Origin: an uncultured bacterium
GTDB taxonomy: Bacteria; Oederibacteriota; Oederibacteriia; Oederibacteriales; Oederibacteriaceae
Assembly (NCBI GenBank): GCA_965112635.1
Contig: OZ218778.1
Coordinates: 2,784,001 to 2,848,000 of the forward strand
DNA length: 64,000 nucleotides
Reading direction: 5' to 3'
How positions within the stretch are numbered: position 1 is the stretch's first letter; the number at the start of each line of letters is the position of its first letter. This document shows positions 1-64,000 of this stretch, piece after piece. The position numbers were made by a program, and so were the translations under genes. The notes beneath the pieces are model-generated. The model did not search any database, was not told where the DNA came from, and saw nothing but the letters and a program-made list of their open reading frames with translations.

Positions 1-1623
1 GCCATTCAGGGATGACTGCGACGTCGCTCCGCCTGCGTTCGCGCTGTGATTCGCCATGTTGACCTGCCCGATGACCCTGTTGGCCGAGGCTCCGGCGGCC
101 GGAAGGCCCGCGACGTTATTATAGACCAGCACGCGGTGATTCAGCGTATCGGCCACGAACAGGTTCCCACCCCCGATACAGGCTGACCAGGGATAGTACA
201 GGCCCGTGGCACCCCCGGCACTGGGGGTATTGCTGACCATATTGGCCTGCCCCACCACGATGACGGGGGTGCAGTTGGTTGTGGGCAGGGTATTGTAGAT
301 GAGCACCCGGCTGTTTTCGATATCTGTCACCACCAGCCTGGTCCCGTCCGTGGAGATTCCGCTTGGAGAGGCCAGGGTCGAGACAGTGCAGGCCGTGGCT
401 CCCAGGTTGACATTGCCAGAAACGAAATCCGATTGGCCCACGACCACGCTGGCTGAAGCGCCGCTGGAGGTGGGAATGCTGTTGTAGATCAAAACCCGGC
501 AATTGGAATTATCGGCGATGAAAAGTTTGGAGCTTTTGGCGAAACAACCGCTGGGCGCGGCCAGACTGGTCTGGCTCGTCCCGGGGTTGGAAGCGCTGAC
601 CAGGTCTCCCTGCCCCACGGCCACATTGGCCGAAGCGCCCGGGGTCGTCGGCACCGTGTTATAGATCAATACCCGGTTGTTTTTGTAGTCAGCGATATAT
701 AGCTTGGTCCCGTCGCTCCAGGTTGACCAGGGATCGTATAAGGTTCCGGCAGCTACACTGCCTCCCTGGTTGGGGCTGTTCCCCGTATAGTTGGCCTGCC
801 CGACGACATTGTCCGCGGCCACATGGTCCGCGCCCGTGGGGAGGGCGTTGTAGATCAAGACCCGGCTGTTGTTCTGGTCCGCCACAAAAAGCTTGGTGCC
901 GTCGCTGCTCACCCCGTTCGGACCGTAGAGAGAGTACTGCGAACATGCCCCGCCCTCGTTGGCGCTGCTCGCGGTCATATTGGCCTGGCCGATGACATGG
1001 TCGGCGGTACCGTTGCTGACCGGCAGAAGGGCAATATTGTTGTACACCAAAACACGGTTATTTCCGTAATCCGCCACCACCATTCTGGTCCCGTCGCCCC
1101 AGACGGCATAGGGCGAGCTCATGGTCGCACTGGTCGCTGAAGAGCCCCAGTGTCCCACCACGGTGTCCGCGGCCTGGTTGTTGGCCGTCGGCACGGTGTT
1201 GTAGATCAGGACCCGATTATTGCCGGTGTCGGCGATATAAAGCCGCGTCCCATCGCAGTAAACCCCCTGGGGGTCGCTGAGATAGTTGTTTAGGGTAACG
1301 AAATCGTTCTGGTTGGTTTCCACATCACTCAAACAGGTCTGGCCGATGACCACATCGGGTCTGGCCAGATTGGAGGTCGGGATGGTGTTGTAGATCAAAA
1401 TGCGGTCATTGTTCGCATCCGCGACAAAAAGCCGTGTGCCGTCACTACAAACAGAACCAGGGTAATTGATTCCCAGGCTTCTTCCCACAGTGCCGTTGGC
1501 CCCGTTGTTCGTGTAATTGGTCTGCCCCAGCACGCACTGCGCGCTTTGGAAATTGGTCAGCGCCCAGACCAGCACCCCCGTGACCAGCATCAAACTTATT
1601 GCTAATAATAAAGCCCTTTTCAT
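1..1623 (-). CDS. Secreted NHL-repeat (beta-propeller) protein, 3' end runs off the window
   Basis: Not in the ORF track because no stop codon falls inside the window. ATG at 1623 follows GAGGAG. Manual translation of the 5' part gives a signal peptide MKRALLLAISLMLVTGVLVWA, then repeated units such as DGTRLFVADANNDRILIYNTIPT and DGTRLYIADTGNNRVLIYNTVPT...VVG. Confidence 0.85.
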   Translation of the reverse strand, partial: MKRALLLAISLMLVTGVLVWALTNFQSAQCVLGQTNYTNNGANGTVGRSLGINYPGSVCSDGTRLFVADANNDRILIYNTIPTSNLARPDVVIGQTCLSDVETNQNDFVTLNNYLSDPQGVYCDGTRLYIADTGNNRVLIYNTVPTANNQAADTVVGHWGSSATSATMSSPYAVWGDGTRMVVADYGNNRVLVYNNIALLPVSNGTADHVIGQANMTASSANEGGACSQYSLYGPNGVSSDGTKLFVADQNNSRVLIYNALPTGADHVAADNVVGQANYTGNSPNQGGSVAAGTLYDPWSTWSDGTKLYIADYKNNRVLIYNTVPTTPGASANVAVGQGDLVSASNPGTSQTSLAAPSGCFAKSSKLFIADNSNCRVLIYNSIPTSSGASASVVVGQSDFVSGNVNLGATACTVSTLASPSGISTDGTRLVVTDIENSRVLIYNTLPTTNCTPVIVVGQANMVSNTPSAGGATGLYYPWSACIGGGNLFVADTLNHRVLVYNNVAGLPAAGASANRVIGQVNMANHSANAGGATSQSSLNG

Positions 1624-1822
1624 TGCCTGTCTCCTCTCAAAATGCATTAATTTTATGAGCTTAATTTAGCTGGTAAAAGAAAGAAGTCAAGTTAGAAAAA
1701 TATCCTGGTGGAAAATAATCGTTGTCAAAAATTCTTTCGGCCCAGGCCTCCGTTTTTTCCCCATTCCTGCTGTATAATCTAAAGAAAGACATCGCTAAGG
1801 TTAGGAAAGGCAGAAAAATCAC

Positions 1823-4402
1823 ATGGAACTGCAAAAAAATTCCGTCTCTGTCAGGGAAAAGGTCAAACTCCTGGTCTATTTTGACGTGGTTTTGGACCGT
1901 CCCATCATCGTGGACCTGGTCTTCGAGGGCGAGACCCCGGACATAGACAAACTGGCCCAGATCATCAACCTCGAGGACCTGGTCGAATCGGTCCGACAAG
2001 CCCATAAAAAGCTGCCCTTTGAGGAGATCTTTTCCCCCGAGCAATCCGGTAAAGAGGCAACAGTCTCCCCAGTCGGCCCCCAGACAACGTTTAAGATACC
2101 CGCCGAACTGATGGACAAAAGGTTCGTGTTCCCGGCCTCCATCAAGAAGATCTTGGCCAAAGCGCCTCCCGCCGAGGTCAGGACCCTGCTTTACGGCCAC
2201 GGCGAAGGAGAACTCTTTCACAGGTACGGCCTCCTGGGCCGGGCCGCCCAACAGGAGCTCATGGCCTCCTCGGAACTCCCTTTTTACTGCGCCACCCTGG
2301 CCGTGCTGGCGAACTGGGCCAGCGATGAACTGCACAACCAGCTTCTGGAACCCGGCAAGGTCAAGGAAAGCTACGACAGCCTGCGGGTCAAACTGCACAG
2401 CCACACCATCCACCTGCCCGAAGCCGTGATGAACGGCATGATGGCCAAGCGCATCCTGGACAGCCCCCTGTCGCTCTATGCCCTGCGGCGCAAACCCGCG
2501 CCCGGCCCCGTGGACGAAGTGGAACAGCTTTACCTGGCCTACCCCAACGCTTACTTCCTGACCCCGGCCCTGGTGCAGTGCCTGGACAGGCTTTTCGAGG
2601 CCGAGCCCAACACCTTGGGCCACAATGAAAAGACCTACGAAACCCTGGTCGAAAGATTGGAAGACACAGCCGAGCACATCCGCCAGGCCGGCCAGTTCTG
2701 GAAAAAGCAAAAGTCCCGCAACGGGTTGAACTGGTTCCTCGCCATCGTCTGTTTTTTAGTGGTCAGCGGCGCGCTCTTCCTGCCCTGGCTCCTCAATCCC
2801 TTTAACCAGGAACTCATCCAGGACAAACTTTCCCGGCCCGAATGGATCAGCCGTCTGGTCCAGGCCCTGACCGCCGGGGCGGCCGCGGGGGCCGTCTGGT
2901 TTCTGGGAGGCAGGGCCGTTAACATTTGGAAGCGGGCAAGGTCCTCAGCCTGGCAAAAATTCCGCGAGTTCAAGAAGATGCTCTCCACCATCCCCCTGTT
3001 CCGGAGGCACGCGGCCAAGGCCGCGGTCTATGCCAAGCTCACCAAGGCGTTCGCGGCCAGCCTGCCGGAGTTCGCGGTCACCAAGCTCAACGACCTGTCC
3101 GGCCTGCTGCCCTACTGGAAAAAAGCGCCCCACGAGATGCGGCGCCTGGCCCGCCAGGCCAGGAAGGCCAAGCGTCTTTCCCAGGCCGGCCTTCTCAGGG
3201 AACTGCCCGCCATCCTGGAGAACTACGCCCGGCTCAAAATGGACGAGCTGGACTACAAAAAACTCAGCAGCCTGCAGCTGCCTCCCCTGGATTTTTCCGG
3301 CCAGTATTCGGATGACCAGCTCATGGAAAAATGGTCCCAAAACTCCTGCGTCTGCTACGACGACCCCTTCCCCAACCTCATCTCCGGCCAGGTCAAGCAG
3401 GGCGGGGTCTATTTCATCGATGTCATCGGCTCCACGGAAATGTCCACCCGCCAGAACCTGAGCAACGCCCTGGAGGTCTACGGCCGTCTGCTCTACCAGG
3501 TCAACGAGTCCGGCAGCACCCCCCTCTGGCGCAAGGAAGTGGGGGACGGCCGCATCTACTGTTTCCCGCCCCAGGAGGCCCTGGCCCGGGCCGTGCTCAC
3601 GGCCCAGGGAGCGGCCCACCCCAAGATCGGCCTGTCCATCGGCGTCGGGCTTTCCGTGGGCGAGCTCTACACCGATGTCCGCACCGGCGACTACCAGAAC
3701 GAGGTCACCAACCGGGCCTCGCGCCTTAACACCCGGGATGAGACCGTGGGCGCCTATGTCCGGACGCGTTACGCGGACCAACCTTTCAAGGTGCACGTCA
3801 AATACGGCCGCCTGTATAACAGCGGCATCGCCCTGGATGAAAAGGCCCTGCACAGCCTGGGGCTGACCGATTGCCCGGCCCTGGCGCCCGACCCCTGTTT
3901 TGAATGGCGCTTTCCCCTGGTGGACAGGTTCGGCCTGTCCGGGTCCGCGGGCACCATGGCCTATATCGTGGAGCGCCTCGAGCCGGACAAGCTCCAGTCG
4001 CGGGTCAGGGCCATGGCCAAGATGATGAAACCCGAGCATGACTTCCACAGGATGCACAGGGATTTTGACGGGGTCAATGAGCTGGCCTTCGAGGTCTTTT
4101 GCTCCAAATCCGACCCCACCCTTTATTACGGCACCCATTTAGAGGAAGCCGGGGTCCGGGAATACCTCCGTGCCCACGGCGTGACGGACCTGAGTTTTGC
4201 TTCCGCGGAGGTGGAACATCAGACGCCTGTGAGCGTGGCCCAGGTCAGCCTTCCCAACATGCAGAACGTCAGCGTGTTCCTCAAAGAGCGCAAGACCGTC
4301 CTCAAAGGGCTGGGAGCCACGACCATCGCCGAAGTGAATATTTCCAGGGCTTTCCTCGGGGAGGACCAGGTAGGCCTCAAAGGCTTTTTGTCCAGGCTTT
4401 GA
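1823..4402 (+). CDS. Membrane-anchored class III nucleotidyl (adenylate) cyclase with large insertions
   Basis: 859 aa with two hydrophobic helices near aa 300-365. Cyclase motifs FIDVIGST, RKEVGDG, DYQNEVTNRASRL and C-terminal VLKGLG are all present. Confidence 0.75.
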   Translation: MELQKNSVSVREKVKLLVYFDVVLDRPIIVDLVFEGETPDIDKLAQIINLEDLVESVRQAHKKLPFEEIFSPEQSGKEATVSPVGPQTTFKIPAELMDKRFVFPASIKKILAKAPPAEVRTLLYGHGEGELFHRYGLLGRAAQQELMASSELPFYCATLAVLANWASDELHNQLLEPGKVKESYDSLRVKLHSHTIHLPEAVMNGMMAKRILDSPLSLYALRRKPAPGPVDEVEQLYLAYPNAYFLTPALVQCLDRLFEAEPNTLGHNEKTYETLVERLEDTAEHIRQAGQFWKKQKSRNGLNWFLAIVCFLVVSGALFLPWLLNPFNQELIQDKLSRPEWISRLVQALTAGAAAGAVWFLGGRAVNIWKRARSSAWQKFREFKKMLSTIPLFRRHAAKAAVYAKLTKAFAASLPEFAVTKLNDLSGLLPYWKKAPHEMRRLARQARKAKRLSQAGLLRELPAILENYARLKMDELDYKKLSSLQLPPLDFSGQYSDDQLMEKWSQNSCVCYDDPFPNLISGQVKQGGVYFIDVIGSTEMSTRQNLSNALEVYGRLLYQVNESGSTPLWRKEVGDGRIYCFPPQEALARAVLTAQGAAHPKIGLSIGVGLSVGELYTDVRTGDYQNEVTNRASRLNTRDETVGAYVRTRYADQPFKVHVKYGRLYNSGIALDEKALHSLGLTDCPALAPDPCFEWRFPLVDRFGLSGSAGTMAYIVERLEPDKLQSRVRAMAKMMKPEHDFHRMHRDFDGVNELAFEVFCSKSDPTLYYGTHLEEAGVREYLRAHGVTDLSFASAEVEHQTPVSVAQVSLPNMQNVSVFLKERKTVLKGLGATTIAEVNISRAFLGEDQVGLKGFLSRL

Positions 4403-4567
4403 CCCTTGCTACAGGCTTTCCGAAAGAAACCATTTATTATCCACCGCATTATTGCATTGAAACCAAAGGGTCCATGCCTCTAATAAAAACCTAACAATTG
4501 CAATAAGCTGCAAAATAGTCTATATTTGTCTGAAAATTACAAAAACTTTTTATGAAAGGTTTTAAAT

Positions 4568-4999
4568 ATGACAAACAGTTCCGGAAAAGCCATATTGTTT
4601 TTACTATTGTTAATGGTTGCTCTTTCTCCGGCCCTAGTTTTAGCTACTGGGATATCTTCTCCCACTTTCACTAGTACCGCCACTTCAACCTCTACCGCTA
4701 CCTTTACTCCCACCCAGACCCCCGTACCTGCTCCCAGGATGATTGTGGCGCCGGTGCCGGTCAAAGCCGGCCAGCCGGTGTGCATGTACTTTGATATCAC
4801 CCCGGTAACCGCCAAATGGACGGTCTACAACACCGTTGGAGAGGTCATCGCCACTTTGAACTTCAGCGGACCGGCCAAGCAGTGCTGGGACACCGGAGCA
4901 GCCAAGCTTGCTCCCGGCCTCTACTGGATAGAAATAAAAGTGGTCGATCCTGACACCAACGTATTCACCGAGTGGAAACGCATAGCCATACAACCCTGA
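4568..4999 (+). CDS. Small secreted protein: signal peptide, Thr-rich linker, C-terminal Ig-like (T9SS/FlgD-like) sorting domain
   Basis: 143 aa; hydrophobic N-terminus, TSTATSTSTATFTPT linker, C-terminal VYNTVGEVIA...LAPGLYWIEIK motif. Confidence 0.75.
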   Translation: MTNSSGKAILFLLLLMVALSPALVLATGISSPTFTSTATSTSTATFTPTQTPVPAPRMIVAPVPVKAGQPVCMYFDITPVTAKWTVYNTVGEVIATLNFSGPAKQCWDTGAAKLAPGLYWIEIKVVDPDTNVFTEWKRIAIQP

Positions 5000-5005
5000 C
5001 CAAAA
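4711..5005 (+). repeat. Copy A of a ~295-bp diverged direct repeat encoding the C-terminal sorting domain
   Basis: Aligns at offset 1711 with 6422-6716, including the identical end gagtggaaacgcatagccatacaaccctgaccaaaa. Confidence 0.9.
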
Positions 5006-5024
5006 CTAAGGAGAAAGAAGTCTT

Positions 5025-6710
5025 ATGCTCAAAAAACTGAGTTTGCTGGGATTTATATTTCTGCTCCTGGCCCTATTTTCCAGGGCAAACGCCATGAAAG
5101 CCCTCATCGGAACCCCGGGCCACGCCATCGTGGAAGCGTTAGCGGATAATGGCCAATGGATGGAGGTGGGGCAATTAAGTTTTAACTTAACGCCATCCAA
5201 GCAGAAATTGGATTTTCCAGCAGCGCTGTTCGGAAAGAGCACTGAGTTAAAACTTCGCATCACTCAGCCTGATAACGATGAAAGCCAGTACGACTATATA
5301 GCCCTGGAAGCGGACGGTGTCCTCATGAAACCCCGGGCGCTCCTGCACCAGGAAACCAATGAGTCGCTTATTAAGAAACTGGCCAAGGTTGACCATGATG
5401 TCGCGGAAATGCACGGCCAAACCCTCATCGGGCAATGGCCTAAATCAGCCCGCGCCCGCAGCTTGACTTTGACCCTCATGGGCCGCAGTTCCAAGACCAG
5501 CGACCTCCCTTTCAGCCCTTTTACTCTCTATGATCAGAAAAAATCCCAGCAAACAAAATCATTCGTTCCTTATACCTTCAGCGCCAAACCGGGCAGTACG
5601 CTTAATTTCAAGACTGAAAAACTAGACACCAATTCAGGTCACCCCAGCGCCCCCATTGCCGTGAATATGGTCATAGAAAAAGACCGGCTCAAAGGGCATT
5701 TGGATTTCGGCCCGGATAACGACCCAGGTGACGATGATTTTGCCTCCATCCTGGCCTTCGGCGATAAGGGCGAGGTCAGAAAATTTAAAGTCACCCCGCT
5801 GGATTCGCACTGGGGCCAGGCCCAATGGGCTTACAGCCCCCTGGTTCCGTGGCAGCATATGAGATTTGATTTTAATATTCCGCTTAACGAACTACCTCAG
5901 CGCGGGGATGGGAAGGTAGCCATCGCCTTCCTGGCCTATGGGACATGCGGCTATTCTATTACGAACGGCACTGGTAGTCTGGATTGCTATAATGGCGAAG
6001 AGGACTGTTGGACAGGTTCAAATTGGTATGCCAACGTCGCCAGTTCTTCCACGCCAACATCATTTTCCGTACCTGTCGGCACTCCCCTGTGGTTCTATAT
6101 CAATACTAAGATGGTAACTGGAACCACCACTTTCCCGACCGGCACACCCATTAATGTCACCATGATCTTGAAAATGTATAATGCCTCCAATACTTTGGTC
6201 TACACCTCCACCATTACGGACAGCTTTACTGCCCCCAGTCCGGGGGGTACGATTTGGCTCCCTTGCGATGGATTCACCTATACTCCATCCTGCAGTGGAA
6301 CCTTCAAAATAAAGGGATCAGCCTCGATCGCCGGAGACACCAATACCGCCGATGACATGGGGATCCCTTATCAGCCTGAATTAGATATGACCGTGACCGG
6401 AGGTTCCCCCTGTTACACAGACACCCCCACCCCCATCCCTGCACCCAAGATCATCATGGCTCCGGTGCCGGTCAAAGCCGGCCAGCCGGTCTGTATGTAT
6501 TTTAACAACACCCCTTCTTCCGCCAAATGGACGGTCTACAACACCGCCGGGGAGGTCGTGGCGGTCCTTAATTTCAGCGGCCCGGCCAAACAGTGCTGGG
6601 ATACCGGCGCGGCCAAACTTGCTCCAGGCCTCTACTGGATAGAGATCAAAGTAGTCAACGCGGATTCCTCCATGTATACAGAGTGGAAACGCATAGCCAT
6701 ACAACCCTGA
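5025..6710 (+). CDS. Secreted multidomain protein with C-terminal Ig-like sorting domain
   Basis: 561 aa; AAGGAG RBS, signal peptide, uncharacterised N-terminal domain ending AFLAYGT, Thr/Gly/Cys-rich beta region, C-terminal domain nearly identical to that of 4568-4999. Confidence 0.8.
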   Translation: MLKKLSLLGFIFLLLALFSRANAMKALIGTPGHAIVEALADNGQWMEVGQLSFNLTPSKQKLDFPAALFGKSTELKLRITQPDNDESQYDYIALEADGVLMKPRALLHQETNESLIKKLAKVDHDVAEMHGQTLIGQWPKSARARSLTLTLMGRSSKTSDLPFSPFTLYDQKKSQQTKSFVPYTFSAKPGSTLNFKTEKLDTNSGHPSAPIAVNMVIEKDRLKGHLDFGPDNDPGDDDFASILAFGDKGEVRKFKVTPLDSHWGQAQWAYSPLVPWQHMRFDFNIPLNELPQRGDGKVAIAFLAYGTCGYSITNGTGSLDCYNGEEDCWTGSNWYANVASSSTPTSFSVPVGTPLWFYINTKMVTGTTTFPTGTPINVTMILKMYNASNTLVYTSTITDSFTAPSPGGTIWLPCDGFTYTPSCSGTFKIKGSASIAGDTNTADDMGIPYQPELDMTVTGGSPCYTDTPTPIPAPKIIMAPVPVKAGQPVCMYFNNTPSSAKWTVYNTAGEVVAVLNFSGPAKQCWDTGAAKLAPGLYWIEIKVVNADSSMYTEWKRIAIQP

Positions 6711-6716
6711 CCAAAA
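6422..6716 (+). repeat. Copy B of the ~295-bp direct repeat
   Basis: Matches 4711-5005. Confidence 0.9.
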
Positions 6717-6730
6717 AGGAGATTAGAGAT

Positions 6731-7660
6731 ATGAAAAAATTTCTTTGTTTTTTTATTCTGGCCTTGATCCTGGGGGGTTCAGCCTATGCCGACAATGCCT
6801 CGGTGGCCGTTCCCTGGCTCAAAATATCCAGCAGTCCCAGGGCGACCGGCATGGCCGAAGCCTTTGTGGCCGTCGCGGATGACGTACAGGGTTTGCAATC
6901 CAATCCTGCCGGCCTGGCCTATATGGACAAGCAGCAGCTTTTACTGGCCAACAATATGTGGCTCCAGGATTCCATGATCCAGCACGTGGTCTGGGGCTTG
7001 CCCCTGGGCAACAGCGCTCTGGCCGCCAGCGTGGACTATATAACTTTCGGCAGCGTGGATAAATACAGCCTGGACCCCAACACCGGCCTTCCGGTTGGGC
7101 AGGGCAGCTTCACTCCCACCGCTATGCATGTGGACCTGGGTTACGGGCTCCTGGTCGGCGATTTCAGTTTGGGCGCCGCGGCCAAAGTGCTCAACCAGAC
7201 CATCGACAGCTCAACCCTCTCCGGCTTTGCCGCGGACCTGGGTGCCGGCTGGAGATGGCAGGGTACGGGGCTGTCCCTGGCCTGCGCGGTGCAGAATATC
7301 GGCGGCCAGGTCAGCGGTTCGGACCTTCCCCTGAACCTCAAGGTGGGCACAGCCTATCGGTCCGCTTTTACCTTAAAAGGCGATACTGAAAAAAATAATT
7401 TCATCGTTGCCGCGGATGCCAACCTGTCCCCAGCTGACAGCAATGCTGATTTTTACTCCTTGGGAGCGGAACTATGGCTCAGGTCGTTGATGGCGCTGCG
7501 GGGTGGGTATAAATTGATGAACCAGGGTGATGTGAACGGCGCGACCGGCTTCACCTATGGGTTGGGCTTCCGCATGTCCTCAGCCGAGATCAACTACGCC
7601 CTGATGCCCCGCGCCAATATGGGCCAGAGCCAGCAGCTCTCCATACTCTTCACTTTCTGA
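6731..7660 (+). CDS. PorV/PorQ-family outer-membrane beta-barrel protein
   Basis: Start moved to ATG 6731 (AAGGAG upstream). Signal peptide, family motif SPRATGMAEAFVAVADD...NPAGLA, alternating beta-strands, C-terminal Phe. Confidence 0.85.
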   Translation: MKKFLCFFILALILGGSAYADNASVAVPWLKISSSPRATGMAEAFVAVADDVQGLQSNPAGLAYMDKQQLLLANNMWLQDSMIQHVVWGLPLGNSALAASVDYITFGSVDKYSLDPNTGLPVGQGSFTPTAMHVDLGYGLLVGDFSLGAAAKVLNQTIDSSTLSGFAADLGAGWRWQGTGLSLACAVQNIGGQVSGSDLPLNLKVGTAYRSAFTLKGDTEKNNFIVAADANLSPADSNADFYSLGAELWLRSLMALRGGYKLMNQGDVNGATGFTYGLGFRMSSAEINYALMPRANMGQSQQLSILFTF

Positions 7661-7680
7661 TCCATCTTCACCTGCAAATG

Positions 7681-7712
7681 AAAAAAGCCCTGGAAACCTC
7701 CAGGGCTTTTTT
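7681..7712. terminator. Bidirectional intrinsic terminator
   Basis: aaaaaaGCCCTGGA-aacc-TCCAGGGCtttttt, located between convergent genes. Confidence 0.9.
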
Positions 7713-7731
7713 GTTTCACTCCTAACTAGCG

Positions 7732-8415
7732 TTACTGCTTGTCCCCTATGGTGGTGAGATGCGTGTCCGTGGACAGGGCTTTGAGAAGCTCCTCGGCGAT
7801 GATCATATGGCCGACCTGGTCCGGGTGCACCGGCTCGGGACCGAAGAATTCCGGGTCGCGGTGGTGCAGGTGTCTCTGGAAGATCTGGTGGGTCTTTACG
7901 ATATGGGCCTTGTAGGTCTCCGCCATCTCCTCGACGGTCTTTAAATACTCCGGCAATATCCTCAGGACATCTCTCTGGAAAGCGTCCTTGGCGTCCTCCC
8001 GGCAGATATAGAACGGCTCAATGAGGACGAAGGAAGTGCCCCACAGGTTCTTCTTGGTCTTTTCCATCAGGGCTTCGTAGGTTTCCCGGTATTCCTCCGG
8101 CGACACGCCGCGCGGGTCTCCGGCCAGGTGGAGGTGCAGGTCATTGATGCCCACACCAACGCTCAGCCAGTGGGGCTTTTCCCGGAGCACTTCATCATCC
8201 CACCGCGCTTCCAGGTCAGCGATGGTCTCCCCGCCGATACCTTTGTTCACGTAAACAATGAGCCGCTCCGGATACTGGGCCGTGGCCAGGTCCGCGAAAA
8301 AATGCACATAGCCGTTGCCCAGGGGCCCGAACTCCTCCCGGCAGCCGCAGTCCGTGATGCTGTCCCCGATGAACACTATCTTCTGTCCGTTGTTAACTTT
8401 TAAAGAACCAACCAT
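7732..8415 (-). CDS. SGNH/GDSL hydrolase
   Basis: IGDSITD, GIGG and GIND blocks plus a PEPVHP His motif. ATG at 8415 lies 6 nt after AGGAGG. Confidence 0.9.
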   Translation of the reverse strand: MVGSLKVNNGQKIVFIGDSITDCGCREEFGPLGNGYVHFFADLATAQYPERLIVYVNKGIGGETIADLEARWDDEVLREKPHWLSVGVGINDLHLHLAGDPRGVSPEEYRETYEALMEKTKKNLWGTSFVLIEPFYICREDAKDAFQRDVLRILPEYLKTVEEMAETYKAHIVKTHQIFQRHLHHRDPEFFGPEPVHPDQVGHMIIAEELLKALSTDTHLTTIGDKQ

Positions 8416-8451
8416 CCTCAACCTCCTAATACAGTCTGACTTTGGACTGTT

Positions 8452-9624
8452 TTACATTACCTCATCCGCCGGGCCCGCAGGCAGGCACGGGATGACTTCC
8501 GCCCGGATGTTGTAGTGCCGTTTGTACTGATTGACCACGTGGACCTGGAACTTCTCCAGGCTGGCCGTGCTGACCAGGTTGACCGTGCACCCCCCGAACC
8601 CCGCGCCGGTGAGTCTGGCGCCGTAAACGCCCTGCACGCTCATGGCCACATCGACCAGAAAATCCAGCTCGGGGCAGCTGACCTCATAGAGCCGGGAAAG
8701 GCTGCGGTGGGATTTGACCATCAACTCGCCGAAACCCTTGGCGTCCCCGGCCATGAGACAGGCTTTGGCCTTGTTGACCCGTTCGTTCTCATAGACCACG
8801 TGCTCGGCGCGTTTGCGCGGCACTTCGGGCAATACGCTCTTGTAGCGCTCAAAAGCCACGATCCCGAGGTCCCGCAGGGCCGTGTATTTGGGGTTTTTGG
8901 TTTTCAACAGGCTGAGCGCTTCCCCGCATTCCTGCCGGCGGGTATTGTATTCGCTGGTCTTGAGCTGGCGGCCCAGGCCCGAATAGACCGCCACGAACTG
9001 GGTGTCCTTAAAAGCCACCGGAATATTCTCGTATTCGAAAGAACGGCAATCCAGGAAAAGCGCCTTGCCCGGCTGGGAGGCGATGATGGCCAGCTGGTCC
9101 ATGATGCCGCAATTGACCCCCACGAATTCCCGCTCGGCTTTTTGGCAGATCTTGGCCATCCTGACCGGCTCCCATTGCCAGTCGCCCAGGCAGGTCACGG
9201 CCCGGGCCGTGGCCACTTCCAGGGCCGCCGAAGAGGACAAACCCGCCCCCTGCGGCACATTGCCGCTGATGGCGAGGTTGTACCCATCCACGTGGTGCCC
9301 GGTGTTCTGCAAAGCCCACAAGGAGGCTTTGACATAATTGGCCCAGCCGTGCTCGCCCTCTTTTTTGAGGGTGCCCAGGGAGGTCTCCACCATCTCCTGG
9401 AAATCCATGGAATAGATCAGGGTCTTGTTGTCCTGCCGGCGCTGGGCCGCGATAAGGATGTCCCGGTCAATGGCCATGGGCAGGACGAACCCTTCGTTGT
9501 AATCCGTGTGCTCGCCGATGAGGTTGACCCGTCCCGGCGCCCTGACCACGACCAGCTTGCGCCCGCTGTTGGTAAATATCTCATTGAATTTCGCTTTTAA
9601 CGCTTCAACCCTTTGGTCGGCCAT
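8452..9624 (-). CDS. galK: Galactokinase
   Basis: APGRVNLIGEHTDYN, PQGAGLSSSAA, GARLTGAGFGG. Confidence 0.97.
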   Translation of the reverse strand: MADQRVEALKAKFNEIFTNSGRKLVVVRAPGRVNLIGEHTDYNEGFVLPMAIDRDILIAAQRRQDNKTLIYSMDFQEMVETSLGTLKKEGEHGWANYVKASLWALQNTGHHVDGYNLAISGNVPQGAGLSSSAALEVATARAVTCLGDWQWEPVRMAKICQKAEREFVGVNCGIMDQLAIIASQPGKALFLDCRSFEYENIPVAFKDTQFVAVYSGLGRQLKTSEYNTRRQECGEALSLLKTKNPKYTALRDLGIVAFERYKSVLPEVPRKRAEHVVYENERVNKAKACLMAGDAKGFGELMVKSHRSLSRLYEVSCPELDFLVDVAMSVQGVYGARLTGAGFGGCTVNLVSTASLEKFQVHVVNQYKRHYNIRAEVIPCLPAGPADEVM

Positions 9625-9639
9625 CTCATTCTCCCTTGT

Positions 9640-10587
9640 TCAAACCTGGACATTCCGCAGCTGCTCGGCGGCCCACTCTGGCGACATATCTGTGATGAAC
9701 ATGCCCGCCCCGGTCTCGCAGCCCGCGATGAATTTCAACTTGTCCGCGCCGCGATGGAGCGGCAAAAAACTGATGCGAAAATGGTAATAGGGGCGCTCTT
9801 CCCCGTCCGTGGGTGCCGCGTGCTGCAGCATCATATAGGGAAGGGAAAACCCAAATAGCCCGTCATAGCGCCGGGTGATGTCCCTCAATATTTCGTTAAG
9901 GTCCTTGGTTTCTAAAGCATTAAGCTCGATGAGGCTGCCTGCGTGCCTCCTAGGCAGCACCTGCACCTCGTAAGGGTAACGCGCGTACCACGGCACCGAA
10001 GCGACCCAGCTCTGGTTCTCCAAAACCACCCTCACCCCGGCCTCGGACTCGGCCCTGGCCAGTTCACAGCCCAGGCATTTCCCCTTTTTCTTGTGATAAC
10101 CCTTTTGGCTCTCTATCTCTTTATTCATTTTGGGCGGGACATGGCCAAAGGCATAGATCTGGCCGTGCGGGTGCGGGATGGTCGCGCCGATCACCTCGCC
10201 CTTGTTCTCGAAAATGAACACATATTTGATTTCGTTCATCAGGCCCAGCTTTTCGTAACGGTCTTTCCACAGGGCCAGCACCTTATCCACTTGGCTCTCG
10301 GTCAGGGTGGAAAAGGTCTGGGTGTGCTGCTGGGAATACAGAACCACTTCGCATGCCCCAGTGGCCGGAGCTAGGCCAAATAGTTCCGAGGGAGCCTGGC
10401 CTGACTTGGAATCCAGATGCAGGGAAGGAAAATCGTTTTTGACGGATATGGCCTCATATTGGGCCGGTACTTTGGGAGAGCCCGGACAGAATGGGCACTT
10501 CTTTTTAGGCAAGTTGGGCCTGGCCTGGCGGTCTGCCGAGACTGCGACCCACTCTTCGTAAAACGGATGCCAATGCAATTCTGACAA
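9640..10587 (-). CDS. galT: Galactose-1-phosphate uridylyltransferase
   Basis: CPFCPG, FENKG, HPHGQ active site; adjacent to galK. Confidence 0.95.
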   Translation of the reverse strand: MSELHWHPFYEEWVAVSADRQARPNLPKKKCPFCPGSPKVPAQYEAISVKNDFPSLHLDSKSGQAPSELFGLAPATGACEVVLYSQQHTQTFSTLTESQVDKVLALWKDRYEKLGLMNEIKYVFIFENKGEVIGATIPHPHGQIYAFGHVPPKMNKEIESQKGYHKKKGKCLGCELARAESEAGVRVVLENQSWVASVPWYARYPYEVQVLPRRHAGSLIELNALETKDLNEILRDITRRYDGLFGFSLPYMMLQHAAPTDGEERPYYHFRISFLPLHRGADKLKFIAGCETGAGMFITDMSPEWAAEQLRNVQV

Positions 10588-10649
10588 AGATTTACTCCTT
10601 TAAAAGTCTATCTTAACCCACGCTGGTAGATCTCCGCCACCGGTCTTTT

Positions 10650-11306
10650 TCAGCTTTCCTTTTGCTTAAAGAACTCGTTCACCCGGGCCGCGATAAGACG
10701 GTGGACTTTGCTGATGCTCATCCCTTCCACTTCCAGCACAAAAAACCGGTTGGGCTCGGCCTTGGCCAGGGCGAGGTAGCCCTGACGGACCCGCCTGTGG
10801 AAATCTATATCTTCCTGCTCAAACCTGTCGCCCTTGTTCTTTTGGCTCTGTTTTTTCTTTGTTTTGACCGCCCTGACCAAACCCTTGGCCGGGTCTATGT
10901 CCAGCAGGATGGTCAGGTCCGGCTTGACCCCCGCCGTGGTCAGATGGTGCAGCTCGTGCAGGAGCTTGAGGTCAATGCCCCGGCCATAACCCTGGTAAGC
11001 CAGGGTCGCGTCGTGGTGCCGATCGGAAATAACCACATATCCCTGCTGGAGCGCGGGCAGGACCACTTCGCGGACATGCTGGGCCCGGTCCGCCAGCATC
11101 AAAAATAATTCGGCGCTGGGGCACAGATTCTTGGTCTTGTAGGAAAGCAGCACTTCCCTCAATTGCTTGCCGATCTCCGTGCCGCCCGGCTCCTTGGTCG
11201 TCAGGACCGGGTAGCCGTCGTCGTCCAGGTGTTTGGCCAGCAAATCCAATTGCGTGCTCTTGCCGCAACCCTCCGGCCCTTCCAAGGTAATAAAGGAACC
11301 TTTCAT
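10650..11306 (-). CDS. tmk: Thymidylate kinase
   Basis: FITLEGPEGCGKSTQ P-loop, EPGGT, SDR, AYQGYGRG. Confidence 0.97.
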   Translation of the reverse strand: MKGSFITLEGPEGCGKSTQLDLLAKHLDDDGYPVLTTKEPGGTEIGKQLREVLLSYKTKNLCPSAELFLMLADRAQHVREVVLPALQQGYVVISDRHHDATLAYQGYGRGIDLKLLHELHHLTTAGVKPDLTILLDIDPAKGLVRAVKTKKKQSQKNKGDRFEQEDIDFHRRVRQGYLALAKAEPNRFFVLEVEGMSISKVHRLIAARVNEFFKQKES

Positions 11307-12226
11307 GACTCCCTCCTCATCTCTTCTAGAAAATCCTTCATCTCTTTCGGCATCTCCGACTCCAGGGTCAGCCTTTTCCCTGTCCGCGGATGGTTCAAAC
11401 CCAGCCTGGCGGCGTGCAGCATCATCCGCGTCTTGTCCGTCTTGCCCCGGCCGTACATCACATCCCCCCAGACCGGGTGTTTGAGATAGGACAGGTGCAC
11501 CCTGATCTGGTGCGTCCTTCCAGTCTCCAATTTTACCCTAAGGAAGCTCGAAGCGTCACGGGGGAACTGCTCCAAGACCTCGAAATGCGTGACCGCCTCC
11601 CTACCCTTGCCCGGGCTGACCATGAACTTTTTACGGTCATAATGAGCCCGTCCCAAGGAGAGACGGATGGTGGCTTTAACCTCACTGAAAAGGCCGTGCA
11701 CTACAGCCAGATACTCCCTGCTCATTTCCCTGGTCTTAAGCTGTTCCTGAAGGCTGGCATAGGCTTTTTCGGTCTTGGCCACGCATAATAACCCCGAAGT
11801 ATCTTTGTCCAGCCGGTGCACCAGCCCGGGCCGCAGCTTCCCGCCGATGCCCGCCAAATCTTTGCAGTGGTGCACCAGGGCGTTGACCAGCGTGTCCTTG
11901 GGATGCCCGACTGCCGGATGAGTCACCATGCCGCTGGGCTTGTCCACCACGACGATATCCTTGTCCTCATACGCGATGGACAGCTTGATGGCCTGGCCCA
12001 CGACCTCCCACTTTTCCGGCTCAGGTATTTCCACGGACACTTTGTCGCCGGCCTTGACCTTGTCATGCGCTTTAGCCGGAGCACCATTCAAAAGGACATT
12101 GTTTTCTTTAATTAGCCTCTGCGCCTGCTCCCGCGAAAACACTACCTCGCTCTGAGCCACGAACACATCCAGGCGTTTACCAACCATATCCTGGTTAACC
12201 GATAAGAGCTTTTTTACGACAGCCAT
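11303..12226 (-). CDS. rluD: RluA/RluD-family pseudouridine synthase with S4 domain
   Basis: S4 domain, VVDKPSGM, VHRLDKDTSG, ETGRTHQIRVH. Confidence 0.92.
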   Translation of the reverse strand: MAVVKKLLSVNQDMVGKRLDVFVAQSEVVFSREQAQRLIKENNVLLNGAPAKAHDKVKAGDKVSVEIPEPEKWEVVGQAIKLSIAYEDKDIVVVDKPSGMVTHPAVGHPKDTLVNALVHHCKDLAGIGGKLRPGLVHRLDKDTSGLLCVAKTEKAYASLQEQLKTREMSREYLAVVHGLFSEVKATIRLSLGRAHYDRKKFMVSPGKGREAVTHFEVLEQFPRDASSFLRVKLETGRTHQIRVHLSYLKHPVWGDVMYGRGKTDKTRMMLHAARLGLNHPRTGKRLTLESEMPKEMKDFLEEMRRES

Positions 12227-12246
12227 TTTTTACCGCCCGGACCTTT

Positions 12247-13023
12247 TTACGCTTTCCGCGCTTTTTTCCCAAAAACGATTAGCATCACCACAGCCAATGG
12301 CACCAGCACTAGACTTATCCACTGGGAAGGAGACACCCACCCGACCATAGCACCCCGGTCATCGCCCCTTAAAAATTCCAGGAGGAACCTGAGGACCCCG
12401 TAAAGCACCACATAGCCCCAGATAAGCTGGCCGTCAAAGGATTTGCGTTTTTCCTTCCACAGGAGCAAGGCGAAGATGAGGAGGCAGCCAAGGGACTCAT
12501 AGATCTGCGTGGGATGCAACGGGACCGCCCCGTATTGCAAACAAGGGTCAGACCCTGTTGGATAGACCAGGCCCGGCAAAAAATTAGAACGCACCGGCCC
12601 GCCGTAGCAGCACCCGTTGAAAAAACACGCCCACCGGCCAATGGCCTGGCCCAAAGCAATGGCCGGCGCCAAAATATCGCCGGTCTTCCAGGTGTTCATC
12701 TTGCGGCTCCACAGGAAATACAGGGTCGCCAAAAACCCCCCGATGAACCCGCCGTAGTACACGAACCCGCTATAGGGCGGGATGATGATCTTCCAGAGAT
12801 TGTCCCGGAAATAGCCCCACTCCAGGCATACATACAGCAGCCTTGCCCCGACCAACCCGGAGATCATGATCCAGATGCCCAGGTCCACGATCTTGTCCGG
12901 GTCTTCGCCCTGAGACTTGGCAATGCGGCTGGCCAGCAGGATGGCCGCCAAAAATGCCAGGGCAATAAAAAAACCGTAGCTGGGGATGCTCAAAGGTCCG
13001 AGCTTCAACAGGGTGGGGAACAC
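12247..13023 (-). CDS. lgt: Prolipoprotein diacylglyceryl transferase
   Basis: GARLLY, YGGFIGG, QAIGRW, HPTQIYE, RFLLEFLR. Confidence 0.96.
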   Translation of the reverse strand: MFPTLLKLGPLSIPSYGFFIALAFLAAILLASRIAKSQGEDPDKIVDLGIWIMISGLVGARLLYVCLEWGYFRDNLWKIIIPPYSGFVYYGGFIGGFLATLYFLWSRKMNTWKTGDILAPAIALGQAIGRWACFFNGCCYGGPVRSNFLPGLVYPTGSDPCLQYGAVPLHPTQIYESLGCLLIFALLLWKEKRKSFDGQLIWGYVVLYGVLRFLLEFLRGDDRGAMVGWVSPSQWISLVLVPLAVVMLIVFGKKARKA

Positions 13024-13024
13024 C

Positions 13025-13510
13025 TCAGGCTCTCCTTTTCTTCTTTTTGGTGCCCGTGAAAAACATGAAATAAACTACGACCAGGCAGATCCCGACCGTG
13101 ATAGCCGAGTCCGCGACGTTAAAAATATACCACCGCCAGCTGCCACACCCGAAATCCAAAAAGTCCACGACCTGGCCGGACAGCCTGAGCCTGTCCAAAA
13201 GATTGCCAAAAGCCCCGCCCAAAATAAGCCCCAGGGAAAGTCTTACCCGCCAGTCCCTGGGCCATTGCCGGGACGAGACGAGAATGAGGACGATGGCGGT
13301 AAAGGAGAGCAGGACCAGCAGCACCTGCTGGAACGGGAAAAAAGAGCCGGCCATGATGCCGAACGCCGCCCCGCGGTTGCCGATGTAGGTCAGCTGGAAA
13401 AAGTTAGGGATGACCGTGATGGTCTCCCCGAAGTGCATGAAGTGCCTGACCAGGAATTTGCTGGCCTGGTCCACCACAAAGACCGACAGGGCTGTCCAGA
13501 AAATTAGAAT
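13025..13510 (-). CDS. lspA: Signal peptidase II, probable ATT start
   Basis: DQASK, NRGAAFG, GAFGNLLDR, VVDF, FNVAD. The frame extends upstream of the GTG at 13477 to an ATT at 13510 that follows GAGGAGG. Confidence 0.93.
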   Translation of the reverse strand: MLIFWTALSVFVVDQASKFLVRHFMHFGETITVIPNFFQLTYIGNRGAAFGIMAGSFFPFQQVLLVLLSFTAIVLILVSSRQWPRDWRVRLSLGLILGGAFGNLLDRLRLSGQVVDFLDFGCGSWRWYIFNVADSAITVGICLVVVYFMFFTGTKKKKRRA

Positions 13511-13541
13511 ATGGCCTCCTCGTTCCTGTCAAACCTGGATT

Positions 13542-13886
13542 TTAATGTTTTTTCACGACCAGATGGGTGATATATCCTACAAAATCCTCGAACCTTTGTC
13601 CGACCCAGGGTAATCCGCCCAAAAAATGGATCAAGATACCGACAAGTGCCACCACAACTGCCAGGGCAACCGCCCCGACCAGTCCCCCGCCCAGGAGCAG
13701 GCCGACCCCGCGGGCCATGCCGGAAATAAAATTTGTCCAGATAAGTCGTTTAGGCTTGCCGATCAGGTCCAGGTAATCCTGCATCTCTTTTTTGTCCAGA
13801 TGGGTGGCCAGCCTGTCGATGCTTTTCTGCAATAAACTTATTTTTACCGAAAGATCTTGCTCCTTATCCTCGTGTTCCCCCGCCAT
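13542..13886 (-). CDS. DUF5665-like membrane protein
   Basis: ATG 13886 after GGAGG; DYLDLIGKPKRLIWTNFISGMARGVG followed by a hydrophobic stretch. Confidence 0.7.
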   Translation of the reverse strand: MAGEHEDKEQDLSVKISLLQKSIDRLATHLDKKEMQDYLDLIGKPKRLIWTNFISGMARGVGLLLGGGLVGAVALAVVVALVGILIHFLGGLPWVGQRFEDFVGYITHLVVKKH

Positions 13887-13897
13887 CAAAAACCTCC

Positions 13898-16699
13898 TCA
13901 ACCGATATGCTTGACGCAGCGTTCGCACAGTTCCGGGTGCCGGGCATCCTGTCCGACCTTTTCGCTGTAGTTCCAGCAGCGACCGCACTTCTGGCCCTTG
14001 GCCTTGGTCACGCTGACCGCCATATCTTTGACCTCGCCCTGGAACGCCCCCTGCCCGGTCTGGCCATCCTTGGCCAGCTCCACTTGGGACACGATGAAGA
14101 GCATGGGGAGGTCCTGCTCCAGTTGTTTTAATAGGTCAAGAGTTTCGCCTGCCTTGACCCCCAGGGTCACCCGCGCCTCCAGGCCCGTGCCGATGGTCTT
14201 GGCTTGCCGGGCGATTTCCAGCGTTTTGGACACGTCGCTTTTGACAGCGATGAGCTTTTGCCATTTCTGCCACAGCCCTTCGTTCTCCCACTCCTTGGGG
14301 GCCGCAGGCCAGCCGCTCAAATGCACGCTCTCCGCTTCTTTCATGAGCAGAGGGCTGTTCTGCCACACCTCTTCAGCGGTAAAGGAAAGCACCGGCGCCA
14401 TGGTCTTGGTCAGCACCTGGAGAATGGCGTAAAGCACGGTCTGGGCCGACCGCCTTTCCCTGGAATCCCCGGGGAAGGTATAAAGCCTGTCCTTTAAAAT
14501 ATCGAAGTAAAAAGCGCTTAAATTGACGCTGCAATACTGGTGCAGCCGCTGGTAGAACTTGTAAAAATCAAAGGCTTCGAAGTTGGCCGTGGCGTCCTTG
14601 AGGTAAAGGGCCAGTTCATGCAGGGCGAATCGGTCTATTTCCAGGAGGCTGGCATAGGGGACCGTGTGCCTGTCCGGCTCAAAGCCGTGCAGGTTGCCCA
14701 GGATGTAACGGCAGGTGTTGCGCAGCCTGCGGTAGGCGTCGGTCAGCCTCTGCAGGATCTCTTCGGACAGCCGCACGTCCTCCTGGTAGTTCTCGGATGC
14801 CACCCACAGCCTCAGGATATCGGCCCCGTACTTGCCCGTGATCTCCTGGGGCGCCATGGCGTTGCCCGCGGACTTGTGCATGGCCAAACCCTTGCCGTCC
14901 AGCACCCAGCCGTGCGTCAGCACGGAGCGGTAGGGCGCCGTGCCTTTGGTCGCGCAGCTGGTGATGAGCGAATACTGGAACCAGCAGCGGTGCTGGTCGC
15001 TCCCCTCCAGATACAGGTCCGCGGGGAAGGTCAGGCCGAACTTTTCGTTGAGGACCGCCGCGTGGGAGAGCCCCGAGTCGAACCACACGTCCAAAATGTC
15101 CTTTTCCTTCTGGAAAGAGGTGGAGCCGCATTTGGTGCACTTGCATCCGGCCGGCATGAGCTGGGAGGCCTCCTCGATGAACCAGGCATCCGCCCCGTTC
15201 TTCTTGACCTCTTCCACGATCTTCTTGAAGGTCGCCTCGCTGTAAAAAGTCTCCCCGCACTTGGAGCAGTAAAAGAGCGGCAGGGGCACTCCCCAGTAAC
15301 GCTGCCGGGAAATGCACCAGTCCGGCCTCATCTCCACCATGGCCGTGATGCGGCGCTCGGCCGCGGCCGGGAACCATTTCACCTTGGTGATGCTCTCGAC
15401 CATCTTTTTGCGCAGGTCCTTGTGGTCTATCTTGAGGAACCACTGCCGGGTGGCCCGGTAGACCACCGGGTTCTTGCACCGCCAGCAGTGCGGGTAGGTG
15501 TGGTTGAGCTTGCCCTCGCTGACCAAATTGCCCTTTTCCTTGAGGATGCGGATCACTTCGGGGTTGGCGTCGAACACGAACTTGCCCAGCAGGCCGAAAT
15601 TCTTGAGCTGCGGCTCCTCGTCCGTGAACCTGCCCTTGTTGTCCACCGGCGACAGGATGGGAAGTTTGTACCGGACGCCCGTGTGGTAGTCCTCTTCGCC
15701 GTGCCCCGGGGCCGTATGCACGCAGCCCGTGCCGTCCTCTTTGGTCACATAGGTGGCCAGGACGCCCCGGGAATCTTTTTGCAGGAAAGGATGCTCCAAA
15801 ACGCAACCCTCCAAAAGGCCGCCCTTGGCCGTGCCGATCTCCTTGCCCTTGAAAAGCCCTTGTTCCATAAGGGGATTGACACGGTCTTTGACCAGGACGA
15901 GGACCTCCGTATCGGTCTCCACGGCGGAATACTCAAAATCGGGATGGAAGGCCACGGCCACGTTGGCCGGAAGGGTCCACGGGGTCGTGGTCCAGATGAG
16001 CACATAGACCGGTTTGTCCGGAAGCTTGGGGAAGGCCTTGGCCAGGCCGGACTTGGCCTTGAACCTGACATAGATGGAAGCCGACTCGTGGTCGTGGTAC
16101 TCCACCTCGGCGTCAGCCAAAGCCGTCTCGCACGAGGCGCACCAGTAAACGGGCTTGAAGCCCCGGGTCACGTAACCCTGTAGGACCAGCTGGCCGAACA
16201 CTTCTATTATTTTCGCCTCGTATTCGTAGTCCATGGTGATGTAGGCGTGGTCCCAGTCCCCGAAAACGCCCAGGTCCCGGAACTGCTTCTTCTGCACATC
16301 CACGAACTTCTGGGCGTACTGCCGGCACTCCTTGCGGAACTTCTCCGGGTTGGCCGCCGCGTAGTCCTTGGGTTTGTCCTTGGCCAGCTGGTGTTCGATG
16401 GGCAGGCCGTGGCAGTCCCATCCCGGCACGTAGGGCGCGTCCATCCCGGCCTGGGACTTGTATTTGACGATGAAGTCTTTGAGGACCTTGTTGAGGGCCG
16501 TGCCCATGTGGATGTCGCCGTTGGCGTAAGGCGGGCCGTCGTGCAAAAGGTAGGTCGGCCTCCCCTGCCGCAGCTGGCGCAGCTTAAGGTAGGTCCCCTG
16601 GTCTTCCCAGAACTTGAGCCACTTGGGCCCCTGCTTGGCCAGGTCCCCTTTCATGGGAAAGGACGTTTCGGGTAAATTTAAAGTGTCTTTGTATGCCAT
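13898..16699 (-). CDS. ileS: Isoleucyl-tRNA synthetase (type 1)
   Basis: Starts [10 protein letters not shown]; [42 protein letters not shown]-terminal CxxC..CxxC zinc finger. Confidence 0.97.
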
Positions 16700-16756
16700 C
16701 GCTTGGTCTCTTTTCGGCTCCCTGTCAGTATCCGGATCCCCCAAAAGGGTGTCCGC

Positions 16757-17809
<1,053 letters not shown>

Positions 17810-17833
17810 GCTGTCCTCCTCTGGACTTTTAGA

Positions 17834-18691
17834 TTAAACTTTTACTTTTTGAACGACCAGCCGCATCAGCTTGGTGAGCTTGGGCTCGGTCTGCATGGCG
17901 ATGCGGATGATGGTCGGCACGTCCGCCGCTTTCAGGTTCTCCGGAACGCATTCGTCGGTCACCACCGAGATGCCCAGGACCCGCATCCCGCTGTGCCTCG
18001 CCACGATCACCTCGGGCACCGTGGACATCCCGATCACGTCCGCGCCGATGGTGCGCAGGAACCGGTATTCCGCGGCGGTCTCCAGGCTGGGCCCGGTCAT
18101 GGCCGCGTAAACTCCCGTGTGGCACCGTATCTTCTGCTCCTGGGCGATCTTAGCGGCCAGCTGGATAAGGGCCGGGTCGTAGGTCCCGAACATGTCCAGG
18201 AACCTGGGCCCCAGACCGTTATCATTGGGGCCGATCAAGGGGTTGTCGCCCAACAGGTTGATGTGGTCGCTGATGACCATCAGGTCGCCGGGACGGTAGA
18301 GCCCGTTGATGCCCCCGCAGGCATTGGAGACCAGCAGGACCTTGGCGCCGAGAGCTTTCATCACCCGCACCGGGAAAGTGACCTGCTGGAGAGTGTAACC
18401 CTCGTAACGGTGGAAGCGGCCCTCCATGGCCACGACCTTTTTACCGGCCAGTTTGCCCAAAGCCAGCTGGCCTGTATGGGTCTCCACGGTGGATAAGGGG
18501 AAATGGGGGATGTTCTTGTAAGGGATGACGGTTTTTGACTTGATTTCCTTGGCCAAAGCGCCCAAACCCGTACCCAGGATGATGGCGATATCAGGCTTGG
18601 ATCTGGAATACTGCCGGATGGTTTCGCAGGCTTCCTGTATCTGTTGCTTTAACAAATACCATACCTCCTCGGTGCGTTTTGGAGTAAACAC
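17834..18691 (-). CDS. Purine nucleoside phosphorylase (trimeric type)
   Basis: ILGTGLG, GRFHRYEG, GPSLETAAE, GMSTVPE; adjacent to mtnA. Confidence 0.93.
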   Translation of the reverse strand: MFTPKRTEEVWYLLKQQIQEACETIRQYSRSKPDIAIILGTGLGALAKEIKSKTVIPYKNIPHFPLSTVETHTGQLALGKLAGKKVVAMEGRFHRYEGYTLQQVTFPVRVMKALGAKVLLVSNACGGINGLYRPGDLMVISDHINLLGDNPLIGPNDNGLGPRFLDMFGTYDPALIQLAAKIAQEQKIRCHTGVYAAMTGPSLETAAEYRFLRTIGADVIGMSTVPEVIVARHSGMRVLGISVVTDECVPENLKAADVPTIIRIAMQTEPKLTKLMRLVVQKVKV

Positions 18692-18785
18692 TTTAACACA
18701 ACGAGGTTATTCCCTCAACCCCGTATCCAAATCGTTGTTTTCCCCTTGTAAAACAAGGAGGAAGGCTGGGGCTTAAAACCCGGAT

Positions 18786-19097
18786 TTACCTCTGCCAGAG
18801 CAGGGTGTAGCTGGAAAGCCAGAATAGGAGGGGCGAGAGGTACCTGACGCACAGGAAGCACAGCGCCAGGGCAATGATGGGGCAAAGCAGGCTGGAATCG
18901 AACTGCCCGATGAACCTGTCCACGAACTTTTTGACCAGGTTGACGAACCAGTCGCTCCACCCGGCCCATTTCCTGAACAGCCGCATCCTGTGGGAAGGCA
19001 CGAAGAACAGGAGGACCTTCAAGAGGATGAGGAGGAACAGGATGGTAAAGAGCGTGTCGAACGCCCACACGATGCCGGAGAGGATCCAGTGCAGCAA
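18786..19097 (-). CDS. Divergent YggT-like membrane protein
   Basis: TTG start at 19097 after GGAGG. Two hydrophobic segments with a ...QFDSS..PIIAL motif; directly downstream of proC. Confidence 0.55.
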   Translation of the reverse strand: MLHWILSGIVWAFDTLFTILFLLILLKVLLFFVPSHRMRLFRKWAGWSDWFVNLVKKFVDRFIGQFDSSLLCPIIALALCFLCVRYLSPLLFWLSSYTLLWQR

Positions 19098-19098
19098 G

Positions 19099-19911
19099 TT
19101 AACCTCCGGAAAGCTGGCGCGACCGGCGCCAGGCCGCCGCGAGGGCCTGCTGGACGATTGTCTTGAACTTCTTGCTCTCAAAAACCTCCAAGGCCGCCTG
19201 GGTCGTGCCGCCTTTGGAGGTCACCTTTTGCCGTAAAACCGCCGGGTCCTCCCCGGTTTGCCGGGCCAGGACACTGGCTCCTCCCACGGTCTGCAGGGCC
19301 AGCGCCAAACTGGTCTCTCGGCCTAAACCCAGCTTGGCTCCTGCCTCCTGCAAAGCCTCCAGTAACAGGAATACATAGGCCGGCCCGCTGCCGCTCAGGG
19401 CCGTGACCGCGTCCAGCTGCTTTTCCGGCAAACAGAGCGCCTTGCCCACGGCCTGGAAAAGGCCCAGGGCCATTTGCTCCTGCTTCCTGCCGGCGTATCT
19501 TCCCCTGCTGATGACCGACATGGCCTCTCCGACCAGGGCCGGGGTGTTGGGCATGACCCGGATAAGAGGCACTTTGGCCACGAACTGTTTTTGGAGCCTG
19601 TCGAGCCGCACTCCGGCTGCAATGGAAACGACCGTCTGCCCGGCTTCGACCACGTCGCCTATCTCACCAAGCACAGCGTCCATCATCTGGGGCTTGACGC
19701 ACAGCACAATGACCTTGGCCTTGAGGCAAACCTCGATATTGGTGGAGCAGGCCTGGATGCCGCTCTTGTTCGCCAGCTTCTTGACCTTAAGCCTGTCCAC
19801 ATCGCTGGCCAAAACTTGGCTGGGCTTGGCCCATTTGGCCTTTAAAATGCCTTTGATCAAGGCCTCAGCCATATTGCCCGCGCCGATAAACCCTATCTTG
19901 CCTTGGAACAT
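19099..19911 (-). CDS. proC: Pyrroline-5-carboxylate reductase
   Basis: IGAGNM, RVMPNTP, ALSGSGPAY, VTSKGGTT. Confidence 0.97.
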   Translation of the reverse strand: MFQGKIGFIGAGNMAEALIKGILKAKWAKPSQVLASDVDRLKVKKLANKSGIQACSTNIEVCLKAKVIVLCVKPQMMDAVLGEIGDVVEAGQTVVSIAAGVRLDRLQKQFVAKVPLIRVMPNTPALVGEAMSVISRGRYAGRKQEQMALGLFQAVGKALCLPEKQLDAVTALSGSGPAYVFLLLEALQEAGAKLGLGRETSLALALQTVGGASVLARQTGEDPAVLRQKVTSKGGTTQAALEVFESKKFKTIVQQALAAAWRRSRQLSGG

Positions 19912-19941
19912 CTCAAAACTCCTTCTTTAATAGATGGCTCC

Positions 19942-21057
19942 CTAGATCCCCAATTCCTTTTCCATGGCTTTGGCCTGCTCCGGCGATTCCGCGTTGGTGG
20001 AAAGGAACAGTCCGGCCTTGTTGAACCGCTTGGTGAAACCGACCACATCCTTGGCCGGCAGGTTGATGACGATCCGCTTATTTCCCTTTTGGATACGGTC
20101 ATAAAGGGGATACCATTCCGGGTCCTCGCACTGGGGCTTGTTCGCTCCGGGCACCCACTGGATGGCGTCCAGTTCCGGGATGGCCAGCAAAAGGTCCAGG
20201 TGCGGGATCTCGCCGACCCCGTCCCAGTGGTAAACGCTGTTCTGCAGATACTGGCACTGGTCCCTCAGGATGGGAGCGATGAGCTTTTCAAAATGCCTGG
20301 GCGAGATCATGTAGGAAAAATCAGCCTGCAAAGGATACCACCGCTGGGGCGCCCACAGGCCCATCCAGGCCGAGCTGCCGTCGTTGCCTTCGGCCTGGTG
20401 GAGCTGGTAAAGCTCCTCGTAGGCCTGCTTCCACAGCTTGTTGATATGCCAGCACGCCTCCAAAACCAGGTCAGTCTCCGCGGCCACGTCCTCGATGAGC
20501 TGGAGGCTGGTGCGCAGGGACGCCAGGATGTCGATATTGCCCCCCAGGTCCGGGATACCCACATGGTAGCGGTCTTTCCTGTTACGCAGGAGTATCTTGG
20601 TCATCTCCAGCGTCCTTTTCCACCAGATGTTCTCCGGGTCCAGTTTGAGGGACATGATCTTGTCCCAGGCCATGGGCTCGGAGAGCTCGAACCAGCTGGT
20701 GTCGCCTTCCTTGCTGAACTTGAGGAAACCGGTCAGGCAGGCCGCCAAAGAGCCCGGCCCGAAATTGACGAAGAAATAGGGGTAGGCGTGCCCAAAAAAC
20801 TCCTCGTTATCAAAATGGCGGTCGTAACTTTCCAAAAGCTCATTGATCCGGCTCATATCGGTCTGTCCCGACCCGGTCAGCCACTGCATCGTCCACCACC
20901 AGGGGTCCTGGCCCTTCATCCAGTCGTACTTTTTCTGGGGTGCGGCATTGGCCTTGCGGTAGTTGATCTCCACCACCGGGCTGCCATGGGGGGTTTTCCA
21001 GTAATTAAGGAACCCCTGCTTGGCCCGTTTCCCGTTCCTCAGCTCTTCGAATTTCAT
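19942..21057 (-). CDS. URO-D/methyltransferase-like TIM-barrel protein, paralogue 1
   Basis: NFGPGSLAA, DLGG..DILASLR, LQADFSYMISP, YHWDG, HLDLLL, IQWVPGA. Confidence 0.7.
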   Translation of the reverse strand: MKFEELRNGKRAKQGFLNYWKTPHGSPVVEINYRKANAAPQKKYDWMKGQDPWWWTMQWLTGSGQTDMSRINELLESYDRHFDNEEFFGHAYPYFFVNFGPGSLAACLTGFLKFSKEGDTSWFELSEPMAWDKIMSLKLDPENIWWKRTLEMTKILLRNRKDRYHVGIPDLGGNIDILASLRTSLQLIEDVAAETDLVLEACWHINKLWKQAYEELYQLHQAEGNDGSSAWMGLWAPQRWYPLQADFSYMISPRHFEKLIAPILRDQCQYLQNSVYHWDGVGEIPHLDLLLAIPELDAIQWVPGANKPQCEDPEWYPLYDRIQKGNKRIVINLPAKDVVGFTKRFNKAGLFLSTNAESPEQAKAMEKELGI

Positions 21058-21113
21058 TTATGCCTCCCTGGATCACGAATCAAAGAAATATTGCACAACA
21101 CTCTAACACACCC

Positions 21114-22739
21114 CTAAGACTCACTCAACCCCGTGCCGCAGACGAACACCTCCGCGCCCAGCTCCCTCATGGCCCCGGCCTTGGCCAGCAGGGCGAGCCG
21201 GGCCTTTTCCATCGTTGGGGCATAGGCGACCTGGATATGGTTGGATTTATGCCGGGCCATGAACTGGTCCCGGCTGATGCCTTTTAAAACCGCGTTCATC
21301 ATAGGCCACTGGGGAGTGGTCAGCCTCCACCTCTCCGCAACCTCATGGTCCGGAAGTTGGACACACTCAGCCAGGCCGATATCCATTTTGACCCTGTTGT
21401 TTTGCACGAAAACCCTGCTCCAGACAATGGGTCCAGGCTTGCTCACCCCCCGGATGGTGGACCCGCCTTGGGGAAAGAACATGGCCGGCTGCCTCATGCC
21501 CACAGCGTCCCGATATCCCCTGGGAAAATGGACCGGAGGGACCGCTCCGGAAATGAGGAAAAGCCAGACAAATTCATCTTTGCCGTCCATCCAGTATGTC
21601 CGGCCCCAGCGCACGTCGTGCAGGGTGTTTTCCGGGCTCAGGCCCAGTTTGCGCCAGATGCGATAGGTGATGAGGCCGTCCACGCCCGCACTCTCGTCGA
21701 CTTCGTTGAAATGGGGCACGGCCTCTCCGCTGAAAAGCACCTTGCCAGTGGTCTCATGGCGCACCGGCGGCCGGTCTACATTATTAAGTAGTCCCTCGAC
21801 CAGGTCAGAGGCCGGGCACAGGTCTTTAAGACCTTGCTGGTATTGGATGCCGATGACCGAACAGCCGAATTCGTCCGCTATCCGGACAGCGGCTACATAC
21901 ATCTTGCACTGGCCCAGCACTTGCTTGAGGGTCAGGTCGGTCTTTTCGTTCTTCCCGAACTGGAACCGCATGCCTTTTTTGACCAGCCAGTTATAAACCT
22001 GCCGGGCCTCCTGGTCGAACACGGTCAGCATCCTGGCATACAGGGCCGACTGACTTAGCCGCTCCTTGAAAATACCCAGCGGATGCAAAAGCTCTTCGGG
22101 GATGATGGCGTTGAACATACCCATGCACCCCTCGTCAAAACAGCCCATGATGGCCTTGTTCTTCAGTAGGTCGCTGGCCACTGCCTTAGCCGCGGCTTTG
22201 GCCCTGGCCGGAATATTATATTCTTTAAGCGGATGGACATGGCTCAGGTCGTGTTTCACCAAACCTTTGGCGAGCCAGGACCTCAAACCTCTGAGGAAAA
22301 ATTCATCCGTAAAGTCTTCGCTCCACAAAGAACTGTAGGGGATATTGGCCTTGGCCAGGCAGGCGCACAGGTTCAGCATCCCCACCAGGCCGGGCCACTG
22401 TCCGCTCCAGTTGGCTACCACCAGGATGGGGCCGGTGTGGGTGTAGAGACCGGGAAGCACATGGTGGCTGTATTCCCAAACCGCCTCAGCCACGACCAGA
22501 GGCGCGTCAACCGGTATCTTTTTGAAAACCTCCATTCCCATCTTCTGGCTGTGAATGAAACTGTGCTTTTCCACGGGGTCATAGCCATGCGCCCGCTGGA
22601 CCGACCAGCCCTGGGCCCTGATAGCCGCTATAAGTTTTGATTCCATTGCTCTCTGGGCTGCTTCGCATTCCTGGTTGGCCGAAAGCCTGAGGTCGCCGTT
22701 GGCGATAAGGTAAACCGTCTTAGCTTGTTTTCTAGCCAT
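21114..22739 (-). CDS. L-fucose/L-arabinose isomerase-family protein
   Basis: 541 aa; WPGLVGMLNL, GCMGMFN, GIQYQQG, HFNEVDE, HDVRWG, SNHIQVAY. Confidence 0.8.
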   Translation of the reverse strand: MARKQAKTVYLIANGDLRLSANQECEAAQRAMESKLIAAIRAQGWSVQRAHGYDPVEKHSFIHSQKMGMEVFKKIPVDAPLVVAEAVWEYSHHVLPGLYTHTGPILVVANWSGQWPGLVGMLNLCACLAKANIPYSSLWSEDFTDEFFLRGLRSWLAKGLVKHDLSHVHPLKEYNIPARAKAAAKAVASDLLKNKAIMGCFDEGCMGMFNAIIPEELLHPLGIFKERLSQSALYARMLTVFDQEARQVYNWLVKKGMRFQFGKNEKTDLTLKQVLGQCKMYVAAVRIADEFGCSVIGIQYQQGLKDLCPASDLVEGLLNNVDRPPVRHETTGKVLFSGEAVPHFNEVDESAGVDGLITYRIWRKLGLSPENTLHDVRWGRTYWMDGKDEFVWLFLISGAVPPVHFPRGYRDAVGMRQPAMFFPQGGSTIRGVSKPGPIVWSRVFVQNNRVKMDIGLAECVQLPDHEVAERWRLTTPQWPMMNAVLKGISRDQFMARHKSNHIQVAYAPTMEKARLALLAKAGAMRELGAEVFVCGTGLSES

Positions 22740-22751
22740 ACTCGTCCTTTT

Positions 22752-23804
22752 TTAAAATAGCCTGGGGGAAAGCTTGATCTTTAGCGTTTTGGCGTGTTTT
22801 TTCAGGCCTTTTGCGGTCAGGCCCAGGTCAATGGTATCCGTTGATTTAACCTTGGCCGAGGCCAGCAAAGTGGCCAATCCCATGGCCGAGGCCACGGTTC
22901 TTTTATCCGCCTGCCCCTTGTTGAGGAAAGGCAAACCTTTGGCCAGGCCAATGATGAGTCCGGAAACGAACGCGTCCCCTGCCCCGGCTGAATTGACCGC
23001 CTTGACCTTAAAGCTGGGGAAAAACTGCCAGCCGCCCGCCTCATAACCATAGGCGCCCTTGCTTCCCAGAGTTACGGATATCCTCACAGCCGGGTTGAAC
23101 TTCCTGAGCAGCCCGGCAGTCCTGTGCAGCACCCGGCTAACCTTGGCCTTAGCGCTGACCCCGGCCAACGCGCTAGCCTCGTCCTCGTTCAAACACACCA
23201 GGTCTGTCTTGCTGAACATCCTCATCCTCAGAGCCTGCCTGGCTTCGCCTGAGGTGATGGCCGCGATGCGGAAAAACCTATACTGCTGAGCCAGGGTAAG
23301 AAGCCTCATCCGGGCTGCGATGGGCACTTCTGGCGCGGCCAGGGCTAGGCCGCGGCCGGTATACTTTTTAAAAACCGATAACAGGGCCTGCATGTCTTTG
23401 GGGGTAACCCGGGAGCTGGCGCTGTCCTTGGTCGTGATATTCCCGCCTGAACGGTCAGGATACAGGAAACAGGTGGAAAAAAGAGTAGGTACTCCGGGGA
23501 TGGTTTTGACGCAAGAGGTGTCTATACCGGCTTTTTTCATCAGGCCCAGCAAATCCTGGCCTGCCCTGTCTTTCCCCACCGCTCCGGCCAGCACGACTTT
23601 GAATTTTTTTCCGAGCAGTTTGGCCGGATAATGGAGGATGATGTGGCCTTTGCAAAAATCATGGAAATTTCGCAGGCGTGCACCCCGGCTTTCGTTCCTG
23701 CCCAGGGTATGGTGGCCTTCCAGCTCGAAGAAATCGCCCGACCCGATGCCGCCCGTGCCGACCAGGCAGGCGTAGCAGGAGGACATTTTCAAAGCAGTTC
23801 CCAT
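22752..23804 (-). CDS. PfkB-family carbohydrate kinase
   Basis: GAVGKD..G, LNEDEA, VTLGSKG, NSAGAGDAF. Confidence 0.9.
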   Translation of the reverse strand: MGTALKMSSCYACLVGTGGIGSGDFFELEGHHTLGRNESRGARLRNFHDFCKGHIILHYPAKLLGKKFKVVLAGAVGKDRAGQDLLGLMKKAGIDTSCVKTIPGVPTLFSTCFLYPDRSGGNITTKDSASSRVTPKDMQALLSVFKKYTGRGLALAAPEVPIAARMRLLTLAQQYRFFRIAAITSGEARQALRMRMFSKTDLVCLNEDEASALAGVSAKAKVSRVLHRTAGLLRKFNPAVRISVTLGSKGAYGYEAGGWQFFPSFKVKAVNSAGAGDAFVSGLIIGLAKGLPFLNKGQADKRTVASAMGLATLLASAKVKSTDTIDLGLTAKGLKKHAKTLKIKLSPRLF

Positions 23805-24676
23805 TCCGGGTGGACGCTGATGGGATGCGTGGCGGTCTCTATGGTCGCGGTGATGACAGCGTCAGGATGTTTTTGGAGCAGGGTCATGGGATATTCCGGC
23901 GTGAGGGGCCCGAACAAGGCGACCCGCAAAGCCGTCTGTTTCCAGGCTCCCGTGTCGCTGAATACCCTCACTTTTTTGGCGGACAGGCACTGCTTGATGC
24001 CCAGGGTGATGGACATGGGCGGCACGAACTGGTAAGCCGCGCCAAAAGTCCTTTGGGCCAGGGCCAAAACCGTGTCCCAGTTGTTGTCCTGCATCCTCAC
24101 GGTCGCGTTTTTGAGGTCCTCGATATTGACCTTGCTGTAAGGGTGCCTGCGGGTCTGGTTGTAGGCCACATGACCGTCCTGCCCCCAGCCTCCCAGGGTG
24201 AAATCCACCGGGGCCTCTGCAATGCGCCGCTCCACTTCCAGGAAGGTATTGGGCAAAAGCCAGTGTCTGTGATACTCCGGTACGGCCAGGTCCGGATTGA
24301 TGCCGCCGTAAAAATGCTTTTCCATGAAAGTCTTGAAATTGTAGGGGTGGTTCTTGGGCAGCAAACGGCCCTGCCAGTCCAAGCACTCGTCCATATGGAA
24401 CACTTCGAGGTTCCTCAGGCTCACCTTTTCCTTGTTGACCAGGCGGGTAAAAGGCTCATACCAGCACGCGGGCCCGCAGGGAATGATGGCACGGGTCTGC
24501 TCGCCTTTTTTATTGTGCTTCTTGATCTCGTCCGCCAGTTCCCGGGCCATCAGCCGGCCCATGGCCGCGCTGTCCTTGACCAGCCTGAAAGGGACTTTGG
24601 CCTTCCGGTGGCCGGCTAGTTTTTTGGCTGGGATTTTGCACCACTCATACAGGTCTTTTAACAGGATGTCCGCCAT
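23789..24676 (-). CDS. NagB-like sugar-phosphate isomerase/deaminase
   Basis: IIPCGP, FHMDE, GGWGQDGHVAYN, SITLGIK, EYPMTLLQKH. Confidence 0.8.
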   Translation of the reverse strand: MADILLKDLYEWCKIPAKKLAGHRKAKVPFRLVKDSAAMGRLMARELADEIKKHNKKGEQTRAIIPCGPACWYEPFTRLVNKEKVSLRNLEVFHMDECLDWQGRLLPKNHPYNFKTFMEKHFYGGINPDLAVPEYHRHWLLPNTFLEVERRIAEAPVDFTLGGWGQDGHVAYNQTRRHPYSKVNIEDLKNATVRMQDNNWDTVLALAQRTFGAAYQFVPPMSITLGIKQCLSAKKVRVFSDTGAWKQTALRVALFGPLTPEYPMTLLQKHPDAVITATIETATHPISVHPEWELL

Positions 24677-24690
24677 GTTCTCTCCTCAGT

Positions 24691-25377
24691 TTATTTGATC
24701 TTGTAAAAAATGTTTTTGCGTTTGGCTGCCTGACCGTAAACATGATGGTAACGGTAGTAATACTTCTGCGCTTCCCTGGCCGGCAGGGGTTTGGGGTTGC
24801 CCAACAGCAGGGCCAGATGGCAGGTCTTGGCGATATCCTCTATCATCACCGCCGCCTTGACCGCAGCCACTGGGTCCTTGCCAAAGGTGAACACCCCGTG
24901 CTGCCTCACCAGCACTGCCGGCATCTGGGAGTTTTTAAGAGTTTCCCAAATGGCCCTGCCCGTGTCGTCCGGGTCTGAAGAGGCGAACCGGGTCACGGGC
25001 ACGGTCTCGCCGAACTCATCCGCGTGGCTGGTCAGATAGACCGGCAAAGGCTTGCCCAACAGGGCGAAACTGGTGGCATAGTTGGAATGGGTGTGGACAA
25101 TGCCGCCCAGGTCCGGCCTTTTGAGGTAGATGAGCAGATGGGAAAGCGAGTCCACCGAGGGCGCGTGCTTGCCCCCCACCACATCTCCCTTGCTGCTGAC
25201 CACGACCATATCCGTAGGTTTTAATTTGTCGAAAGCCACGCCGCTGGGCTTGATGACCATGCACCTGGTCTTCCGGTCAAACCCGCTGACATTGCCGCTA
25301 GTCATAGTCACCAGGCCGTGGCCCGGTAAGGACCGGTTCATTGCGCAAACCTGTTTTTTCAGAGCTTCAAGCATCAC
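24691..25377 (-). CDS. Class II aldolase/epimerase, L-ribulose-5-phosphate 4-epimerase-like
   Basis: SGNVS, IKPSGV, PSVD, HTHS, HADEF, HGVF. Confidence 0.88.
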   Translation of the reverse strand: MMLEALKKQVCAMNRSLPGHGLVTMTSGNVSGFDRKTRCMVIKPSGVAFDKLKPTDMVVVSSKGDVVGGKHAPSVDSLSHLLIYLKRPDLGGIVHTHSNYATSFALLGKPLPVYLTSHADEFGETVPVTRFASSDPDDTGRAIWETLKNSQMPAVLVRQHGVFTFGKDPVAAVKAAVMIEDIAKTCHLALLLGNPKPLPAREAQKYYYRYHHVYGQAAKRKNIFYKIK

Positions 25378-25448
25378 GCCCCCCGTTTTGAAAATAAGAT
25401 ATCCTGATTATAACAAACTTTCCCTGCCGGGTCTTTTCCAGTCGCGGC

Positions 25449-26576
25449 CTAGGAATGAATTCCCAGCTCTTTTTCCAGCTCCCTGGCCTGCCCTGGGGTT
25501 TCGGCCCTGGTGGTCACAAAAACCCCGGTCCGGTCGAACCTGCGGCAGAAATTCACCACCTCGGCCGGAGGCAGGATCACCACCAGCCTTTTCCCCGCTT
25601 TTTGGATGCGGTCGTAAAGAGGGTACCATTGCGGGTCTTCCCACTGGGGCTTTCCTGCCCCAGGCACCCATTGGATACCGCCCAGTTCAGGGATGTCCAG
25701 CAGGGTATCCAGGTGCGGTATCTGACCCATTCCGTCCCAGTGGTAAATACTATGCTGCAGGAACCGGCACTGGTCCCTCAAAATGGGCCCCTCTATTTTT
25801 TCGAAATGTTTGGGTGAGATCATATAGGAAAAATCAGCCTGCAAAGGCGACCAGCGCTGGGGCGACCAGGGCCCCATCCAGGCCGCCGAAGTCCCCTCGT
25901 CGCCTTCTGCCCGGTGGAGCTGGTAGACCTCCTCGTAAGCCTGCTTCCACAGTTCGTTGATATGCCGGCAGGCCTCCAGGACCAGGTCCGGCTCAGCGGC
26001 CACATCCTCGAGAAGCTGGAGGCTCGTGCGCAGGGAAGAAAGGATATCCATGACCCCGCCCAGGTCAATGATGCTGATGGCGTACCGGTCTTTCCTGTTG
26101 CTCAGGAACATCCGGGACAGCTCCAGAGTTTTTTTCCACCAGTATTGCTCCGGGTCCAGCTTCAGGGACAGGATCTTGTCCCAGGCCATGGGTTCAGGAA
26201 GCTCGAACCAGCTGGTCTCGCCTTCCTTGCTGAACTGGAGGAAGCCCGTGAGGCAGGCCGCCAAAGAGCCCGGCCCAAAATTGGTGAACAGCATCGGGTA
26301 AGCGTCCCCGTAATAACCCTGAGCGGCAAAATGAGCGTCGAACTTTTCCAAAAGCTCCGGGAAGGTAGCGTTGCCGTCCTTGCCCGGTCCGGTCAGCCAC
26401 TGCAGCAGCCACCACCAGGGGTCTTCGTTCAAGACCCAGCTGAATTTTTTTGGGGTTTTTGGGGCGTCCGGCTTGAGGCAGGTGATCTCCGCCAGGGGGC
26501 CGCAATGGGGGTCATTCCAAAAACGGGTGAATCTTTCTTTGGTGCGGGGCCAGTTAGGGGCCAAACCTGGTTCCAC
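25449..26576 (-). CDS. URO-D/methyltransferase-like TIM-barrel protein, paralogue 2
   Basis: Clear paralogue of 19942-21057, with long near-identical peptide blocks. Confidence 0.7.
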   Translation of the reverse strand: MEPGLAPNWPRTKERFTRFWNDPHCGPLAEITCLKPDAPKTPKKFSWVLNEDPWWWLLQWLTGPGKDGNATFPELLEKFDAHFAAQGYYGDAYPMLFTNFGPGSLAACLTGFLQFSKEGETSWFELPEPMAWDKILSLKLDPEQYWWKKTLELSRMFLSNRKDRYAISIIDLGGVMDILSSLRTSLQLLEDVAAEPDLVLEACRHINELWKQAYEEVYQLHRAEGDEGTSAAWMGPWSPQRWSPLQADFSYMISPKHFEKIEGPILRDQCRFLQHSIYHWDGMGQIPHLDTLLDIPELGGIQWVPGAGKPQWEDPQWYPLYDRIQKAGKRLVVILPPAEVVNFCRRFDRTGVFVTTRAETPGQARELEKELGIHS

Positions 26577-26585
26577 GAGGACTCC

Positions 26586-27395
26586 CTAGAACTCGAACAG
26601 TTTTAACTTTTTAAGCGCGCCAGCCCGATAATGCCTTTTTCCATCCCTGTATTCGTCCTGGTCCTCTTTGGTTTTGAGCTTGCCCGGCACTTCCAGGCTC
26701 ATCAAATATTCCATGGTCCTTTTGAAATCCTGCTCTATCTTCTGGCAGGATAAGGGGTCATAGCCCCGCTCCATGCCGTAGAGATAGCTCCGCTCGTCCT
26801 TATAGGCCCAGTCCGCTTTGGTCCCCGCCTTGACCTCAGGGATCGTGTAAACGCCCTGGTCCACCAGGGCCAGCACAAAGGACCTGGCGGCCTTGAACTT
26901 TTCCGCCACTTTGTAGACCCTGAGCCTTTCCAGCACGGTCGCGGTCTTCATAAATTGGTTGCCCATGGTCCGCAGTTCCTTGGTCAGGCTGGCCAGTTCG
27001 CTGAGTCTTTCCTTGTTCTGGTAGCGGTACCCCAAAAGCTCGCTCCAGCGGTAAAAGGTCCTGCCCATGCGTTCCAGCAGTTGGGCCTGGTGGCCTTTGA
27101 TGCCGGTCTCCTTGAAAAAATATTCGAACGAAGCCTCGGCTTCCTCAGGATGTCCGCCGTAAACATATTGCAGGTATTTCAAGGGATGGGAAATGGTAAA
27201 AGGCTGGTCCAGCATTTTGCCGTAGGTGGGTATTTCCTCCGGCCCGAAAGTCACCTCGCCGAAAGGGTCGTCCAGGTAATGCCTGGTCTCTTCTGCCGGC
27301 GTCTGGCCCCGCGCCCCCGGAGCCGCAAAAACAACCCCGAGCAGCAACAGCACGCACCCAAGTTTGATAAATTTCCGCAAAATGACTCCCGTCAA
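26586..27395 (-). CDS. Hypothetical exported protein
   Basis: Signal peptide (…VVFAAPGARG), helical body, no recognised motif. The real start may be the TTG at 27380. Confidence 0.7.
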   Translation of the reverse strand: MTGVILRKFIKLGCVLLLLGVVFAAPGARGQTPAEETRHYLDDPFGEVTFGPEEIPTYGKMLDQPFTISHPLKYLQYVYGGHPEEAEASFEYFFKETGIKGHQAQLLERMGRTFYRWSELLGYRYQNKERLSELASLTKELRTMGNQFMKTATVLERLRVYKVAEKFKAARSFVLALVDQGVYTIPEVKAGTKADWAYKDERSYLYGMERGYDPLSCQKIEQDFKRTMEYLMSLEVPGKLKTKEDQDEYRDGKRHYRAGALKKLKLFEF

Positions 27396-27455
27396 AAAAG
27401 TTTCTGGTGAATTTCATTCAATTGTAGCTGAAACTGGCCAACTTGCTACCCCGGT

Positions 27456-28241
27456 TCAGCGTCCTGCCGGTGTTGGGGTCAGGTCCGGCTGGGGATTGCC
27501 CAGATCAAAAAAGTCGGCCTCGACCTTCCCGCTCTGATACACGCTGTAAAGGCCGTATTCGCCTTTGGCTTGCTTGCCTAAAACAGTGTTGACCTGGTTA
27601 AAACACGGAGTGCCGTAAACTTTTAAGTGCCGGTGCACATTCACCCGGCCCGTGATCATCACCCGGACATTGGCGTATTTAATAAGGGTGGTCCAGGGCT
27701 CGTCCGTCTCCATGGGCTTGGATAGGTCCAGGGCGTAATCATCCTTGGCCGGCGGGACCGGCTGGCAGTAAATGACGGGCTTGCTAGCCGCTACCCGGTC
27801 CAGCTCTTGCTTGAGCCAGTCCATGGGCAAAGTGGCTCCGCAAATCCAGATAAAATGAATGCCCTTGTGGTCAAAGCTATAGGCCGGGCTGGCCTGGAAT
27901 TCCTTTAGCCAGGTCTTGTTGGGCTTGAACTTTTTCTCGTCGTCTCCGGGCAAGGCATAGACCTGGACCTTGCTTTGGCTGGCCATCTCTTTGAGCCGAA
28001 TCAAACTCTCCAAAGTCTGCCCGCTCCAGTCTCCCAGCACCAGGATAAAATCGGGCTTTTGCCCGGCCATCTGCTTGAGGCAGGGCTTGAGCCCCAGCCA
28101 CTGCCCTGTGGGCGTCAGGGGCGTATAGGCGATGACCCCGAATTTGAACAGCAGGCTGTCCGTATCCTGCGCCCGGCCGATGGTTCCGGAAACCAGGACA
28201 ACCGCAACTAACAATAAAATCACTGCAAGCAATCTATTCAT
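27456..28241 (-). CDS. Exported calcineurin-like metallophosphoesterase fold protein with degenerate motifs
   Basis: Signal peptide; PDFILVLGD, YALPGDDE and YSFDHKGIHFI show the family spacing. Confidence 0.7.
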   Translation of the reverse strand: MNRLLAVILLLVAVVLVSGTIGRAQDTDSLLFKFGVIAYTPLTPTGQWLGLKPCLKQMAGQKPDFILVLGDWSGQTLESLIRLKEMASQSKVQVYALPGDDEKKFKPNKTWLKEFQASPAYSFDHKGIHFIWICGATLPMDWLKQELDRVAASKPVIYCQPVPPAKDDYALDLSKPMETDEPWTTLIKYANVRVMITGRVNVHRHLKVYGTPCFNQVNTVLGKQAKGEYGLYSVYQSGKVEADFFDLGNPQPDLTPTPAGR

Positions 28242-28268
28242 ATTCTCTCCCCTGCCGATTATCCTTAA

Positions 28269-29036
28269 TTATCTTTCTTGCTTTTTCACCAGATGCGGGA
28301 TTTGTTTCCAGTCAAACCCCAGCAGCTGGGCCGCAGTCCTGTCCACTTCCACAGGATCAAACCCGGCCACGAGCTTATTGACTGGAGGGTCGCATTGCCG
28401 TCCGCCCATATGATATTCCTGCAGGCCGATGGTCGCGTCCAAAACCGTCAGATCCGGGGTGCGGTAACGGTTCAGCTCAATGATGGACTCGTGCATGCGG
28501 CTGTGAAAAGCTGATTTTTTCCAGTGCCCGCCCTGCTGGTAATACTTGGGCGGGGCAAAGCCCATCATGTTCTTGAGCGTGCCGGTGATCTTGGCAAAGC
28601 TGTGGGCCTTGAGCACAGGCACGGAAATGACAAAATGGCTTAGGGCTATTTCCGGCAGATGGAACTCAGGGAACACCTTGCAAGACTTGTTCTTGCACAG
28701 CAGGGTTTTGGCGTGGTTTAAATCCACCAGGGGAACTTGCAGCCTCTGGGAAAGCTCGGTGTAACCCAGCACCTTGAAAGACTGGTCGGTCTCATGCTGG
28801 GCTGCGCCGCACCCCTCGGCAATCACTACTTCGGCTTTGGAGCAGGCCCGTATGTATTTAACAATAGCCTCGCAGCACTGCACCGGCGTGGTCACCGGCG
28901 GCGCAATGGCCTCTACCAGGTTGGGTTTGATGAGGATGGCCTTTTGCCTGGCCAGCACCTCAGCGCCGCCTATCCCATCCAGCGCTTCCTTGACGGACTT
29001 TTCGTAAGAGACGAATTCTACGATTTGCATAGCCAT
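28269..29036 (-). CDS. DUF362-domain protein
   Basis: ILIKPNL, IAEG, VPVLKAH, GTLKNMMG, DPVEVD. Confidence 0.88.
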   Translation of the reverse strand: MAMQIVEFVSYEKSVKEALDGIGGAEVLARQKAILIKPNLVEAIAPPVTTPVQCCEAIVKYIRACSKAEVVIAEGCGAAQHETDQSFKVLGYTELSQRLQVPLVDLNHAKTLLCKNKSCKVFPEFHLPEIALSHFVISVPVLKAHSFAKITGTLKNMMGFAPPKYYQQGGHWKKSAFHSRMHESIIELNRYRTPDLTVLDATIGLQEYHMGGRQCDPPVNKLVAGFDPVEVDRTAAQLLGFDWKQIPHLVKKQER

Positions 29037-29228
29037 ACCTATCTATTTTCGACCTAAATGGGCTAAAGTCAAATTCTAAATCGGTGAGTAGAAAGCATTG
29101 ATAGTGGTGCTAAAATTGACGCTGGGCGGCTATTTCAGGCATACAGAAAATTAAAAAAGCTCCCTTGAGTTAATTCTGTTCCGGAAGAATTTACGTGACC
29201 ACTACATACATTAAAAATTGAAATAAAT

Positions 29229-29741
29229 TTAATGACAAAAAAGTGGTGATATAATAATTCCTAGAGTCATGCCAATAAACAACCCTGCTAATAAACCACC
29301 CTGCTTTGAGTCATTTGGTGATAACGATGCACCTAGTATGCATCCAATACCACCCCCAACAATGCCAACACCAACAGAACATAAGGATTTAACGATTAAT
29401 TTATCCGTATCATTTGTTTGAGATGTTTGGGTTAACGTACTTGTAGATTGGTCGGGAATATTGTTCTGAGCTAGAACAAGTACACCCACATAATCATTTT
29501 TATTTTGGTTCAAATTCGACTTGTCAAATAGCCCTGCCTTACCCTTTTCTATCCAGATATCATCACAGAGGGCATGACTACCATCATCCGATTTATTCAC
29601 AACCCCCTTTTCAATTATTCTCTGATTACTGGCAAGAGGTAAACCAGAATTCAATGCCAACGCCGAACCAGCTGGCAGTACAACTATTAATAATGACAAC
29701 ACTATTGATGTCTCTTTTGTAATTCGGTTAATAAATTTCAC
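29229..29741 (-). CDS. Hypothetical exported/membrane protein with C-terminal glycine-zipper helices (low GC)
   Basis: Signal-like N-terminus and GVGIVGGGIGCILG…GLLAGLFIG; visibly AT-rich DNA. Confidence 0.6.
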   Translation of the reverse strand: MKFINRITKETSIVLSLLIVVLPAGSALALNSGLPLASNQRIIEKGVVNKSDDGSHALCDDIWIEKGKAGLFDKSNLNQNKNDYVGVLVLAQNNIPDQSTSTLTQTSQTNDTDKLIVKSLCSVGVGIVGGGIGCILGASLSPNDSKQGGLLAGLFIGMTLGIIISPLFCH

Positions 29742-30154
29742 TTTTCCTCCACCAACCTAAAATCATTGTCAACTACCCCCTCATTTATCCTATTAATTAG
29801 ACTTGTCGTATGAGTTACTACCTCTAGTCCATCACTGCCCTTCATAATAGTTTTTATCTTTACCGGCATCCATTTCCCCTTGATTTTTTCAATCTCCTCC
29901 ACCTGTAGATCAACTACAATGTCTCCCTTACGGTTTAAAAACTTGGCATCCGTGATGAACCCTTTCTCAACATTTACAGTCCAAATCATAGGTGGCATCA
30001 TCTCTGTTTCTTTTTTTGGCAATGTCTTGACAACACATATATTTTCTTCCGGTTTGCTGGTTTTATGGTCTATCTCAATATCGTAACCTTTCATCAATTC
30101 TTTCAGGCTTGTTCCCATATCCATATTGCCCTTGATCTGGTTCATCATGCTCAC
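29738..30154 (-). CDS. LolA/lipoprotein-sorting-fold protein, probably N-terminally truncated (low GC)
   Basis: IWTVNVEKG…KIKGKWMP…INEGVVDNDF resembles the C-terminal half of this fold; no signal peptide. Confidence 0.45.
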   Translation of the reverse strand: MSMMNQIKGNMDMGTSLKELMKGYDIEIDHKTSKPEENICVVKTLPKKETEMMPPMIWTVNVEKGFITDAKFLNRKGDIVVDLQVEEIEKIKGKWMPVKIKTIMKGSDGLEVVTHTTSLINRINEGVVDNDFRLVEEK

Positions 30155-30441
30155 ATCTGCCTTATGATGATGTGTAGTGTGTAACCAAATTCTTTCTGGA
30201 ATAACAGAGGTCTAAGGCAAAGGATACCGCCTACTAAGGAGCTGGTCAATGCCAGCCAAGGAGGCGGAAACAACTACCCAAGCAGAGAATACATCCTTTC
30301 CAAGGGCATCTGGAACACAAGCCAAGGAAGTATTTTTTCCAGGCCTTAGTCCTATCAATCTAAGGCAAGCTTTTCTCCAATTTTATCAGCCTCCTCATTC
30401 ACATCCAACCCGCGCACCAAGCCCTGGCTGGCCCAGGAATA

Positions 30442-31407
30442 TCAGCCCTGGCCGGAATTGCTCGTTTTCGGCTGATAGTACACATCGCTGGTCGTGCCTT
30501 TTCGTTCTATCCTGGCCTGGTCCACCAGACCCTTCAATAACCGCTGGCAGGTCCTTTGCCTGAGGCTGAACCTGGCCGTGAGGTCATCCACCGTCGCCCT
30601 GCCTTTTTCCTCTATATAGAGCGCCACCTGCTCGCTCATTTTAGAGATGACCCTTTGCCTTGTTTTCCTGGGATGACCGGCCTGGTTTTGGCCCTGAGCC
30701 GGCCCAACTGCCCCGCTCCCGGGTTTAACAGCCTCTCCGGCCTGGCTCCCCGTACCGGACCCTTTCTGATCGTCCTCTCTCCCCAAATCCCCGGTATCCA
30801 GCATGGAAAGGACGAATAAAGCCAGCAAACGGTCTTTCCAGGGAATGGCCAGGGCTTTTTTGATGGCCTGCGCCTCTGTAGCCGCGGCCTGCGCACCAAT
30901 GCTTTTGGCGTGAGCTAGGAACCGCTGGCTCAGCCATTGCAAAGGCGCCAGGATCAGGCAAAACTTGATGGTCAGATCAAGGAAAATAATGTTGTTGAAA
31001 TCTTTGTCCCCCAAATAGAATCCGAGTGAATAAGCGCCCAGGATATGCAGGGTGAGCCAGAACAGGACCCAGAAGAACAAGGCATTGATGGAGATTAGCT
31101 CCTGCCAGCCAGGACTGGGCGTTTCCAGGCCCGCGCCAAACCGCGCCCAGGCCCTGAACTCCCGCCAAAGGACATAGAGGCACAGGAGGGTGATATAAAT
31201 GACGAATAAATGGCCAATTTGGGAGAAGTCATTAATGACGTTGATATCATTCCCAAAAGACCTAAAAAAACCAGGGCAATGGGTAAATAGAAAGCCAGTC
31301 AGGCGCATAGAGCGGACTCTAAGAAGAATAAGGGCCAGATGCAGGCTGCCGCTCACCCAGACCAGCCTGGCCAGGGTGCTTTGGGGGAATTTGATGAGTT
31401 TAAACAT
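30442..31407 (-). CDS. Polytopic membrane protein with C-terminal winged HTH
   Basis: About four TM segments, a low-complexity linker, then YIEEKGRATVDDLTARFSLRQRTCQRLLKGLVDQARIERKG. ATG 31407 lies 7 nt after TATAAT. Confidence 0.7.
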   Translation of the reverse strand: MFKLIKFPQSTLARLVWVSGSLHLALILLRVRSMRLTGFLFTHCPGFFRSFGNDINVINDFSQIGHLFVIYITLLCLYVLWREFRAWARFGAGLETPSPGWQELISINALFFWVLFWLTLHILGAYSLGFYLGDKDFNNIIFLDLTIKFCLILAPLQWLSQRFLAHAKSIGAQAAATEAQAIKKALAIPWKDRLLALFVLSMLDTGDLGREDDQKGSGTGSQAGEAVKPGSGAVGPAQGQNQAGHPRKTRQRVISKMSEQVALYIEEKGRATVDDLTARFSLRQRTCQRLLKGLVDQARIERKGTTSDVYYQPKTSNSGQG

Positions 31408-31414
31408 GGGAGGC

Positions 31415-31443
31415 ATTATACCAAAGGCTCCGTCTTGCGCCAA
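31415..31443 (-). promoter_or_regulatory. Sigma70 promoter giving a probable leaderless mRNA
   Basis: Minus strand reads TTGGCG-N17-TATAAT (extended TGn) followed by 7 nt and ATG. Confidence 0.65.
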
Positions 31444-31587
31444 TAAGGCAGCCTTGCCTTATCTCGCGCCAATTAAGGAGCGCAGGCAGGACGTTTTAAC
31501 TATTACAGCTATTAAACAAATATAATATCCCTCTGGGCCATCTTACGCCAATAAGCCATCCACCCTGCATCCCCATCTTACGCCAAT
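31433..31587. repeat. Four direct 12-bp repeats TCTYRCGCCAAT (putative operators)
   Basis: Copies at 31433, 31462, 31541 and 31576. Confidence 0.85.
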
Positions 31588-31607
31588 GAACTTACCTTGC
31601 GGCTGTT

Positions 31608-32117
31608 TTACCACTTGTCGTAATGGATGATCTCGCTCAGGGGCTTGCGGTTCAAGGTCCCGGTGTCCAGGGAATAGCCCAGCGGGGTCATGGCCAAAAT
31701 CTGGATGCCTGCTGGCACTCCCAGGGTTTCCCTGGCCTTTTCTTCATTGAGCGCTCCCACCCAGCAGGTCCCCAGACCTTCGTTATAAGCGGCCAGGACC
31801 AGGTGGGTCATGGCAATACCCAGGTCAACCATGGCTTCATTAAGCCCGTCCTTGCGCACCCAAGCCTTGGACTGGTCCACGCATCCTACGATAATTACCG
31901 GCGCCGTATAAAACCAAATATTCGGATATGCCTCTTTTAATTTGGTCTTGACCTTTTCGTCCTTGACCACGATAAAATGCCAAGGTTGCCTGTTGGCTGC
32001 CGAGGGGGCTATCCGGACAGCTTCCAATATCCTTTGCAGGGCCTCTTCAGGCACGCTCCGGGTCAGGTCATATTTCCTGACGCTTCTTCTTTCTTGAATG
32101 ACTTTGGTAAAATCCAT
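31608..32117 (-). CDS. Nitroreductase-family protein
   Basis: RRSVRKY, APSAANRQPW, GLGTCWVG. Confidence 0.93.
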   Translation of the reverse strand: MDFTKVIQERRSVRKYDLTRSVPEEALQRILEAVRIAPSAANRQPWHFIVVKDEKVKTKLKEAYPNIWFYTAPVIIVGCVDQSKAWVRKDGLNEAMVDLGIAMTHLVLAAYNEGLGTCWVGALNEEKARETLGVPAGIQILAMTPLGYSLDTGTLNRKPLSEIIHYDKW

Positions 32118-32163
32118 AATAACCTCCTTGCCCGCCGTAGTTTTAACGAAGGCGGGCTATTAA

Positions 32164-32676
32164 CTACCACTTATTATAATGGACGATCTCGCTCAACGCC
32201 TTACGACCCGTAACTCTTGGCTTTTCCAGGGAATATCCCAGCGGGGTCATGGCATAGACCCGGACCGGGCCGGGGATCCCCAGTATCTTTTTCACTTTGA
32301 CCTCATCGAACATCCCTATCCAGCAGGTCCCCAGGCCCTCATTGTGGGCCGCCAGGATGAGGTGGGTCATGGCGATGGACAGGTCGCCCAGGCTGTAGTC
32401 GAGCCCGTCCGGCCTGACCCAGGCCTTGGTGGGGTCGCAGCAGGCCACGATGACCACCGGCGCCGCGTGGTCCCAATCCTGCAGATAAACCTCTTCTATC
32501 CTCTGTATGACCTTGGGGTCTTTGAGTACAACAAAATGCCAGGGCTGGAAATTGCAGGCCGAGGGCGCCGATCGTGCGGCGTCCAGTATCCGTTCCAGGA
32601 CATCTGCCGGGACGGGCTTGCTGGTGTCGTATTTCCTGACGCTCCGCCTTTCCTTGATGACCTTGGTAAAGTCCAT
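32164..32676 (-). CDS. Nitroreductase-family protein (tandem paralogue)
   Basis: RRSVRKY, APSACNFQPW, GLGTCWIG. Confidence 0.93.
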   Translation of the reverse strand: MDFTKVIKERRSVRKYDTSKPVPADVLERILDAARSAPSACNFQPWHFVVLKDPKVIQRIEEVYLQDWDHAAPVVIVACCDPTKAWVRPDGLDYSLGDLSIAMTHLILAAHNEGLGTCWIGMFDEVKVKKILGIPGPVRVYAMTPLGYSLEKPRVTGRKALSEIVHYNKW

Positions 32677-32689
32677 GACTACCTCCCCT

Positions 32690-33400
32690 TTATGCTTTAA
32701 CCGACTTCACAATGCTTTCATCCGTGGTGGAGACAACCTTATAGCCCGGCTCCACGACCAGGAATCTTTTCTCGTCCCAGCGGCCCTCCACCATATCGCG
32801 TAAAAGTTTTGGGTCGCCTTGGAGAAAATCACATTTCCAGCCCAGCTCTCCAGCGCATTTCTTAGTATACTCCCGGTGGCTGGAGGTGTCCCCGAATCCC
32901 AGGTCCACATAAGCGGCATTGTTATAATTCTTGAACCAGGCCTGCTCAGTTTCCATCAGGTATTTGGCGTTTTCTTCCCCGTATTTCTCCACATATTCCT
33001 GGTATTTATTCTCCTGCCGCTCTTTGCCCGGCTGGGTGCCTGTTTCTATCCATCCCGGGCTGTACCAGTAAGTGCCGGGATGCTGGTCAAAATATTCCCG
33101 GTAACGCTCACAGGAACCGAGGAAAAAGGTCACGCAGTCATGCGCCCTGACCAGCACGAGTTTATTGGTCTTGGCCTGGAGCCCCTCCACGCCCCGGCTG
33201 CACAGGCCATAGCCTACCAGCACGGCATCGCAGGGCCTGGCCTCATCGCAGGCTTTCTGCAGGGTCTTCAGCAACAGCCCCGGTGTGTTATGCAGTCCCT
33301 GCTCTAAAAAATTAAAAGTGAACTCATGGGGCGACAGGGAGGCGAAGTAGCAGAATTCCCGCCACAGGACCTGGCAGGCAATGACATGGAATTTTCTCAT
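32690..33400 (-). CDS. DUF1638-domain protein
   Basis: IAC, GLHNTP, GYGLCS, AHDCV, YWYSPGW. Confidence 0.85.
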   Translation of the reverse strand: MRKFHVIACQVLWREFCYFASLSPHEFTFNFLEQGLHNTPGLLLKTLQKACDEARPCDAVLVGYGLCSRGVEGLQAKTNKLVLVRAHDCVTFFLGSCERYREYFDQHPGTYWYSPGWIETGTQPGKERQENKYQEYVEKYGEENAKYLMETEQAWFKNYNNAAYVDLGFGDTSSHREYTKKCAGELGWKCDFLQGDPKLLRDMVEGRWDEKRFLVVEPGYKVVSTTDESIVKSVKA

Positions 33401-33413
33401 GGGATAACCTCTT

Positions 33414-36400
33414 TTAAAAGGTCACGACTTCGGTGTCCCTGACCATTTGCTTCAGTTCTTTTTGCCAATTTTCCCCACCGGCTTTGCGGGCCAGTTCCAC
33501 CGCGATATGCCGCGGACGGATGCCCAGCCCGGAATTACGGCTCAGACCCTGGATGCAAGAGGGGCAGTTGGTCAGCATCATGGCGCCCCCCGGCCTTTTT
33601 TCCATGGCGCTGCGGATGGCATCGGCTTTTTGGCCCAGCATCTTGTGGGATATATCCGGCCGGCTCAGCGCCAGGGTGCCCGCCTCCGAGCAGCAATGAG
33701 GCACGGCTTCCAGTTTGCACTCACAGCGCCGTCCCATAATCTCTATGGCCTTGGAATTGAACGAATCGTGGCACGGTTTGTGGTATAGATAATTGCCTCC
33801 CCCATCCACCCTGAGCCCGTATTCCAGGGCCAGTTGGCTGGCGTCCTTGACCCCGCATTCGAAGATCTCGTCCGCGGCCATTCCTTTCAGGGCCTCCATG
33901 CAGGTCCCGCAGCTCACGGCGACGCTGTCAAAGTTGAGGTAGCGGAACATCTCCCGGATTTGGCTGAAGATGATGGTGTCGTCCAAAACTTTGGAGCCCT
34001 GCTCGGCCCTCCTGGCGTTGACGCCAAGCGGAAAGCCGCAGCACAAAAACGGCGGCGGTAGGACCACCTTGATGCCGGCCTTGAGCAGGATATAGAGCGT
34101 GGCCTTGGAAATGTCCGAGTAGAGCCGCTCCGACCCGCATCCCGGAAAATAGAACACCGTAGCGGAAGTTTCCCGTTCCGGCGAGATGAGCAGGGACTGG
34201 TAGGACTGGCACTCGGGCAGGAACTTGTACAGCGTCTGGGGCGCGGGCCGCTGGATGGCCGTCCTCACGACCGACAAAGGCCAAATGGCCTTAAAACTCA
34301 TTAAATTAGGGACAAAACGCAGCGCTTTGGAGGCCGCCCCCTGTGCCAGGCTACCCCACCGCAGGATGAACTTGCGGAACATGGCGTTGTAAAATTTGGA
34401 CCGGCTGGTGAGATAGCTCAGGGTCATCCGGGTCAGCAAGCTGCTGTGCTTGAACTTGCGCGTCTTGAGGATCTCCCGTTCCAGGATGGAGACCTCGCCC
34501 GTGTCGATGTCCACCGGGCAGGGGGCCAGGCACTTGTGGCAGATGGTGCAGTGGTCGGCGATCTCCTCCAGATATTTGAGGTTCTCGTATTTGGTGGAAT
34601 GGAACCTCTGCGCGTCATAAAGCAGGGCCTCGATCAGGGAGGCGATGGCCAGGTTCTTGTTGCGCGGATGAAAGAACATCCCCTGCCTGGCGTAGAACAC
34701 GCAGCAGTTGGCCTTGCACCGGCCGCAGCGCACGCACTTGGATATCTTGTCCGCCAGTATCTCCAGGGACCCGTTCTGGATGATGCGGGCCTCCAGCTCC
34801 AGCAAATTGAATGAGGGCGTGAACACCCGGTCCGGGACCTCCAGGTCCGAGAGCTTACCCGGGTTCATCAGGCCCTGCGGGTCGACCTCCTTGCGGTATT
34901 GGTTGAGCTCCAAAAGCCGCTCCGGCTCCAGATGCTTGAGCTTGGTCACGCCGATGCCGTGCTCGCCGCTCACCACCCCGCCCAGCTCCACGGCCTTAGC
35001 CATGATGACATCCGCCGTGTCCGCGGCCCGGTGCATCATCTCCCTGTCGTTGGACAGCACCGGAATGTTGACGTGCACGTTGCCGTCCCCGGCGTGCATG
35101 TGGGTGGCGATCACGATGATGCGGTTACGCTCCTCTTTGAACACGCGGTCCATGCCCTGGTGGATGGCTCCGTAGCCCGCGAACAGTTCTTTGAGGGCCG
35201 ACACCAGCTCCTTCAAGTACACGCTCTCCCTGAGCTGGCGTTTGCCGGCTTTACCCAGGCTTTCCATCGTCCGCAGGCACAGCTCCGCGGCCGGCCCCAG
35301 CTTGGCGCTGAGCGCTCCGTCCTCCTGCTGGCCGACGGACTGCTCCAAATACTCCTGGAGCCTTTTGATGGTCTGCTGGTGGCTGTATTGCTCCTCATCA
35401 ATATTGAACTGCTCGATATACCGGCTGAATTCCGCCAAGACGGTCAGGGGCAGGACGATGTCCTCGTTGAGCTTGAAAGCGTTGGTGCGCCTGGAAATGG
35501 CCTCCAGTTTTTTGCGGTCCTGCCAGAAAAGCTCGGCCTCGGCCTCATCTTTGGCGCTAAAAAGATAGGTGTTCTTGTGGGGTTCCAGCAGGGCCGTTAA
35601 ACGCTGCCTGCCCCGCTCCAGCTGCTCCGGCGTATGGCTGACCATGTCCAGGAGGACCACGGCGTTGGGCCGGCCCCCCCGGGCTGATTTGACCTTATAA
35701 TCAATGGCCTGGATGTACTCCTCGTCAAAATGCTCCACGGAAAGCAGGGCTTCCTCGCCCTTGTTGATGAACTCCCGGGACAGGTCCAGGTTGACCTGGC
35801 TGGCCTCGTCCGGCGTGCCGAAAAATTCCAGGCAAAAGGTCGCCCTGGCCTCATAGGCCGGGTAAAGGACGAACCGGGCCGAGGTGATGACCCCATCCGT
35901 GCCTTCTTTTTGCAGGCCCGGCAAACCTTTCAGGGATTTGTTGGTGATGTCTTTCCATAGCCCGTTCTTGCGTATCTCATTGCCTCTGAGGACCACGGTA
36001 AAGGCGAGCTGGCCCGTGGCACGGTCCCAGACCTCGAACTTGACCTCGTCCGCCGGCAATATCTTCCTGAGGGGGTGGTTAACCCTCTCCACCCGCCACT
36101 CCTTGCCCCCGGGCATGGAGATGTTGTAGGACAGCACGTTGTCGATGGCCGTGCCCCAGAGCACCGCGGACTTGCCGCCGCTGTTCTCGGACAGGTTGCC
36201 GCCCAGGGTGCAGGCCCAGGCGCTGGTCGGGTCCGTGGCAAAGACCAGCTTGTTCTGGCTGGCCAGGTGCATGGCGTTCTCGGTGATGACCCCGGCCTCC
36301 CCTTCCAGGACCTGGACGTTCCTGGAACGGCCCTGCTCGTCCGTCATGACCGTCATCCGGATGCCCCGGATCTGGTTGAGCTTTTCCGTATTGACCATCA

Positions 36401-37025
36401 CGCAGTCCGGCATGACCGGCACATTGCCTCCGGTAAGCCCCGTGCCCGCTCCCCGCGGGATGGCCGAGAGCCCCAGTTTGCCCAGAGCCACCAGGAGCGG
36501 CCCGACCTGTTCTTCTTTGGAGGGGGTCACCACGGCCAGGGGAAGGTATAACCTCCAGTCCGTGGCATCCGTGGCGTGGCTGACCAGGGTAAAGGGGTCA
36601 AAGAGCACGTTCTCCGGCCCGATGATGGAGCCCAGGACGCCCTTGAGCCTGCGGCGTTTGCGTTCCTGGCTGGAGAACTCCTTGGCCAGGTCCTCCAGGT
36701 AGGCGCGGCAGCGGGAGATGATGTACATGACGTCGGAGTTGCTGGCCGAGTTCTTTTCGATGATGTCGAGGTCTTTGGTGGCCGCGTCCCGGAGGGTCTT
36801 GAGCCTCTTGGGCGAGTCCGCGAGCTCCTGGGCCAAAAAGGGGTTGCGCCGCAGGATGAACATGTCTCCCATGAACCGCAGGAGCAGTTTGGCCGACCGG
36901 CCGGTCACCCTCTGGCTGCGCAGGCGCTCCAGGGCGTCCCAGACCCTGAAGTCGAACAGGATCTTGACGATCTGGGAGTCGTCCGCCGAAGTGTAGTTGT
37001 ATGGTATTTCCCTGAACTTGTTCAT
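33414..37025 (-). CDS. FAD-linked oxidase / 4Fe-4S / CCG-domain oxidoreductase (DUF3683-type)
   Basis: REIPYNYTS N-terminus, PRGAGTGLTGG, HAGDGNVH, SGEHGIG, CVRCGRC, CTICHKC..PCP, CCG. Confidence 0.9.
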   Translation of the reverse strand: MNKFREIPYNYTSADDSQIVKILFDFRVWDALERLRSQRVTGRSAKLLLRFMGDMFILRRNPFLAQELADSPKRLKTLRDAATKDLDIIEKNSASNSDVMYIISRCRAYLEDLAKEFSSQERKRRRLKGVLGSIIGPENVLFDPFTLVSHATDATDWRLYLPLAVVTPSKEEQVGPLLVALGKLGLSAIPRGAGTGLTGGNVPVMPDCVMVNTEKLNQIRGIRMTVMTDEQGRSRNVQVLEGEAGVITENAMHLASQNKLVFATDPTSAWACTLGGNLSENSGGKSAVLWGTAIDNVLSYNISMPGGKEWRVERVNHPLRKILPADEVKFEVWDRATGQLAFTVVLRGNEIRKNGLWKDITNKSLKGLPGLQKEGTDGVITSARFVLYPAYEARATFCLEFFGTPDEASQVNLDLSREFINKGEEALLSVEHFDEEYIQAIDYKVKSARGGRPNAVVLLDMVSHTPEQLERGRQRLTALLEPHKNTYLFSAKDEAEAELFWQDRKKLEAISRRTNAFKLNEDIVLPLTVLAEFSRYIEQFNIDEEQYSHQQTIKRLQEYLEQSVGQQEDGALSAKLGPAAELCLRTMESLGKAGKRQLRESVYLKELVSALKELFAGYGAIHQGMDRVFKEERNRIIVIATHMHAGDGNVHVNIPVLSNDREMMHRAADTADVIMAKAVELGGVVSGEHGIGVTKLKHLEPERLLELNQYRKEVDPQGLMNPGKLSDLEVPDRVFTPSFNLLELEARIIQNGSLEILADKISKCVRCGRCKANCCVFYARQGMFFHPRNKNLAIASLIEALLYDAQRFHSTKYENLKYLEEIADHCTICHKCLAPCPVDIDTGEVSILEREILKTRKFKHSSLLTRMTLSYLTSRSKFYNAMFRKFILRWGSLAQGAASKALRFVPNLMSFKAIWPLSVVRTAIQRPAPQTLYKFLPECQSYQSLLISPERETSATVFYFPGCGSERLYSDISKATLYILLKAGIKVVLPPPFLCCGFPLGVNARRAEQGSKVLDDTIIFSQIREMFRYLNFDSVAVSCGTCMEALKGMAADEIFECGVKDASQLALEYGLRVDGGGNYLYHKPCHDSFNSKAIEIMGRRCECKLEAVPHCCSEAGTLALSRPDISHKMLGQKADAIRSAMEKRPGGAMMLTNCPSCIQGLSRNSGLGIRPRHIAVELARKAGGENWQKELKQMVRDTEVVTF

Positions 37026-37053
37026 TGTCTTTTTCCGTTCCGGTGAAAAGAGG

Positions 37054-37707
37054 TCAGCCCATCAACACGGCGTAAGCCGAGGAAATGACGGGCAAAAAGA
37101 ACGTTCCAAAAATGCTGCTGTGGTCAAAAATGGGCAGCAGAAGGAACAAGATAAGGAACATCCCCCACTGCTCCACCCTCATCAGGCGAAGGACCATGGT
37201 CTGGGGCAGCAGGCTGTACAGGATCTTGGAGCCGTCCAGCGGCGGAATGGGCACCAGGTTGAAAAAACCCAGAACAAGGTTGAGCTGGACGCTGGCGATG
37301 CTGATCTCGCGGAAAAGCACCCATGCGGTCAAGCCCGTGTTGCTGTTCTGTTCGACCCACCCCTGGGTGAGCAAAAGGACTTTGAAAACCCCCGCGCAGA
37401 CAAGGGCCAGTAGAAAATTAGCCCCGGGCCCGGCCGCGGATACCAGGATGGTATCCCTGCGGAAGTTCTTGAGCTTGGTGAAATTCACGGGCACCGGCTT
37501 GGCCCAGCCGATCATCTGGGTCAAAACCAGGACAATGGTCCCCAAAAGGTCCAGGTGGGCAAAAGGGTTGAGGGTCAGCCTCCCCGCCATATAGGCCGTG
37601 TCGTCGCCCCTCCAGTAGGCCATCATGCCGTGGGCGTACTCGTGGATGGTGATAGCCATCAAAAAGGAGATGGCCAGGGGGGTGTACATGAGTATGTATT
37701 CTCGCAT
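37054..37707 (-). CDS. Site-2 protease (peptidase M50)
   Basis: HEYAH, AGPGAN, NLVPIPPLDG. Confidence 0.95.
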   Translation of the reverse strand: MREYILMYTPLAISFLMAITIHEYAHGMMAYWRGDDTAYMAGRLTLNPFAHLDLLGTIVLVLTQMIGWAKPVPVNFTKLKNFRRDTILVSAAGPGANFLLALVCAGVFKVLLLTQGWVEQNSNTGLTAWVLFREISIASVQLNLVLGFFNLVPIPPLDGSKILYSLLPQTMVLRLMRVEQWGMFLILFLLLPIFDHSSIFGTFFLPVISSAYAVLMG

Positions 37708-37827
37708 GACGGATTCCTTTGCTTGCGGCCTGAAGCCGCTAAAAATTGCTTAATTATAGCACAGACAGGCCCGTCCGCTTAACGGGAAGGCCCCATCCGG
37801 CGGCAGGCCCTTACCCTTTCCAGGAGC

Positions 37828-37959
37828 GGCGGGCCGAAGGCCTCGCCATCCTATCCATTGCTCTTTGTCGCTTTGATCCTTTCCAATAGAGGCGGGCCGA
37901 AGGCCTCGCCATCCTATCCATTGCTCTTTGTCGCTTTGATCCTTTCCAATAGAGGCGGG
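37828..37959. repeat. Perfect 63-bp tandem duplication covering the 3' end of the M48 gene
   Basis: Units start at 37828 and 37891, with 6 bp (ggcggg) of a third at 37954. Confidence 0.95.
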
Positions 37960-39161
37960 TGGTTGTAGTGCACGAAAACGTAAAAAGGGTGCGGGGTCAG
38001 GTTGGACAGATTGTCCCGTGAAAGTTTTTTCAGGCATTCCACCAAAACCTCAGCCGGCGGCGCGGTCTGGGCCGCGAACTTGTCCGCTTCGAACTCGTTA
38101 TGCCGGGAAAGCATGTTGATGAAAAGCGAGAGGATGAGTTCCAGCGGGGCGTATAGGAGGCCGAAAAAAATGAACCCGGCGTAGAGCGGCACCTTGTCCA
38201 TGTAAAAGGCGGCGTATAGGCCCGCCTGGCTGAGGAAAAGGGAGAGCAGGAAGAACACAACCCCGCTGTTGAGGATGCTGATGGCCATGTTCAGCAGAAT
38301 ATGCTTTTTCTTATAATGACCGATTTCGTGCGCCAGCACGGAAACCATTTCCTGGGCCGTGTGCTTGGCGATCAGGGTGTCAAAGAGCGCGATCCGTTTG
38401 TGCCTGCCAAACCCGGAAAAAAAGGCATTGCCCTTACTGCTGCGTTTGGAGCCATCCATGACAAAGACATTTTCCAGGGAGAATTTCACAGACTGCGCAT
38501 AGTTGAAAATCCCCGTTCGCAGTTCCCCCTCCGGAAGCGGGGCAAACTTGTTAAAGAGCGGCATGATCCAGGTCGGGAAAATATAGTGGATGAACAGCAG
38601 GAACAGGCTGGCCGCGGCCCAGGCCCAGAGCCAGGCCAGGGAGCCCGCGTAAAGGAAAAAGGCCAGGATGCCGGCCAAAAGAGGCCCGCCCAGCACAATG
38701 GTCAGCCCGATGCTTTTGACCAGGTCCAGGACAAAGGTGGCCGGCGTGGTCTTGTTGAACCCGAACCGTTCTTCAATGACAAAGGTATCGTGGATATCGA
38801 AGGGTAAGGACAAAAGCATATTGAGGAACAGGAGGACGCCGATATAGACCAAGCCGCTCACGATGACCCCGCAGCCCAGCCTCCCCACCCAATGGTCCAA
38901 ATAATTGAAACCACCCAAAAACCAGAACAGCAACAGCACCAGGAGGTCAAAAGTGCCGCTCACTTGCCCCCAGCGGGTGCGCGTCCGGGTGTATTCCTGG
39001 GACTTACGGTAAGCTTCGTCGTCATACAGGCCCTTGAGCTCCTCAGGCACCTCAGCCCGCAGGGATTTCAGGTTCAAAAGGTCGGCGATGAGCTCCAGTC
39101 CGTAACTCAGGACCAGGGTGGTTAAAATGATGATGCTGTATATGTTCATAACTGCGTTCAC
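37914..39161 (-). CDS. M48 (Ste24-like) zinc metallopeptidase
   Basis: GFNKTT, DGSKRS..NAFF, HEIGH, EFEAD, HPPLLER. Confidence 0.95.
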   Translation of the reverse strand: MNAVMNIYSIIILTTLVLSYGLELIADLLNLKSLRAEVPEELKGLYDDEAYRKSQEYTRTRTRWGQVSGTFDLLVLLLFWFLGGFNYLDHWVGRLGCGVIVSGLVYIGVLLFLNMLLSLPFDIHDTFVIEERFGFNKTTPATFVLDLVKSIGLTIVLGGPLLAGILAFFLYAGSLAWLWAWAAASLFLLFIHYIFPTWIMPLFNKFAPLPEGELRTGIFNYAQSVKFSLENVFVMDGSKRSSKGNAFFSGFGRHKRIALFDTLIAKHTAQEMVSVLAHEIGHYKKKHILLNMAISILNSGVVFFLLSLFLSQAGLYAAFYMDKVPLYAGFIFFGLLYAPLELILSLFINMLSRHNEFEADKFAAQTAPPAEVLVECLKKLSRDNLSNLTPHPFYVFVHYNHPPLLERIKATKSNG

Positions 39162-39184
39162 CTCGGCAGACAGGGTAGCCCTGA

Positions 39185-39484
39185 CTAATGGGCCAATCTA
39201 AGACTCAGGTCAAAAAGGGTTTTTACCAGAAAATCCCTGAGAAAATACAGGATCAGCAGGGCGAACACCGGCGACAGGTCCAGGCCGCCCATCGGCGGGA
39301 TGATCTTCCTGAAAGGCCACAGGACCGGACGGCACAACTGGTCCAGCATCCTGCTGACCGGGTTCCAGGGGTCCACCCCGACCCAGGACAGCAGGACATA
39401 AGCAATAATGACCCAGCAATAAAGCCCCATCACCGCGTCAAGAAGCTTGGCCAGGGCCACGATAAGGTTACTGACTACGAACAT
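39185..39484 (-). CDS. yggT: YggT-family membrane protein
   Basis: LLSWV..DPWNP, PFRKIIPPMGGLDLSP. Confidence 0.93.
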   Translation of the reverse strand: MFVVSNLIVALAKLLDAVMGLYCWVIIAYVLLSWVGVDPWNPVSRMLDQLCRPVLWPFRKIIPPMGGLDLSPVFALLILYFLRDFLVKTLFDLSLRLAH

Positions 39485-39508
39485 AGTTCCTTATAGCCTC
39501 CTTATAAT

Positions 39509-39548
39509 AAAATCCCCCTCTTCTGAAAAACCAGGAGAGGGGGATTTT
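39509..39548 (-). terminator. Hairpin, probable terminator
   Basis: aaaatccccctct…agagggggatttt inverted repeat just after the stop of 39560-39949. Confidence 0.7.
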
Positions 39549-39559
39549 GGTTTGCTTGA

Positions 39560-39949
39560 CTATTTACCTTGGTCTTCAGTGGCGGCTTTGGCGGCCTTGC
39601 CCATCTTTCCGTGCTTCATGTCTTTCATGGGCATCATTCCTTTATCTCCCATGGGCCCCATTTCACCTGGATTTTTGCAGACCCCGTCCTTGCAGTTCTC
39701 ATCCATACAGCCGCAACCGTTCTTGTCCCACCCGTGGTGCCACCCTGGATGCATCGGCCCCGCGACCAGGACCAAAATGCCCAGGCTCAGGATGATGCCG
39801 GCCACAACCCATAAAAGCACCGCCACGGCCGTGCCAAAAGTCTTAAGCGGTCCGCCCTCGACCTTGCGGTTCGCGAACAGGACGAAATAACTCACCGTCA
39901 AAAGCATCATGGTGGGAATGAGCGCCACCAAACCGACCATATGTCCCAT
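39560..39949 (-). CDS. Small two-TM protein with His/Cys/Met-rich tail
   Basis: GGAGG RBS; two TM helices, then MHPGWHHGW…CGCM..C..VC…MGPMGDKGMMPMKDMKH. Confidence 0.75.
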   Translation of the reverse strand: MGHMVGLVALIPTMMLLTVSYFVLFANRKVEGGPLKTFGTAVAVLLWVVAGIILSLGILVLVAGPMHPGWHHGWDKNGCGCMDENCKDGVCKNPGEMGPMGDKGMMPMKDMKHGKMGKAAKAATEDQGK

Positions 39950-40066
39950 ATCTGTTACCTCCCTAGCCCTTTGGGGTTCAGCCCATCAGGGCAAAATTGC
40001 AACACTTAAGGATATTTTACTACTTTTTAGGCAACTCTTCCCTATTTTTTAGGTAAGCAAGGAGGG

Positions 40067-42271
40067 TTATTTTAATACGATGAACTTCTTCGGCCCTATC
40101 TTGGTGGAACCCTGGTAGGTGTAGGTGGAGTTGTATTTCATGCTGACCATGTACAGATAAACACCGGATACGAAATTCCTGACATCCAAAATGCTCGCCT
40201 GCGGACCTCCCTGCTTTTGCTCCTCTATAGTTGCTACCAGCTCCGCGGCTTCGTTATAAACCCGTATCTTCACAGTCCCCGGTCCTAGCATCAGGTAAAC
40301 AATAGTCGCAGAATCACCTGTTGCCGGCGAAGGGTAAATAAACGAGGTGCCTATTGTGGGCGGGGTGGTAATAAAAGTCGGCGTGTTAGTAAAAGTCAAC
40401 GAGGGCGTGAAAGTCATGGACGGGGTCTGAGTCTGCGAAGGCGTGGAGGTCTGGGTCGAGGTATAGGTCTGCGTCCCTGTCATGGTCACCGTAGAGGTCA
40501 TAGTGACCGTAAAAGTCTGCGTGATGGTGGGGGTCTGGGTCGCTGTATTGGTCTGAGTGGCCGTGGCGGTCACCGTGGGAGTATTGGTCGCGGTGCCGGT
40601 CTGGGTCACGGTGCTGGTCTGGCTGGAGGTCAGGGTCTGGGAAGGGGTCAGCGTGATGGTGTAGGTGGCGGTCTGGGTAGTCGTGCTGGAGGCTGTCGGT
40701 GTCTGGCTGGAGGTCAAGGTCTGGGTCGATGTTCCTGTCGCTGAGGCGGTAGCCGAGGCGGTCCTGGTCGCCGTGTTAGTGCTTGTAGGCACAAAGGTGG
40801 CTGTCTGGCTAGGGGTCTGGGTGGATGTCGGCGTGGAAACCGAGGCCACCACATTGATGACCGCATAGTTAAAGGCGTAAAGCCTGGTGCCGTCGTCTGG
40901 CTGGAGTTTTTCCGTGGCTTTAAGCATCAAAATATAGGTCCCTACGGCGTTCATGGAAACCGTGGTGGAAAGGGCCGTGGGACTGCCCCAGGTCACCACT
41001 CCGCCAGTGGGGGTCACATAGCCGGGTGTGATGAAGCTGTAATCCGCGTAAGGATAAGGCGAAGTGCCGTACTGGCACCACTGCAGGGCCACGCCGTTGT
41101 TATAGGTGTCCGTGAGCGTGCCGTGCAAAGTGATCTGCTGGCCCACCGTGATGGTCTGGTTGGTGTCCGCGGTCACGGTCAGGGTGCCGGCTGTGCGCGG
41201 CCCGGCAGGGGCGGCGCTGGTCTGGATGATATCAAAGTTCGCCTGGGTCAGGGCATTGACGTCCGAAAGGTTGACGAACCTCGGATCAGGAGCATCCGAA
41301 TAGAACATATTACTGCCGTTGTCCGCCACAATGGCCCCGTATTTTTTTAAGGCCAGAGCCACGGCCTGGGCAGCCGGGGACCATGCCCCGGGAATGGCAA
41401 AATTGGCCTTGAGCCTCAGGCGCTCTCCCATCCTCGGGTAATTTGAACCGGGCGGCTGGCTGCCCGCCTGGTGCTGGGCCGGGTAGACATAGGCTTTTTG
41501 CGAGGTATGGACAGTGATGCGGATGGCGTGTTCCACCATGCCCCGCTGGCACTCGTCATAGCGGATGACCGCCGGGAAAATGGGCAGGCCGGCCGCGTCT
41601 CCCGAGGTCATGCCAGCGCAGCGCATCTGGTTGCTCGTCAGGTCCCAGGCCGCCCCGTTGGAGGCCGTCCAGGTGCCCGTGCAGTCCGTGGCTGACCTGA
41701 CCATCTGCCAAGTCTCGAACAGGTGCATATTGAGGGGGTCTACGGTAATGGAGTGGTGGTCGCCGCTTAAGGTCCCTGACCACAGGCAGTTCGAGTCCGC
41801 GCCTACGCCAAAGGGATTGGGCCAGGGTTCACACGGCTGGTCCGGCGGGACAGGATACGCGCCTGGCGTGCCGCCTCCTGCGCAGTTAAAACAGTCGCCC
41901 ACGAACCGGTCGGAATCGCCTGGATAAAGGTTGAAGGTCACGTTGACTGTGGGTTGGGTGGGAGGCACGAAAATGAAACACATGTCATCATTATTGTGCA
42001 TGTTCCCGGCCATATTGGCCAGGACGGCTGCGGAATTGGCAGCGACCGCACGGTTGGAAATATCCTCATTCCAAGCGCTGTCGGTGGGAAAAACCTGCAA
42101 GGCCGCCGACACCTGGTCGGCGACGGGAGCGATATCGAACATGGCCGTGGTGGTCAGATTGACCATGGCCGGAAGGATGCGTCCCTCTTGGTTGATATTC
42201 AACGCCTGGGTAAAAGAGGTTATGGACAGGATAAAGCAAATGCTCAAAAAGAGCTTGGAAAAAAGTTTCAA
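40067..42271 (-). CDS. Secreted protein: uncharacterised conserved domain, Ig/PKD-like domain, Thr-rich linker, sorting domain
   Basis: TTG 42271 after GGAGG; signal peptide; FPTDSAWNEDI, TSGDAAGLP, HAIRIT, PRMGERLRL; long T/S/P linker; YPSPA…VYNEAAELV…SGVYLY. Confidence 0.8.
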   Translation of the reverse strand: MKLFSKLFLSICFILSITSFTQALNINQEGRILPAMVNLTTTAMFDIAPVADQVSAALQVFPTDSAWNEDISNRAVAANSAAVLANMAGNMHNNDDMCFIFVPPTQPTVNVTFNLYPGDSDRFVGDCFNCAGGGTPGAYPVPPDQPCEPWPNPFGVGADSNCLWSGTLSGDHHSITVDPLNMHLFETWQMVRSATDCTGTWTASNGAAWDLTSNQMRCAGMTSGDAAGLPIFPAVIRYDECQRGMVEHAIRITVHTSQKAYVYPAQHQAGSQPPGSNYPRMGERLRLKANFAIPGAWSPAAQAVALALKKYGAIVADNGSNMFYSDAPDPRFVNLSDVNALTQANFDIIQTSAAPAGPRTAGTLTVTADTNQTITVGQQITLHGTLTDTYNNGVALQWCQYGTSPYPYADYSFITPGYVTPTGGVVTWGSPTALSTTVSMNAVGTYILMLKATEKLQPDDGTRLYAFNYAVINVVASVSTPTSTQTPSQTATFVPTSTNTATRTASATASATGTSTQTLTSSQTPTASSTTTQTATYTITLTPSQTLTSSQTSTVTQTGTATNTPTVTATATQTNTATQTPTITQTFTVTMTSTVTMTGTQTYTSTQTSTPSQTQTPSMTFTPSLTFTNTPTFITTPPTIGTSFIYPSPATGDSATIVYLMLGPGTVKIRVYNEAAELVATIEEQKQGGPQASILDVRNFVSGVYLYMVSMKYNSTYTYQGSTKIGPKKFIVLK

Positions 42272-42333
42272 ACCTGTGCCTCCCTGTCCATTCACATGCC
42301 ATATAATAGACAAGTATTACTCCAAAAAGTTCC

Positions 42334-42843
42334 TTACCACTTCTCTTTATGCAGGATCTCGGACATGGCCTTGCGGTTCTTCGCGGCGCCGGTCTTGGTG
42401 GGATAACCGAGGGTCAGCATCCCCACCATCACGATTTCTTTGGGGATAACGAGAAGCTCCTTGACCTTGTCCGAATCCACGTGGCCGACCCAGCAGGTCC
42501 CCAGCCCCAGCTCCACGGCCTGGAGCATCATGTGGGCCGTGGCCAGAGCTATGTCAATGGGGTAGCACTTTTCCCCGACCTTCATCACATGGCCGTCCGT
42601 CTCCGCGCAGCAGATGATGCTGACCGGGGCCTGGCCCACGAAAACCTGTCCGCCGGCCGCCTCGCCCAGCTTACGCCTCATGACCGCGTCCTGGACCACT
42701 ACGAACCGCCACTCCTGCTTGTTGCCCGCCGAGGGGGATAACCTCCCCGCCTCCAAAACCGCCTGGAGCTTGTCCGCTTCCACGGGTTTGTCCTGGAATT
42801 CCCTGACGCTCTGTCTTTTCAAAATGGCTTCTTTGACGTTCAT
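42334..42843 (-). CDS. Nitroreductase-family protein
   Basis: RQSVREF, SPSAGNKQEW, GLGTCWVG. Confidence 0.93.
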   Translation of the reverse strand: MNVKEAILKRQSVREFQDKPVEADKLQAVLEAGRLSPSAGNKQEWRFVVVQDAVMRRKLGEAAGGQVFVGQAPVSIICCAETDGHVMKVGEKCYPIDIALATAHMMLQAVELGLGTCWVGHVDSDKVKELLVIPKEIVMVGMLTLGYPTKTGAAKNRKAMSEILHKEKW

Positions 42844-42865
42844 AACCGTTCTCCTTTCCTGGGGG

Positions 42866-43063
42866 TCAGTTCTTGCCTTGTTGGTCTCTTATGAAATTCG
42901 CTATGGACCGGTCATAGGTCTTTTCGGCCTTGGGAGAAAAAAGGCATCCCGGCAGCTCACCCATCTCTTTGTGATAAACAATACATGAACAGCACTTTCC
43001 CCGGCGCTCGCAGCTGTAGGAACAGGCGCAGTTCCTTTGGTTAGCCGCCAATGAACATTCCAT
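42866..43063 (-). CDS. Small Cys-rich protein (DUF6485-like)
   Basis: AAGGAGG RBS; CACSYSCERRGKCCSCIVYH…ELPGCLF…EKTYDRS. Confidence 0.8.
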   Translation of the reverse strand: MECSLAANQRNCACSYSCERRGKCCSCIVYHKEMGELPGCLFSPKAEKTYDRSIANFIRDQQGKN

Positions 43064-43124
43064 AACTTACCTCCTTGCGAAGTGGTCTTGAATTTTCTAT
43101 AGTCATATATTATCTACAAAAGGG

Positions 43125-43529
43125 GTGCAAATGGAAACTATCGACGTGCAGTCCACCAGACGGCAGCAGGTCATCGACATCACCCGGCAGGTGCAGGGAC
43201 TGATCACAAAAAAAGGCCTTAAATCAGGGGCCTGCGTGGTCTACTGCCCCCACACCACGGCTGCCATCTCCTGCAACGAGAACGCCGACCCGGACGTGAA
43301 AAGCGACATCATGAACTTCCTCAGCCAGACCATCCCCCAGGACAGCGGCTATGCCCACTCTGAAGGCAACTCCGACGCCCATATCAAAACAACCCTGACC
43401 GGCTTTTCCCAGACCTTTATCGTGGAGGACGGCGAGCTTCAGCTGGGAACCTGGCAGGGGGTCTTTTTTATGGAGTACGACGGACCGCGCCACCGCGAAG
43501 TTTGGGTCAAGTTCCTCGCTACCGCCTGA
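43125..43529 (+). CDS. yjbQ: YjbQ/UPF0047-family protein
   Basis: PHTTAA, NENADPDV, HSEGNSDAH, LGTWQG..F.EYDGPR. Confidence 0.93.
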   Translation: MQMETIDVQSTRRQQVIDITRQVQGLITKKGLKSGACVVYCPHTTAAISCNENADPDVKSDIMNFLSQTIPQDSGYAHSEGNSDAHIKTTLTGFSQTFIVEDGELQLGTWQGVFFMEYDGPRHREVWVKFLATA

Positions 43530-43547
43530 TCTGGCCCCAGGTTTTTT

Positions 43548-44321
43548 TTAACGCTGTTTGTCCGCGAAATCGAGCAGCGGCCTGAGTCCGAACAGGGGCC
43601 CGCTGTGGGCGAAAGCAAGGATCTTGATCTTATCGGCCATGGGCTTAAGTTTGTAAGCCAGGGCTTTGATCGACTGCTTGCTCTGGGCCTGGTTCTCGCA
43701 GAAAATGGCCTTGCTGGGAGTGACCTCGCCATCGCTGCTGGACCAGCAGCTGTCTCCCATGAACAAAACTCCGTTGGCAAAGAACACCATGCTCCCGGCG
43801 GTATGCCCCGGCACGCTGTGCACCTGCACGCTGACCTTCCCCACCCTGACCGGTTTGCCGTCCTTTAAGATATTCGTGACCTTAAAATTGGAAGGCTTTA
43901 AGAGCATAAGGAATGAGAACAATTTGACGGGTTTTTGCAGGCCTTCGGCAATAGGCTTGTCCACCTCGGAGCAGTATATCTTGGCTTTGGGGAACAAAGG
44001 ACAGGCGGCTGTATGGTCCCTGTCGCCGTGGGTCAGAAGCACTGCCTGGACATCCTCCGGTTTAAATCCTTTTGTTTGCAGGGCCGCCAGAATGGCTTTG
44101 CCTTGCGGGTCATTGCCCGCGTCGATCAGGGCGACCTTGTGTTTGCCGACATCGAACATAAAACAGCTCACGAAACCGTCCTTGATGGTCGTGGCAAACT
44201 GATTGAGCACCAAGCCGTCCGGGATGGGAGAATCCCCCATAAAGGTAACGAAAAAAATTGTCATTGGTAAAAGGATAAGGACCACTACTACCACAGCGAT
44301 CCAGATAATTACTTTGACCAT
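43548..44321 (-). CDS. Membrane-anchored MBL-fold metallo-hydrolase
   Basis: N-terminal TM helix, LIDAG, THGDRDH, PGHTAGS, LFMGD, AH. Confidence 0.88.
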   Translation of the reverse strand: MVKVIIWIAVVVVVLILLPMTIFFVTFMGDSPIPDGLVLNQFATTIKDGFVSCFMFDVGKHKVALIDAGNDPQGKAILAALQTKGFKPEDVQAVLLTHGDRDHTAACPLFPKAKIYCSEVDKPIAEGLQKPVKLFSFLMLLKPSNFKVTNILKDGKPVRVGKVSVQVHSVPGHTAGSMVFFANGVLFMGDSCWSSSDGEVTPSKAIFCENQAQSKQSIKALAYKLKPMADKIKILAFAHSGPLFGLRPLLDFADKQR

Positions 44322-44412
44322 TGTTCTTTCCTCCTATTGTTGTTGAGGTTCAACCTACCCCTGGGTAGGAAATAGTTTACCTCTTAACCTCATAGTTTTG
44401 GCCTCTTTTTCG

Positions 44413-45540
44413 TTACAATTTGCTTTTAGTAGCCAGCACTGTATTGGCCATATCAGTAACGAATTTGGCCTTGAGCAGGCCTTCGTCCCATTCACCCTGA
44501 GCCGTGGAATCCCACACAATACCGCCGCCAATACCCATCTCTCCCTCTCCATTCTGGATTAGTAGGGTGCGGATGGGGATATTAAAACACATGTCCCGGC
44601 CAGGGGTAATGTAACCGATAGCGCCGGTATAGATCTTTCTCTCCTCCCCTTCTAGTTCCCTGATGATTTGCATGGCCCGCATCCTGGGCGCGCCGGTCAC
44701 TGAGCCGGATGGGAACATGGCTCCGAACAGGCGGTAGAGCGGGATATCTTTTTCCACCCGGCCCGTGATGGTGGAGGTCATCTGGTAAAGGGTCTTGTAC
44801 CCGGCCACCTCAAAAAGCTTGGGCGCCCGGATCTGCGTACCTACCCTGCCCAAGTCGTTCCTCAAAAGGTCGGCGATCATCACGTTCTCCGCCCTGTTCT
44901 TTGCGTCAAATTTGAGGCGGAACCTGGCCAGAATATCGGCCAGCCAGTTTTGGCTGCGGGGCCAGGTTCCTTTCATAGGCTTGGTCAAGGCCCGTTGGCC
45001 TGTTTTTTTCAAAAATAACTCCGGGGACAGGGAAAGGATATGGAAATGCTCGGTCTCTATGGCGGCAGGATACGGCACAGGCTGTTCCCTCAATAGGGCA
45101 AGATAGAGAAACATAGGATCACCGCTAAAGCGGAACAAAAGCTTCAGGCAATAGGTGATCTGATAGACGTCACCGACCGCGATATAGTCATGGATCTTTT
45201 GGATATTGGCTGCGTAACGCTCTTTCGAAATATTCAGGCGTAGATCAGAAAGCACCCCCCGGGGCAAAGCGGGATCCGGAACCGGCCACGCTTTTTGGGC
45301 CTCCTTATAAATGCCCACCTGCAACAGAGGAAAATCATAGGTCTTGTCCTCAGACAGTTTTTCCTCAAAACAATAGCCTGCCTCATAGGAAAAAAATCCG
45401 GCCGCATAATACCCGGCGGACAGGGCCTGCTCTATTTCCTGGAAACAATGAGCAAAAGCGGAAGGATGCCGGCAGGAAACAACGAATTGGGGATTTTGGA
45501 AAAAAAGAGGTTTGTTTTCAAAACCTATGAATACGTTCAT
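44413..45540 (-). CDS. pabB: Aminodeoxychorismate synthase component I
   Basis: GDVYQ, SPELF, PMKGT, AENVMIADLLRNDLG, FPSGSVTGAP, YTGAIG. Confidence 0.85.
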   Translation of the reverse strand: MNVFIGFENKPLFFQNPQFVVSCRHPSAFAHCFQEIEQALSAGYYAAGFFSYEAGYCFEEKLSEDKTYDFPLLQVGIYKEAQKAWPVPDPALPRGVLSDLRLNISKERYAANIQKIHDYIAVGDVYQITYCLKLLFRFSGDPMFLYLALLREQPVPYPAAIETEHFHILSLSPELFLKKTGQRALTKPMKGTWPRSQNWLADILARFRLKFDAKNRAENVMIADLLRNDLGRVGTQIRAPKLFEVAGYKTLYQMTSTITGRVEKDIPLYRLFGAMFPSGSVTGAPRMRAMQIIRELEGEERKIYTGAIGYITPGRDMCFNIPIRTLLIQNGEGEMGIGGGIVWDSTAQGEWDEGLLKAKFVTDMANTVLATKSKL

Positions 45541-45819
45541 GACCCTTCCCTCTGGTCTGGGTGCCCTTTTGATATTGCAGGGCTGCAGATCATGACCGTA
45601 TCAGATTCAATTACTATACAATAAACTTACCGGCTTCCCACGCACAATAATTGTTTGAAATTATGAAATAATCAACAAAAAATGGAACTTTTTGAAATAT
45701 TTAATGTCTAATAAGTGTTAAATAATACAAGGGTGAGGTGTGCCTTTTTAATTTCTAACTTATTAAATTGTATCACCGATGATTCTAACCCATTGCACTC
45801 ACCAACGATGGCCAGGAAC

Positions 45820-45828
45820 TGGTATAAT
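45820..45828 (+). promoter_or_regulatory. Extended -10 promoter TGnTATAAT
   Basis: TGGTATAAT about 15 nt upstream of the structured leader. Confidence 0.55.
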
Positions 45829-45843
45829 TAACAGAAATTTAAC

Positions 45844-45990
45844 AAAATATCAAAGAACTAGCGAAAAGCCGATTGTGGATGTGAGTCCACGATGGGAGAG
45901 CTATCCGCCTGACACACCCTGAGCGGAATCTTCAAACAGGGCAGGAACTGTCAGACACAGGGGTATACCGAAAGGTTCTTTTTTATTTTT
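45844..45990 (+). ncRNA. Riboswitch-like structured leader RNA, copy 1 (family unassigned)
   Basis: Shares conserved junctions and covarying stems with 59941-60129 (-); ends directly before AGGAGG. Confidence 0.75.
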
Positions 45991-46003
45991 TAGGAGGTGT
46001 CCC

Positions 46004-47994
46004 ATAAGAAGCTTTTGCAATGGAAGATCCATACTAGCTGTCCTGCTAGCTCTGGCTTCCATGCTTTTAGTCACTTCCATGCAAGCCACCTGCACTCGGT
46101 CGGTCTATGTTTCTACCTTTGGCCAGCTGAATACGGCCATCCAAAACATCCAGAGTGGCGACTGTATCTACCTCAACCCGGGCGTCTACCATGTGACGGA
46201 GAACAGCCCGCTCAAGATAACCGGCGTCAATAATATTGTCCTCTCCAGCGCCACAGGCAACCCCGGCAGCGTGACCATCACGGGGGTCGGGTTTTGCGAC
46301 GACGGTTCTGCCGGCGCCTGCTCACCCCATCAGGGTGAGCAGAACAACGATTGCCTGTGGATCGGGTGTTGCTCTGGCAGCTGCAACTCAATCACCATCA
46401 CGGGTATCACCTTTACCGAGGACTGCTATGGCATCAAGGTCACCCCGCCGACCAACGACATCGAAATTCTTAACTGCCGGTTCATCAATTTTGGATACCG
46501 CTGTATTAAAGGAGTGGCCAGTGGTACTAATATTTTTGAAACGAACGGCCTGGTGCAAAACTGTTACTTTGAGGATAACAAGATCCCATCCTCCTGCTGG
46601 AATTCCGGCGGCGATTATATTGCCGGCATGGACATGATGTGGGACAACGGCTGGACCATTGAGGACAATACCTTTGTGAACATCAAAGGCTACGGGGGAG
46701 GCGCCCGGGCGGCTGTTTTTCTCTGGGTGGGATGTAAAAATTGTATTGTCCAAAGGAACAGGATGATCGGTTGCGACCGGGGTGTCGCGTTCGGCAACGC
46801 GAGCGGTTCTTTAAACGGCCAAAACCAGATCGCCCGCAACAACTACATCGTGGCCCCGGCCGATGACGCCATTGAGCTGGAGTCTGTGGACAGCTGCGGG
46901 GTTTACAATAATAGTTGCTATCTGCTGGATACATCCATCCGGGGTATCTATTGCGTCGTGGACAATCCCCATGTGACCAATACCAACATCCAGAACAACA
47001 TGCTGAACAACCTGACCAGCAATCCTGCCTGGACTATCCAGACCACGGGCCTGACCTCGGGGACCGTGAATAACAATGACAAAACCGCCCCTTTATACGA
47101 CTGGGTGGATCCCACCAACGGCAACCTGGATCTCACTTCTTTTGCGTCTGATGCCATCAGCCAGGGTATAAATTTGGCTGCAGTGACCCAGGATATTTAC
47201 CAGCAGCCGCGGCCAAACCCGCCCTGTATCGGCGCCGACGAATATATCCCCCCACTCCGACCCAGACTTTTACCCCTTCTTCGACCTCGACCATTGGCCC
47301 GTCCGCTACCACTACATCGACCCCTTCGGTCACCCTGACCCCGTCTCTGAGCGGCACTTCCACTTCGACCACTACCATTACCCTGACCTCTTCGCAAACC
47401 GTCACCCCTTCCTTGACCGGAACCTCCACGCTGACCCTGACTTCTTCCCAGACGGCTACCATTACAGAGACCTCATCGCAAACTTCGACACCTAGTCAGA
47501 CCCTAACCTCCTCTCAGACCACCACCCCTACGGTGACCGGATCCCAGACCGTGACCTCTTCTCAAACTCTGACTTCCTCGCAGACGGCCACCATCACCAA
47601 TACTCCTTACTTCACCCCGATCCCCTCCTCCACGCCGACCCCCAGCGGCCAACTGGCCATACTCCAGCACATCCCCTATCCTGACCCGTTGAAGCAGGGC
47701 AGCCTGGTCACGATATACCTTGAAATGTCAGATGTGCCCGACAGCATGTCCTTGACCCTGTATACGGTCTCAATGCGGGAGATCCGCAAGAGCACGACCG
47801 TCTCCCTCAATAGCTCCACGGGCTTGCAGGTCGTTTACGAGGGCGAAGTGGCTAACTATGCCTGCACGGTCGCCCTCGACCTGAAAGACGACCAGAACCA
47901 GGACCTGGCCAATGGACTTTACTATTACCAGATACAGGTGACCAAAGGCCCCAAGAAGGCCAAGGCCATAGGTAAATTAGTGGTCACCCGATAG
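46004..47994 (+). pseudogene. Secreted right-handed beta-helix protein with Thr linker and sorting domain, split by a frameshift at a C6 tract
   Basis: Track ORFs 46061-47338 and 47413-47994 join into one frame if one C is added at 47248-47253. Probable ATA start at 46004. Architecture matches the intact neighbour 48051-50096. Confidence 0.8.
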
Positions 47995-48050
47995 GCCGGC
48001 TTTGGGCGGCAACTGCCGCTGAGGCCTGCGCTCAGGAAGGAAGTCTTAAT

Positions 48051-50096
48051 TTGAACTTATCTCTGCGGATTCTCCTGTGCTTGGTTCTTTTTTCCACCCT
48101 TAGCCACCTTCACGCCCAAACCTTTCCCCCTTTTGCCCCGGCCCTGCCGGCGCCGTTACCACCCATCATCAACGTAAACAACATTAACGCCCTATACAAT
48201 GCGGTTAATACTGCGGCTTCTGGGACCACCATTTTAGTAGCCGACGGGATTTATAATCTAAATCCTAACTTGGGCGGCTTCATGGGTGCTCTGGATTTTA
48301 GAACACCTAATGTCACACTGCGCGGCGCTTCCGGGAACCGTGAAAAATGCATTATCACTGGAACCACCATGACGGATACCTCCGCTGCCAACACCGGAAT
48401 AGCCATTAAGATAGAGGCCAACAATATAACCATCGCCAACGTTACCGTCTGCAATGTGTACTTTCATGACATTCAATTTCCGGACGCTGTATCTGCCAAT
48501 AACGCCGATATCTACAACTGCTGGCTCAAGGACTCGGGCGAGATGCACATCAAAAGTTCCCAGGCCTGTACCGGCGTTTATTGCGACAACAATATCGTGG
48601 AGTGGAGCCGTCTCTCCTACACCACGACCGCCGCTACCACCCCTTATGGCAGTTGCTCGACATTCCCCTGCTATTACTATGACGCCATAGATGTCCATGC
48701 CGGCAACAATTGGATCGTCAGGCACAACTGGTTCGTGGACGAATACCCGGTTCCGGGTGACTGGGCAAATATGGATGGCATGACCAATCCGGCTATTCTT
48801 TTTTGGAACGGCTGTGAGAATCCGCTCGTGGACAGCAATGTTTTCATCAACTGCAGTTCAGGGGTCGCCTTCGGGCTCAACCAAAATAGTGGCTGCTTTA
48901 CCGGGGGCGGTTCCTACCGCACTACTGACGATTGCCATGGAGGGATCATCCGCAATAATTTCTTCTACCGTGACCCCGCCCTGACCGGGGACGTTGCCAT
49001 TTATGTATGCGGCGCCCCCAACGTTACTGTGGTGGGCAATACCATTATCCAGCCCGATGAGGGCACCACAGCCCATGGAGGCGACGATATGGAAACTAAT
49101 TACAACAACACTAAAAACGCTTATATTGTCAACAATCTGTGCTGTCTTACTCCCGTTGTCAACCGGAGTGGCTGTGCTAATTGCACGGAATTTAACAATA
49201 TAACCGGAGCCACCCTCGGTTGGCTCGTCAATGGGGGTGCCAATATCACCATAACGGGAGATTGCCATCTGGTTGCCTCAGATACCCTGGCCATTGACCA
49301 GGGATTCCCCCTGGCGGGATGGGACGACTTTGATATTTTTGGGAATTCCCGGCCACAAACCTGCTCCTGTGCCTGTTATGATATCGGTGCGAATGAGTAT
49401 ATTTGCGGCACCAGCACCCCGACCTATACGCGCACAATGACCTATACGCCAACAATGACCTCCACGCCTGCCCCGACATCCACAGCCACATTGACGCCAG
49501 CACCACCCACGCAAACGTCCACGATCACCCTGACGTCTTCACAAACATGTACGGTAAGCCAAACCTATACGGCTACAGAGACAGGGACGCCGGTCACCGG
49601 GACACCTACATCCACATCCACGGCCAGCGGTACGCCGACCTTTACATCGACAATCACCCCGACCCAACTCCCCTTCACGGCAACCCCTCTTTCCAGCAGC
49701 ACTCCCACAACGACCTTCACACCGACTTTTACACCAACAGCCTATATGAGCTTGAGTATTATCAAACTGCTGACCTACCCCAATCCGGTGAAGAACCAGA
49801 ACAGCCTGAACTTTTATATCAATCTCAGTGACATTCCGGATCGGATCGACATCAAGGTTTATACGACAGCCGCGCGATTAATCAGGGTCATGAACTCGGC
49901 GCAGACCAAGGCGCCCAACGGGGTTACTCTGGTAGAAGATATCTACAATGAGTGTACGTTTGCCTATTCCATTCCCTACGACCTTACAGATTGGGAAGGA
50001 AACTGGCTTGCTGACGGTATGTATTATTTCGTGGTCGAAGCCAGGAAGAGCGACACCACTGTGCGGGGCATTGGACGCTTTACCATACTGAAGTAG
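48051..50096 (+). CDS. Secreted right-handed beta-helix (pectin-lyase-like) protein with Thr linker and sorting domain
   Basis: Signal peptide, GTTILVADGIY, Asn-ladder repeats, DIGANEY, T/P linker, YPNP…LADGMYYF…GRFTILK. Confidence 0.85.
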   Translation: MNLSLRILLCLVLFSTLSHLHAQTFPPFAPALPAPLPPIINVNNINALYNAVNTAASGTTILVADGIYNLNPNLGGFMGALDFRTPNVTLRGASGNREKCIITGTTMTDTSAANTGIAIKIEANNITIANVTVCNVYFHDIQFPDAVSANNADIYNCWLKDSGEMHIKSSQACTGVYCDNNIVEWSRLSYTTTAATTPYGSCSTFPCYYYDAIDVHAGNNWIVRHNWFVDEYPVPGDWANMDGMTNPAILFWNGCENPLVDSNVFINCSSGVAFGLNQNSGCFTGGGSYRTTDDCHGGIIRNNFFYRDPALTGDVAIYVCGAPNVTVVGNTIIQPDEGTTAHGGDDMETNYNNTKNAYIVNNLCCLTPVVNRSGCANCTEFNNITGATLGWLVNGGANITITGDCHLVASDTLAIDQGFPLAGWDDFDIFGNSRPQTCSCACYDIGANEYICGTSTPTYTRTMTYTPTMTSTPAPTSTATLTPAPPTQTSTITLTSSQTCTVSQTYTATETGTPVTGTPTSTSTASGTPTFTSTITPTQLPFTATPLSSSTPTTTFTPTFTPTAYMSLSIIKLLTYPNPVKNQNSLNFYINLSDIPDRIDIKVYTTAARLIRVMNSAQTKAPNGVTLVEDIYNECTFAYSIPYDLTDWEGNWLADGMYYFVVEARKSDTTVRGIGRFTILK

Positions 50097-50177
50097 CCAA
50101 ACTATTCTCAAAAGTTTAATGGAAGAACTGGTCCATGCTTACATCTGTTTCTCGCAACCTAAAATCATAGAACTCCA

Positions 50178-51425
50178 TTACAAACCAATAAATTTGCCTG
50201 AAAAAGTTTCATGCTGAAGGAACGCTGTTTTTTCTACTTCGAAAACCCTTGCTAGTCGTTTCAGATAAATCGGATTTTCCAGGGTTTGTTTCTCCGGTGA
50301 ATCCGTGATTTTGCCGACCGGCTTGCCTTGGCAGTGGGTCATCTTGATGACGACCTGGATGGGCTGCAGCCCCATGTCATTGGTCAGGTTGGTGCCGATA
50401 CCGAAAGAGCAGTGTAACTTGTGATGGAATTTCTTGTAAATGCCAATTGCCCTGGGCACGTCCAACCCGTCGCTAAAGACCGCGGTCTTGGTTCTAGGAT
50501 CAATGCCCAGCTTGCGGTAATGCCTGATGATCTTAGTAGCCCAGGAAAACGGGTCGCCGGAATCCTGCCTGAGCCCGTCAAACCGTCTGGCCAGTTCCCC
50601 GTCAAAATCCCCCAGGAACGCATCCACCCCGATGACATCGGTCAGGGCGATCCCCAGCTTGCCCTGGTATTCCTGCAGCCAGGTCTTCAGGGCGAACTTC
50701 TGGCTCTGCCTGATCCCCACCAGGGCCTGGGGCGCTTCTAAAAATTCATGCGCCATGGTCCCCACCGGCCTCAGGCCATATCGCCAAGCCAGCAGGATAT
50801 TGCTCGTGCCGCTGAAATTCCGGGGTAGTTCCTTGGCCAGGGTTTCCACGACGCAGGCCTGCCACGCCCGGCTGAACCTCCGGCGCGTGCCGAATTCGCT
50901 GAATTTGAAATCTTCGGCCTTGAGCGCCTGGATCATTTTGACCTTGTTGGCCAGTCTTTTCTCCCCCTCCCGCCAAAATCCTTTTTCCTTTTTTCGGCTC
51001 AGGGACAACAGGTGTTCGTAATAACAGCGTATCACCGCGTCCAGCACAGGGACTTCGAACAAAATGGTGCGCAGCCAAGGGCCTTGGATCAATATCCCTA
51101 AGCCTCCGTCTTTGTCCTGGCTGATCCGGATATGCCGGCATTTGAGCTTGAACCCCCTGAGGAAAGCAAGGAAATCATCACGGAAAAAACCGAGGCTTTT
51201 GAGGTGGTTGATTTCGGCATCCGTGAGGGTCAGCCCGCAAAGCTTTTCGATCTCGCGGCGGACCGCTCCGACGATGGGAGAAAAATTCACGCCCGGTGTA
51301 CGGCAGCGGAAAGCGAACCCCGCGTCCACTTCGGGGAAACGGCGGTAAACCACCTGCATCATGGTGAACTTATAAAGGTCCGTGTCCAGCAAGGAATCTT
51401 TGAGGGCGGGCAGAGCGGATTTCAT
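50178..51425 (-). CDS. pncB: Nicotinate phosphoribosyltransferase
   Basis: ATG 51425; SLLDTDLYKFTM, EFGTRRR, GTMAHE, RQDSGDP, FSDGL, FGIGT. Confidence 0.95.
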   Translation of the reverse strand: MKSALPALKDSLLDTDLYKFTMMQVVYRRFPEVDAGFAFRCRTPGVNFSPIVGAVRREIEKLCGLTLTDAEINHLKSLGFFRDDFLAFLRGFKLKCRHIRISQDKDGGLGILIQGPWLRTILFEVPVLDAVIRCYYEHLLSLSRKKEKGFWREGEKRLANKVKMIQALKAEDFKFSEFGTRRRFSRAWQACVVETLAKELPRNFSGTSNILLAWRYGLRPVGTMAHEFLEAPQALVGIRQSQKFALKTWLQEYQGKLGIALTDVIGVDAFLGDFDGELARRFDGLRQDSGDPFSWATKIIRHYRKLGIDPRTKTAVFSDGLDVPRAIGIYKKFHHKLHCSFGIGTNLTNDMGLQPIQVVIKMTHCQGKPVGKITDSPEKQTLENPIYLKRLARVFEVEKTAFLQHETFSGKFIGL

Positions 51426-51426
51426 C

Positions 51427-52071
51427 TCAAGCCTGGCTGAGTTCTGAGGAACTCTGGACGATCCGGGCGCCCCCTGACCGCATCTCTTCGATTGCTTTTT
51501 GGGTCGTATCCGGGCTGATGCCGCGGCAGGCGGCCAGGTTGACAACAACGCTGAACCCGGCTTTTAAAAGCTGGAGGACGGTGTTCTTGACGCAATAGTC
51601 CGTGGCCAGCCCTCCCGCAAGAATGGCCTTGATCCCTTTGATCTTTAGGAATTCGATCACTCCGGTGGACTGGCGGTCCTTGAGGTCATGAAAACAGGCC
51701 CCGTAGGGGTGCATATGGTTTTCCACCCCTTTATAAACCATAAAATCATACTCCTCAGGGGCGGGCAGCCCGTCCAAAAGTTCATGGCCCCTGGTCCCCA
51801 CTTCGCAGTGTCTATTCCAGCGGATATCGGAGTTGGGTAATCCCACCTGGGAATATTGGGGCTTGTCCGGCGTGGCCACCCAGACCGCGTTGGGGTTATG
51901 GCAGTCTTTGGAAGCCACCCTCAGGCTGGCCAAATGGGCTTGCCGGTTGAGCTCTTCTCCGATCTTTTCCCCTTCCGGTACCGGTAGTTCATCCGGGCAG
52001 AGCGGGGTAAAACCTTTTTGGCAGTCCACGTCAAAAGCTGCTGTGGTGCGCTTGTCGATTTTAATGGCCAT
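51427..52071 (-). CDS. pncA: Nicotinamidase
   Basis: DVDCQKGF, KDCH, WNRHC, KG, GLATDYCV; adjacent to pncB. Confidence 0.92.
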   Translation of the reverse strand: MAIKIDKRTTAAFDVDCQKGFTPLCPDELPVPEGEKIGEELNRQAHLASLRVASKDCHNPNAVWVATPDKPQYSQVGLPNSDIRWNRHCEVGTRGHELLDGLPAPEEYDFMVYKGVENHMHPYGACFHDLKDRQSTGVIEFLKIKGIKAILAGGLATDYCVKNTVLQLLKAGFSVVVNLAACRGISPDTTQKAIEEMRSGGARIVQSSSELSQA

Positions 52072-52146
52072 GGTGCTCCCTCAACTTCTTAAAATAAGGA
52101 CATTCTCTAACATCGGGATAAATCTCGGGGAACTGCCGGTAAAGAA

Positions 52147-53214
52147 CTAATTATTGGGGAGGTTTTTTTTCTTTTCCAGTTGATCCTTGATAGCACTGAT
52201 AACCGCGTTGGCTTGATGGGTAACCCTCGGTGGCAGCACTTCATGGGTCAAAGGCACCGGCATTTCAGGACCATCCTCGCTCATCACGAAAATGACCCCC
52301 AAAGAACCCAGGATATTACCAAACTGATTTTTTACTGGGAAAACCCTGACTCGTAACCAGGAAAAAACAGCTTTGTCGCTTTTAATATTGAGGTCAAAGG
52401 GTTCCACGGGAAGGTCCAAACCATCTCTCAAAGCCGGCAGCAGAGGTTCTAACACTTCCACATCCTTGATCTCACGATCCAAAATATCCCTGCGCTTGGT
52501 GCCGAAAACAGCCTCGGCATCCTTGTTGAAATATCGGACCCTGAAATTGCTGTCCATCATGACCAGGGCCACGGGTATGGCGCCCAGAACACTCTCAAAG
52601 AACTGCGACATGGCCTGCATGTCCTCCGAGGTCTTTTTGAGCTTGTTCGTCAAAGCGCCTTTGCTGGCCTCCAAGGTCTTGCGCCGCACGATTTCCACCT
52701 GGGTTTCCTGGACCAGGATGCTGGAATGCAGGCTGAGGATGAGGATAAAGGGCAGTTCCAGCAAGTCCTGGGGTTTGACATAATCAAACCCTTGGGGAGT
52801 ATAGATCTTGCAGGCCAAGTACACCCCGGCCACGACGACCGAAGTCAGGCAGGTGTACCAGAATTTTTGGGCCACCGCCGCGATGAAAATGGAAAGGAAA
52901 ATGGCCGCCAGAAGAAAACTCTGCACCTGGTTCATCACCCAGAGGGACAGAAGGATAAAACTAAGGTCGAAAAGGAACATGATATAGCAGAATTTCAGGC
53001 CTTCGAAAAACCGGGACGGCAGCAGCGCCGTCACGATCTGGCTCCCGAGATAAACGACTGCCAGTACTGCCGCGACCCAGAGAATGGCCTGTCCCTCTTG
53101 CCAACGGATGAAAAAATCCACGGCCAGCCACAGCAGCACCACCCAGCGGATGGCGAAAAATCTGCTCTTTCTTTGGAGGTCTACGACTTCTCCTTCAGTT
53201 TTCTCCTCTGACAT
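52147..53214 (-). CDS. Polytopic membrane protein with coiled coil and PAS domain
   Basis: About six TM helices, then SVLGAIPVALVMMD…YFNKDAEAVFG…PVKNQFGNILG; no output domain. Confidence 0.75.
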   Translation of the reverse strand: MSEEKTEGEVVDLQRKSRFFAIRWVVLLWLAVDFFIRWQEGQAILWVAAVLAVVYLGSQIVTALLPSRFFEGLKFCYIMFLFDLSFILLSLWVMNQVQSFLLAAIFLSIFIAAVAQKFWYTCLTSVVVAGVYLACKIYTPQGFDYVKPQDLLELPFILILSLHSSILVQETQVEIVRRKTLEASKGALTNKLKKTSEDMQAMSQFFESVLGAIPVALVMMDSNFRVRYFNKDAEAVFGTKRRDILDREIKDVEVLEPLLPALRDGLDLPVEPFDLNIKSDKAVFSWLRVRVFPVKNQFGNILGSLGVIFVMSEDGPEMPVPLTHEVLPPRVTHQANAVISAIKDQLEKKKNLPNN

Positions 53215-53307
53215 TTCCGCTCTCCCTTTTCTCTAGGCCTGGAAATATTCAACCCAGTTAATAATAGGTGATTTATCAGGGTTTGTCACGCCTGGGGGTA
53301 TCACCGG

Positions 53308-53976
53308 TCAAACGCGTCCCCCGAAGATCCCGCGGCCGATCCGGATTACATTGGCTCCCTCGGCCAAAGCCGCCTCAAAATCATCGGTCATTCCCATGGA
53401 GAGATAAGGAAGGGACAAGCCAAGATTCCGTTCGATTTTTTCTTTTAATTCGCGCATTTGCCGGAAATAAGGCCTGGCCGACTCAGGGTTTCCCGTCAAA
53501 GGAGCCACGGTCATTAGCCCCGTAAAAGATAGGTATTTAAAGCCAAGGGCTTGGCGTAGCAACTCCTGGGCCTGGTCGGGCCTGACCCCGCTTTTGCTCT
53601 GCTCGCCGGCAATATTGATTTCCAAAAGACAAACGAGCTTTTTCCCCAGCACTTCGGCTTCCCTCTCCAGCATCTCGGCTAGCCTCAGGCTGTCCACGGA
53701 CTCAATCCAGTCAAAAAGTTTGACCGCCATTTTCACCTTATTGGTCTGCAAATGGCCGATCAAGTGCTTTTCCACGCTGGCCCCGGCCAGCAGATCGAAC
53801 TTTTGCCTGGCCTCCTGGACCCTGTTTTCCCCGACCGCCGTGACTCCCGCCTCAAGGGCTTCTTTGATCCTCTCCGCGGGAACGGTCTTGGTCACAGCCA
53901 CCAGCTTGACCTCCCGGATGGTGCCCTTTTTTATCTTTGCCTGGAGAACGGACAGGTTCTCTTTAATCTGGCTCAT
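53308..53976 (-). CDS. yggS: PLP homeostasis protein
   Basis: LVAVTKT, GENRVQE, HLIGHLQTNK, LSMGM, RIGRGIFG; ATG 53976. Confidence 0.95.
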   Translation of the reverse strand: MSQIKENLSVLQAKIKKGTIREVKLVAVTKTVPAERIKEALEAGVTAVGENRVQEARQKFDLLAGASVEKHLIGHLQTNKVKMAVKLFDWIESVDSLRLAEMLEREAEVLGKKLVCLLEINIAGEQSKSGVRPDQAQELLRQALGFKYLSFTGLMTVAPLTGNPESARPYFRQMRELKEKIERNLGLSLPYLSMGMTDDFEAALAEGANVIRIGRGIFGGRV

Positions 53977-54776
53977 AACAGCCCCGCGTAAGCGATCATG
54001 CGGCCGGCCTTGCCCTGGTCCCGGCGGTGGGAAAAGAAAAGGTCTTTCCTGCAGCTCGTGCACAACCCCGTGCTGAAAATTCTTTCCTCTTTGACTGACA
54101 TATCCCGGAGCTGCCATACGTTGGCCAGGATCAGGTCCAGCCGGGGATTAACGTAAGAGGGATGGGTGAACAAATTGTCCGCGTAGGGGAAATGCTTTTG
54201 GAAAAGGGCCACGACTTCCGGGCCGACCTGCAGACAGCATTTCCCGATGCAGGGACCCAAACCGACCAGGCAGTCGCTGAATTTGGTGAAAAAATGCTCT
54301 TTCATAGCCAGTAAAGCCTGCTGGCCAACCTGCGCCAGGGTACCCCGCCAGCCGGCGTGGACTTGGGCCAGGGCTTTGTGCACGGGGTCGTAGATAGTGA
54401 TGGGCAAACAGTCGGCAATGGACACCGTGAGCAACACACCCCTTGTTTGGGTGATAAGCGCGTCCCCTGTGCCGGCGTTAATCGTTTCGCCCCGCACGGA
54501 AAGCACTTTGCAGCCGTGGACCTGGTCCATCTTGACCAACCGCTCCGGCGGATACCCGATGGCCTTGGCTAGCCTTAGCCGGTTCTCTTCCACGGACTTT
54601 GTCTCTGCCGGGTTGTCGGAAACTTTAAAGGACAGGTTCAGGGAATCATAAGGAGCCTGGCTCACCCCTCCCACCCGCGTGGTATATCCATGGACCAGGC
54701 CGGGAACCTGGGAAAGTTCGGGCAGGTTGACGAGCGTCAACCCGTTGGCCTGCTCCAGCTCAAAAGCCGTCAACAC
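53973..54776 (-). CDS. pgeF: PgeF/YfiH polyphenol-oxidase-like protein
   Basis: TTRVGGVS, QVHG, ADC, HAGWRG, CTSC..FFSHR. Confidence 0.93.
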   Translation of the reverse strand: MLTAFELEQANGLTLVNLPELSQVPGLVHGYTTRVGGVSQAPYDSLNLSFKVSDNPAETKSVEENRLRLAKAIGYPPERLVKMDQVHGCKVLSVRGETINAGTGDALITQTRGVLLTVSIADCLPITIYDPVHKALAQVHAGWRGTLAQVGQQALLAMKEHFFTKFSDCLVGLGPCIGKCCLQVGPEVVALFQKHFPYADNLFTHPSYVNPRLDLILANVWQLRDMSVKEERIFSTGLCTSCRKDLFFSHRRDQGKAGRMIAYAGLL

Positions 54777-54791
54777 CCAGCCTCCTTTTGG

Positions 54792-55895
54792 TCAGTGGCC
54801 GTCAGGACAGGTGGAAGAGGGGGTGCATTGGGTTTTGGCCGGATGCCCAAAACCAGTGGACTGGATGACCCCCATCATGTTGATGATGGTGTTGATATCC
54901 CCGGTATCGCTGGAATCGTGCTTGGCGTGCTTGCAATGGTCGTTGAGCTTGGCGTACACCCTTGCTTTTTCTTTTTCCAGCCATTCCTGCTGCTCCTGTG
55001 TGGCAGTTGTTATTTTGGCCTTGAGCCCTTCAATCTGGTCCGCGCGCTGCTGGTTCACGCTGTAACTATCCGCGATGGCCTGCTTGATGGTGTCATTGAG
55101 TTCCCGCTGGTGGGTCAAAAGGTCCATGTCCTCTTCCGTGATATCGGTGTCCGGCAGGATGTTCCATTTCTTCTCTTCCTCCTGGTCTATCCTGGCCGTC
55201 ATTAACCGGGAAAGGTCCTTGTAGGACTGGGGATTGTTCTTGTCCATTTTCTGGATCTCGTCCTTGATCCAGTCCCCGCTTCCCTTGTGCTGCTCAGGGA
55301 TGAGGTCCTTGACCGCTCCGGCTACATCCTTTAGCTTCATCACCTTGGACCCCGCAGCGCCTACGATAAGTTCGCCTCCGGCCTCGCCTCCGGATTTAGC
55401 CGTATCCAGGGCGTCATAGGTCACATAGACCAGCCGGCAAAAGGCTTTGACCAGGTTCTTTTTGATGCCCTGGGACAACGCGTTCTGGAAATCCTTCATC
55501 TGGAGCCGCTTTTGGCGGTCTGTCTCCATGAGCGCCGAAAGGTAGGCTATCTCCTCGTTATATCCCCTGATGTCAATGCCGTTTTCCGCGTACTGCTGCG
55601 CGTCCCAACTCCGCTCGCCCACAGGTATCCTGTCATCTATGTCTGAATATTTTATCCACTCTTTCTCAAAAACCTCCTTGTCCACGCACTGGTCCTTGTC
55701 CAGGATCGCAAAACCGCTCCCTGTAGAGTTTTCCGCTCCCTGGGTTTCATCCGGTTGGTAGGGCCCGTTGTCCAATTGTTCGTTGGTGACCTTAGCCGGG
55801 GACTGTCCGGGATTTGAATCCTCGATCTGCTGGGCCATAGCCGTCGTCCCTGCCCAAAACCCTACTGCCATAAAAACAAATAAAGTCCTTTTCAT
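54792..55895 (-). CDS. Hypothetical exported helical protein
   Basis: GGAGG RBS, signal peptide, acidic coiled-coil body, terminal CTPSSTCPDGH. Confidence 0.75.
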   Translation of the reverse strand: MKRTLFVFMAVGFWAGTTAMAQQIEDSNPGQSPAKVTNEQLDNGPYQPDETQGAENSTGSGFAILDKDQCVDKEVFEKEWIKYSDIDDRIPVGERSWDAQQYAENGIDIRGYNEEIAYLSALMETDRQKRLQMKDFQNALSQGIKKNLVKAFCRLVYVTYDALDTAKSGGEAGGELIVGAAGSKVMKLKDVAGAVKDLIPEQHKGSGDWIKDEIQKMDKNNPQSYKDLSRLMTARIDQEEEKKWNILPDTDITEEDMDLLTHQRELNDTIKQAIADSYSVNQQRADQIEGLKAKITTATQEQQEWLEKEKARVYAKLNDHCKHAKHDSSDTGDINTIINMMGVIQSTGFGHPAKTQCTPSSTCPDGH

Positions 55896-56080
55896 AGGAT
55901 CCTCCCTAAAAAAGAATAGTCATCTAAATCATTACCACAAAAACTGTTTTTCCTCCACCAGCCAGTATTACTGCTTTCCCTTCGGAAAAAACCCAGATTT
56001 GGCCTTCAATCGCCTTTGTTATGTACGTTTCCGCTCGAAGGCGATCGCGTCAAACAGTCCGTTTGACGGGACATTAAATT

Positions 56081-57397
56081 CTAAACCTTGAACATTGAAC
56101 CTTTTTTACCCTTCATCTGCTTCATCATTTTTTGGGCCTCAAAAAACTGCTTGAGCAGGCGGTTGACCTCCTCGACGCTGGTGCCCGAACCAAGGGCGAT
56201 GCGGCTGCGCCGCCTGCCGTTGATCTGGCTGGGATTGTTCCTTTCGAATGGCGTCATGGATAGGATCATGGCCTCGGTTTTTTTCATCTGTTTCTCGGCC
56301 TGCGCCTCGTCCACCTGGGGCATGGCCTGGCCCATTCCGGGTATCATAGATACCAGGTCCGACAAAGGCCCCATTTTTTTGATCATCCGGATCTGTTTCA
56401 TGAAATCGTCCAGGGTAAAAGCGTCCTTCCTGAACTTTTGTTCCAGATCCTCGATCTCCTGCTGCTGGACCGTTTCCTGGACTTTTTCCACCAGGGACAG
56501 GACATCTCCCCTGTTCAAAATGCGGCCCGCCAATCGGTCCGGATAAAAAGGTTCCAGGTTGTCCGCCTTTTCGCCCATTCCCGCGAACCAGATGGGCACT
56601 TGGCAGGTGGTGGTCACGGAAAGGGCGGCGCCGCCCTTGCTGTCGCCGTCCAGTTTGGTGAGGATGACGCCGTCGATGCCCACCTTTTCCTTGAAAACCT
56701 TGGCCTGGTTGACCGCGTCCTGCCCGGTCATGGCATCTAAGACCAAAATGACGTAGTGGGGCTTGAGTTTTTCCTTAGCCTCCACGAGCTCAGCCATCAG
56801 TGCTTCGTCCACATGCAGCCTGCCGGCAGTGTCCAGGATCAGGATTTCCGCGGCTTTTTTAGCGGCCTCTTCCCTGGCCAGGGCTGCCACCCCGACGGGC
56901 GTGCTGGCCAAACAGGGGGTAAAAGGGATGTCCATCTGCTTGCCCAAGATCTCCAGCTGGTCCTGGGCCGCGGGCCTTTGCAGGTCCATGGAAAGCAAAA
57001 GCACGGTCTTACCTTTTTTGTTCTTGTAGTAGTGGGCCAGCTTGGCGCAGGTCGTGGTCTTGCCGCTGCCCTGAAGACCGACCAGCATGAAAACGGTGGG
57101 AGGCTGGGAGGCCAGATAAATCTCGGCCTTATGCTTGCCGAGGAGTTCGACGATCTCGTCATGGACGATCTTGAGGAATTGCTGTCCGGGGGTCAGGCTG
57201 TCCCAGACCGCCTGGCCTAGGGCTTTTTGCTTGACCCGTTCCACGAACTCCTTGACCACGGAGTAGTGGACGTCGGCTTCCAAAAGCGCCAGACGTACGT
57301 CCCTGAGGGCGTCCTTGATGTTCTTTTCGCTTATCTTGCCCTGGCCTGAAAGGTTTTTCAGAAGGCTCTGGAATCGCTGGCTCAGGACCTCGAACAT
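56081..57397 (-). CDS. ffh: Signal recognition particle protein
   Basis: ALLEADV, GLQGSGKTT, DTAGR, TKLDGD, M-domain RRSRIALGSG. Confidence 0.98.
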   Translation of the reverse strand: MFEVLSQRFQSLLKNLSGQGKISEKNIKDALRDVRLALLEADVHYSVVKEFVERVKQKALGQAVWDSLTPGQQFLKIVHDEIVELLGKHKAEIYLASQPPTVFMLVGLQGSGKTTTCAKLAHYYKNKKGKTVLLLSMDLQRPAAQDQLEILGKQMDIPFTPCLASTPVGVAALAREEAAKKAAEILILDTAGRLHVDEALMAELVEAKEKLKPHYVILVLDAMTGQDAVNQAKVFKEKVGIDGVILTKLDGDSKGGAALSVTTTCQVPIWFAGMGEKADNLEPFYPDRLAGRILNRGDVLSLVEKVQETVQQQEIEDLEQKFRKDAFTLDDFMKQIRMIKKMGPLSDLVSMIPGMGQAMPQVDEAQAEKQMKKTEAMILSMTPFERNNPSQINGRRRSRIALGSGTSVEEVNRLLKQFFEAQKMMKQMKGKKGSMFKV

Positions 57398-57400
57398 GGG

Positions 57401-58057
57401 CTACCTGCCCCAGGCCTGCTGGCCGCACTTCCTGAGGCCGTCGATGGTGCGCCGCATGTTCTTTTGGGTGAAAAGAAAATGGCCCACCACAAAAACGTTG
57501 GCCCCCGCTTCAGCGGTACATTGGGCTGTTTCATAATTAATGCCGCCGTCCACTTCGATATCCCCGGGATAGATGGCGCGCAGTTGTTTGATCTTGGGCA
57601 GGACGGCCTTGATGAATTTTTGGCCGCCAAACCCTGGTTCTACGGTCATGACCATGACCTGGTCCGCCAGGGGAAGCCATTTTTTTATGGCGGATAAAGG
57701 CGCCTTAGGTCGCAGGGAAAGCCCGGCCTTGGCTCCTGTGGCCTTGATGGCTCTTAAGGTGGCCCCGACAGAGGAGCAGGCCTCGGCGTGCACGATCATA
57801 TGCGACGCACCGGCCGCCCTGAAACGCCTGACATACCGGATGGGTTCCTGGATCATCAGGTGCACGTCCAGCGGCCTGACGGCGTATTTTTTGAGGGAAG
57901 CCAGCACGGGCATGCCGATGGTAATGTTGGGCACGAACAGCCCGTCCATCACGTCCACATGGATGTAATCAGCCCCGGCTTTTTCCGCCCTCCATACTTC
58001 CTGTCCCAGGCGGCTGAAATCAGAGGCCAGGATAGACGCGGCGACTTTGATCTTCAA
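57401..58057 (-). CDS. rpe: Ribulose-phosphate 3-epimerase
   Basis: HVDVMDG.FVPN, DVHLM, MTVEPGFGGQ, VDGG. Confidence 0.96.
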   Translation of the reverse strand: MKIKVAASILASDFSRLGQEVWRAEKAGADYIHVDVMDGLFVPNITIGMPVLASLKKYAVRPLDVHLMIQEPIRYVRRFRAAGASHMIVHAEACSSVGATLRAIKATGAKAGLSLRPKAPLSAIKKWLPLADQVMVMTVEPGFGGQKFIKAVLPKIKQLRAIYPGDIEVDGGINYETAQCTAEAGANVFVVGHFLFTQKNMRRTIDGLRKCGQQAWGR

Positions 58058-58141
58058 GGATTCCTTCTTCTTTGGCAGAATTTAGAGCCACGAAGGCCCG
58101 GAGGCGGCTACGCCTCTTGGATGAGATTATATCAGGAAGGG

Positions 58142-59917
58142 TTAGAAATTTTTGCCGAATAGTTTGGTGATAAAAAAGTCCCTGTCGCCGCAGGTCTTTT
58201 CCACCTGCGGGTCTTCAAAAGCCTTGGCAATAAGCTCCCTTACATGTTCGGGATTTCTGGTATATTTTAGGATGTTTTCCTTGGCGATCTCCGGCTCATA
58301 AAGGGCCACATGCATGAGGTTGAGCCCCACGGTGAACTCGATGCTCTGGAACATGCAATAGCGCAGTAGAATACCCACCTTTCTTTTGGATAACCTGTAA
58401 GGCGGGGTCAGGCCGTTGGCCATGCTGAAAAAGAAATCCATGTAGTCCTTGACCGCCTCTTCCCTGCTGGCGCCGTCCGCCATATCCGAAGACACGGCCA
58501 TGGTAAATTTCTTTTCCGCCCCCGTCCATTTGACCTGGGTTTTCTTTTCTATCCTGCCGGCGTATTCGCCGATAAAAGTGCCCACGTTCATATTTCCGCG
58601 GTAGTCAAAAAGGTCGTCCTTGCTCAAGTACTGGCCGCAGGCCCTCAGAACCAATATCTCCACCGGGGTAAGAGAAATTTTAGGGCCCTTGAGGGGGGAA
58701 TCCCCGCTGACAAAGGATATGACGAATCGGTCGTCAAAAAATTCCACGTAATTACGTACCGGTTCTATGAGAATGGGGGGCACGATGAAATTGCCGTAAT
58801 CGTCCTTGGGAAAGACATTGATATGGATGGCGCCGATCTTTTCAATGGCTGCCACGAGGTGCATGGGCGTCACCAATCTGTCCTTGGGTGTTCCGTCAAA
58901 ACCTTTCCACTGGTCCGCGACCAGGACACGGGACGCGCTATAAGGCATCTTGTTCTCGTTGGCTTCCGCGGCGCGGACTACAAAAGACGCCACCGTGTCG
59001 GCATCGATCCTGATGGTGTCGATGACCTGGGGGTCGAATACAGTCGTGGCCTCTGAACCGGAGGCCAGTTTTTCCAGGTCTTCCAGGCAGCGCTTCACCT
59101 CTTTGAACTTGGACTCAATGTTCTGGCCTGCTTTGACCAGCTCCTGGCCTGTGGCCTCCAGCTGGCTGCCCAAAGAAGAAACGGAATTGATGAGCGTCGG
59201 CAGTTTATCCCCAAAGGCATTCCTAACTTTTAATTCGGCGGCAGAGGGGTCGCCAGCTTGGCCGGCCAGATCGCTGAACTTTTTGAGCATTTCCACATTG
59301 AATTTCAGCCCCCGCAAGAGCTGTTCATCCCGCACTGAGGCAAAGCCGGCCACAGGTCCGGCTTCCAGGCCAGCCAGTTGTTCTTTGAAAGCGGCGGCCA
59401 TGGTTTCCAGCCGTTCTTTGACCTTTTCCTTCATCTGGCCCGCGCCCAAGGGAGCAGCGGGCTTGGGCCGGCGCCGGTTCTGCCGGGGGTCCAACCCAAC
59501 GACCTCGCCCCGGGCAATGGCAAAGACGCGGTCTTCCATGTCCAGGATCGGGGCTGCCCAGGCGGGCCTTTTCTTCTTTTCCTCGCGGGCATTGACCAGT
59601 AATTCATACATATTGGGCGACATGAGGTCGACCTCAAAAGATTTGCCGTTTTGGTTCACCTTAATCTTGGAGCCAAAGGCACCGGTGGACAGGAAGATCC
59701 ATTGGGCATCGTTGAGATCAGGGAGTTTTTGGGTCAGAAGCCATTTTTGCAGTTGGGCGAAAGCAGCCCTGAGCTTGATGGCTTTGTTCTGGTCGTCGTC
59801 GGAATGTTTGGAGGGTGCGGCGTACACGGCCAGGGCGTCCTGCACCGTTTTGACCATCTCCGGGTCCGCGCCGGCTATCACTTCTTCAAAAGCGTTCAGT
59901 CCTTTTTTATCTAACAC
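58142..59917 (-). CDS. Hypothetical cytoplasmic protein with central coiled coil
   Basis: 591-aa ORF, GTG start after a purine-rich RBS, no recognised motif; preceded by RNA element copy 2. Confidence 0.8.
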   Translation of the reverse strand: MLDKKGLNAFEEVIAGADPEMVKTVQDALAVYAAPSKHSDDDQNKAIKLRAAFAQLQKWLLTQKLPDLNDAQWIFLSTGAFGSKIKVNQNGKSFEVDLMSPNMYELLVNAREEKKKRPAWAAPILDMEDRVFAIARGEVVGLDPRQNRRRPKPAAPLGAGQMKEKVKERLETMAAAFKEQLAGLEAGPVAGFASVRDEQLLRGLKFNVEMLKKFSDLAGQAGDPSAAELKVRNAFGDKLPTLINSVSSLGSQLEATGQELVKAGQNIESKFKEVKRCLEDLEKLASGSEATTVFDPQVIDTIRIDADTVASFVVRAAEANENKMPYSASRVLVADQWKGFDGTPKDRLVTPMHLVAAIEKIGAIHINVFPKDDYGNFIVPPILIEPVRNYVEFFDDRFVISFVSGDSPLKGPKISLTPVEILVLRACGQYLSKDDLFDYRGNMNVGTFIGEYAGRIEKKTQVKWTGAEKKFTMAVSSDMADGASREEAVKDYMDFFFSMANGLTPPYRLSKRKVGILLRYCMFQSIEFTVGLNLMHVALYEPEIAKENILKYTRNPEHVRELIAKAFEDPQVEKTCGDRDFFITKLFGKNF

Positions 59918-59940
59918 AGCTTTTCCTTCCTCACAGGGGT

Positions 59941-60129
59941 AAAAAATAAAAAAAGAACATTTCGGTATGCTCCTTGTTCCTTAAACGGCGTTGTTTTACC
60001 GGAGACCTGAGAACTTCCCCGCAACCCGTTCTTTAAGCTGAAAAAGCTTTGTGGCTTTTTTCAGCAGGAGGTTAGCTTTCCCACCCAGACTTTCATCTGA
60101 GCCGGCTTTTCGCTTGTTCTTTCTATTTT
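59941..60129 (-). ncRNA. Riboswitch-like structured leader RNA, copy 2 (family unassigned)
   Basis: Minus strand reads AAAAUAGAAAGAACAAGCGAAAAGCCG-GCUCAGAU GAAA GUCUGGGU-GGGAAAGCUA…GGAGCAUACCGAAAUGUUCUUUUUUUAUUUU, homologous to copy 1. Confidence 0.75.
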
Positions 60130-60137
60130 CCCGGCCG

Positions 60138-60167
60138 ATTCTAAAAATGATTGACCGGGTGTTTCAA
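60138..60167 (-). promoter_or_regulatory. Candidate sigma70 promoter for the copy-2 leader
   Basis: Minus strand TTGAAA-N18-TAGAAT ending about 8 nt before the element. Confidence 0.45.
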
Positions 60168-60305
60168 ATTTGAGTATTTTACAACAATGCTCGAACTTGT
60201 CTAGATGTTTTTTAGGAAAAAACGAAAACTGGTACTATTTTTCAGAGGAACGGCTCAGCTCGTGATCCAGCTTGGAGTTAATGGACTGTGGATTAATCCG
60301 GGGTT

Positions 60306-61244
60306 TTAAAAATTTTTTTTAGCCATTCTAAGGACCTGTTCATAGGAGCGCACATTACCGCTGGCTCCCAAACCCATGACGCAATGGGCTCCGGTAGCGT
60401 TGCCCATGACCAGGGATTTCTTCAGGTCCCACCTTTTTAATATCCCGGTCCAAAATCCGGCGTCCCAATTGTCTCCCGCACCCGTCGCGTCAACCGCCTT
60501 GACCAGGAAAACCGGCTCAAAGAACTTGGAACCGTTCTTGTCAACGGCAAAACAACCTTTGGAACCCATTTTCAGGATGACCGCTTTTTGGACGCCGTAC
60601 TTCAAGGCCGCTTTGACGATATCCTTGGGCTGGCTGAGACCGAAGATTCTTTTGGCTTCCTCTAAACTGGGCATAAAATAATCCACGAATTTAAGACAAG
60701 GCGTCAGTCCCTTCCACTGGTTGCTGGGGTCCCAGCAGGTATCCAGCCCCGTGATCAATCCAAGTTTTTTGGCTCTTTTTAAAAGACGGGCCGTGGGAGC
60801 GCCGTCAAGGCGCGGCATCAGGAAAAATCCCGAAACATGGATGGCCCGGTACCCCTTGAGCACGCTGTCGGGGATATGCTTGTCGGTCAGCAAGGCGCTT
60901 GCGCCGATGGTATGCAGAAAGCTCCGCTCGCCATCGCTGTGGACCGTCACCAGGGTCGCCGAGCTGTGGATCTGGGAAAAGCGCACCGTGTTCTTAGTGA
61001 ACACGCCTTCTTCATTCAACCGCTTGAGCAGAAAATCGCCGAATCCATCGTTACCCACCCCGGTGACGATCCCGGCCTTCATCCCCAGCCGCGACAGACC
61101 GATAGAGGTGTTCACCGCGCAACCGCCGGAAAATAGCCCGATCTTCGCCACCAGCTGGAGCTGTCCCCGCTTAGGCAGCGTTTTGACCGGCTGGGCCAGC
61201 GAATCTGCCACCGCGTTGCCGACGCATAAAATATCCCTCGCCAT
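60306..61244 (-). CDS. PfkB-family carbohydrate kinase
   Basis: GGCAVNT, VGNDGFG, GERSF, DATGAGD. Confidence 0.93.
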   Translation of the reverse strand: MARDILCVGNAVADSLAQPVKTLPKRGQLQLVAKIGLFSGGCAVNTSIGLSRLGMKAGIVTGVGNDGFGDFLLKRLNEEGVFTKNTVRFSQIHSSATLVTVHSDGERSFLHTIGASALLTDKHIPDSVLKGYRAIHVSGFFLMPRLDGAPTARLLKRAKKLGLITGLDTCWDPSNQWKGLTPCLKFVDYFMPSLEEAKRIFGLSQPKDIVKAALKYGVQKAVILKMGSKGCFAVDKNGSKFFEPVFLVKAVDATGAGDNWDAGFWTGILKRWDLKKSLVMGNATGAHCVMGLGASGNVRSYEQVLRMAKKNF

Positions 61245-61256
61245 GGGTTCCCCTTT

Positions 61257-62835
<1,579 letters not shown>

Positions 62836-62854
62836 GTGGACCAAAACCTCCTGT

Positions 62855-63910
62855 TTAGCTGCTGATCCTGGCGGAGGCGGCGTGCAGCTGCCCGCAAGCG
62901 GCGTCGATATCTCCGCCTTTCTCCGTCCTGATCATCGTGCGGATGCCTTTTTTCAACAAAAAATCTTGGAATATTTTAACAGATACTTCATCAGGTTTGA
63001 TAAAAGATTTCTTGCCAGACCGGTTGAAAGGGATAAGGTTGAATTTGCAGGGTATTCCCTGGACGAGTCCGGGGATCTTCTTGGCCTGGTCCAGGCTGTC
63101 GTTGACCCCGGCTAGCAGAACATACTCAAAGGTCACCATTTTCCCTGTCAGGGAGTGGTAGGCCTGAAGGCTGCGGACCAGTTGTTTCAGGGGATAGCGC
63201 CGGTTGATAGGCATCAAGGAAGAGCGCAGGCTATCCTCCGGCGCGTTCAAGGAAACCGCCAGGGACACCGGCCACTTTTCTCTAGCAATCTGCTCGATCT
63301 GCGGCGCCAGACCGCAGGTGGAAAGCGTGACCTTGCGGGAACTTTTATTCAGGCCGTCCTTGTCGTTCAAAAGGAAAACGGCCTTACGCACGTTCTCCAG
63401 GTTGTCCAGGGGTTCCCCCATGCCCATGATCACGATATTGGATATCTGCTGGCCCAGCACCTGTTCCATCTGGATGAGCTGGTCGATGATCTCTCCGCTA
63501 AAAAGGTCCCTTTTAAAACCCATGGCTCCTGTGGCGCAGAAACGGCAGGCTTGGCGGCAGCCCTCCTGAGTGGAGATGCAGGCGGTCATTCTTCCCTCAA
63601 AGGGCAGAGCCACCGATTCTACTTTGCCTCCCCTCCTGAGTTTAAAAAGGAATTTTTTGGTCCCGTCCAGGCGGGAGTTCTGCTGCCGGGCCAGGTCCAG
63701 CGAACTGATCTCGGCCCCGCCCTCAAGCTTTGACTGCAACTCCTTTTTGATGTTGGTCATGGCGCCGAAGTTTTGGGCCCTTTTTTTATACAACCACTCA
63801 AAGACCTGTTCCGCGGTATAGGGCTTGGCGCCAAAATGGGATAGCCAGAGGCTGAGCTCCGGCCGGGTGAGGTCTTTGATGAAGATTTTTTTAGAAGGAG
63901 GGGCGCTCAT
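62855..63910 (-). CDS. rlmN: 23S rRNA/tRNA m2A methyltransferase
   Basis: CRQACRFC radical-SAM motif, MGMGEP, EYVLL, IDAACGQL. Confidence 0.97.
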   Translation of the reverse strand: MSAPPSKKIFIKDLTRPELSLWLSHFGAKPYTAEQVFEWLYKKRAQNFGAMTNIKKELQSKLEGGAEISSLDLARQQNSRLDGTKKFLFKLRRGGKVESVALPFEGRMTACISTQEGCRQACRFCATGAMGFKRDLFSGEIIDQLIQMEQVLGQQISNIVIMGMGEPLDNLENVRKAVFLLNDKDGLNKSSRKVTLSTCGLAPQIEQIAREKWPVSLAVSLNAPEDSLRSSLMPINRRYPLKQLVRSLQAYHSLTGKMVTFEYVLLAGVNDSLDQAKKIPGLVQGIPCKFNLIPFNRSGKKSFIKPDEVSVKIFQDFLLKKGIRTMIRTEKGGDIDAACGQLHAASARISS

Positions 63911-64000
63911 CGGGATGGGTTCAGTACCCGCCGCCGTTGTTAGCCGGCGGCTTTGCTTCGCAGCGGATTCCCGACTCGCCGACCAGCTCCTGGACCTGAC

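Follow-up and report, generated by a model that had tools for sequence, protein, structure and literature searches.

The closest described systems to the RNA leaders analysed here are the c-di-GMP-I (GEMM-I) riboswitches, whose Vibrio cholerae representative, Vc2, has a solved structure that PMC11705072 and PMC3764141 cite as 3MXH. In Vc2 numbering, which is used throughout, the passages of PMC3764141 cited here give G20, A47 and C92 as the contacts to c-di-GMP in this class, name A48 among the key ligand-recognition residues and list A23, A25, G42 and C44 as highly conserved, and the corresponding part of PMC11705072 names the pairs C13-G94 and G14-C93. The GEMM motif is known, from the part of PMC7266159 cited here, for a varied and surface-biased set of downstream genes, as is the case for the element described below. 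We analysed a window of 64,000 nt (2784001-2848000 in a genome of 2.88 Mb that is assembled as one contig) for which an original prediction, made from the letters of the DNA, had claimed a new riboswitch-like RNA family present twice with covarying stems. The comparisons below indicate that the element is not a new riboswitch class or family, but a lineage-restricted c-di-GMP-I variant that is invisible to the curated model.

Two leaders in the window and their copies elsewhere

The shared scaffold lies at 45851-45984 on the plus strand (copy 1) and at 59949-60123 on the minus strand (copy 2), the places predicted for it, and when aligned it reads AAAGAAC-N-AGCGAAAAGCCG-[stem-GNRA-stem]-GGGARAGCUA-NCC ... 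ACA(A)GGRGYAUACCGAAA-K-GUUCUUUUUU. An A-rich run precedes the AAAGAAC, and the 3' end consists of one variable base, GUUCUU and then a long run of U. The two copies have a mean column identity of 72% and lengths that are 40 nt apart, and the scaffold and its covarying stems are real: the P2 hairpin (8–9 bp, capped by a GNRA loop) differs in several pairs between copies 1 and 2 with pairing kept, and the P1 and P2 pairings that had been quoted are correct. The quoted P3 base (CCUG/CAGG in one copy, CUCCU/AGGAG in the other) is a feasible pairing for copies 1 and 2, but the 13 members aligned below conserve another register, in which CC-GG is followed by a 3–4 nt bulge and then by a separate distal stem. 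The variable P3 arm occupies about 50 nt in copy 1 and about 90 nt in copy 2, and both copies fold more stably than shuffled sequences (z of -2.8 and -3.1). The exact core 12-mer occurs in the window at these two sites only; when up to two mismatches are allowed there are 7 matches where 6.8 are expected, so that only the two exact sites count.

The features of the window are as follows, where Vc2 places were assigned through an alignment that joins 13 variants to 10 canonical relatives and bit scores are those of the covariance models R1 and R2 (below):

45820-45828, plus strand: putative extended -10-like promoter element (TGGTATAAT), read from the sequence, about 23 nt 5' of copy 1 P1
45851-45984, plus strand: copy 1, candidate variant c-di-GMP-I aptamer (R1 140.4 bits, R2 84.6 bits)
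45853-45858 with 45975-45980, plus strand: outer P1 of copy 1
C45862 and G45863 with C45969 and G45970, plus strand: inner P1 of copy 1
45864-45868, plus strand: J1/2 of copy 1, AAAAG, whose G45868 has the place of G20 of Vibrio Vc2 in the joint alignment with canonical riboswitches
45869-45896, plus strand: P2 of copy 1, with its GUGA loop at 45881-45884
45897-45899, plus strand: J2/3 of copy 1, A-G-A, corresponding to A47, A48 and A49, so that position 48 is G
45899-45966, plus strand: P3 of copy 1
45967-45970, plus strand: A-C-C-G of copy 1, whose C45968 has the place of C92
C45969-G45863 and G45970-C45862, plus strand: pairs of copy 1 that are the counterparts of C93-G14 and G94-C13
45979-45991, plus strand: run of U (UUUUUUAUUUUUU) that starts within the P1 3' strand, a candidate termination site
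45992-46006, plus strand: AGGAGG (45992-45997) and, 6 nt later, ATA (46004), where the copy-1 target gene probably starts
46061-47338, plus strand: copy-1 target, a secreted beta-helix-type protein (425 aa from the ATG onwards) with 54% identity to a paralogue of 940 aa
48051-50096, plus strand: second downstream gene (681 aa), whose N-terminal part aligns to the same beta-helix region; putatively co-transcribed
58142-59917, minus strand: copy-2 target (591 aa), followed by the housekeeping genes rpe and ffh
59949-60123, minus strand: copy 2, candidate variant c-di-GMP-I aptamer with a long P3 insert (R1 116.4 bits, R2 76.2 bits)
60106 and 59965, minus strand: places of G20 and C92, respectively, in copy 2
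60116-60121 with 59953-59958, minus strand: outer P1 of copy 2, followed by a run of U
60138-60167, minus strand: promoter-like TTGAAA-18-TAGAAT directly 5' of copy 2 (10/12 matches to consensus, a consensus match only)

The -10 element TGGTATAAT in front of copy 1 is not listed by the promoter consensus scan because that scan demands a -35 hexamer.

The genomes compared were, for this order, this genome alone and, for the phylum, 99 genomes. A two-part pattern matched four sites in the genome and none when it was read backwards. The covariance model R1, built from the four near-identical main copies, found ten sites in this genome (E 4.6e-34 to 6.9e-5) where two had been predicted, and four further sites in the phylum, in three genomes of one other genus (g7); this is the outcome of the covariance-model search that the original prediction had proposed. 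The ten include L022 (G000:991756-991851; R1 E 6.9e-8) and a compact copy of 109 nt, L019 (G000:215367-215475). All ten have the sense orientation, directly 5' of an ORF and behind -10-like sequences, as is appropriate for the predicted riboswitch-type 5' leader between a promoter-like site and a gene. When a broad pattern was run against one genome per species, at least 119 stretches matched, and among the 80 loci listed and scanned there was one true member, L084, which is identical to a g7 element and comes from a metagenome-assembled genome labelled Candidatus Firestonebacteria; a stricter scan of metagenome contigs gave three loci, two of them true and both of the g7 type. A loose pattern also matched three times in two other genomes of the phylum, and these matches have no hairpin and were treated as chance; two weak R1 matches, L029 and L030 (E 1.7e-4 and 7.3e-4), show no motif on inspection and were kept out of the alignment, as was L027, which is identical to L026.

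Thirteen variant sequences were aligned to R1 (alignment A5) and a GEMM-I-type structure was imposed. This structure has 29 pairs, 89.6% of whose cells are paired and 17 of which have changed on both sides, counts that lean towards the structure since the alignments were fitted to our own models and the sequences are related (they are not independent: some of the own copies are paralogues of each other, in two pairs, and two of the g7 members are nearly identical). In 500 shuffles of A5 none reached the observed value on four of five measures and 8 did so on the fifth, and in controls with slid partners 36–52% of cells were paired. The three-helix junction is present in the order P1 (with the inner pairs C13-G94 and G14-C93), P2/P1b and P3/P2; the inner P1 pairs are 96.2% paired in A5, and the P3 base (A-G-C-U with R-G-C-(A)-U, plus CC with GG) is 95.8% paired in the 13 sequences. 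R1 had also included a 5' AGC/GCU helix proposed by RNAalifold, which was dropped: its middle pair is broken in 5 of the 13 sequences, and the rival GEMM-type pairing of the same GCU in the P3 base, the helix on which the choice between the two readings turns, reaches the 95.8% just given. All eight members that have a U-run (below) retain the AGC/GCU helix, and its changes in g7 are compensatory though not in one register; it may conceivably act as an alternative pairing of the apo state.

Ten copies in one genome, with P1 and its A-run and U-run flanks forming what amounts to a terminal inverted repeat, might suggest a mobile element of the MITE kind, or else a protein-binding leader, with no small-molecule sensor. 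A mobile repeat is disfavoured by the sense orientation of all ten own copies before ORFs and behind -10-like sequences, where a MITE would be expected in random orientation. In addition, differences between copies are compensatory with the junctions kept, homologues in other genera precede other genes, and the element is homologous to a validated riboswitch class (below), and we regard both of these explanations as very improbable indeed.

Relationship to the c-di-GMP-I riboswitches

Comparison with Rfam gave no match anywhere in the window at the gathering score, and at E ≤ 10 stretches of 131–321 nt holding copy 1, copy 2 and L019 matched only unrelated families at chance level, with no match to c-di-GMP-I. 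The first direct connection is made by L022, which scores 26.1 bits over the full RF01051 (c-di-GMP-I, GEMM-I) model, below the 35-bit gathering cut-off, which is an operational threshold and not a structural feature. When the whole genome was scanned with RF01051, none of the ten own copies nor anything else exceeded the cut-off, and L022 was the best match. Three more weak matches to RF01051, of 18.5, 14.4 and 13.4 bits, lie elsewhere in the genome. Copy L024 scores 17.9 bits (E 5) against c-di-GMP-I-GGC (RF03167), whose cut-off is 59 bits. Of the 99 genomes of the phylum, 10 have canonical c-di-GMP-I riboswitches that exceed the cut-off; without exception these belong to the three nearest families (f2, f3 and f4), and they include g7.

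The reciprocal comparison is more informative. Applied to 26 canonical loci, R1 matched two at their Rfam-defined places (E 0.0051 and 0.038). The model R2, built from A5 with the GEMM-I-type structure imposed and including two intermediate copies, found across the phylum the same ten own and four g7 sites, and its sole extra match was one canonical riboswitch; on the canonical loci of related genomes it matched 8 of 26 at E < 0.01 and, when E < 0.05 was allowed, 10 (best 40.8 bits, E 4.3e-10), with the other 16 unmatched at E ≤ 1. Since the main copies have no c-di-GMP-I match at E ≤ 10, the link to this class rests on the intermediates and on our own models, and since R2 contains the intermediate copies, the homology is a chain of similarity in which each link is significant. 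With the ligand contacts described next, these results speak against the "new family" of the original prediction, and we estimate a probability of about 0.78 that the ten leaders are lineage-specific, strongly diverged c-di-GMP-I riboswitches (GEMM-I, RF01051).

The joint alignment of the 13 variants with canonical relatives (A6), which holds only the 10 of 26 canonical loci matched by R2 at E ≤ 0.05, allows individual positions to be compared. G20, A47, A49, U90 and C92 are each present in 13 of 13 variants, and C13-G94, G14-C93 and the A after them are kept, as are the P2 GNRA loop (13/13) and the pair C22-G45 (C-G in 11, U-G in 2). In the canonical class A48 pairs with U90, A49 makes an A-minor contact with C22-G45, and C92, which belongs to J3/1, stacks on C93-G14. 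Other positions near the ligand pocket have changed. The pair G21-C46, beside G20, is flipped to C-G in 11 of the 13 and has the canonical G-C form in L021, L022 and all 10 relatives, and position 48 is G in seven variants, copy 1 among them, and A in six, copy 2 among them (A in 10 of 10 relatives). The A-rich/GAC internal loop of P2 (A23-A25/G42-C44) is gone: on the 3' side a single G stands in its place in all 13, facing a G, and the 5' side of the P2 base has, by eye, a single G, or GA in L021 and L022. A G occupies the C44 place in 13 of 13, and the bulge of the P3 3' strand has a C and no G in 13 of 13 (G45894 and C45958 in copy 1), while all 10 canonical relatives in the subset alignable by R2 keep C44 itself and have a G in the P3 bulge; the interhelical C44-G83 pair thus appears to have been swapped to a G in P2 and a C in the P3 bulge. 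Because the remodelled P2 base lies exactly where GGCAAA..GACGCAAAG is found in the canonical class, the original prediction missed that signature, although it had the right lead in noting an echo of c-di-GMP-I.

A receptor-like CCUAAA..UAUGG is present only in L022, and the 11-nt tetraloop receptor is unrecognisable in most members. In selection experiments in vitro, GUGA and GCGA loops are associated with CU:AG and GUAA loops with CC:GG. A corresponding match in P3 seemed to fit the loops of our members, but nearly all of them carry CCU, and we make no claim for it.

Do these changes alter what is sensed? The leaders could be descendants of c-di-GMP-I riboswitches that now sense another ligand such as 3',3'-cGAMP or pGpG, or c-di-GMP with a very different affinity, through the remodelled surroundings of the pocket (the flipped 21-46 pair, G48 and the lost P2 loop). 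There is precedent in rare c-di-GMP-I variants that sense c-AMP-GMP after few changes (as described in the cited part of PMC7266159) and in the separate variant families that Rfam holds in the same clan, and it is a key recognition residue, A48, that is replaced in the seven G48 members, as it is the pair beside G20 that is flipped in most. The three contacts G20, A47 and C92 are nevertheless constant in all 13, members with A48 and with G48 precede the same kinds of genes, L021 and L022 with their canonical 21-46 pair otherwise have the variant features, and the cell has c-di-GMP synthases. To our knowledge, the known cGAMP variants change position 20, which likewise counts against a change of ligand, and we consider such a change unlikely. 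Since the three defining contacts are unchanged and GGDEF genes are present (11 matches over the cut-off in this genome), we expect c-di-GMP to be the ligand of these diverged c-di-GMP-I riboswitches, so that the second messenger suggested originally is still the best guess; the changes at position 48 and beside G20 would allow an altered affinity or choice.

Expression platforms and target genes

In eight of the 13 members (five near-identical own copies and the three of g7, that is, in two distant lineages) the P1 3' strand is directly followed by at least six U, whereas such a U-run fused to P1 is present in none of the 10 aligned canonical relatives. Three other own copies, L023, L024 and L025, have an in-frame GTG or ATG directly after the ACCG, with an AAGGGG in P3 8–9 nt upstream. 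The two copies in front of STAS genes have spacers of about 130–140 nt, and no platform model is proposed for them. Simple terminator scans found no terminator in the leaders, and between P1 and the ribosome-binding site there is no hairpin other than P1.

These arrangements suggest the following mechanism. c-di-GMP made by the cell's GGDEF enzymes would bind the junction and lock P1. In the two window copies and six others the ligand-locked aptamer would itself be the terminator hairpin, so that read-through would be reduced when c-di-GMP is high, and in L023, L024 and L025 both the start codon and the ribosome-binding site AAGGGG would become inaccessible in the bound fold. Both designs, termination at the U-run and a hidden translation start, point the same way, and the element is probably an OFF switch for secreted and surface proteins. 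The sequences themselves show the homology, the fold, the kept ligand contacts and the location in 5' leaders, and we infer the ligand, the switch direction and termination at the U-run.

The same fold could instead turn expression ON with ligand, or the U-run might be no terminator at all and control act on translation alone, by way of, say, a U-rich standby site or an anti-Shine-Dalgarno CCUCC or CCGCC in P3. As a terminator stem P1 is weak, being A/U-rich with 2 G-C pairs of 6, and thermodynamic folding predicts that it forms without a ligand term; moreover, the ribosome-binding site of copy 1 stands directly 3' of the U-run, the pyrimidine runs of P3 are complementary to AGGAGG, and one paralogue has a likely TTG start within P3, which would make its U-run coding, so that it may be translated through. 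In the window copies the U-run could extend P1 by pairing with the upstream A-run. In g7, by contrast, the promoter sits directly before P1 and transcription is predicted to start there, so that the g7 U-run cannot extend P1 in this way, which counts against these alternatives, as does the lack of an alternative hairpin noted above. The three copies with start codon and AAGGGG inside the aptamer, in turn, argue for OFF on binding. A comparison of the energies of GEMM-constrained and free folds was uninformative on switching. Taken together, we think an ON or purely translational switch possible but doubtful, and we keep to the OFF switch as the working model.

The genes behind the leaders are largely consistent with secreted and surface products. 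The copy-1 target (425 aa) has no in-frame ATG, GTG or TTG before 46061, and reading from 46004 gives it a normal signal peptide; its 940-aa paralogue has the Pfam domains Beta_helix and CBM_11 and carries its own copy of the element. Proteins of 193 aa and 681 aa follow the copy-1 target, and the latter ends in a C-terminal domain of about 100 aa that is common to other targets; this protein gives a weak match to the PorU C-terminal part (E 1.2e-4). As predicted, copy 1 stands before secreted beta-helix-type proteins (the 425-aa and 681-aa products). Copy 2 does not: its 591-aa protein shows no family match and no visible signal peptide, and is not a beta-helix protein. The remaining own copies precede a paralogue pair (a 912-aa protein and one split into 221 + 693 aa), two STAS-domain proteins, a protein of at least about 2000 aa (its end lies beyond the 6 kb examined) and a 259-aa protein, neither of these with a family match, and a PorV/PorQ-family protein (157.8 bits, where the cut-off is 90). 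In several targets the common C-terminal domain of about 100 aa stands behind Thr/Ser/Pro-rich linkers, and in two window proteins its match to the PorU C-terminal part, at E ~1e-4, is weak and well short of the cut-off. Downstream of the g7 elements lie GAF-PAS proteins. One could go further and see here a functionally distinct, remodelled subclass whose ligand choice or affinity is retuned by the flipped 21-46 pair, G48, the lost P2 loop and the swapped tertiary pair, in which the ligand-locked P1 is itself an intrinsic terminator that makes a separate expression platform unnecessary, and which governs type IX secretion-like cargo in a little-studied phylum; for this combined proposal we hold out little expectation.

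Significance and comparison with known riboswitches

What is new here, as read from the alignments, is the remodelled P2 base together with the unusually compact platforms within c-di-GMP-I. The element exposes a blind spot of the standard c-di-GMP-I model: because a genome with GGDEF genes has no Rfam-detectable c-di-GMP riboswitch and yet ten are present, c-di-GMP regulons may have been undercounted in phyla with few sampled genomes. The apparently swapped C44-G83 pair, the flipped neighbour of the pocket and G48 are natural tests of the structure, and the platforms, in which P1 merges with a U-run or the ligand-contact C is immediately followed by the start codon, are very compact. The targets would tie c-di-GMP to secretion through beta-helix/CBM proteins, the PorU-like C-terminal domain (a weak match), the PorV/PorQ-family protein and the STAS proteins. 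In the open-access text searched we found no paper that joins "c-di-GMP riboswitch" and "type IX secretion", and on GEMM-I variants together with C44 and G83 it led only to the 2013 survey.

With the c-di-GMP-II riboswitch (which we take to be RF01786) the element has in common the presumed ligand and the short word ACCGA, but its fold is a three-way junction of the GEMM-I type, for which the class II pseudoknot is neither proposed nor needed, and c-di-GMP-II gave no match in any Rfam scan of the window and the copies. The HMP-PP (thiS) riboswitch, as described in the cited part of PMC6478431, is likewise compact, its aptamer doubling as the terminator hairpin and being followed by a U-run; according to that text, its bound fold disrupts the terminator (ON), whereas here the bound P1 would be the terminator stem (OFF), and the fold and ligand of the two are unrelated.

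The c-AMP-GMP (GEMM-Ib) riboswitches and the c-di-GMP-I variant families (clan CL00126, for example RF03167) are, like the element described here, derived GEMM-I scaffolds, but they keep the canonical P2 base, and the Rfam consensus of RF03167 has a G directly after the closing pair of P2 where our 13 sequences all have A. The resemblance is closest to c-di-GMP-I itself. Vc2 and the variant have in common the order and type of the helices, a J1/2 that ends in G20, a J2/3 of the form A-N-A, a C92 followed by the P1 C-G and G-C pairs with a bulged A beyond them, a P2 capped by a GNRA loop and a bulge in the P3 3' strand, and canonical c-di-GMP-I riboswitches of the same phylum also share with the variant an extra nucleotide before U90. 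Both occur in the 5' leaders of varied and largely surface-related genes; the variant differs in having a U-run fused to P1 or a ribosome-binding site inside the aptamer.

Translation starts within the predicted aptamer

In three members of the c-di-GMP-I variant family the start codon, GTG or ATG, lies immediately 3' of the aptamer's ACCG junction word, and the AAGGGG of P3, the third helix, is found 8–9 nt upstream of that start; as read from the sequence, the entire translation start in these members sits within the predicted sensor. The 940-aa beta-helix/CBM_11 paralogue lacks a ribosome-binding site 3' of its element; a TTG within P3 is in frame with the paralogue and is preceded at 5 nt by GGGAG. 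Read from this TTG, the product has a complete signal peptide, and the reading frame passes through the U-run, the candidate termination site directly after P1. Coordinates on G000:C1, the genome's single contig, are:

2658137-2658241 (-), element with start codon directly after ACCG
2731534-2731632 (+), element with start codon directly after ACCG
1816746-1816846 (+), element with start codon directly after ACCG
2722994-2723048 (-), site noted for the 940-aa paralogue (locus L017)

Irregular target genes and neighbouring observations

When window positions 45992-46061 were read, no in-frame ATG, GTG or TTG was found before 46061 in the copy-1 target gene; ATA at 46004 has AGGAGG 6 nt upstream, and the product read from it has a normal signal peptide, which together suggest either a rare ATA start or an assembly base error. 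The target of element L020 is split into two ORFs, and its 912-aa paralogue is intact; possible causes of the split are a frameshift, pseudogenization or an assembly error.

G000:C1:212780-215163 (+), split target (L185), ORFs of 221 and 693 aa

An additional weak RF01051 match (G000:C1:1326412-1326499 (-), 18.5 bits, E 0.45) was reported by neither covariance model built from the variant copies (R1, R2), and may be chance or a further diverged aptamer. Downstream of the copy-2 target are ordinary genes:

Window 50178-58057 (-), ribulose-phosphate 3-epimerase, SRP54 (ffh), Cu-oxidase_4 family protein, alanine-racemase-N-domain protein, PAS protein, isochorismatase-family protein and nicotinate phosphoribosyltransferase

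Variant elements in a second genus

Variant elements of genus g7, of the same phylum (loci L026, L027, L031, L028 and L152), have a TTGAC(G/T)-17-TAGA(A/G)T-type promoter directly upstream of the element start; the genes downstream encode GAF-PAS sensor proteins of ~345 aa without an output domain.

Target proteins and secretion

Several riboswitch-linked proteins have in common a C-terminal domain of ~100 aa that follows long Thr/Ser/Pro-rich linkers, and most of them gave no Pfam match.

Window 47413-47994 and 48051-50096, proteins with the common domain
L183, L184 and L185, further loci with the domain

In two of these proteins the domain shows a weak similarity to PorU, in its C-terminal part (E ~1e-4). 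Behind one family member, at G000:C1:1816833-1817768 (+), is a gene (L190) for a PorV/PorQ-family outer-membrane protein, which scores 157.8 bits with NF033709, whose cut-off is 90; its position hints that c-di-GMP may control a type IX-like secretion.

Follow-up and report, generated by a model that had tools for sequence, protein, structure and literature searches.

A Probable Diverged c-di-GMP-I (GEMM-I) Aptamer in the 5′ Leader of a 591-Residue Protein Gene of an Uncultured Oederibacteriota Bacterium

Introduction

The 5′ leader of a gene for a 591-amino-acid (591-aa) protein in an uncultured bacterium of the Oederibacteriota is probably a strongly diverged c-di-GMP-I (GEMM-I) aptamer that would control this gene in cis. 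To judge from sequence and comparative structure, the ligand would be c-di-GMP or a very close relative. GEMM-I is described in an excerpt of PMC4744006 as a helix, P1, that closes two adjacent stem-loops, P2 and P3. The leader is the second of two copies of an RNA element in the 64,000-nucleotide stretch of DNA analyzed here (the window), and the element occurs ten times in the genome of the organism. Eight of these leaders precede genes for secreted proteins, surface proteins or proteins of unknown function, including the non-secreted 591-aa protein behind copy 2, and two precede STAS regulators. Database thresholds can conceal a whole c-di-GMP regulon, here a probable one of ten leaders, in a little-studied lineage.

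Here, we describe the architecture of the copy 2 leader, the comparative evidence for its fold, its kinship to and departures from canonical GEMM-I, the genes that follow the ten leaders, and a model of control. Coordinates are positions of the window unless a genome position is named, and features lie on the reverse (−) strand unless stated otherwise.

Location and Architecture of the Leader

A search of the 64-kb window with the covariance model R2 returned exactly two matches: copy 2 at 59942-60122 (94.4 bits), and copy 1 at 45852-45991 on the forward (+) strand (91.8 bits), upstream of a secreted-protein operon. Non-standard pairs were flagged in neither. Since both copies are matched by one model, the conserved core that an earlier, sequence-only reading of this DNA had seen in the two copies is borne out. 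The aptamer domain of copy 2, measured from the 5′ strand to the 3′ strand of P1, occupies 59952-60122 and forms a GEMM-I-like three-helix junction according to R2 and covariation. Its segments follow one another in the order P1, a J1/2 joining segment that ends in G, a GNRA-capped P2, a two-nucleotide J2/3 that begins with A, P3, and a 3′ core in which an unpaired C precedes the two top pairs of P1. In P3, the proximal helix is bulged and the distal part is free in length.

The 5′ strand of P1, AAAGAAC (60116-60122), pairs with 59952-59958 in a duplex of −6.4 kcal/mol when taken alone, and in six of the seven P1 pairs both bases vary among the copies. The top two P1 pairs are formed by CG, whose partner is 59963-59964, and this CG together with the J1/2 sequence AAAAG occupies 60106-60112; the CG:CG pairing is present in 100% of the alignment cells. 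The last G of J1/2 (60106) is the equivalent of G20 in Vc2, the reference GEMM-I RNA of Vibrio cholerae, and falls in alignment column 19, which is G in 11 of 11 sequences. The P2 hairpin (60080-60105) carries a GAAA loop of the GNRA type at 60091-60094, eight of its ten pairs vary on both sides, and a G (60082) stands at the position of Vc2 C44. The J2/3 junction is AA (60078-60079), of which 60079 corresponds to Vc2 A47 (column 49, A in 11 of 11).

The 5′ strand of proximal P3 (60070-60077) reads AGCU, two bulged A residues and CC, and its partner is 59967-59973; this proximal helix (helix 4) is paired in 96.8% of the cells and has one compensatory change, in copy c8. Distal P3 spans 96 nt (59974-60069) and holds an insert hairpin, a second AAAGAAC and a second branched hairpin before it ends in a conserved ACAA bulge (59974-59977), the C of which is present in 11 of 11 sequences. 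The following segment, 59963-59973, comprises the 3′ strand of proximal P3, then A-C, and lastly the CG that forms the top of P1; the C at 59965 corresponds to Vc2 C92 (column 163, C in 11 of 11). The 3′ strand of P1, GUUCUUU (59952-59958), runs straight into a U-tract, the two together covering 59941-59958, with the U-tract itself at 59941-59954 made up of seven U, one A and six U.

The insert hairpin is specific to copy 2 and lies at 60037-60065 (leader positions 71-99), where a 12-nt arm, a 6-nt loop and an 11-nt arm are found with one unpaired A; the second AAAGAAC lies at 60028-60034, also inside distal P3. An insert with its own hairpin and a repeated AAAGAAC had been reported by the sequence-only reading, and both parts were located. 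The reading had also put the variable region of copy 2 at about 40 nt longer than that of copy 1, which agrees with the 43-nt difference between the 96-nt distal P3 of copy 2 and the 53-nt distal P3 of copy 1. It had further taken the tolerated insertion to mark P3 as peripheral, and the insert indeed sits in distal P3, which is 17 to 96 nt long in the 11 sequences.

The signals expected around the leader by the same reading were likewise found. Downstream, beyond the U-tract, a purine-rich ribosome-binding site (59924-59930) and the GTG start codon of the 591-aa gene (59915-59917) together span 59915-59930. Upstream, a promoter-like site, TTGAAA with an 18-nt spacer and TAGAAT (60167-60138, that is, 60138-60167 on the − strand), agrees with the consensus at 10 of 12 positions and is a candidate only. 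A second promoter-like site occurs at 60176-60203, and three such sites were found in the region against 0.3 expected.

Elsewhere in the window, two repeat families were observed. Two tandem 63-nt copies that are 95% identical lie at 37815-37940 (family D8), and a roughly 189-nt repeat is present seven times at 281-1446, its copies being 60-76% identical (family D1). The latter repeat probably encodes a repeat protein on one strand.

Copies in the Genome and Comparative Support for the Fold

A blastn search of the whole genome (2.88 Mb, one contig) recovered five further copies, and a covariance model built from seven copies gave 11 matches in the genome, of which ten were kept (c1 to c10). 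The eleventh, at genome positions 535210-535309 with 29 bits, lies within an ORF that looks like a helicase by its translation, was dropped by a better model, and is treated as false. All ten copies are followed by an ORF on the same strand, which starts −19 to +135 nt from where the element ends. The earlier proposal that one element is common to a set of genes therefore stands, with ten copies in the genome.

Covariation was assessed in an alignment of the ten copies and one relative (n = 11), for which the structure was specified by hand; the top two P1 pairs and the proximal P3 helix had been left out of the model that built the alignment. Standard pairs occupy 92.7% of the cells, and 15 of the 25 pairs are changed on both sides. 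None of 500 shuffles was as good, and when the pairing partners were slid, at most 48% of the cells were paired. Folding of single sequences gave z = −2.54 for copy 2, with 2 of 200 shuffles as good, and only z = −1.60 for copy 1, with 15 of 200 shuffles as good. The real support for the fold is comparative, and it is this comparative pairing evidence that upholds the view of the element as a structured 5′ leader RNA.

Kinship to c-di-GMP-I Riboswitches

At the Rfam gathering scores, no match was obtained in the window. Copy 2 scanned alone against Rfam with E-values up to 10 gave no match to any GEMM family, and the scans of single copies returned matches at chance level only. When the ten copies were scanned together, the near-matches were c-di-GMP-I and c-di-GMP-I-GGC only. 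The best among the copies for c-di-GMP-I (RF01051) was c10, with 26.1 bits against a gathering score of 35, and one copy of the ten, c6, matched c-di-GMP-I-GGC (RF03167) with 17.9 bits against a gathering score of 59. In both near-matches, the alignment extends over the full model and keeps the helices P1, P2 and P3 in register. That all ten copies fall below the RF01051 gathering score counts against the GEMM-I reading; canonical GEMM-I was not detected above the cut-off anywhere in the genome. For c-di-GMP-II (RF01786), no match was found on any copy with E-values up to 10, nor any above the cut-off genome-wide. Away from the copies, two sub-threshold matches were seen, one to c-di-GMP-II at genome positions 1468706-1468774 (25.8 bits against 53.5) and one to c-di-GMP-I at genome positions 1326412-1326499 (18.5 bits).

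In the reverse test, R2 matched 7 of the 12 loci of the phylum that hold RF01051, with 16.8-38.8 bits and E-values down to 6e-10; within its own class, its scores are 54-99 bits. The element had been regarded as an unclassified RNA in the sequence-only reading, and this reciprocal similarity of covariance models identifies it instead as a diverged relative of GEMM-I. Conserved parts of the fold agree with this kinship. P2 ends in a GNRA loop in 11 of 11 sequences (GAAA in copy 2), and the equivalents of G20, A47 and C92, the contact nucleotides of Vc2 as named in an excerpt of PMC4744006, are G, A and C, respectively, in 11 of 11; the equivalent positions were assigned through cmscan alignments and the list of features in that excerpt. 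A receptor-like CCUAA...UAUGG for the tetraloop was recognized by eye in c10 only, and none was identified in the expanded P3 of copy 2. The genome has the machinery of c-di-GMP signaling, with 11 GGDEF, three HD_5 (HD-GYP-type) and 17 PilZ matches, and no match to EAL. A search of the literature returned nothing relevant on riboswitches in Firestonebacteria or on c-di-GMP riboswitches of Elusimicrobi.

Genes Behind the Leaders

Behind c1 and c3 are secreted proteins with alike starts; the product of the c3 gene has the Pfam domains Beta_helix and CBM_11, and the proteins of the c1 operon have no Pfam family. The genes behind c4 and c5 encode paralogues of about 912 aa that carry signal peptides, three small exported proteins follow c6, giant ORFs of more than 2,006 aa and more than 1,687 aa follow c7 and c8, respectively, and c9 and c10 precede genes for STAS-domain proteins.

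The c4 gene is split into overlapping ORFs of 221 and 693 aa (genome positions 212780-215160; locus L002:3124-5504), and its c5 paralogue is a single 912-aa ORF with the same N-terminus; the split probably reflects a frameshift, which would mean either a pseudogene or an assembly error. In the first gene after copy 1, the earliest ATG, GTG or TTG is at 46061, within the apparent signal peptide, and an in-frame ATA at 46004, 6 nt after AGGAGG, would complete this peptide. By its sequence, the start of this gene may be non-canonical.

The gene behind copy 2 (58142-59917) begins with GTG, encodes 591 aa, and is followed by ribulose-phosphate epimerase-like and Ffh-like genes. Its product has no Pfam family and no signal peptide by eye, and single-copy homologues are present in 66 of the 98 other genomes of the phylum. 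Matches to the protein in the Atlas are weak. The model of the whole protein (pLDDT 81) has a long helical hairpin at its center and a conserved domain at its C-terminus; the best Foldseek E-value for this model was 0.2, and VIA matched its central coiled coil only, with a Z of about 11. For a separate model of the C-terminal domain (pLDDT 74), the best Foldseek E-value was 1.4, and the best VIA matches were zincin-type metallopeptidase folds with Z-scores of 6.4, 5.1 and 4.7, which lie within the noise range of the tool; no HExxH motif was seen by eye in the 591-aa sequence.

At the 11 best homologue loci of the 591-aa gene, the leader is absent (0 of 11 with the variant model at E-values up to 1), and Rfam riboswitches were found at none of them. 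The sequence-only reading had held that homologues lacking a conserved leader would speak against the element, and such homologues are exactly what these 11 loci contain. They indicate that the pairing of leader and gene is specific to the source genome, and they are no argument that the RNA is unreal. The element would tie a phylum-wide gene to c-di-GMP signaling in this one organism.

Distribution in the Phylum and in Public Collections

When 99 genomes of the phylum were searched with the variant model at E-values up to 0.01, matches were obtained in five. The source genome has ten, three metagenome-assembled Ca. Firestonebacteria genomes of one genus have one, two and one, and the fifth genome has one weak match of 28.4 bits. 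A strict IUPAC pattern, by which diverged relatives would be missed, was scanned over all species-representative genomes and JGI metagenome contigs and gave 46 stretches in genomes and 58 in metagenomes; the model confirms three and two of these, respectively, all of the Firestonebacteria type, and the remaining stretches are about as numerous as estimated for chance.

Canonical GEMM-I exceeds the cut-off in 10 of the 99 genomes, including the three Firestonebacteria genomes, where it occurs at other loci. In seven of the nine canonical loci checked (L034-L037, L039-L041), the ORF that follows shares its conserved N-terminus with a pilB/mshE-type ATPase, and Pfam confirmed T2SSE and MshEN in both ATPase loci tested, L034 and L036. 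MshEN itself is a c-di-GMP-binding module. Unlike the canonical loci there, the Firestonebacteria variants precede GAF-PAS genes.

A Model of Control

Two layouts are found at the 3′ end of the element. In c1-c5 (5 of 5), which include copy 2, and in 4 of 4 Firestonebacteria sequences, the 3′ strand of P1 abuts a run of six to nine U residues, with six or seven of them after GUUC in c1-c5, and six-T runs start at only 0.0015 of the positions of the genome. The distance from the U-tract to the start codon is 5 to about 60 nt (about 25-60 nt in the Firestonebacteria). This conserved abutment of P1 and U-tract, together with the variable distance to the start, argues for transcription termination over masking of the ribosome-binding site. 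In c6-c8, the last 7-19 nt of the element overlap the ORF, whose start codon sits in the 3′ strand of P1, 7-8 nt behind a conserved purine run of the 3′ core.

We propose that binding of the ligand would close the weak, AU-rich P1. In c1-c5, copy 2 among them, the closed P1 that abuts the U-tract would serve as the stem of a terminator and turn the gene off. In c6-c8, the 3′ core would act as the Shine-Dalgarno sequence and the start codon would lie in the 3′ strand of P1, so that binding would block translation by direct occlusion. Both layouts would lead to the same outcome, namely a gene that is off once the ligand closes P1; of all steps in the model, we are least certain of this direction of control, in which high c-di-GMP turns the gene off.

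P1 alone is weak, with −4.4 to −4.8 kcal/mol for the 7-nt strands, which counts against the terminator step. A search for classical terminators, defined as a G+C-rich hairpin with a loop of 3-8 nt and a U-tract, found no site in 59800-60330, a further point against this step, and the helix that abuts the U-tract of copy 2 is the AU-rich P1 that encloses the whole aptamer. Over 40000-59999, classical terminators are not enriched (30 against 25.1 ± 4.9 expected). A ligand-stabilized terminator is treated as hypothetical and kinetically unlikely in an excerpt of a 2024 review (PMC10907184). In the 221-nt leader of copy 2, the unconstrained minimum is −63.6 kcal/mol and the aptamer fold is −58.8 kcal/mol, that is, 4.8 kcal/mol above the minimum, which counts against the GEMM-I reading as a whole. 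An extension of P1 by pairing of the A-rich upstream flank with the U-tract was considered and rejected, as this flank pairs no better than shuffled or non-cognate ones, with 10 to 144 of 200 shuffles as good.

Departures from Canonical GEMM-I and Alternative Readings

The variants depart from canonical GEMM-I where P2 meets P3. The C44-G83 interhelical Watson–Crick pair, which an excerpt of PMC4744006 calls universally conserved, is not kept in the variants. G occupies position 44 in 14 of 14 variants, versus C in 10 of 10 parsed canonical sequences of the phylum (an eleventh was unparsed), and the 3′ bulge of P3 has a conserved C (11 of 11) versus G at the G83 position of canonical sequences. 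To judge by the identity of these bases, G44 and the bulge C could form a reversed interhelical pair. In Vc2, G83C and the C44G/G83C swap both showed no detectable binding according to an excerpt of PMC11705072, and it is mainly because the swap loses binding that we are cautious about the ligand. In addition, the internal loop of P2 is shrunk to a single facing G/G, and the second nucleotide of J2/3 (column 50) is G in 7 of 11 sequences and A in 4 of 11.

Such departures could be the mark of a GEMM-I-derived fold that binds another cyclic dinucleotide or a related nucleotide, with the rebuilt P2-P3 interface and J2/3 constituting a separate specificity class. The invariance of G44 across the 14 variants, the lone G/G in P2, the frequent G in J2/3 (7 of 11) and the loss of c-di-GMP binding by the swapped Vc2 (excerpt of PMC11705072) all fit a changed ligand, as does the coexistence of canonical and variant aptamers in the three Firestonebacteria genomes at different loci and before different genes. 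We nevertheless hold a changed ligand to be unlikely: the three base-specific contact positions are unchanged (11 of 11), the known switch to cGAMP involves G20A in an excerpt of PMC7288161 whereas G20 is kept here, and enzymes and receptors of c-di-GMP are abundant in the genome. The leader might also have ceased to sense a small molecule at all and persist as a protein-bound relic of GEMM-I, a constitutive attenuator or an element of RNA stability. The defining tertiary pair has been lost as such and P1 with its U-tract could terminate constitutively, but contact positions and junctions are strictly kept while the helices diverged by compensatory changes, which implies selection on the binding pocket, and ten copies have been maintained; a leader without a ligand is accordingly quite improbable.

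The sequence-only reading had seen in the duplicated AAAGAAC a switch within an unclassified RNA class, with the second AAAGAAC of the insert competing with the 5′ strand of P1 for GUUCUUU. The 7-mer is present (60028-60034) and can pair with the 3′ strand of P1 in a fold of −56.8 kcal/mol, but this fold lies 6.8 kcal/mol above the minimum and 2.0 kcal/mol above the aptamer fold, so that the switch is energetically unfavored relative to both. It is also specific to copy 2: just one of the five U-tract copies has the 7-mer, only two of the five have an internal partner that equals P1, and the best internal partner in copy 2 is a different segment. Moreover, AAAGAAC is common in the window (31 matches against 8.3 expected), and the RNA is related to GEMM-I. 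We regard this switch as highly improbable. Our preferred reading remains that of a strongly diverged c-di-GMP-I aptamer. Whether the variants would deserve the rank of a separate GEMM-I-derived class, with the P2-P3 interface rebuilt through G44 and the bulge C and with the ligand-closed P1 itself as the terminator stem, seems doubtful to us; a shift of ligand specificity in such a class would be a further possibility.

Comparison with Known Systems

As natural variants, these leaders test how far the tertiary interface of GEMM-I is dispensable or replaceable, at the very position where the swap in Vc2 fails. Their compact layouts, with P1 fused to the U-tract or with an aptamer that contains both ribosome-binding site and start codon, are also handy material for the study of 'direct' riboswitch mechanisms.

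The closest known system is c-di-GMP-I (RF01051, with Vc2 as its representative), with which the variants share the three-way junction of P1, a GNRA-capped P2 and a P3 with a bulge, a J1/2 that ends in G20, a J2/3 that starts with A47, and a 3′ core of U-A/G-C-C-G in which the C92 equivalent is unpaired. Both also serve as 5′ leaders of genes for surface or secreted proteins and of signaling genes. Unlike RF01051, the variants have a 2-nt bulge in proximal P3 and no separate expression platform, as P1 borders on the U-tract or the aptamer itself holds the ribosome-binding site and start codon. The c-di-GMP-I-GGC family (RF03167), which we take to be a binding-site variant of GEMM-I, belongs with RF01051 to clan CL00126, and its alignment with c6 is full-length and includes P1; its consensus J2/3 is G-A, whereas that of the variants is A-G or A-A. 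The cGAMP-sensing GEMM-I riboswitches of the G20A type share the scaffold, and small changes re-target it according to excerpts of PMC7266159 and PMC7288161, but the equivalent of G20 is G in 11 of 11 variants. Direct-occlusion riboswitches such as SAM-II and some preQ1-I (excerpt of PMC10907184) are pseudoknot aptamers for other ligands, and the ribosome-binding site of copy 2 comes after the U-tract; the likeness to them lies in c6-c8, where the aptamer includes both the ribosome-binding site and the start codon.
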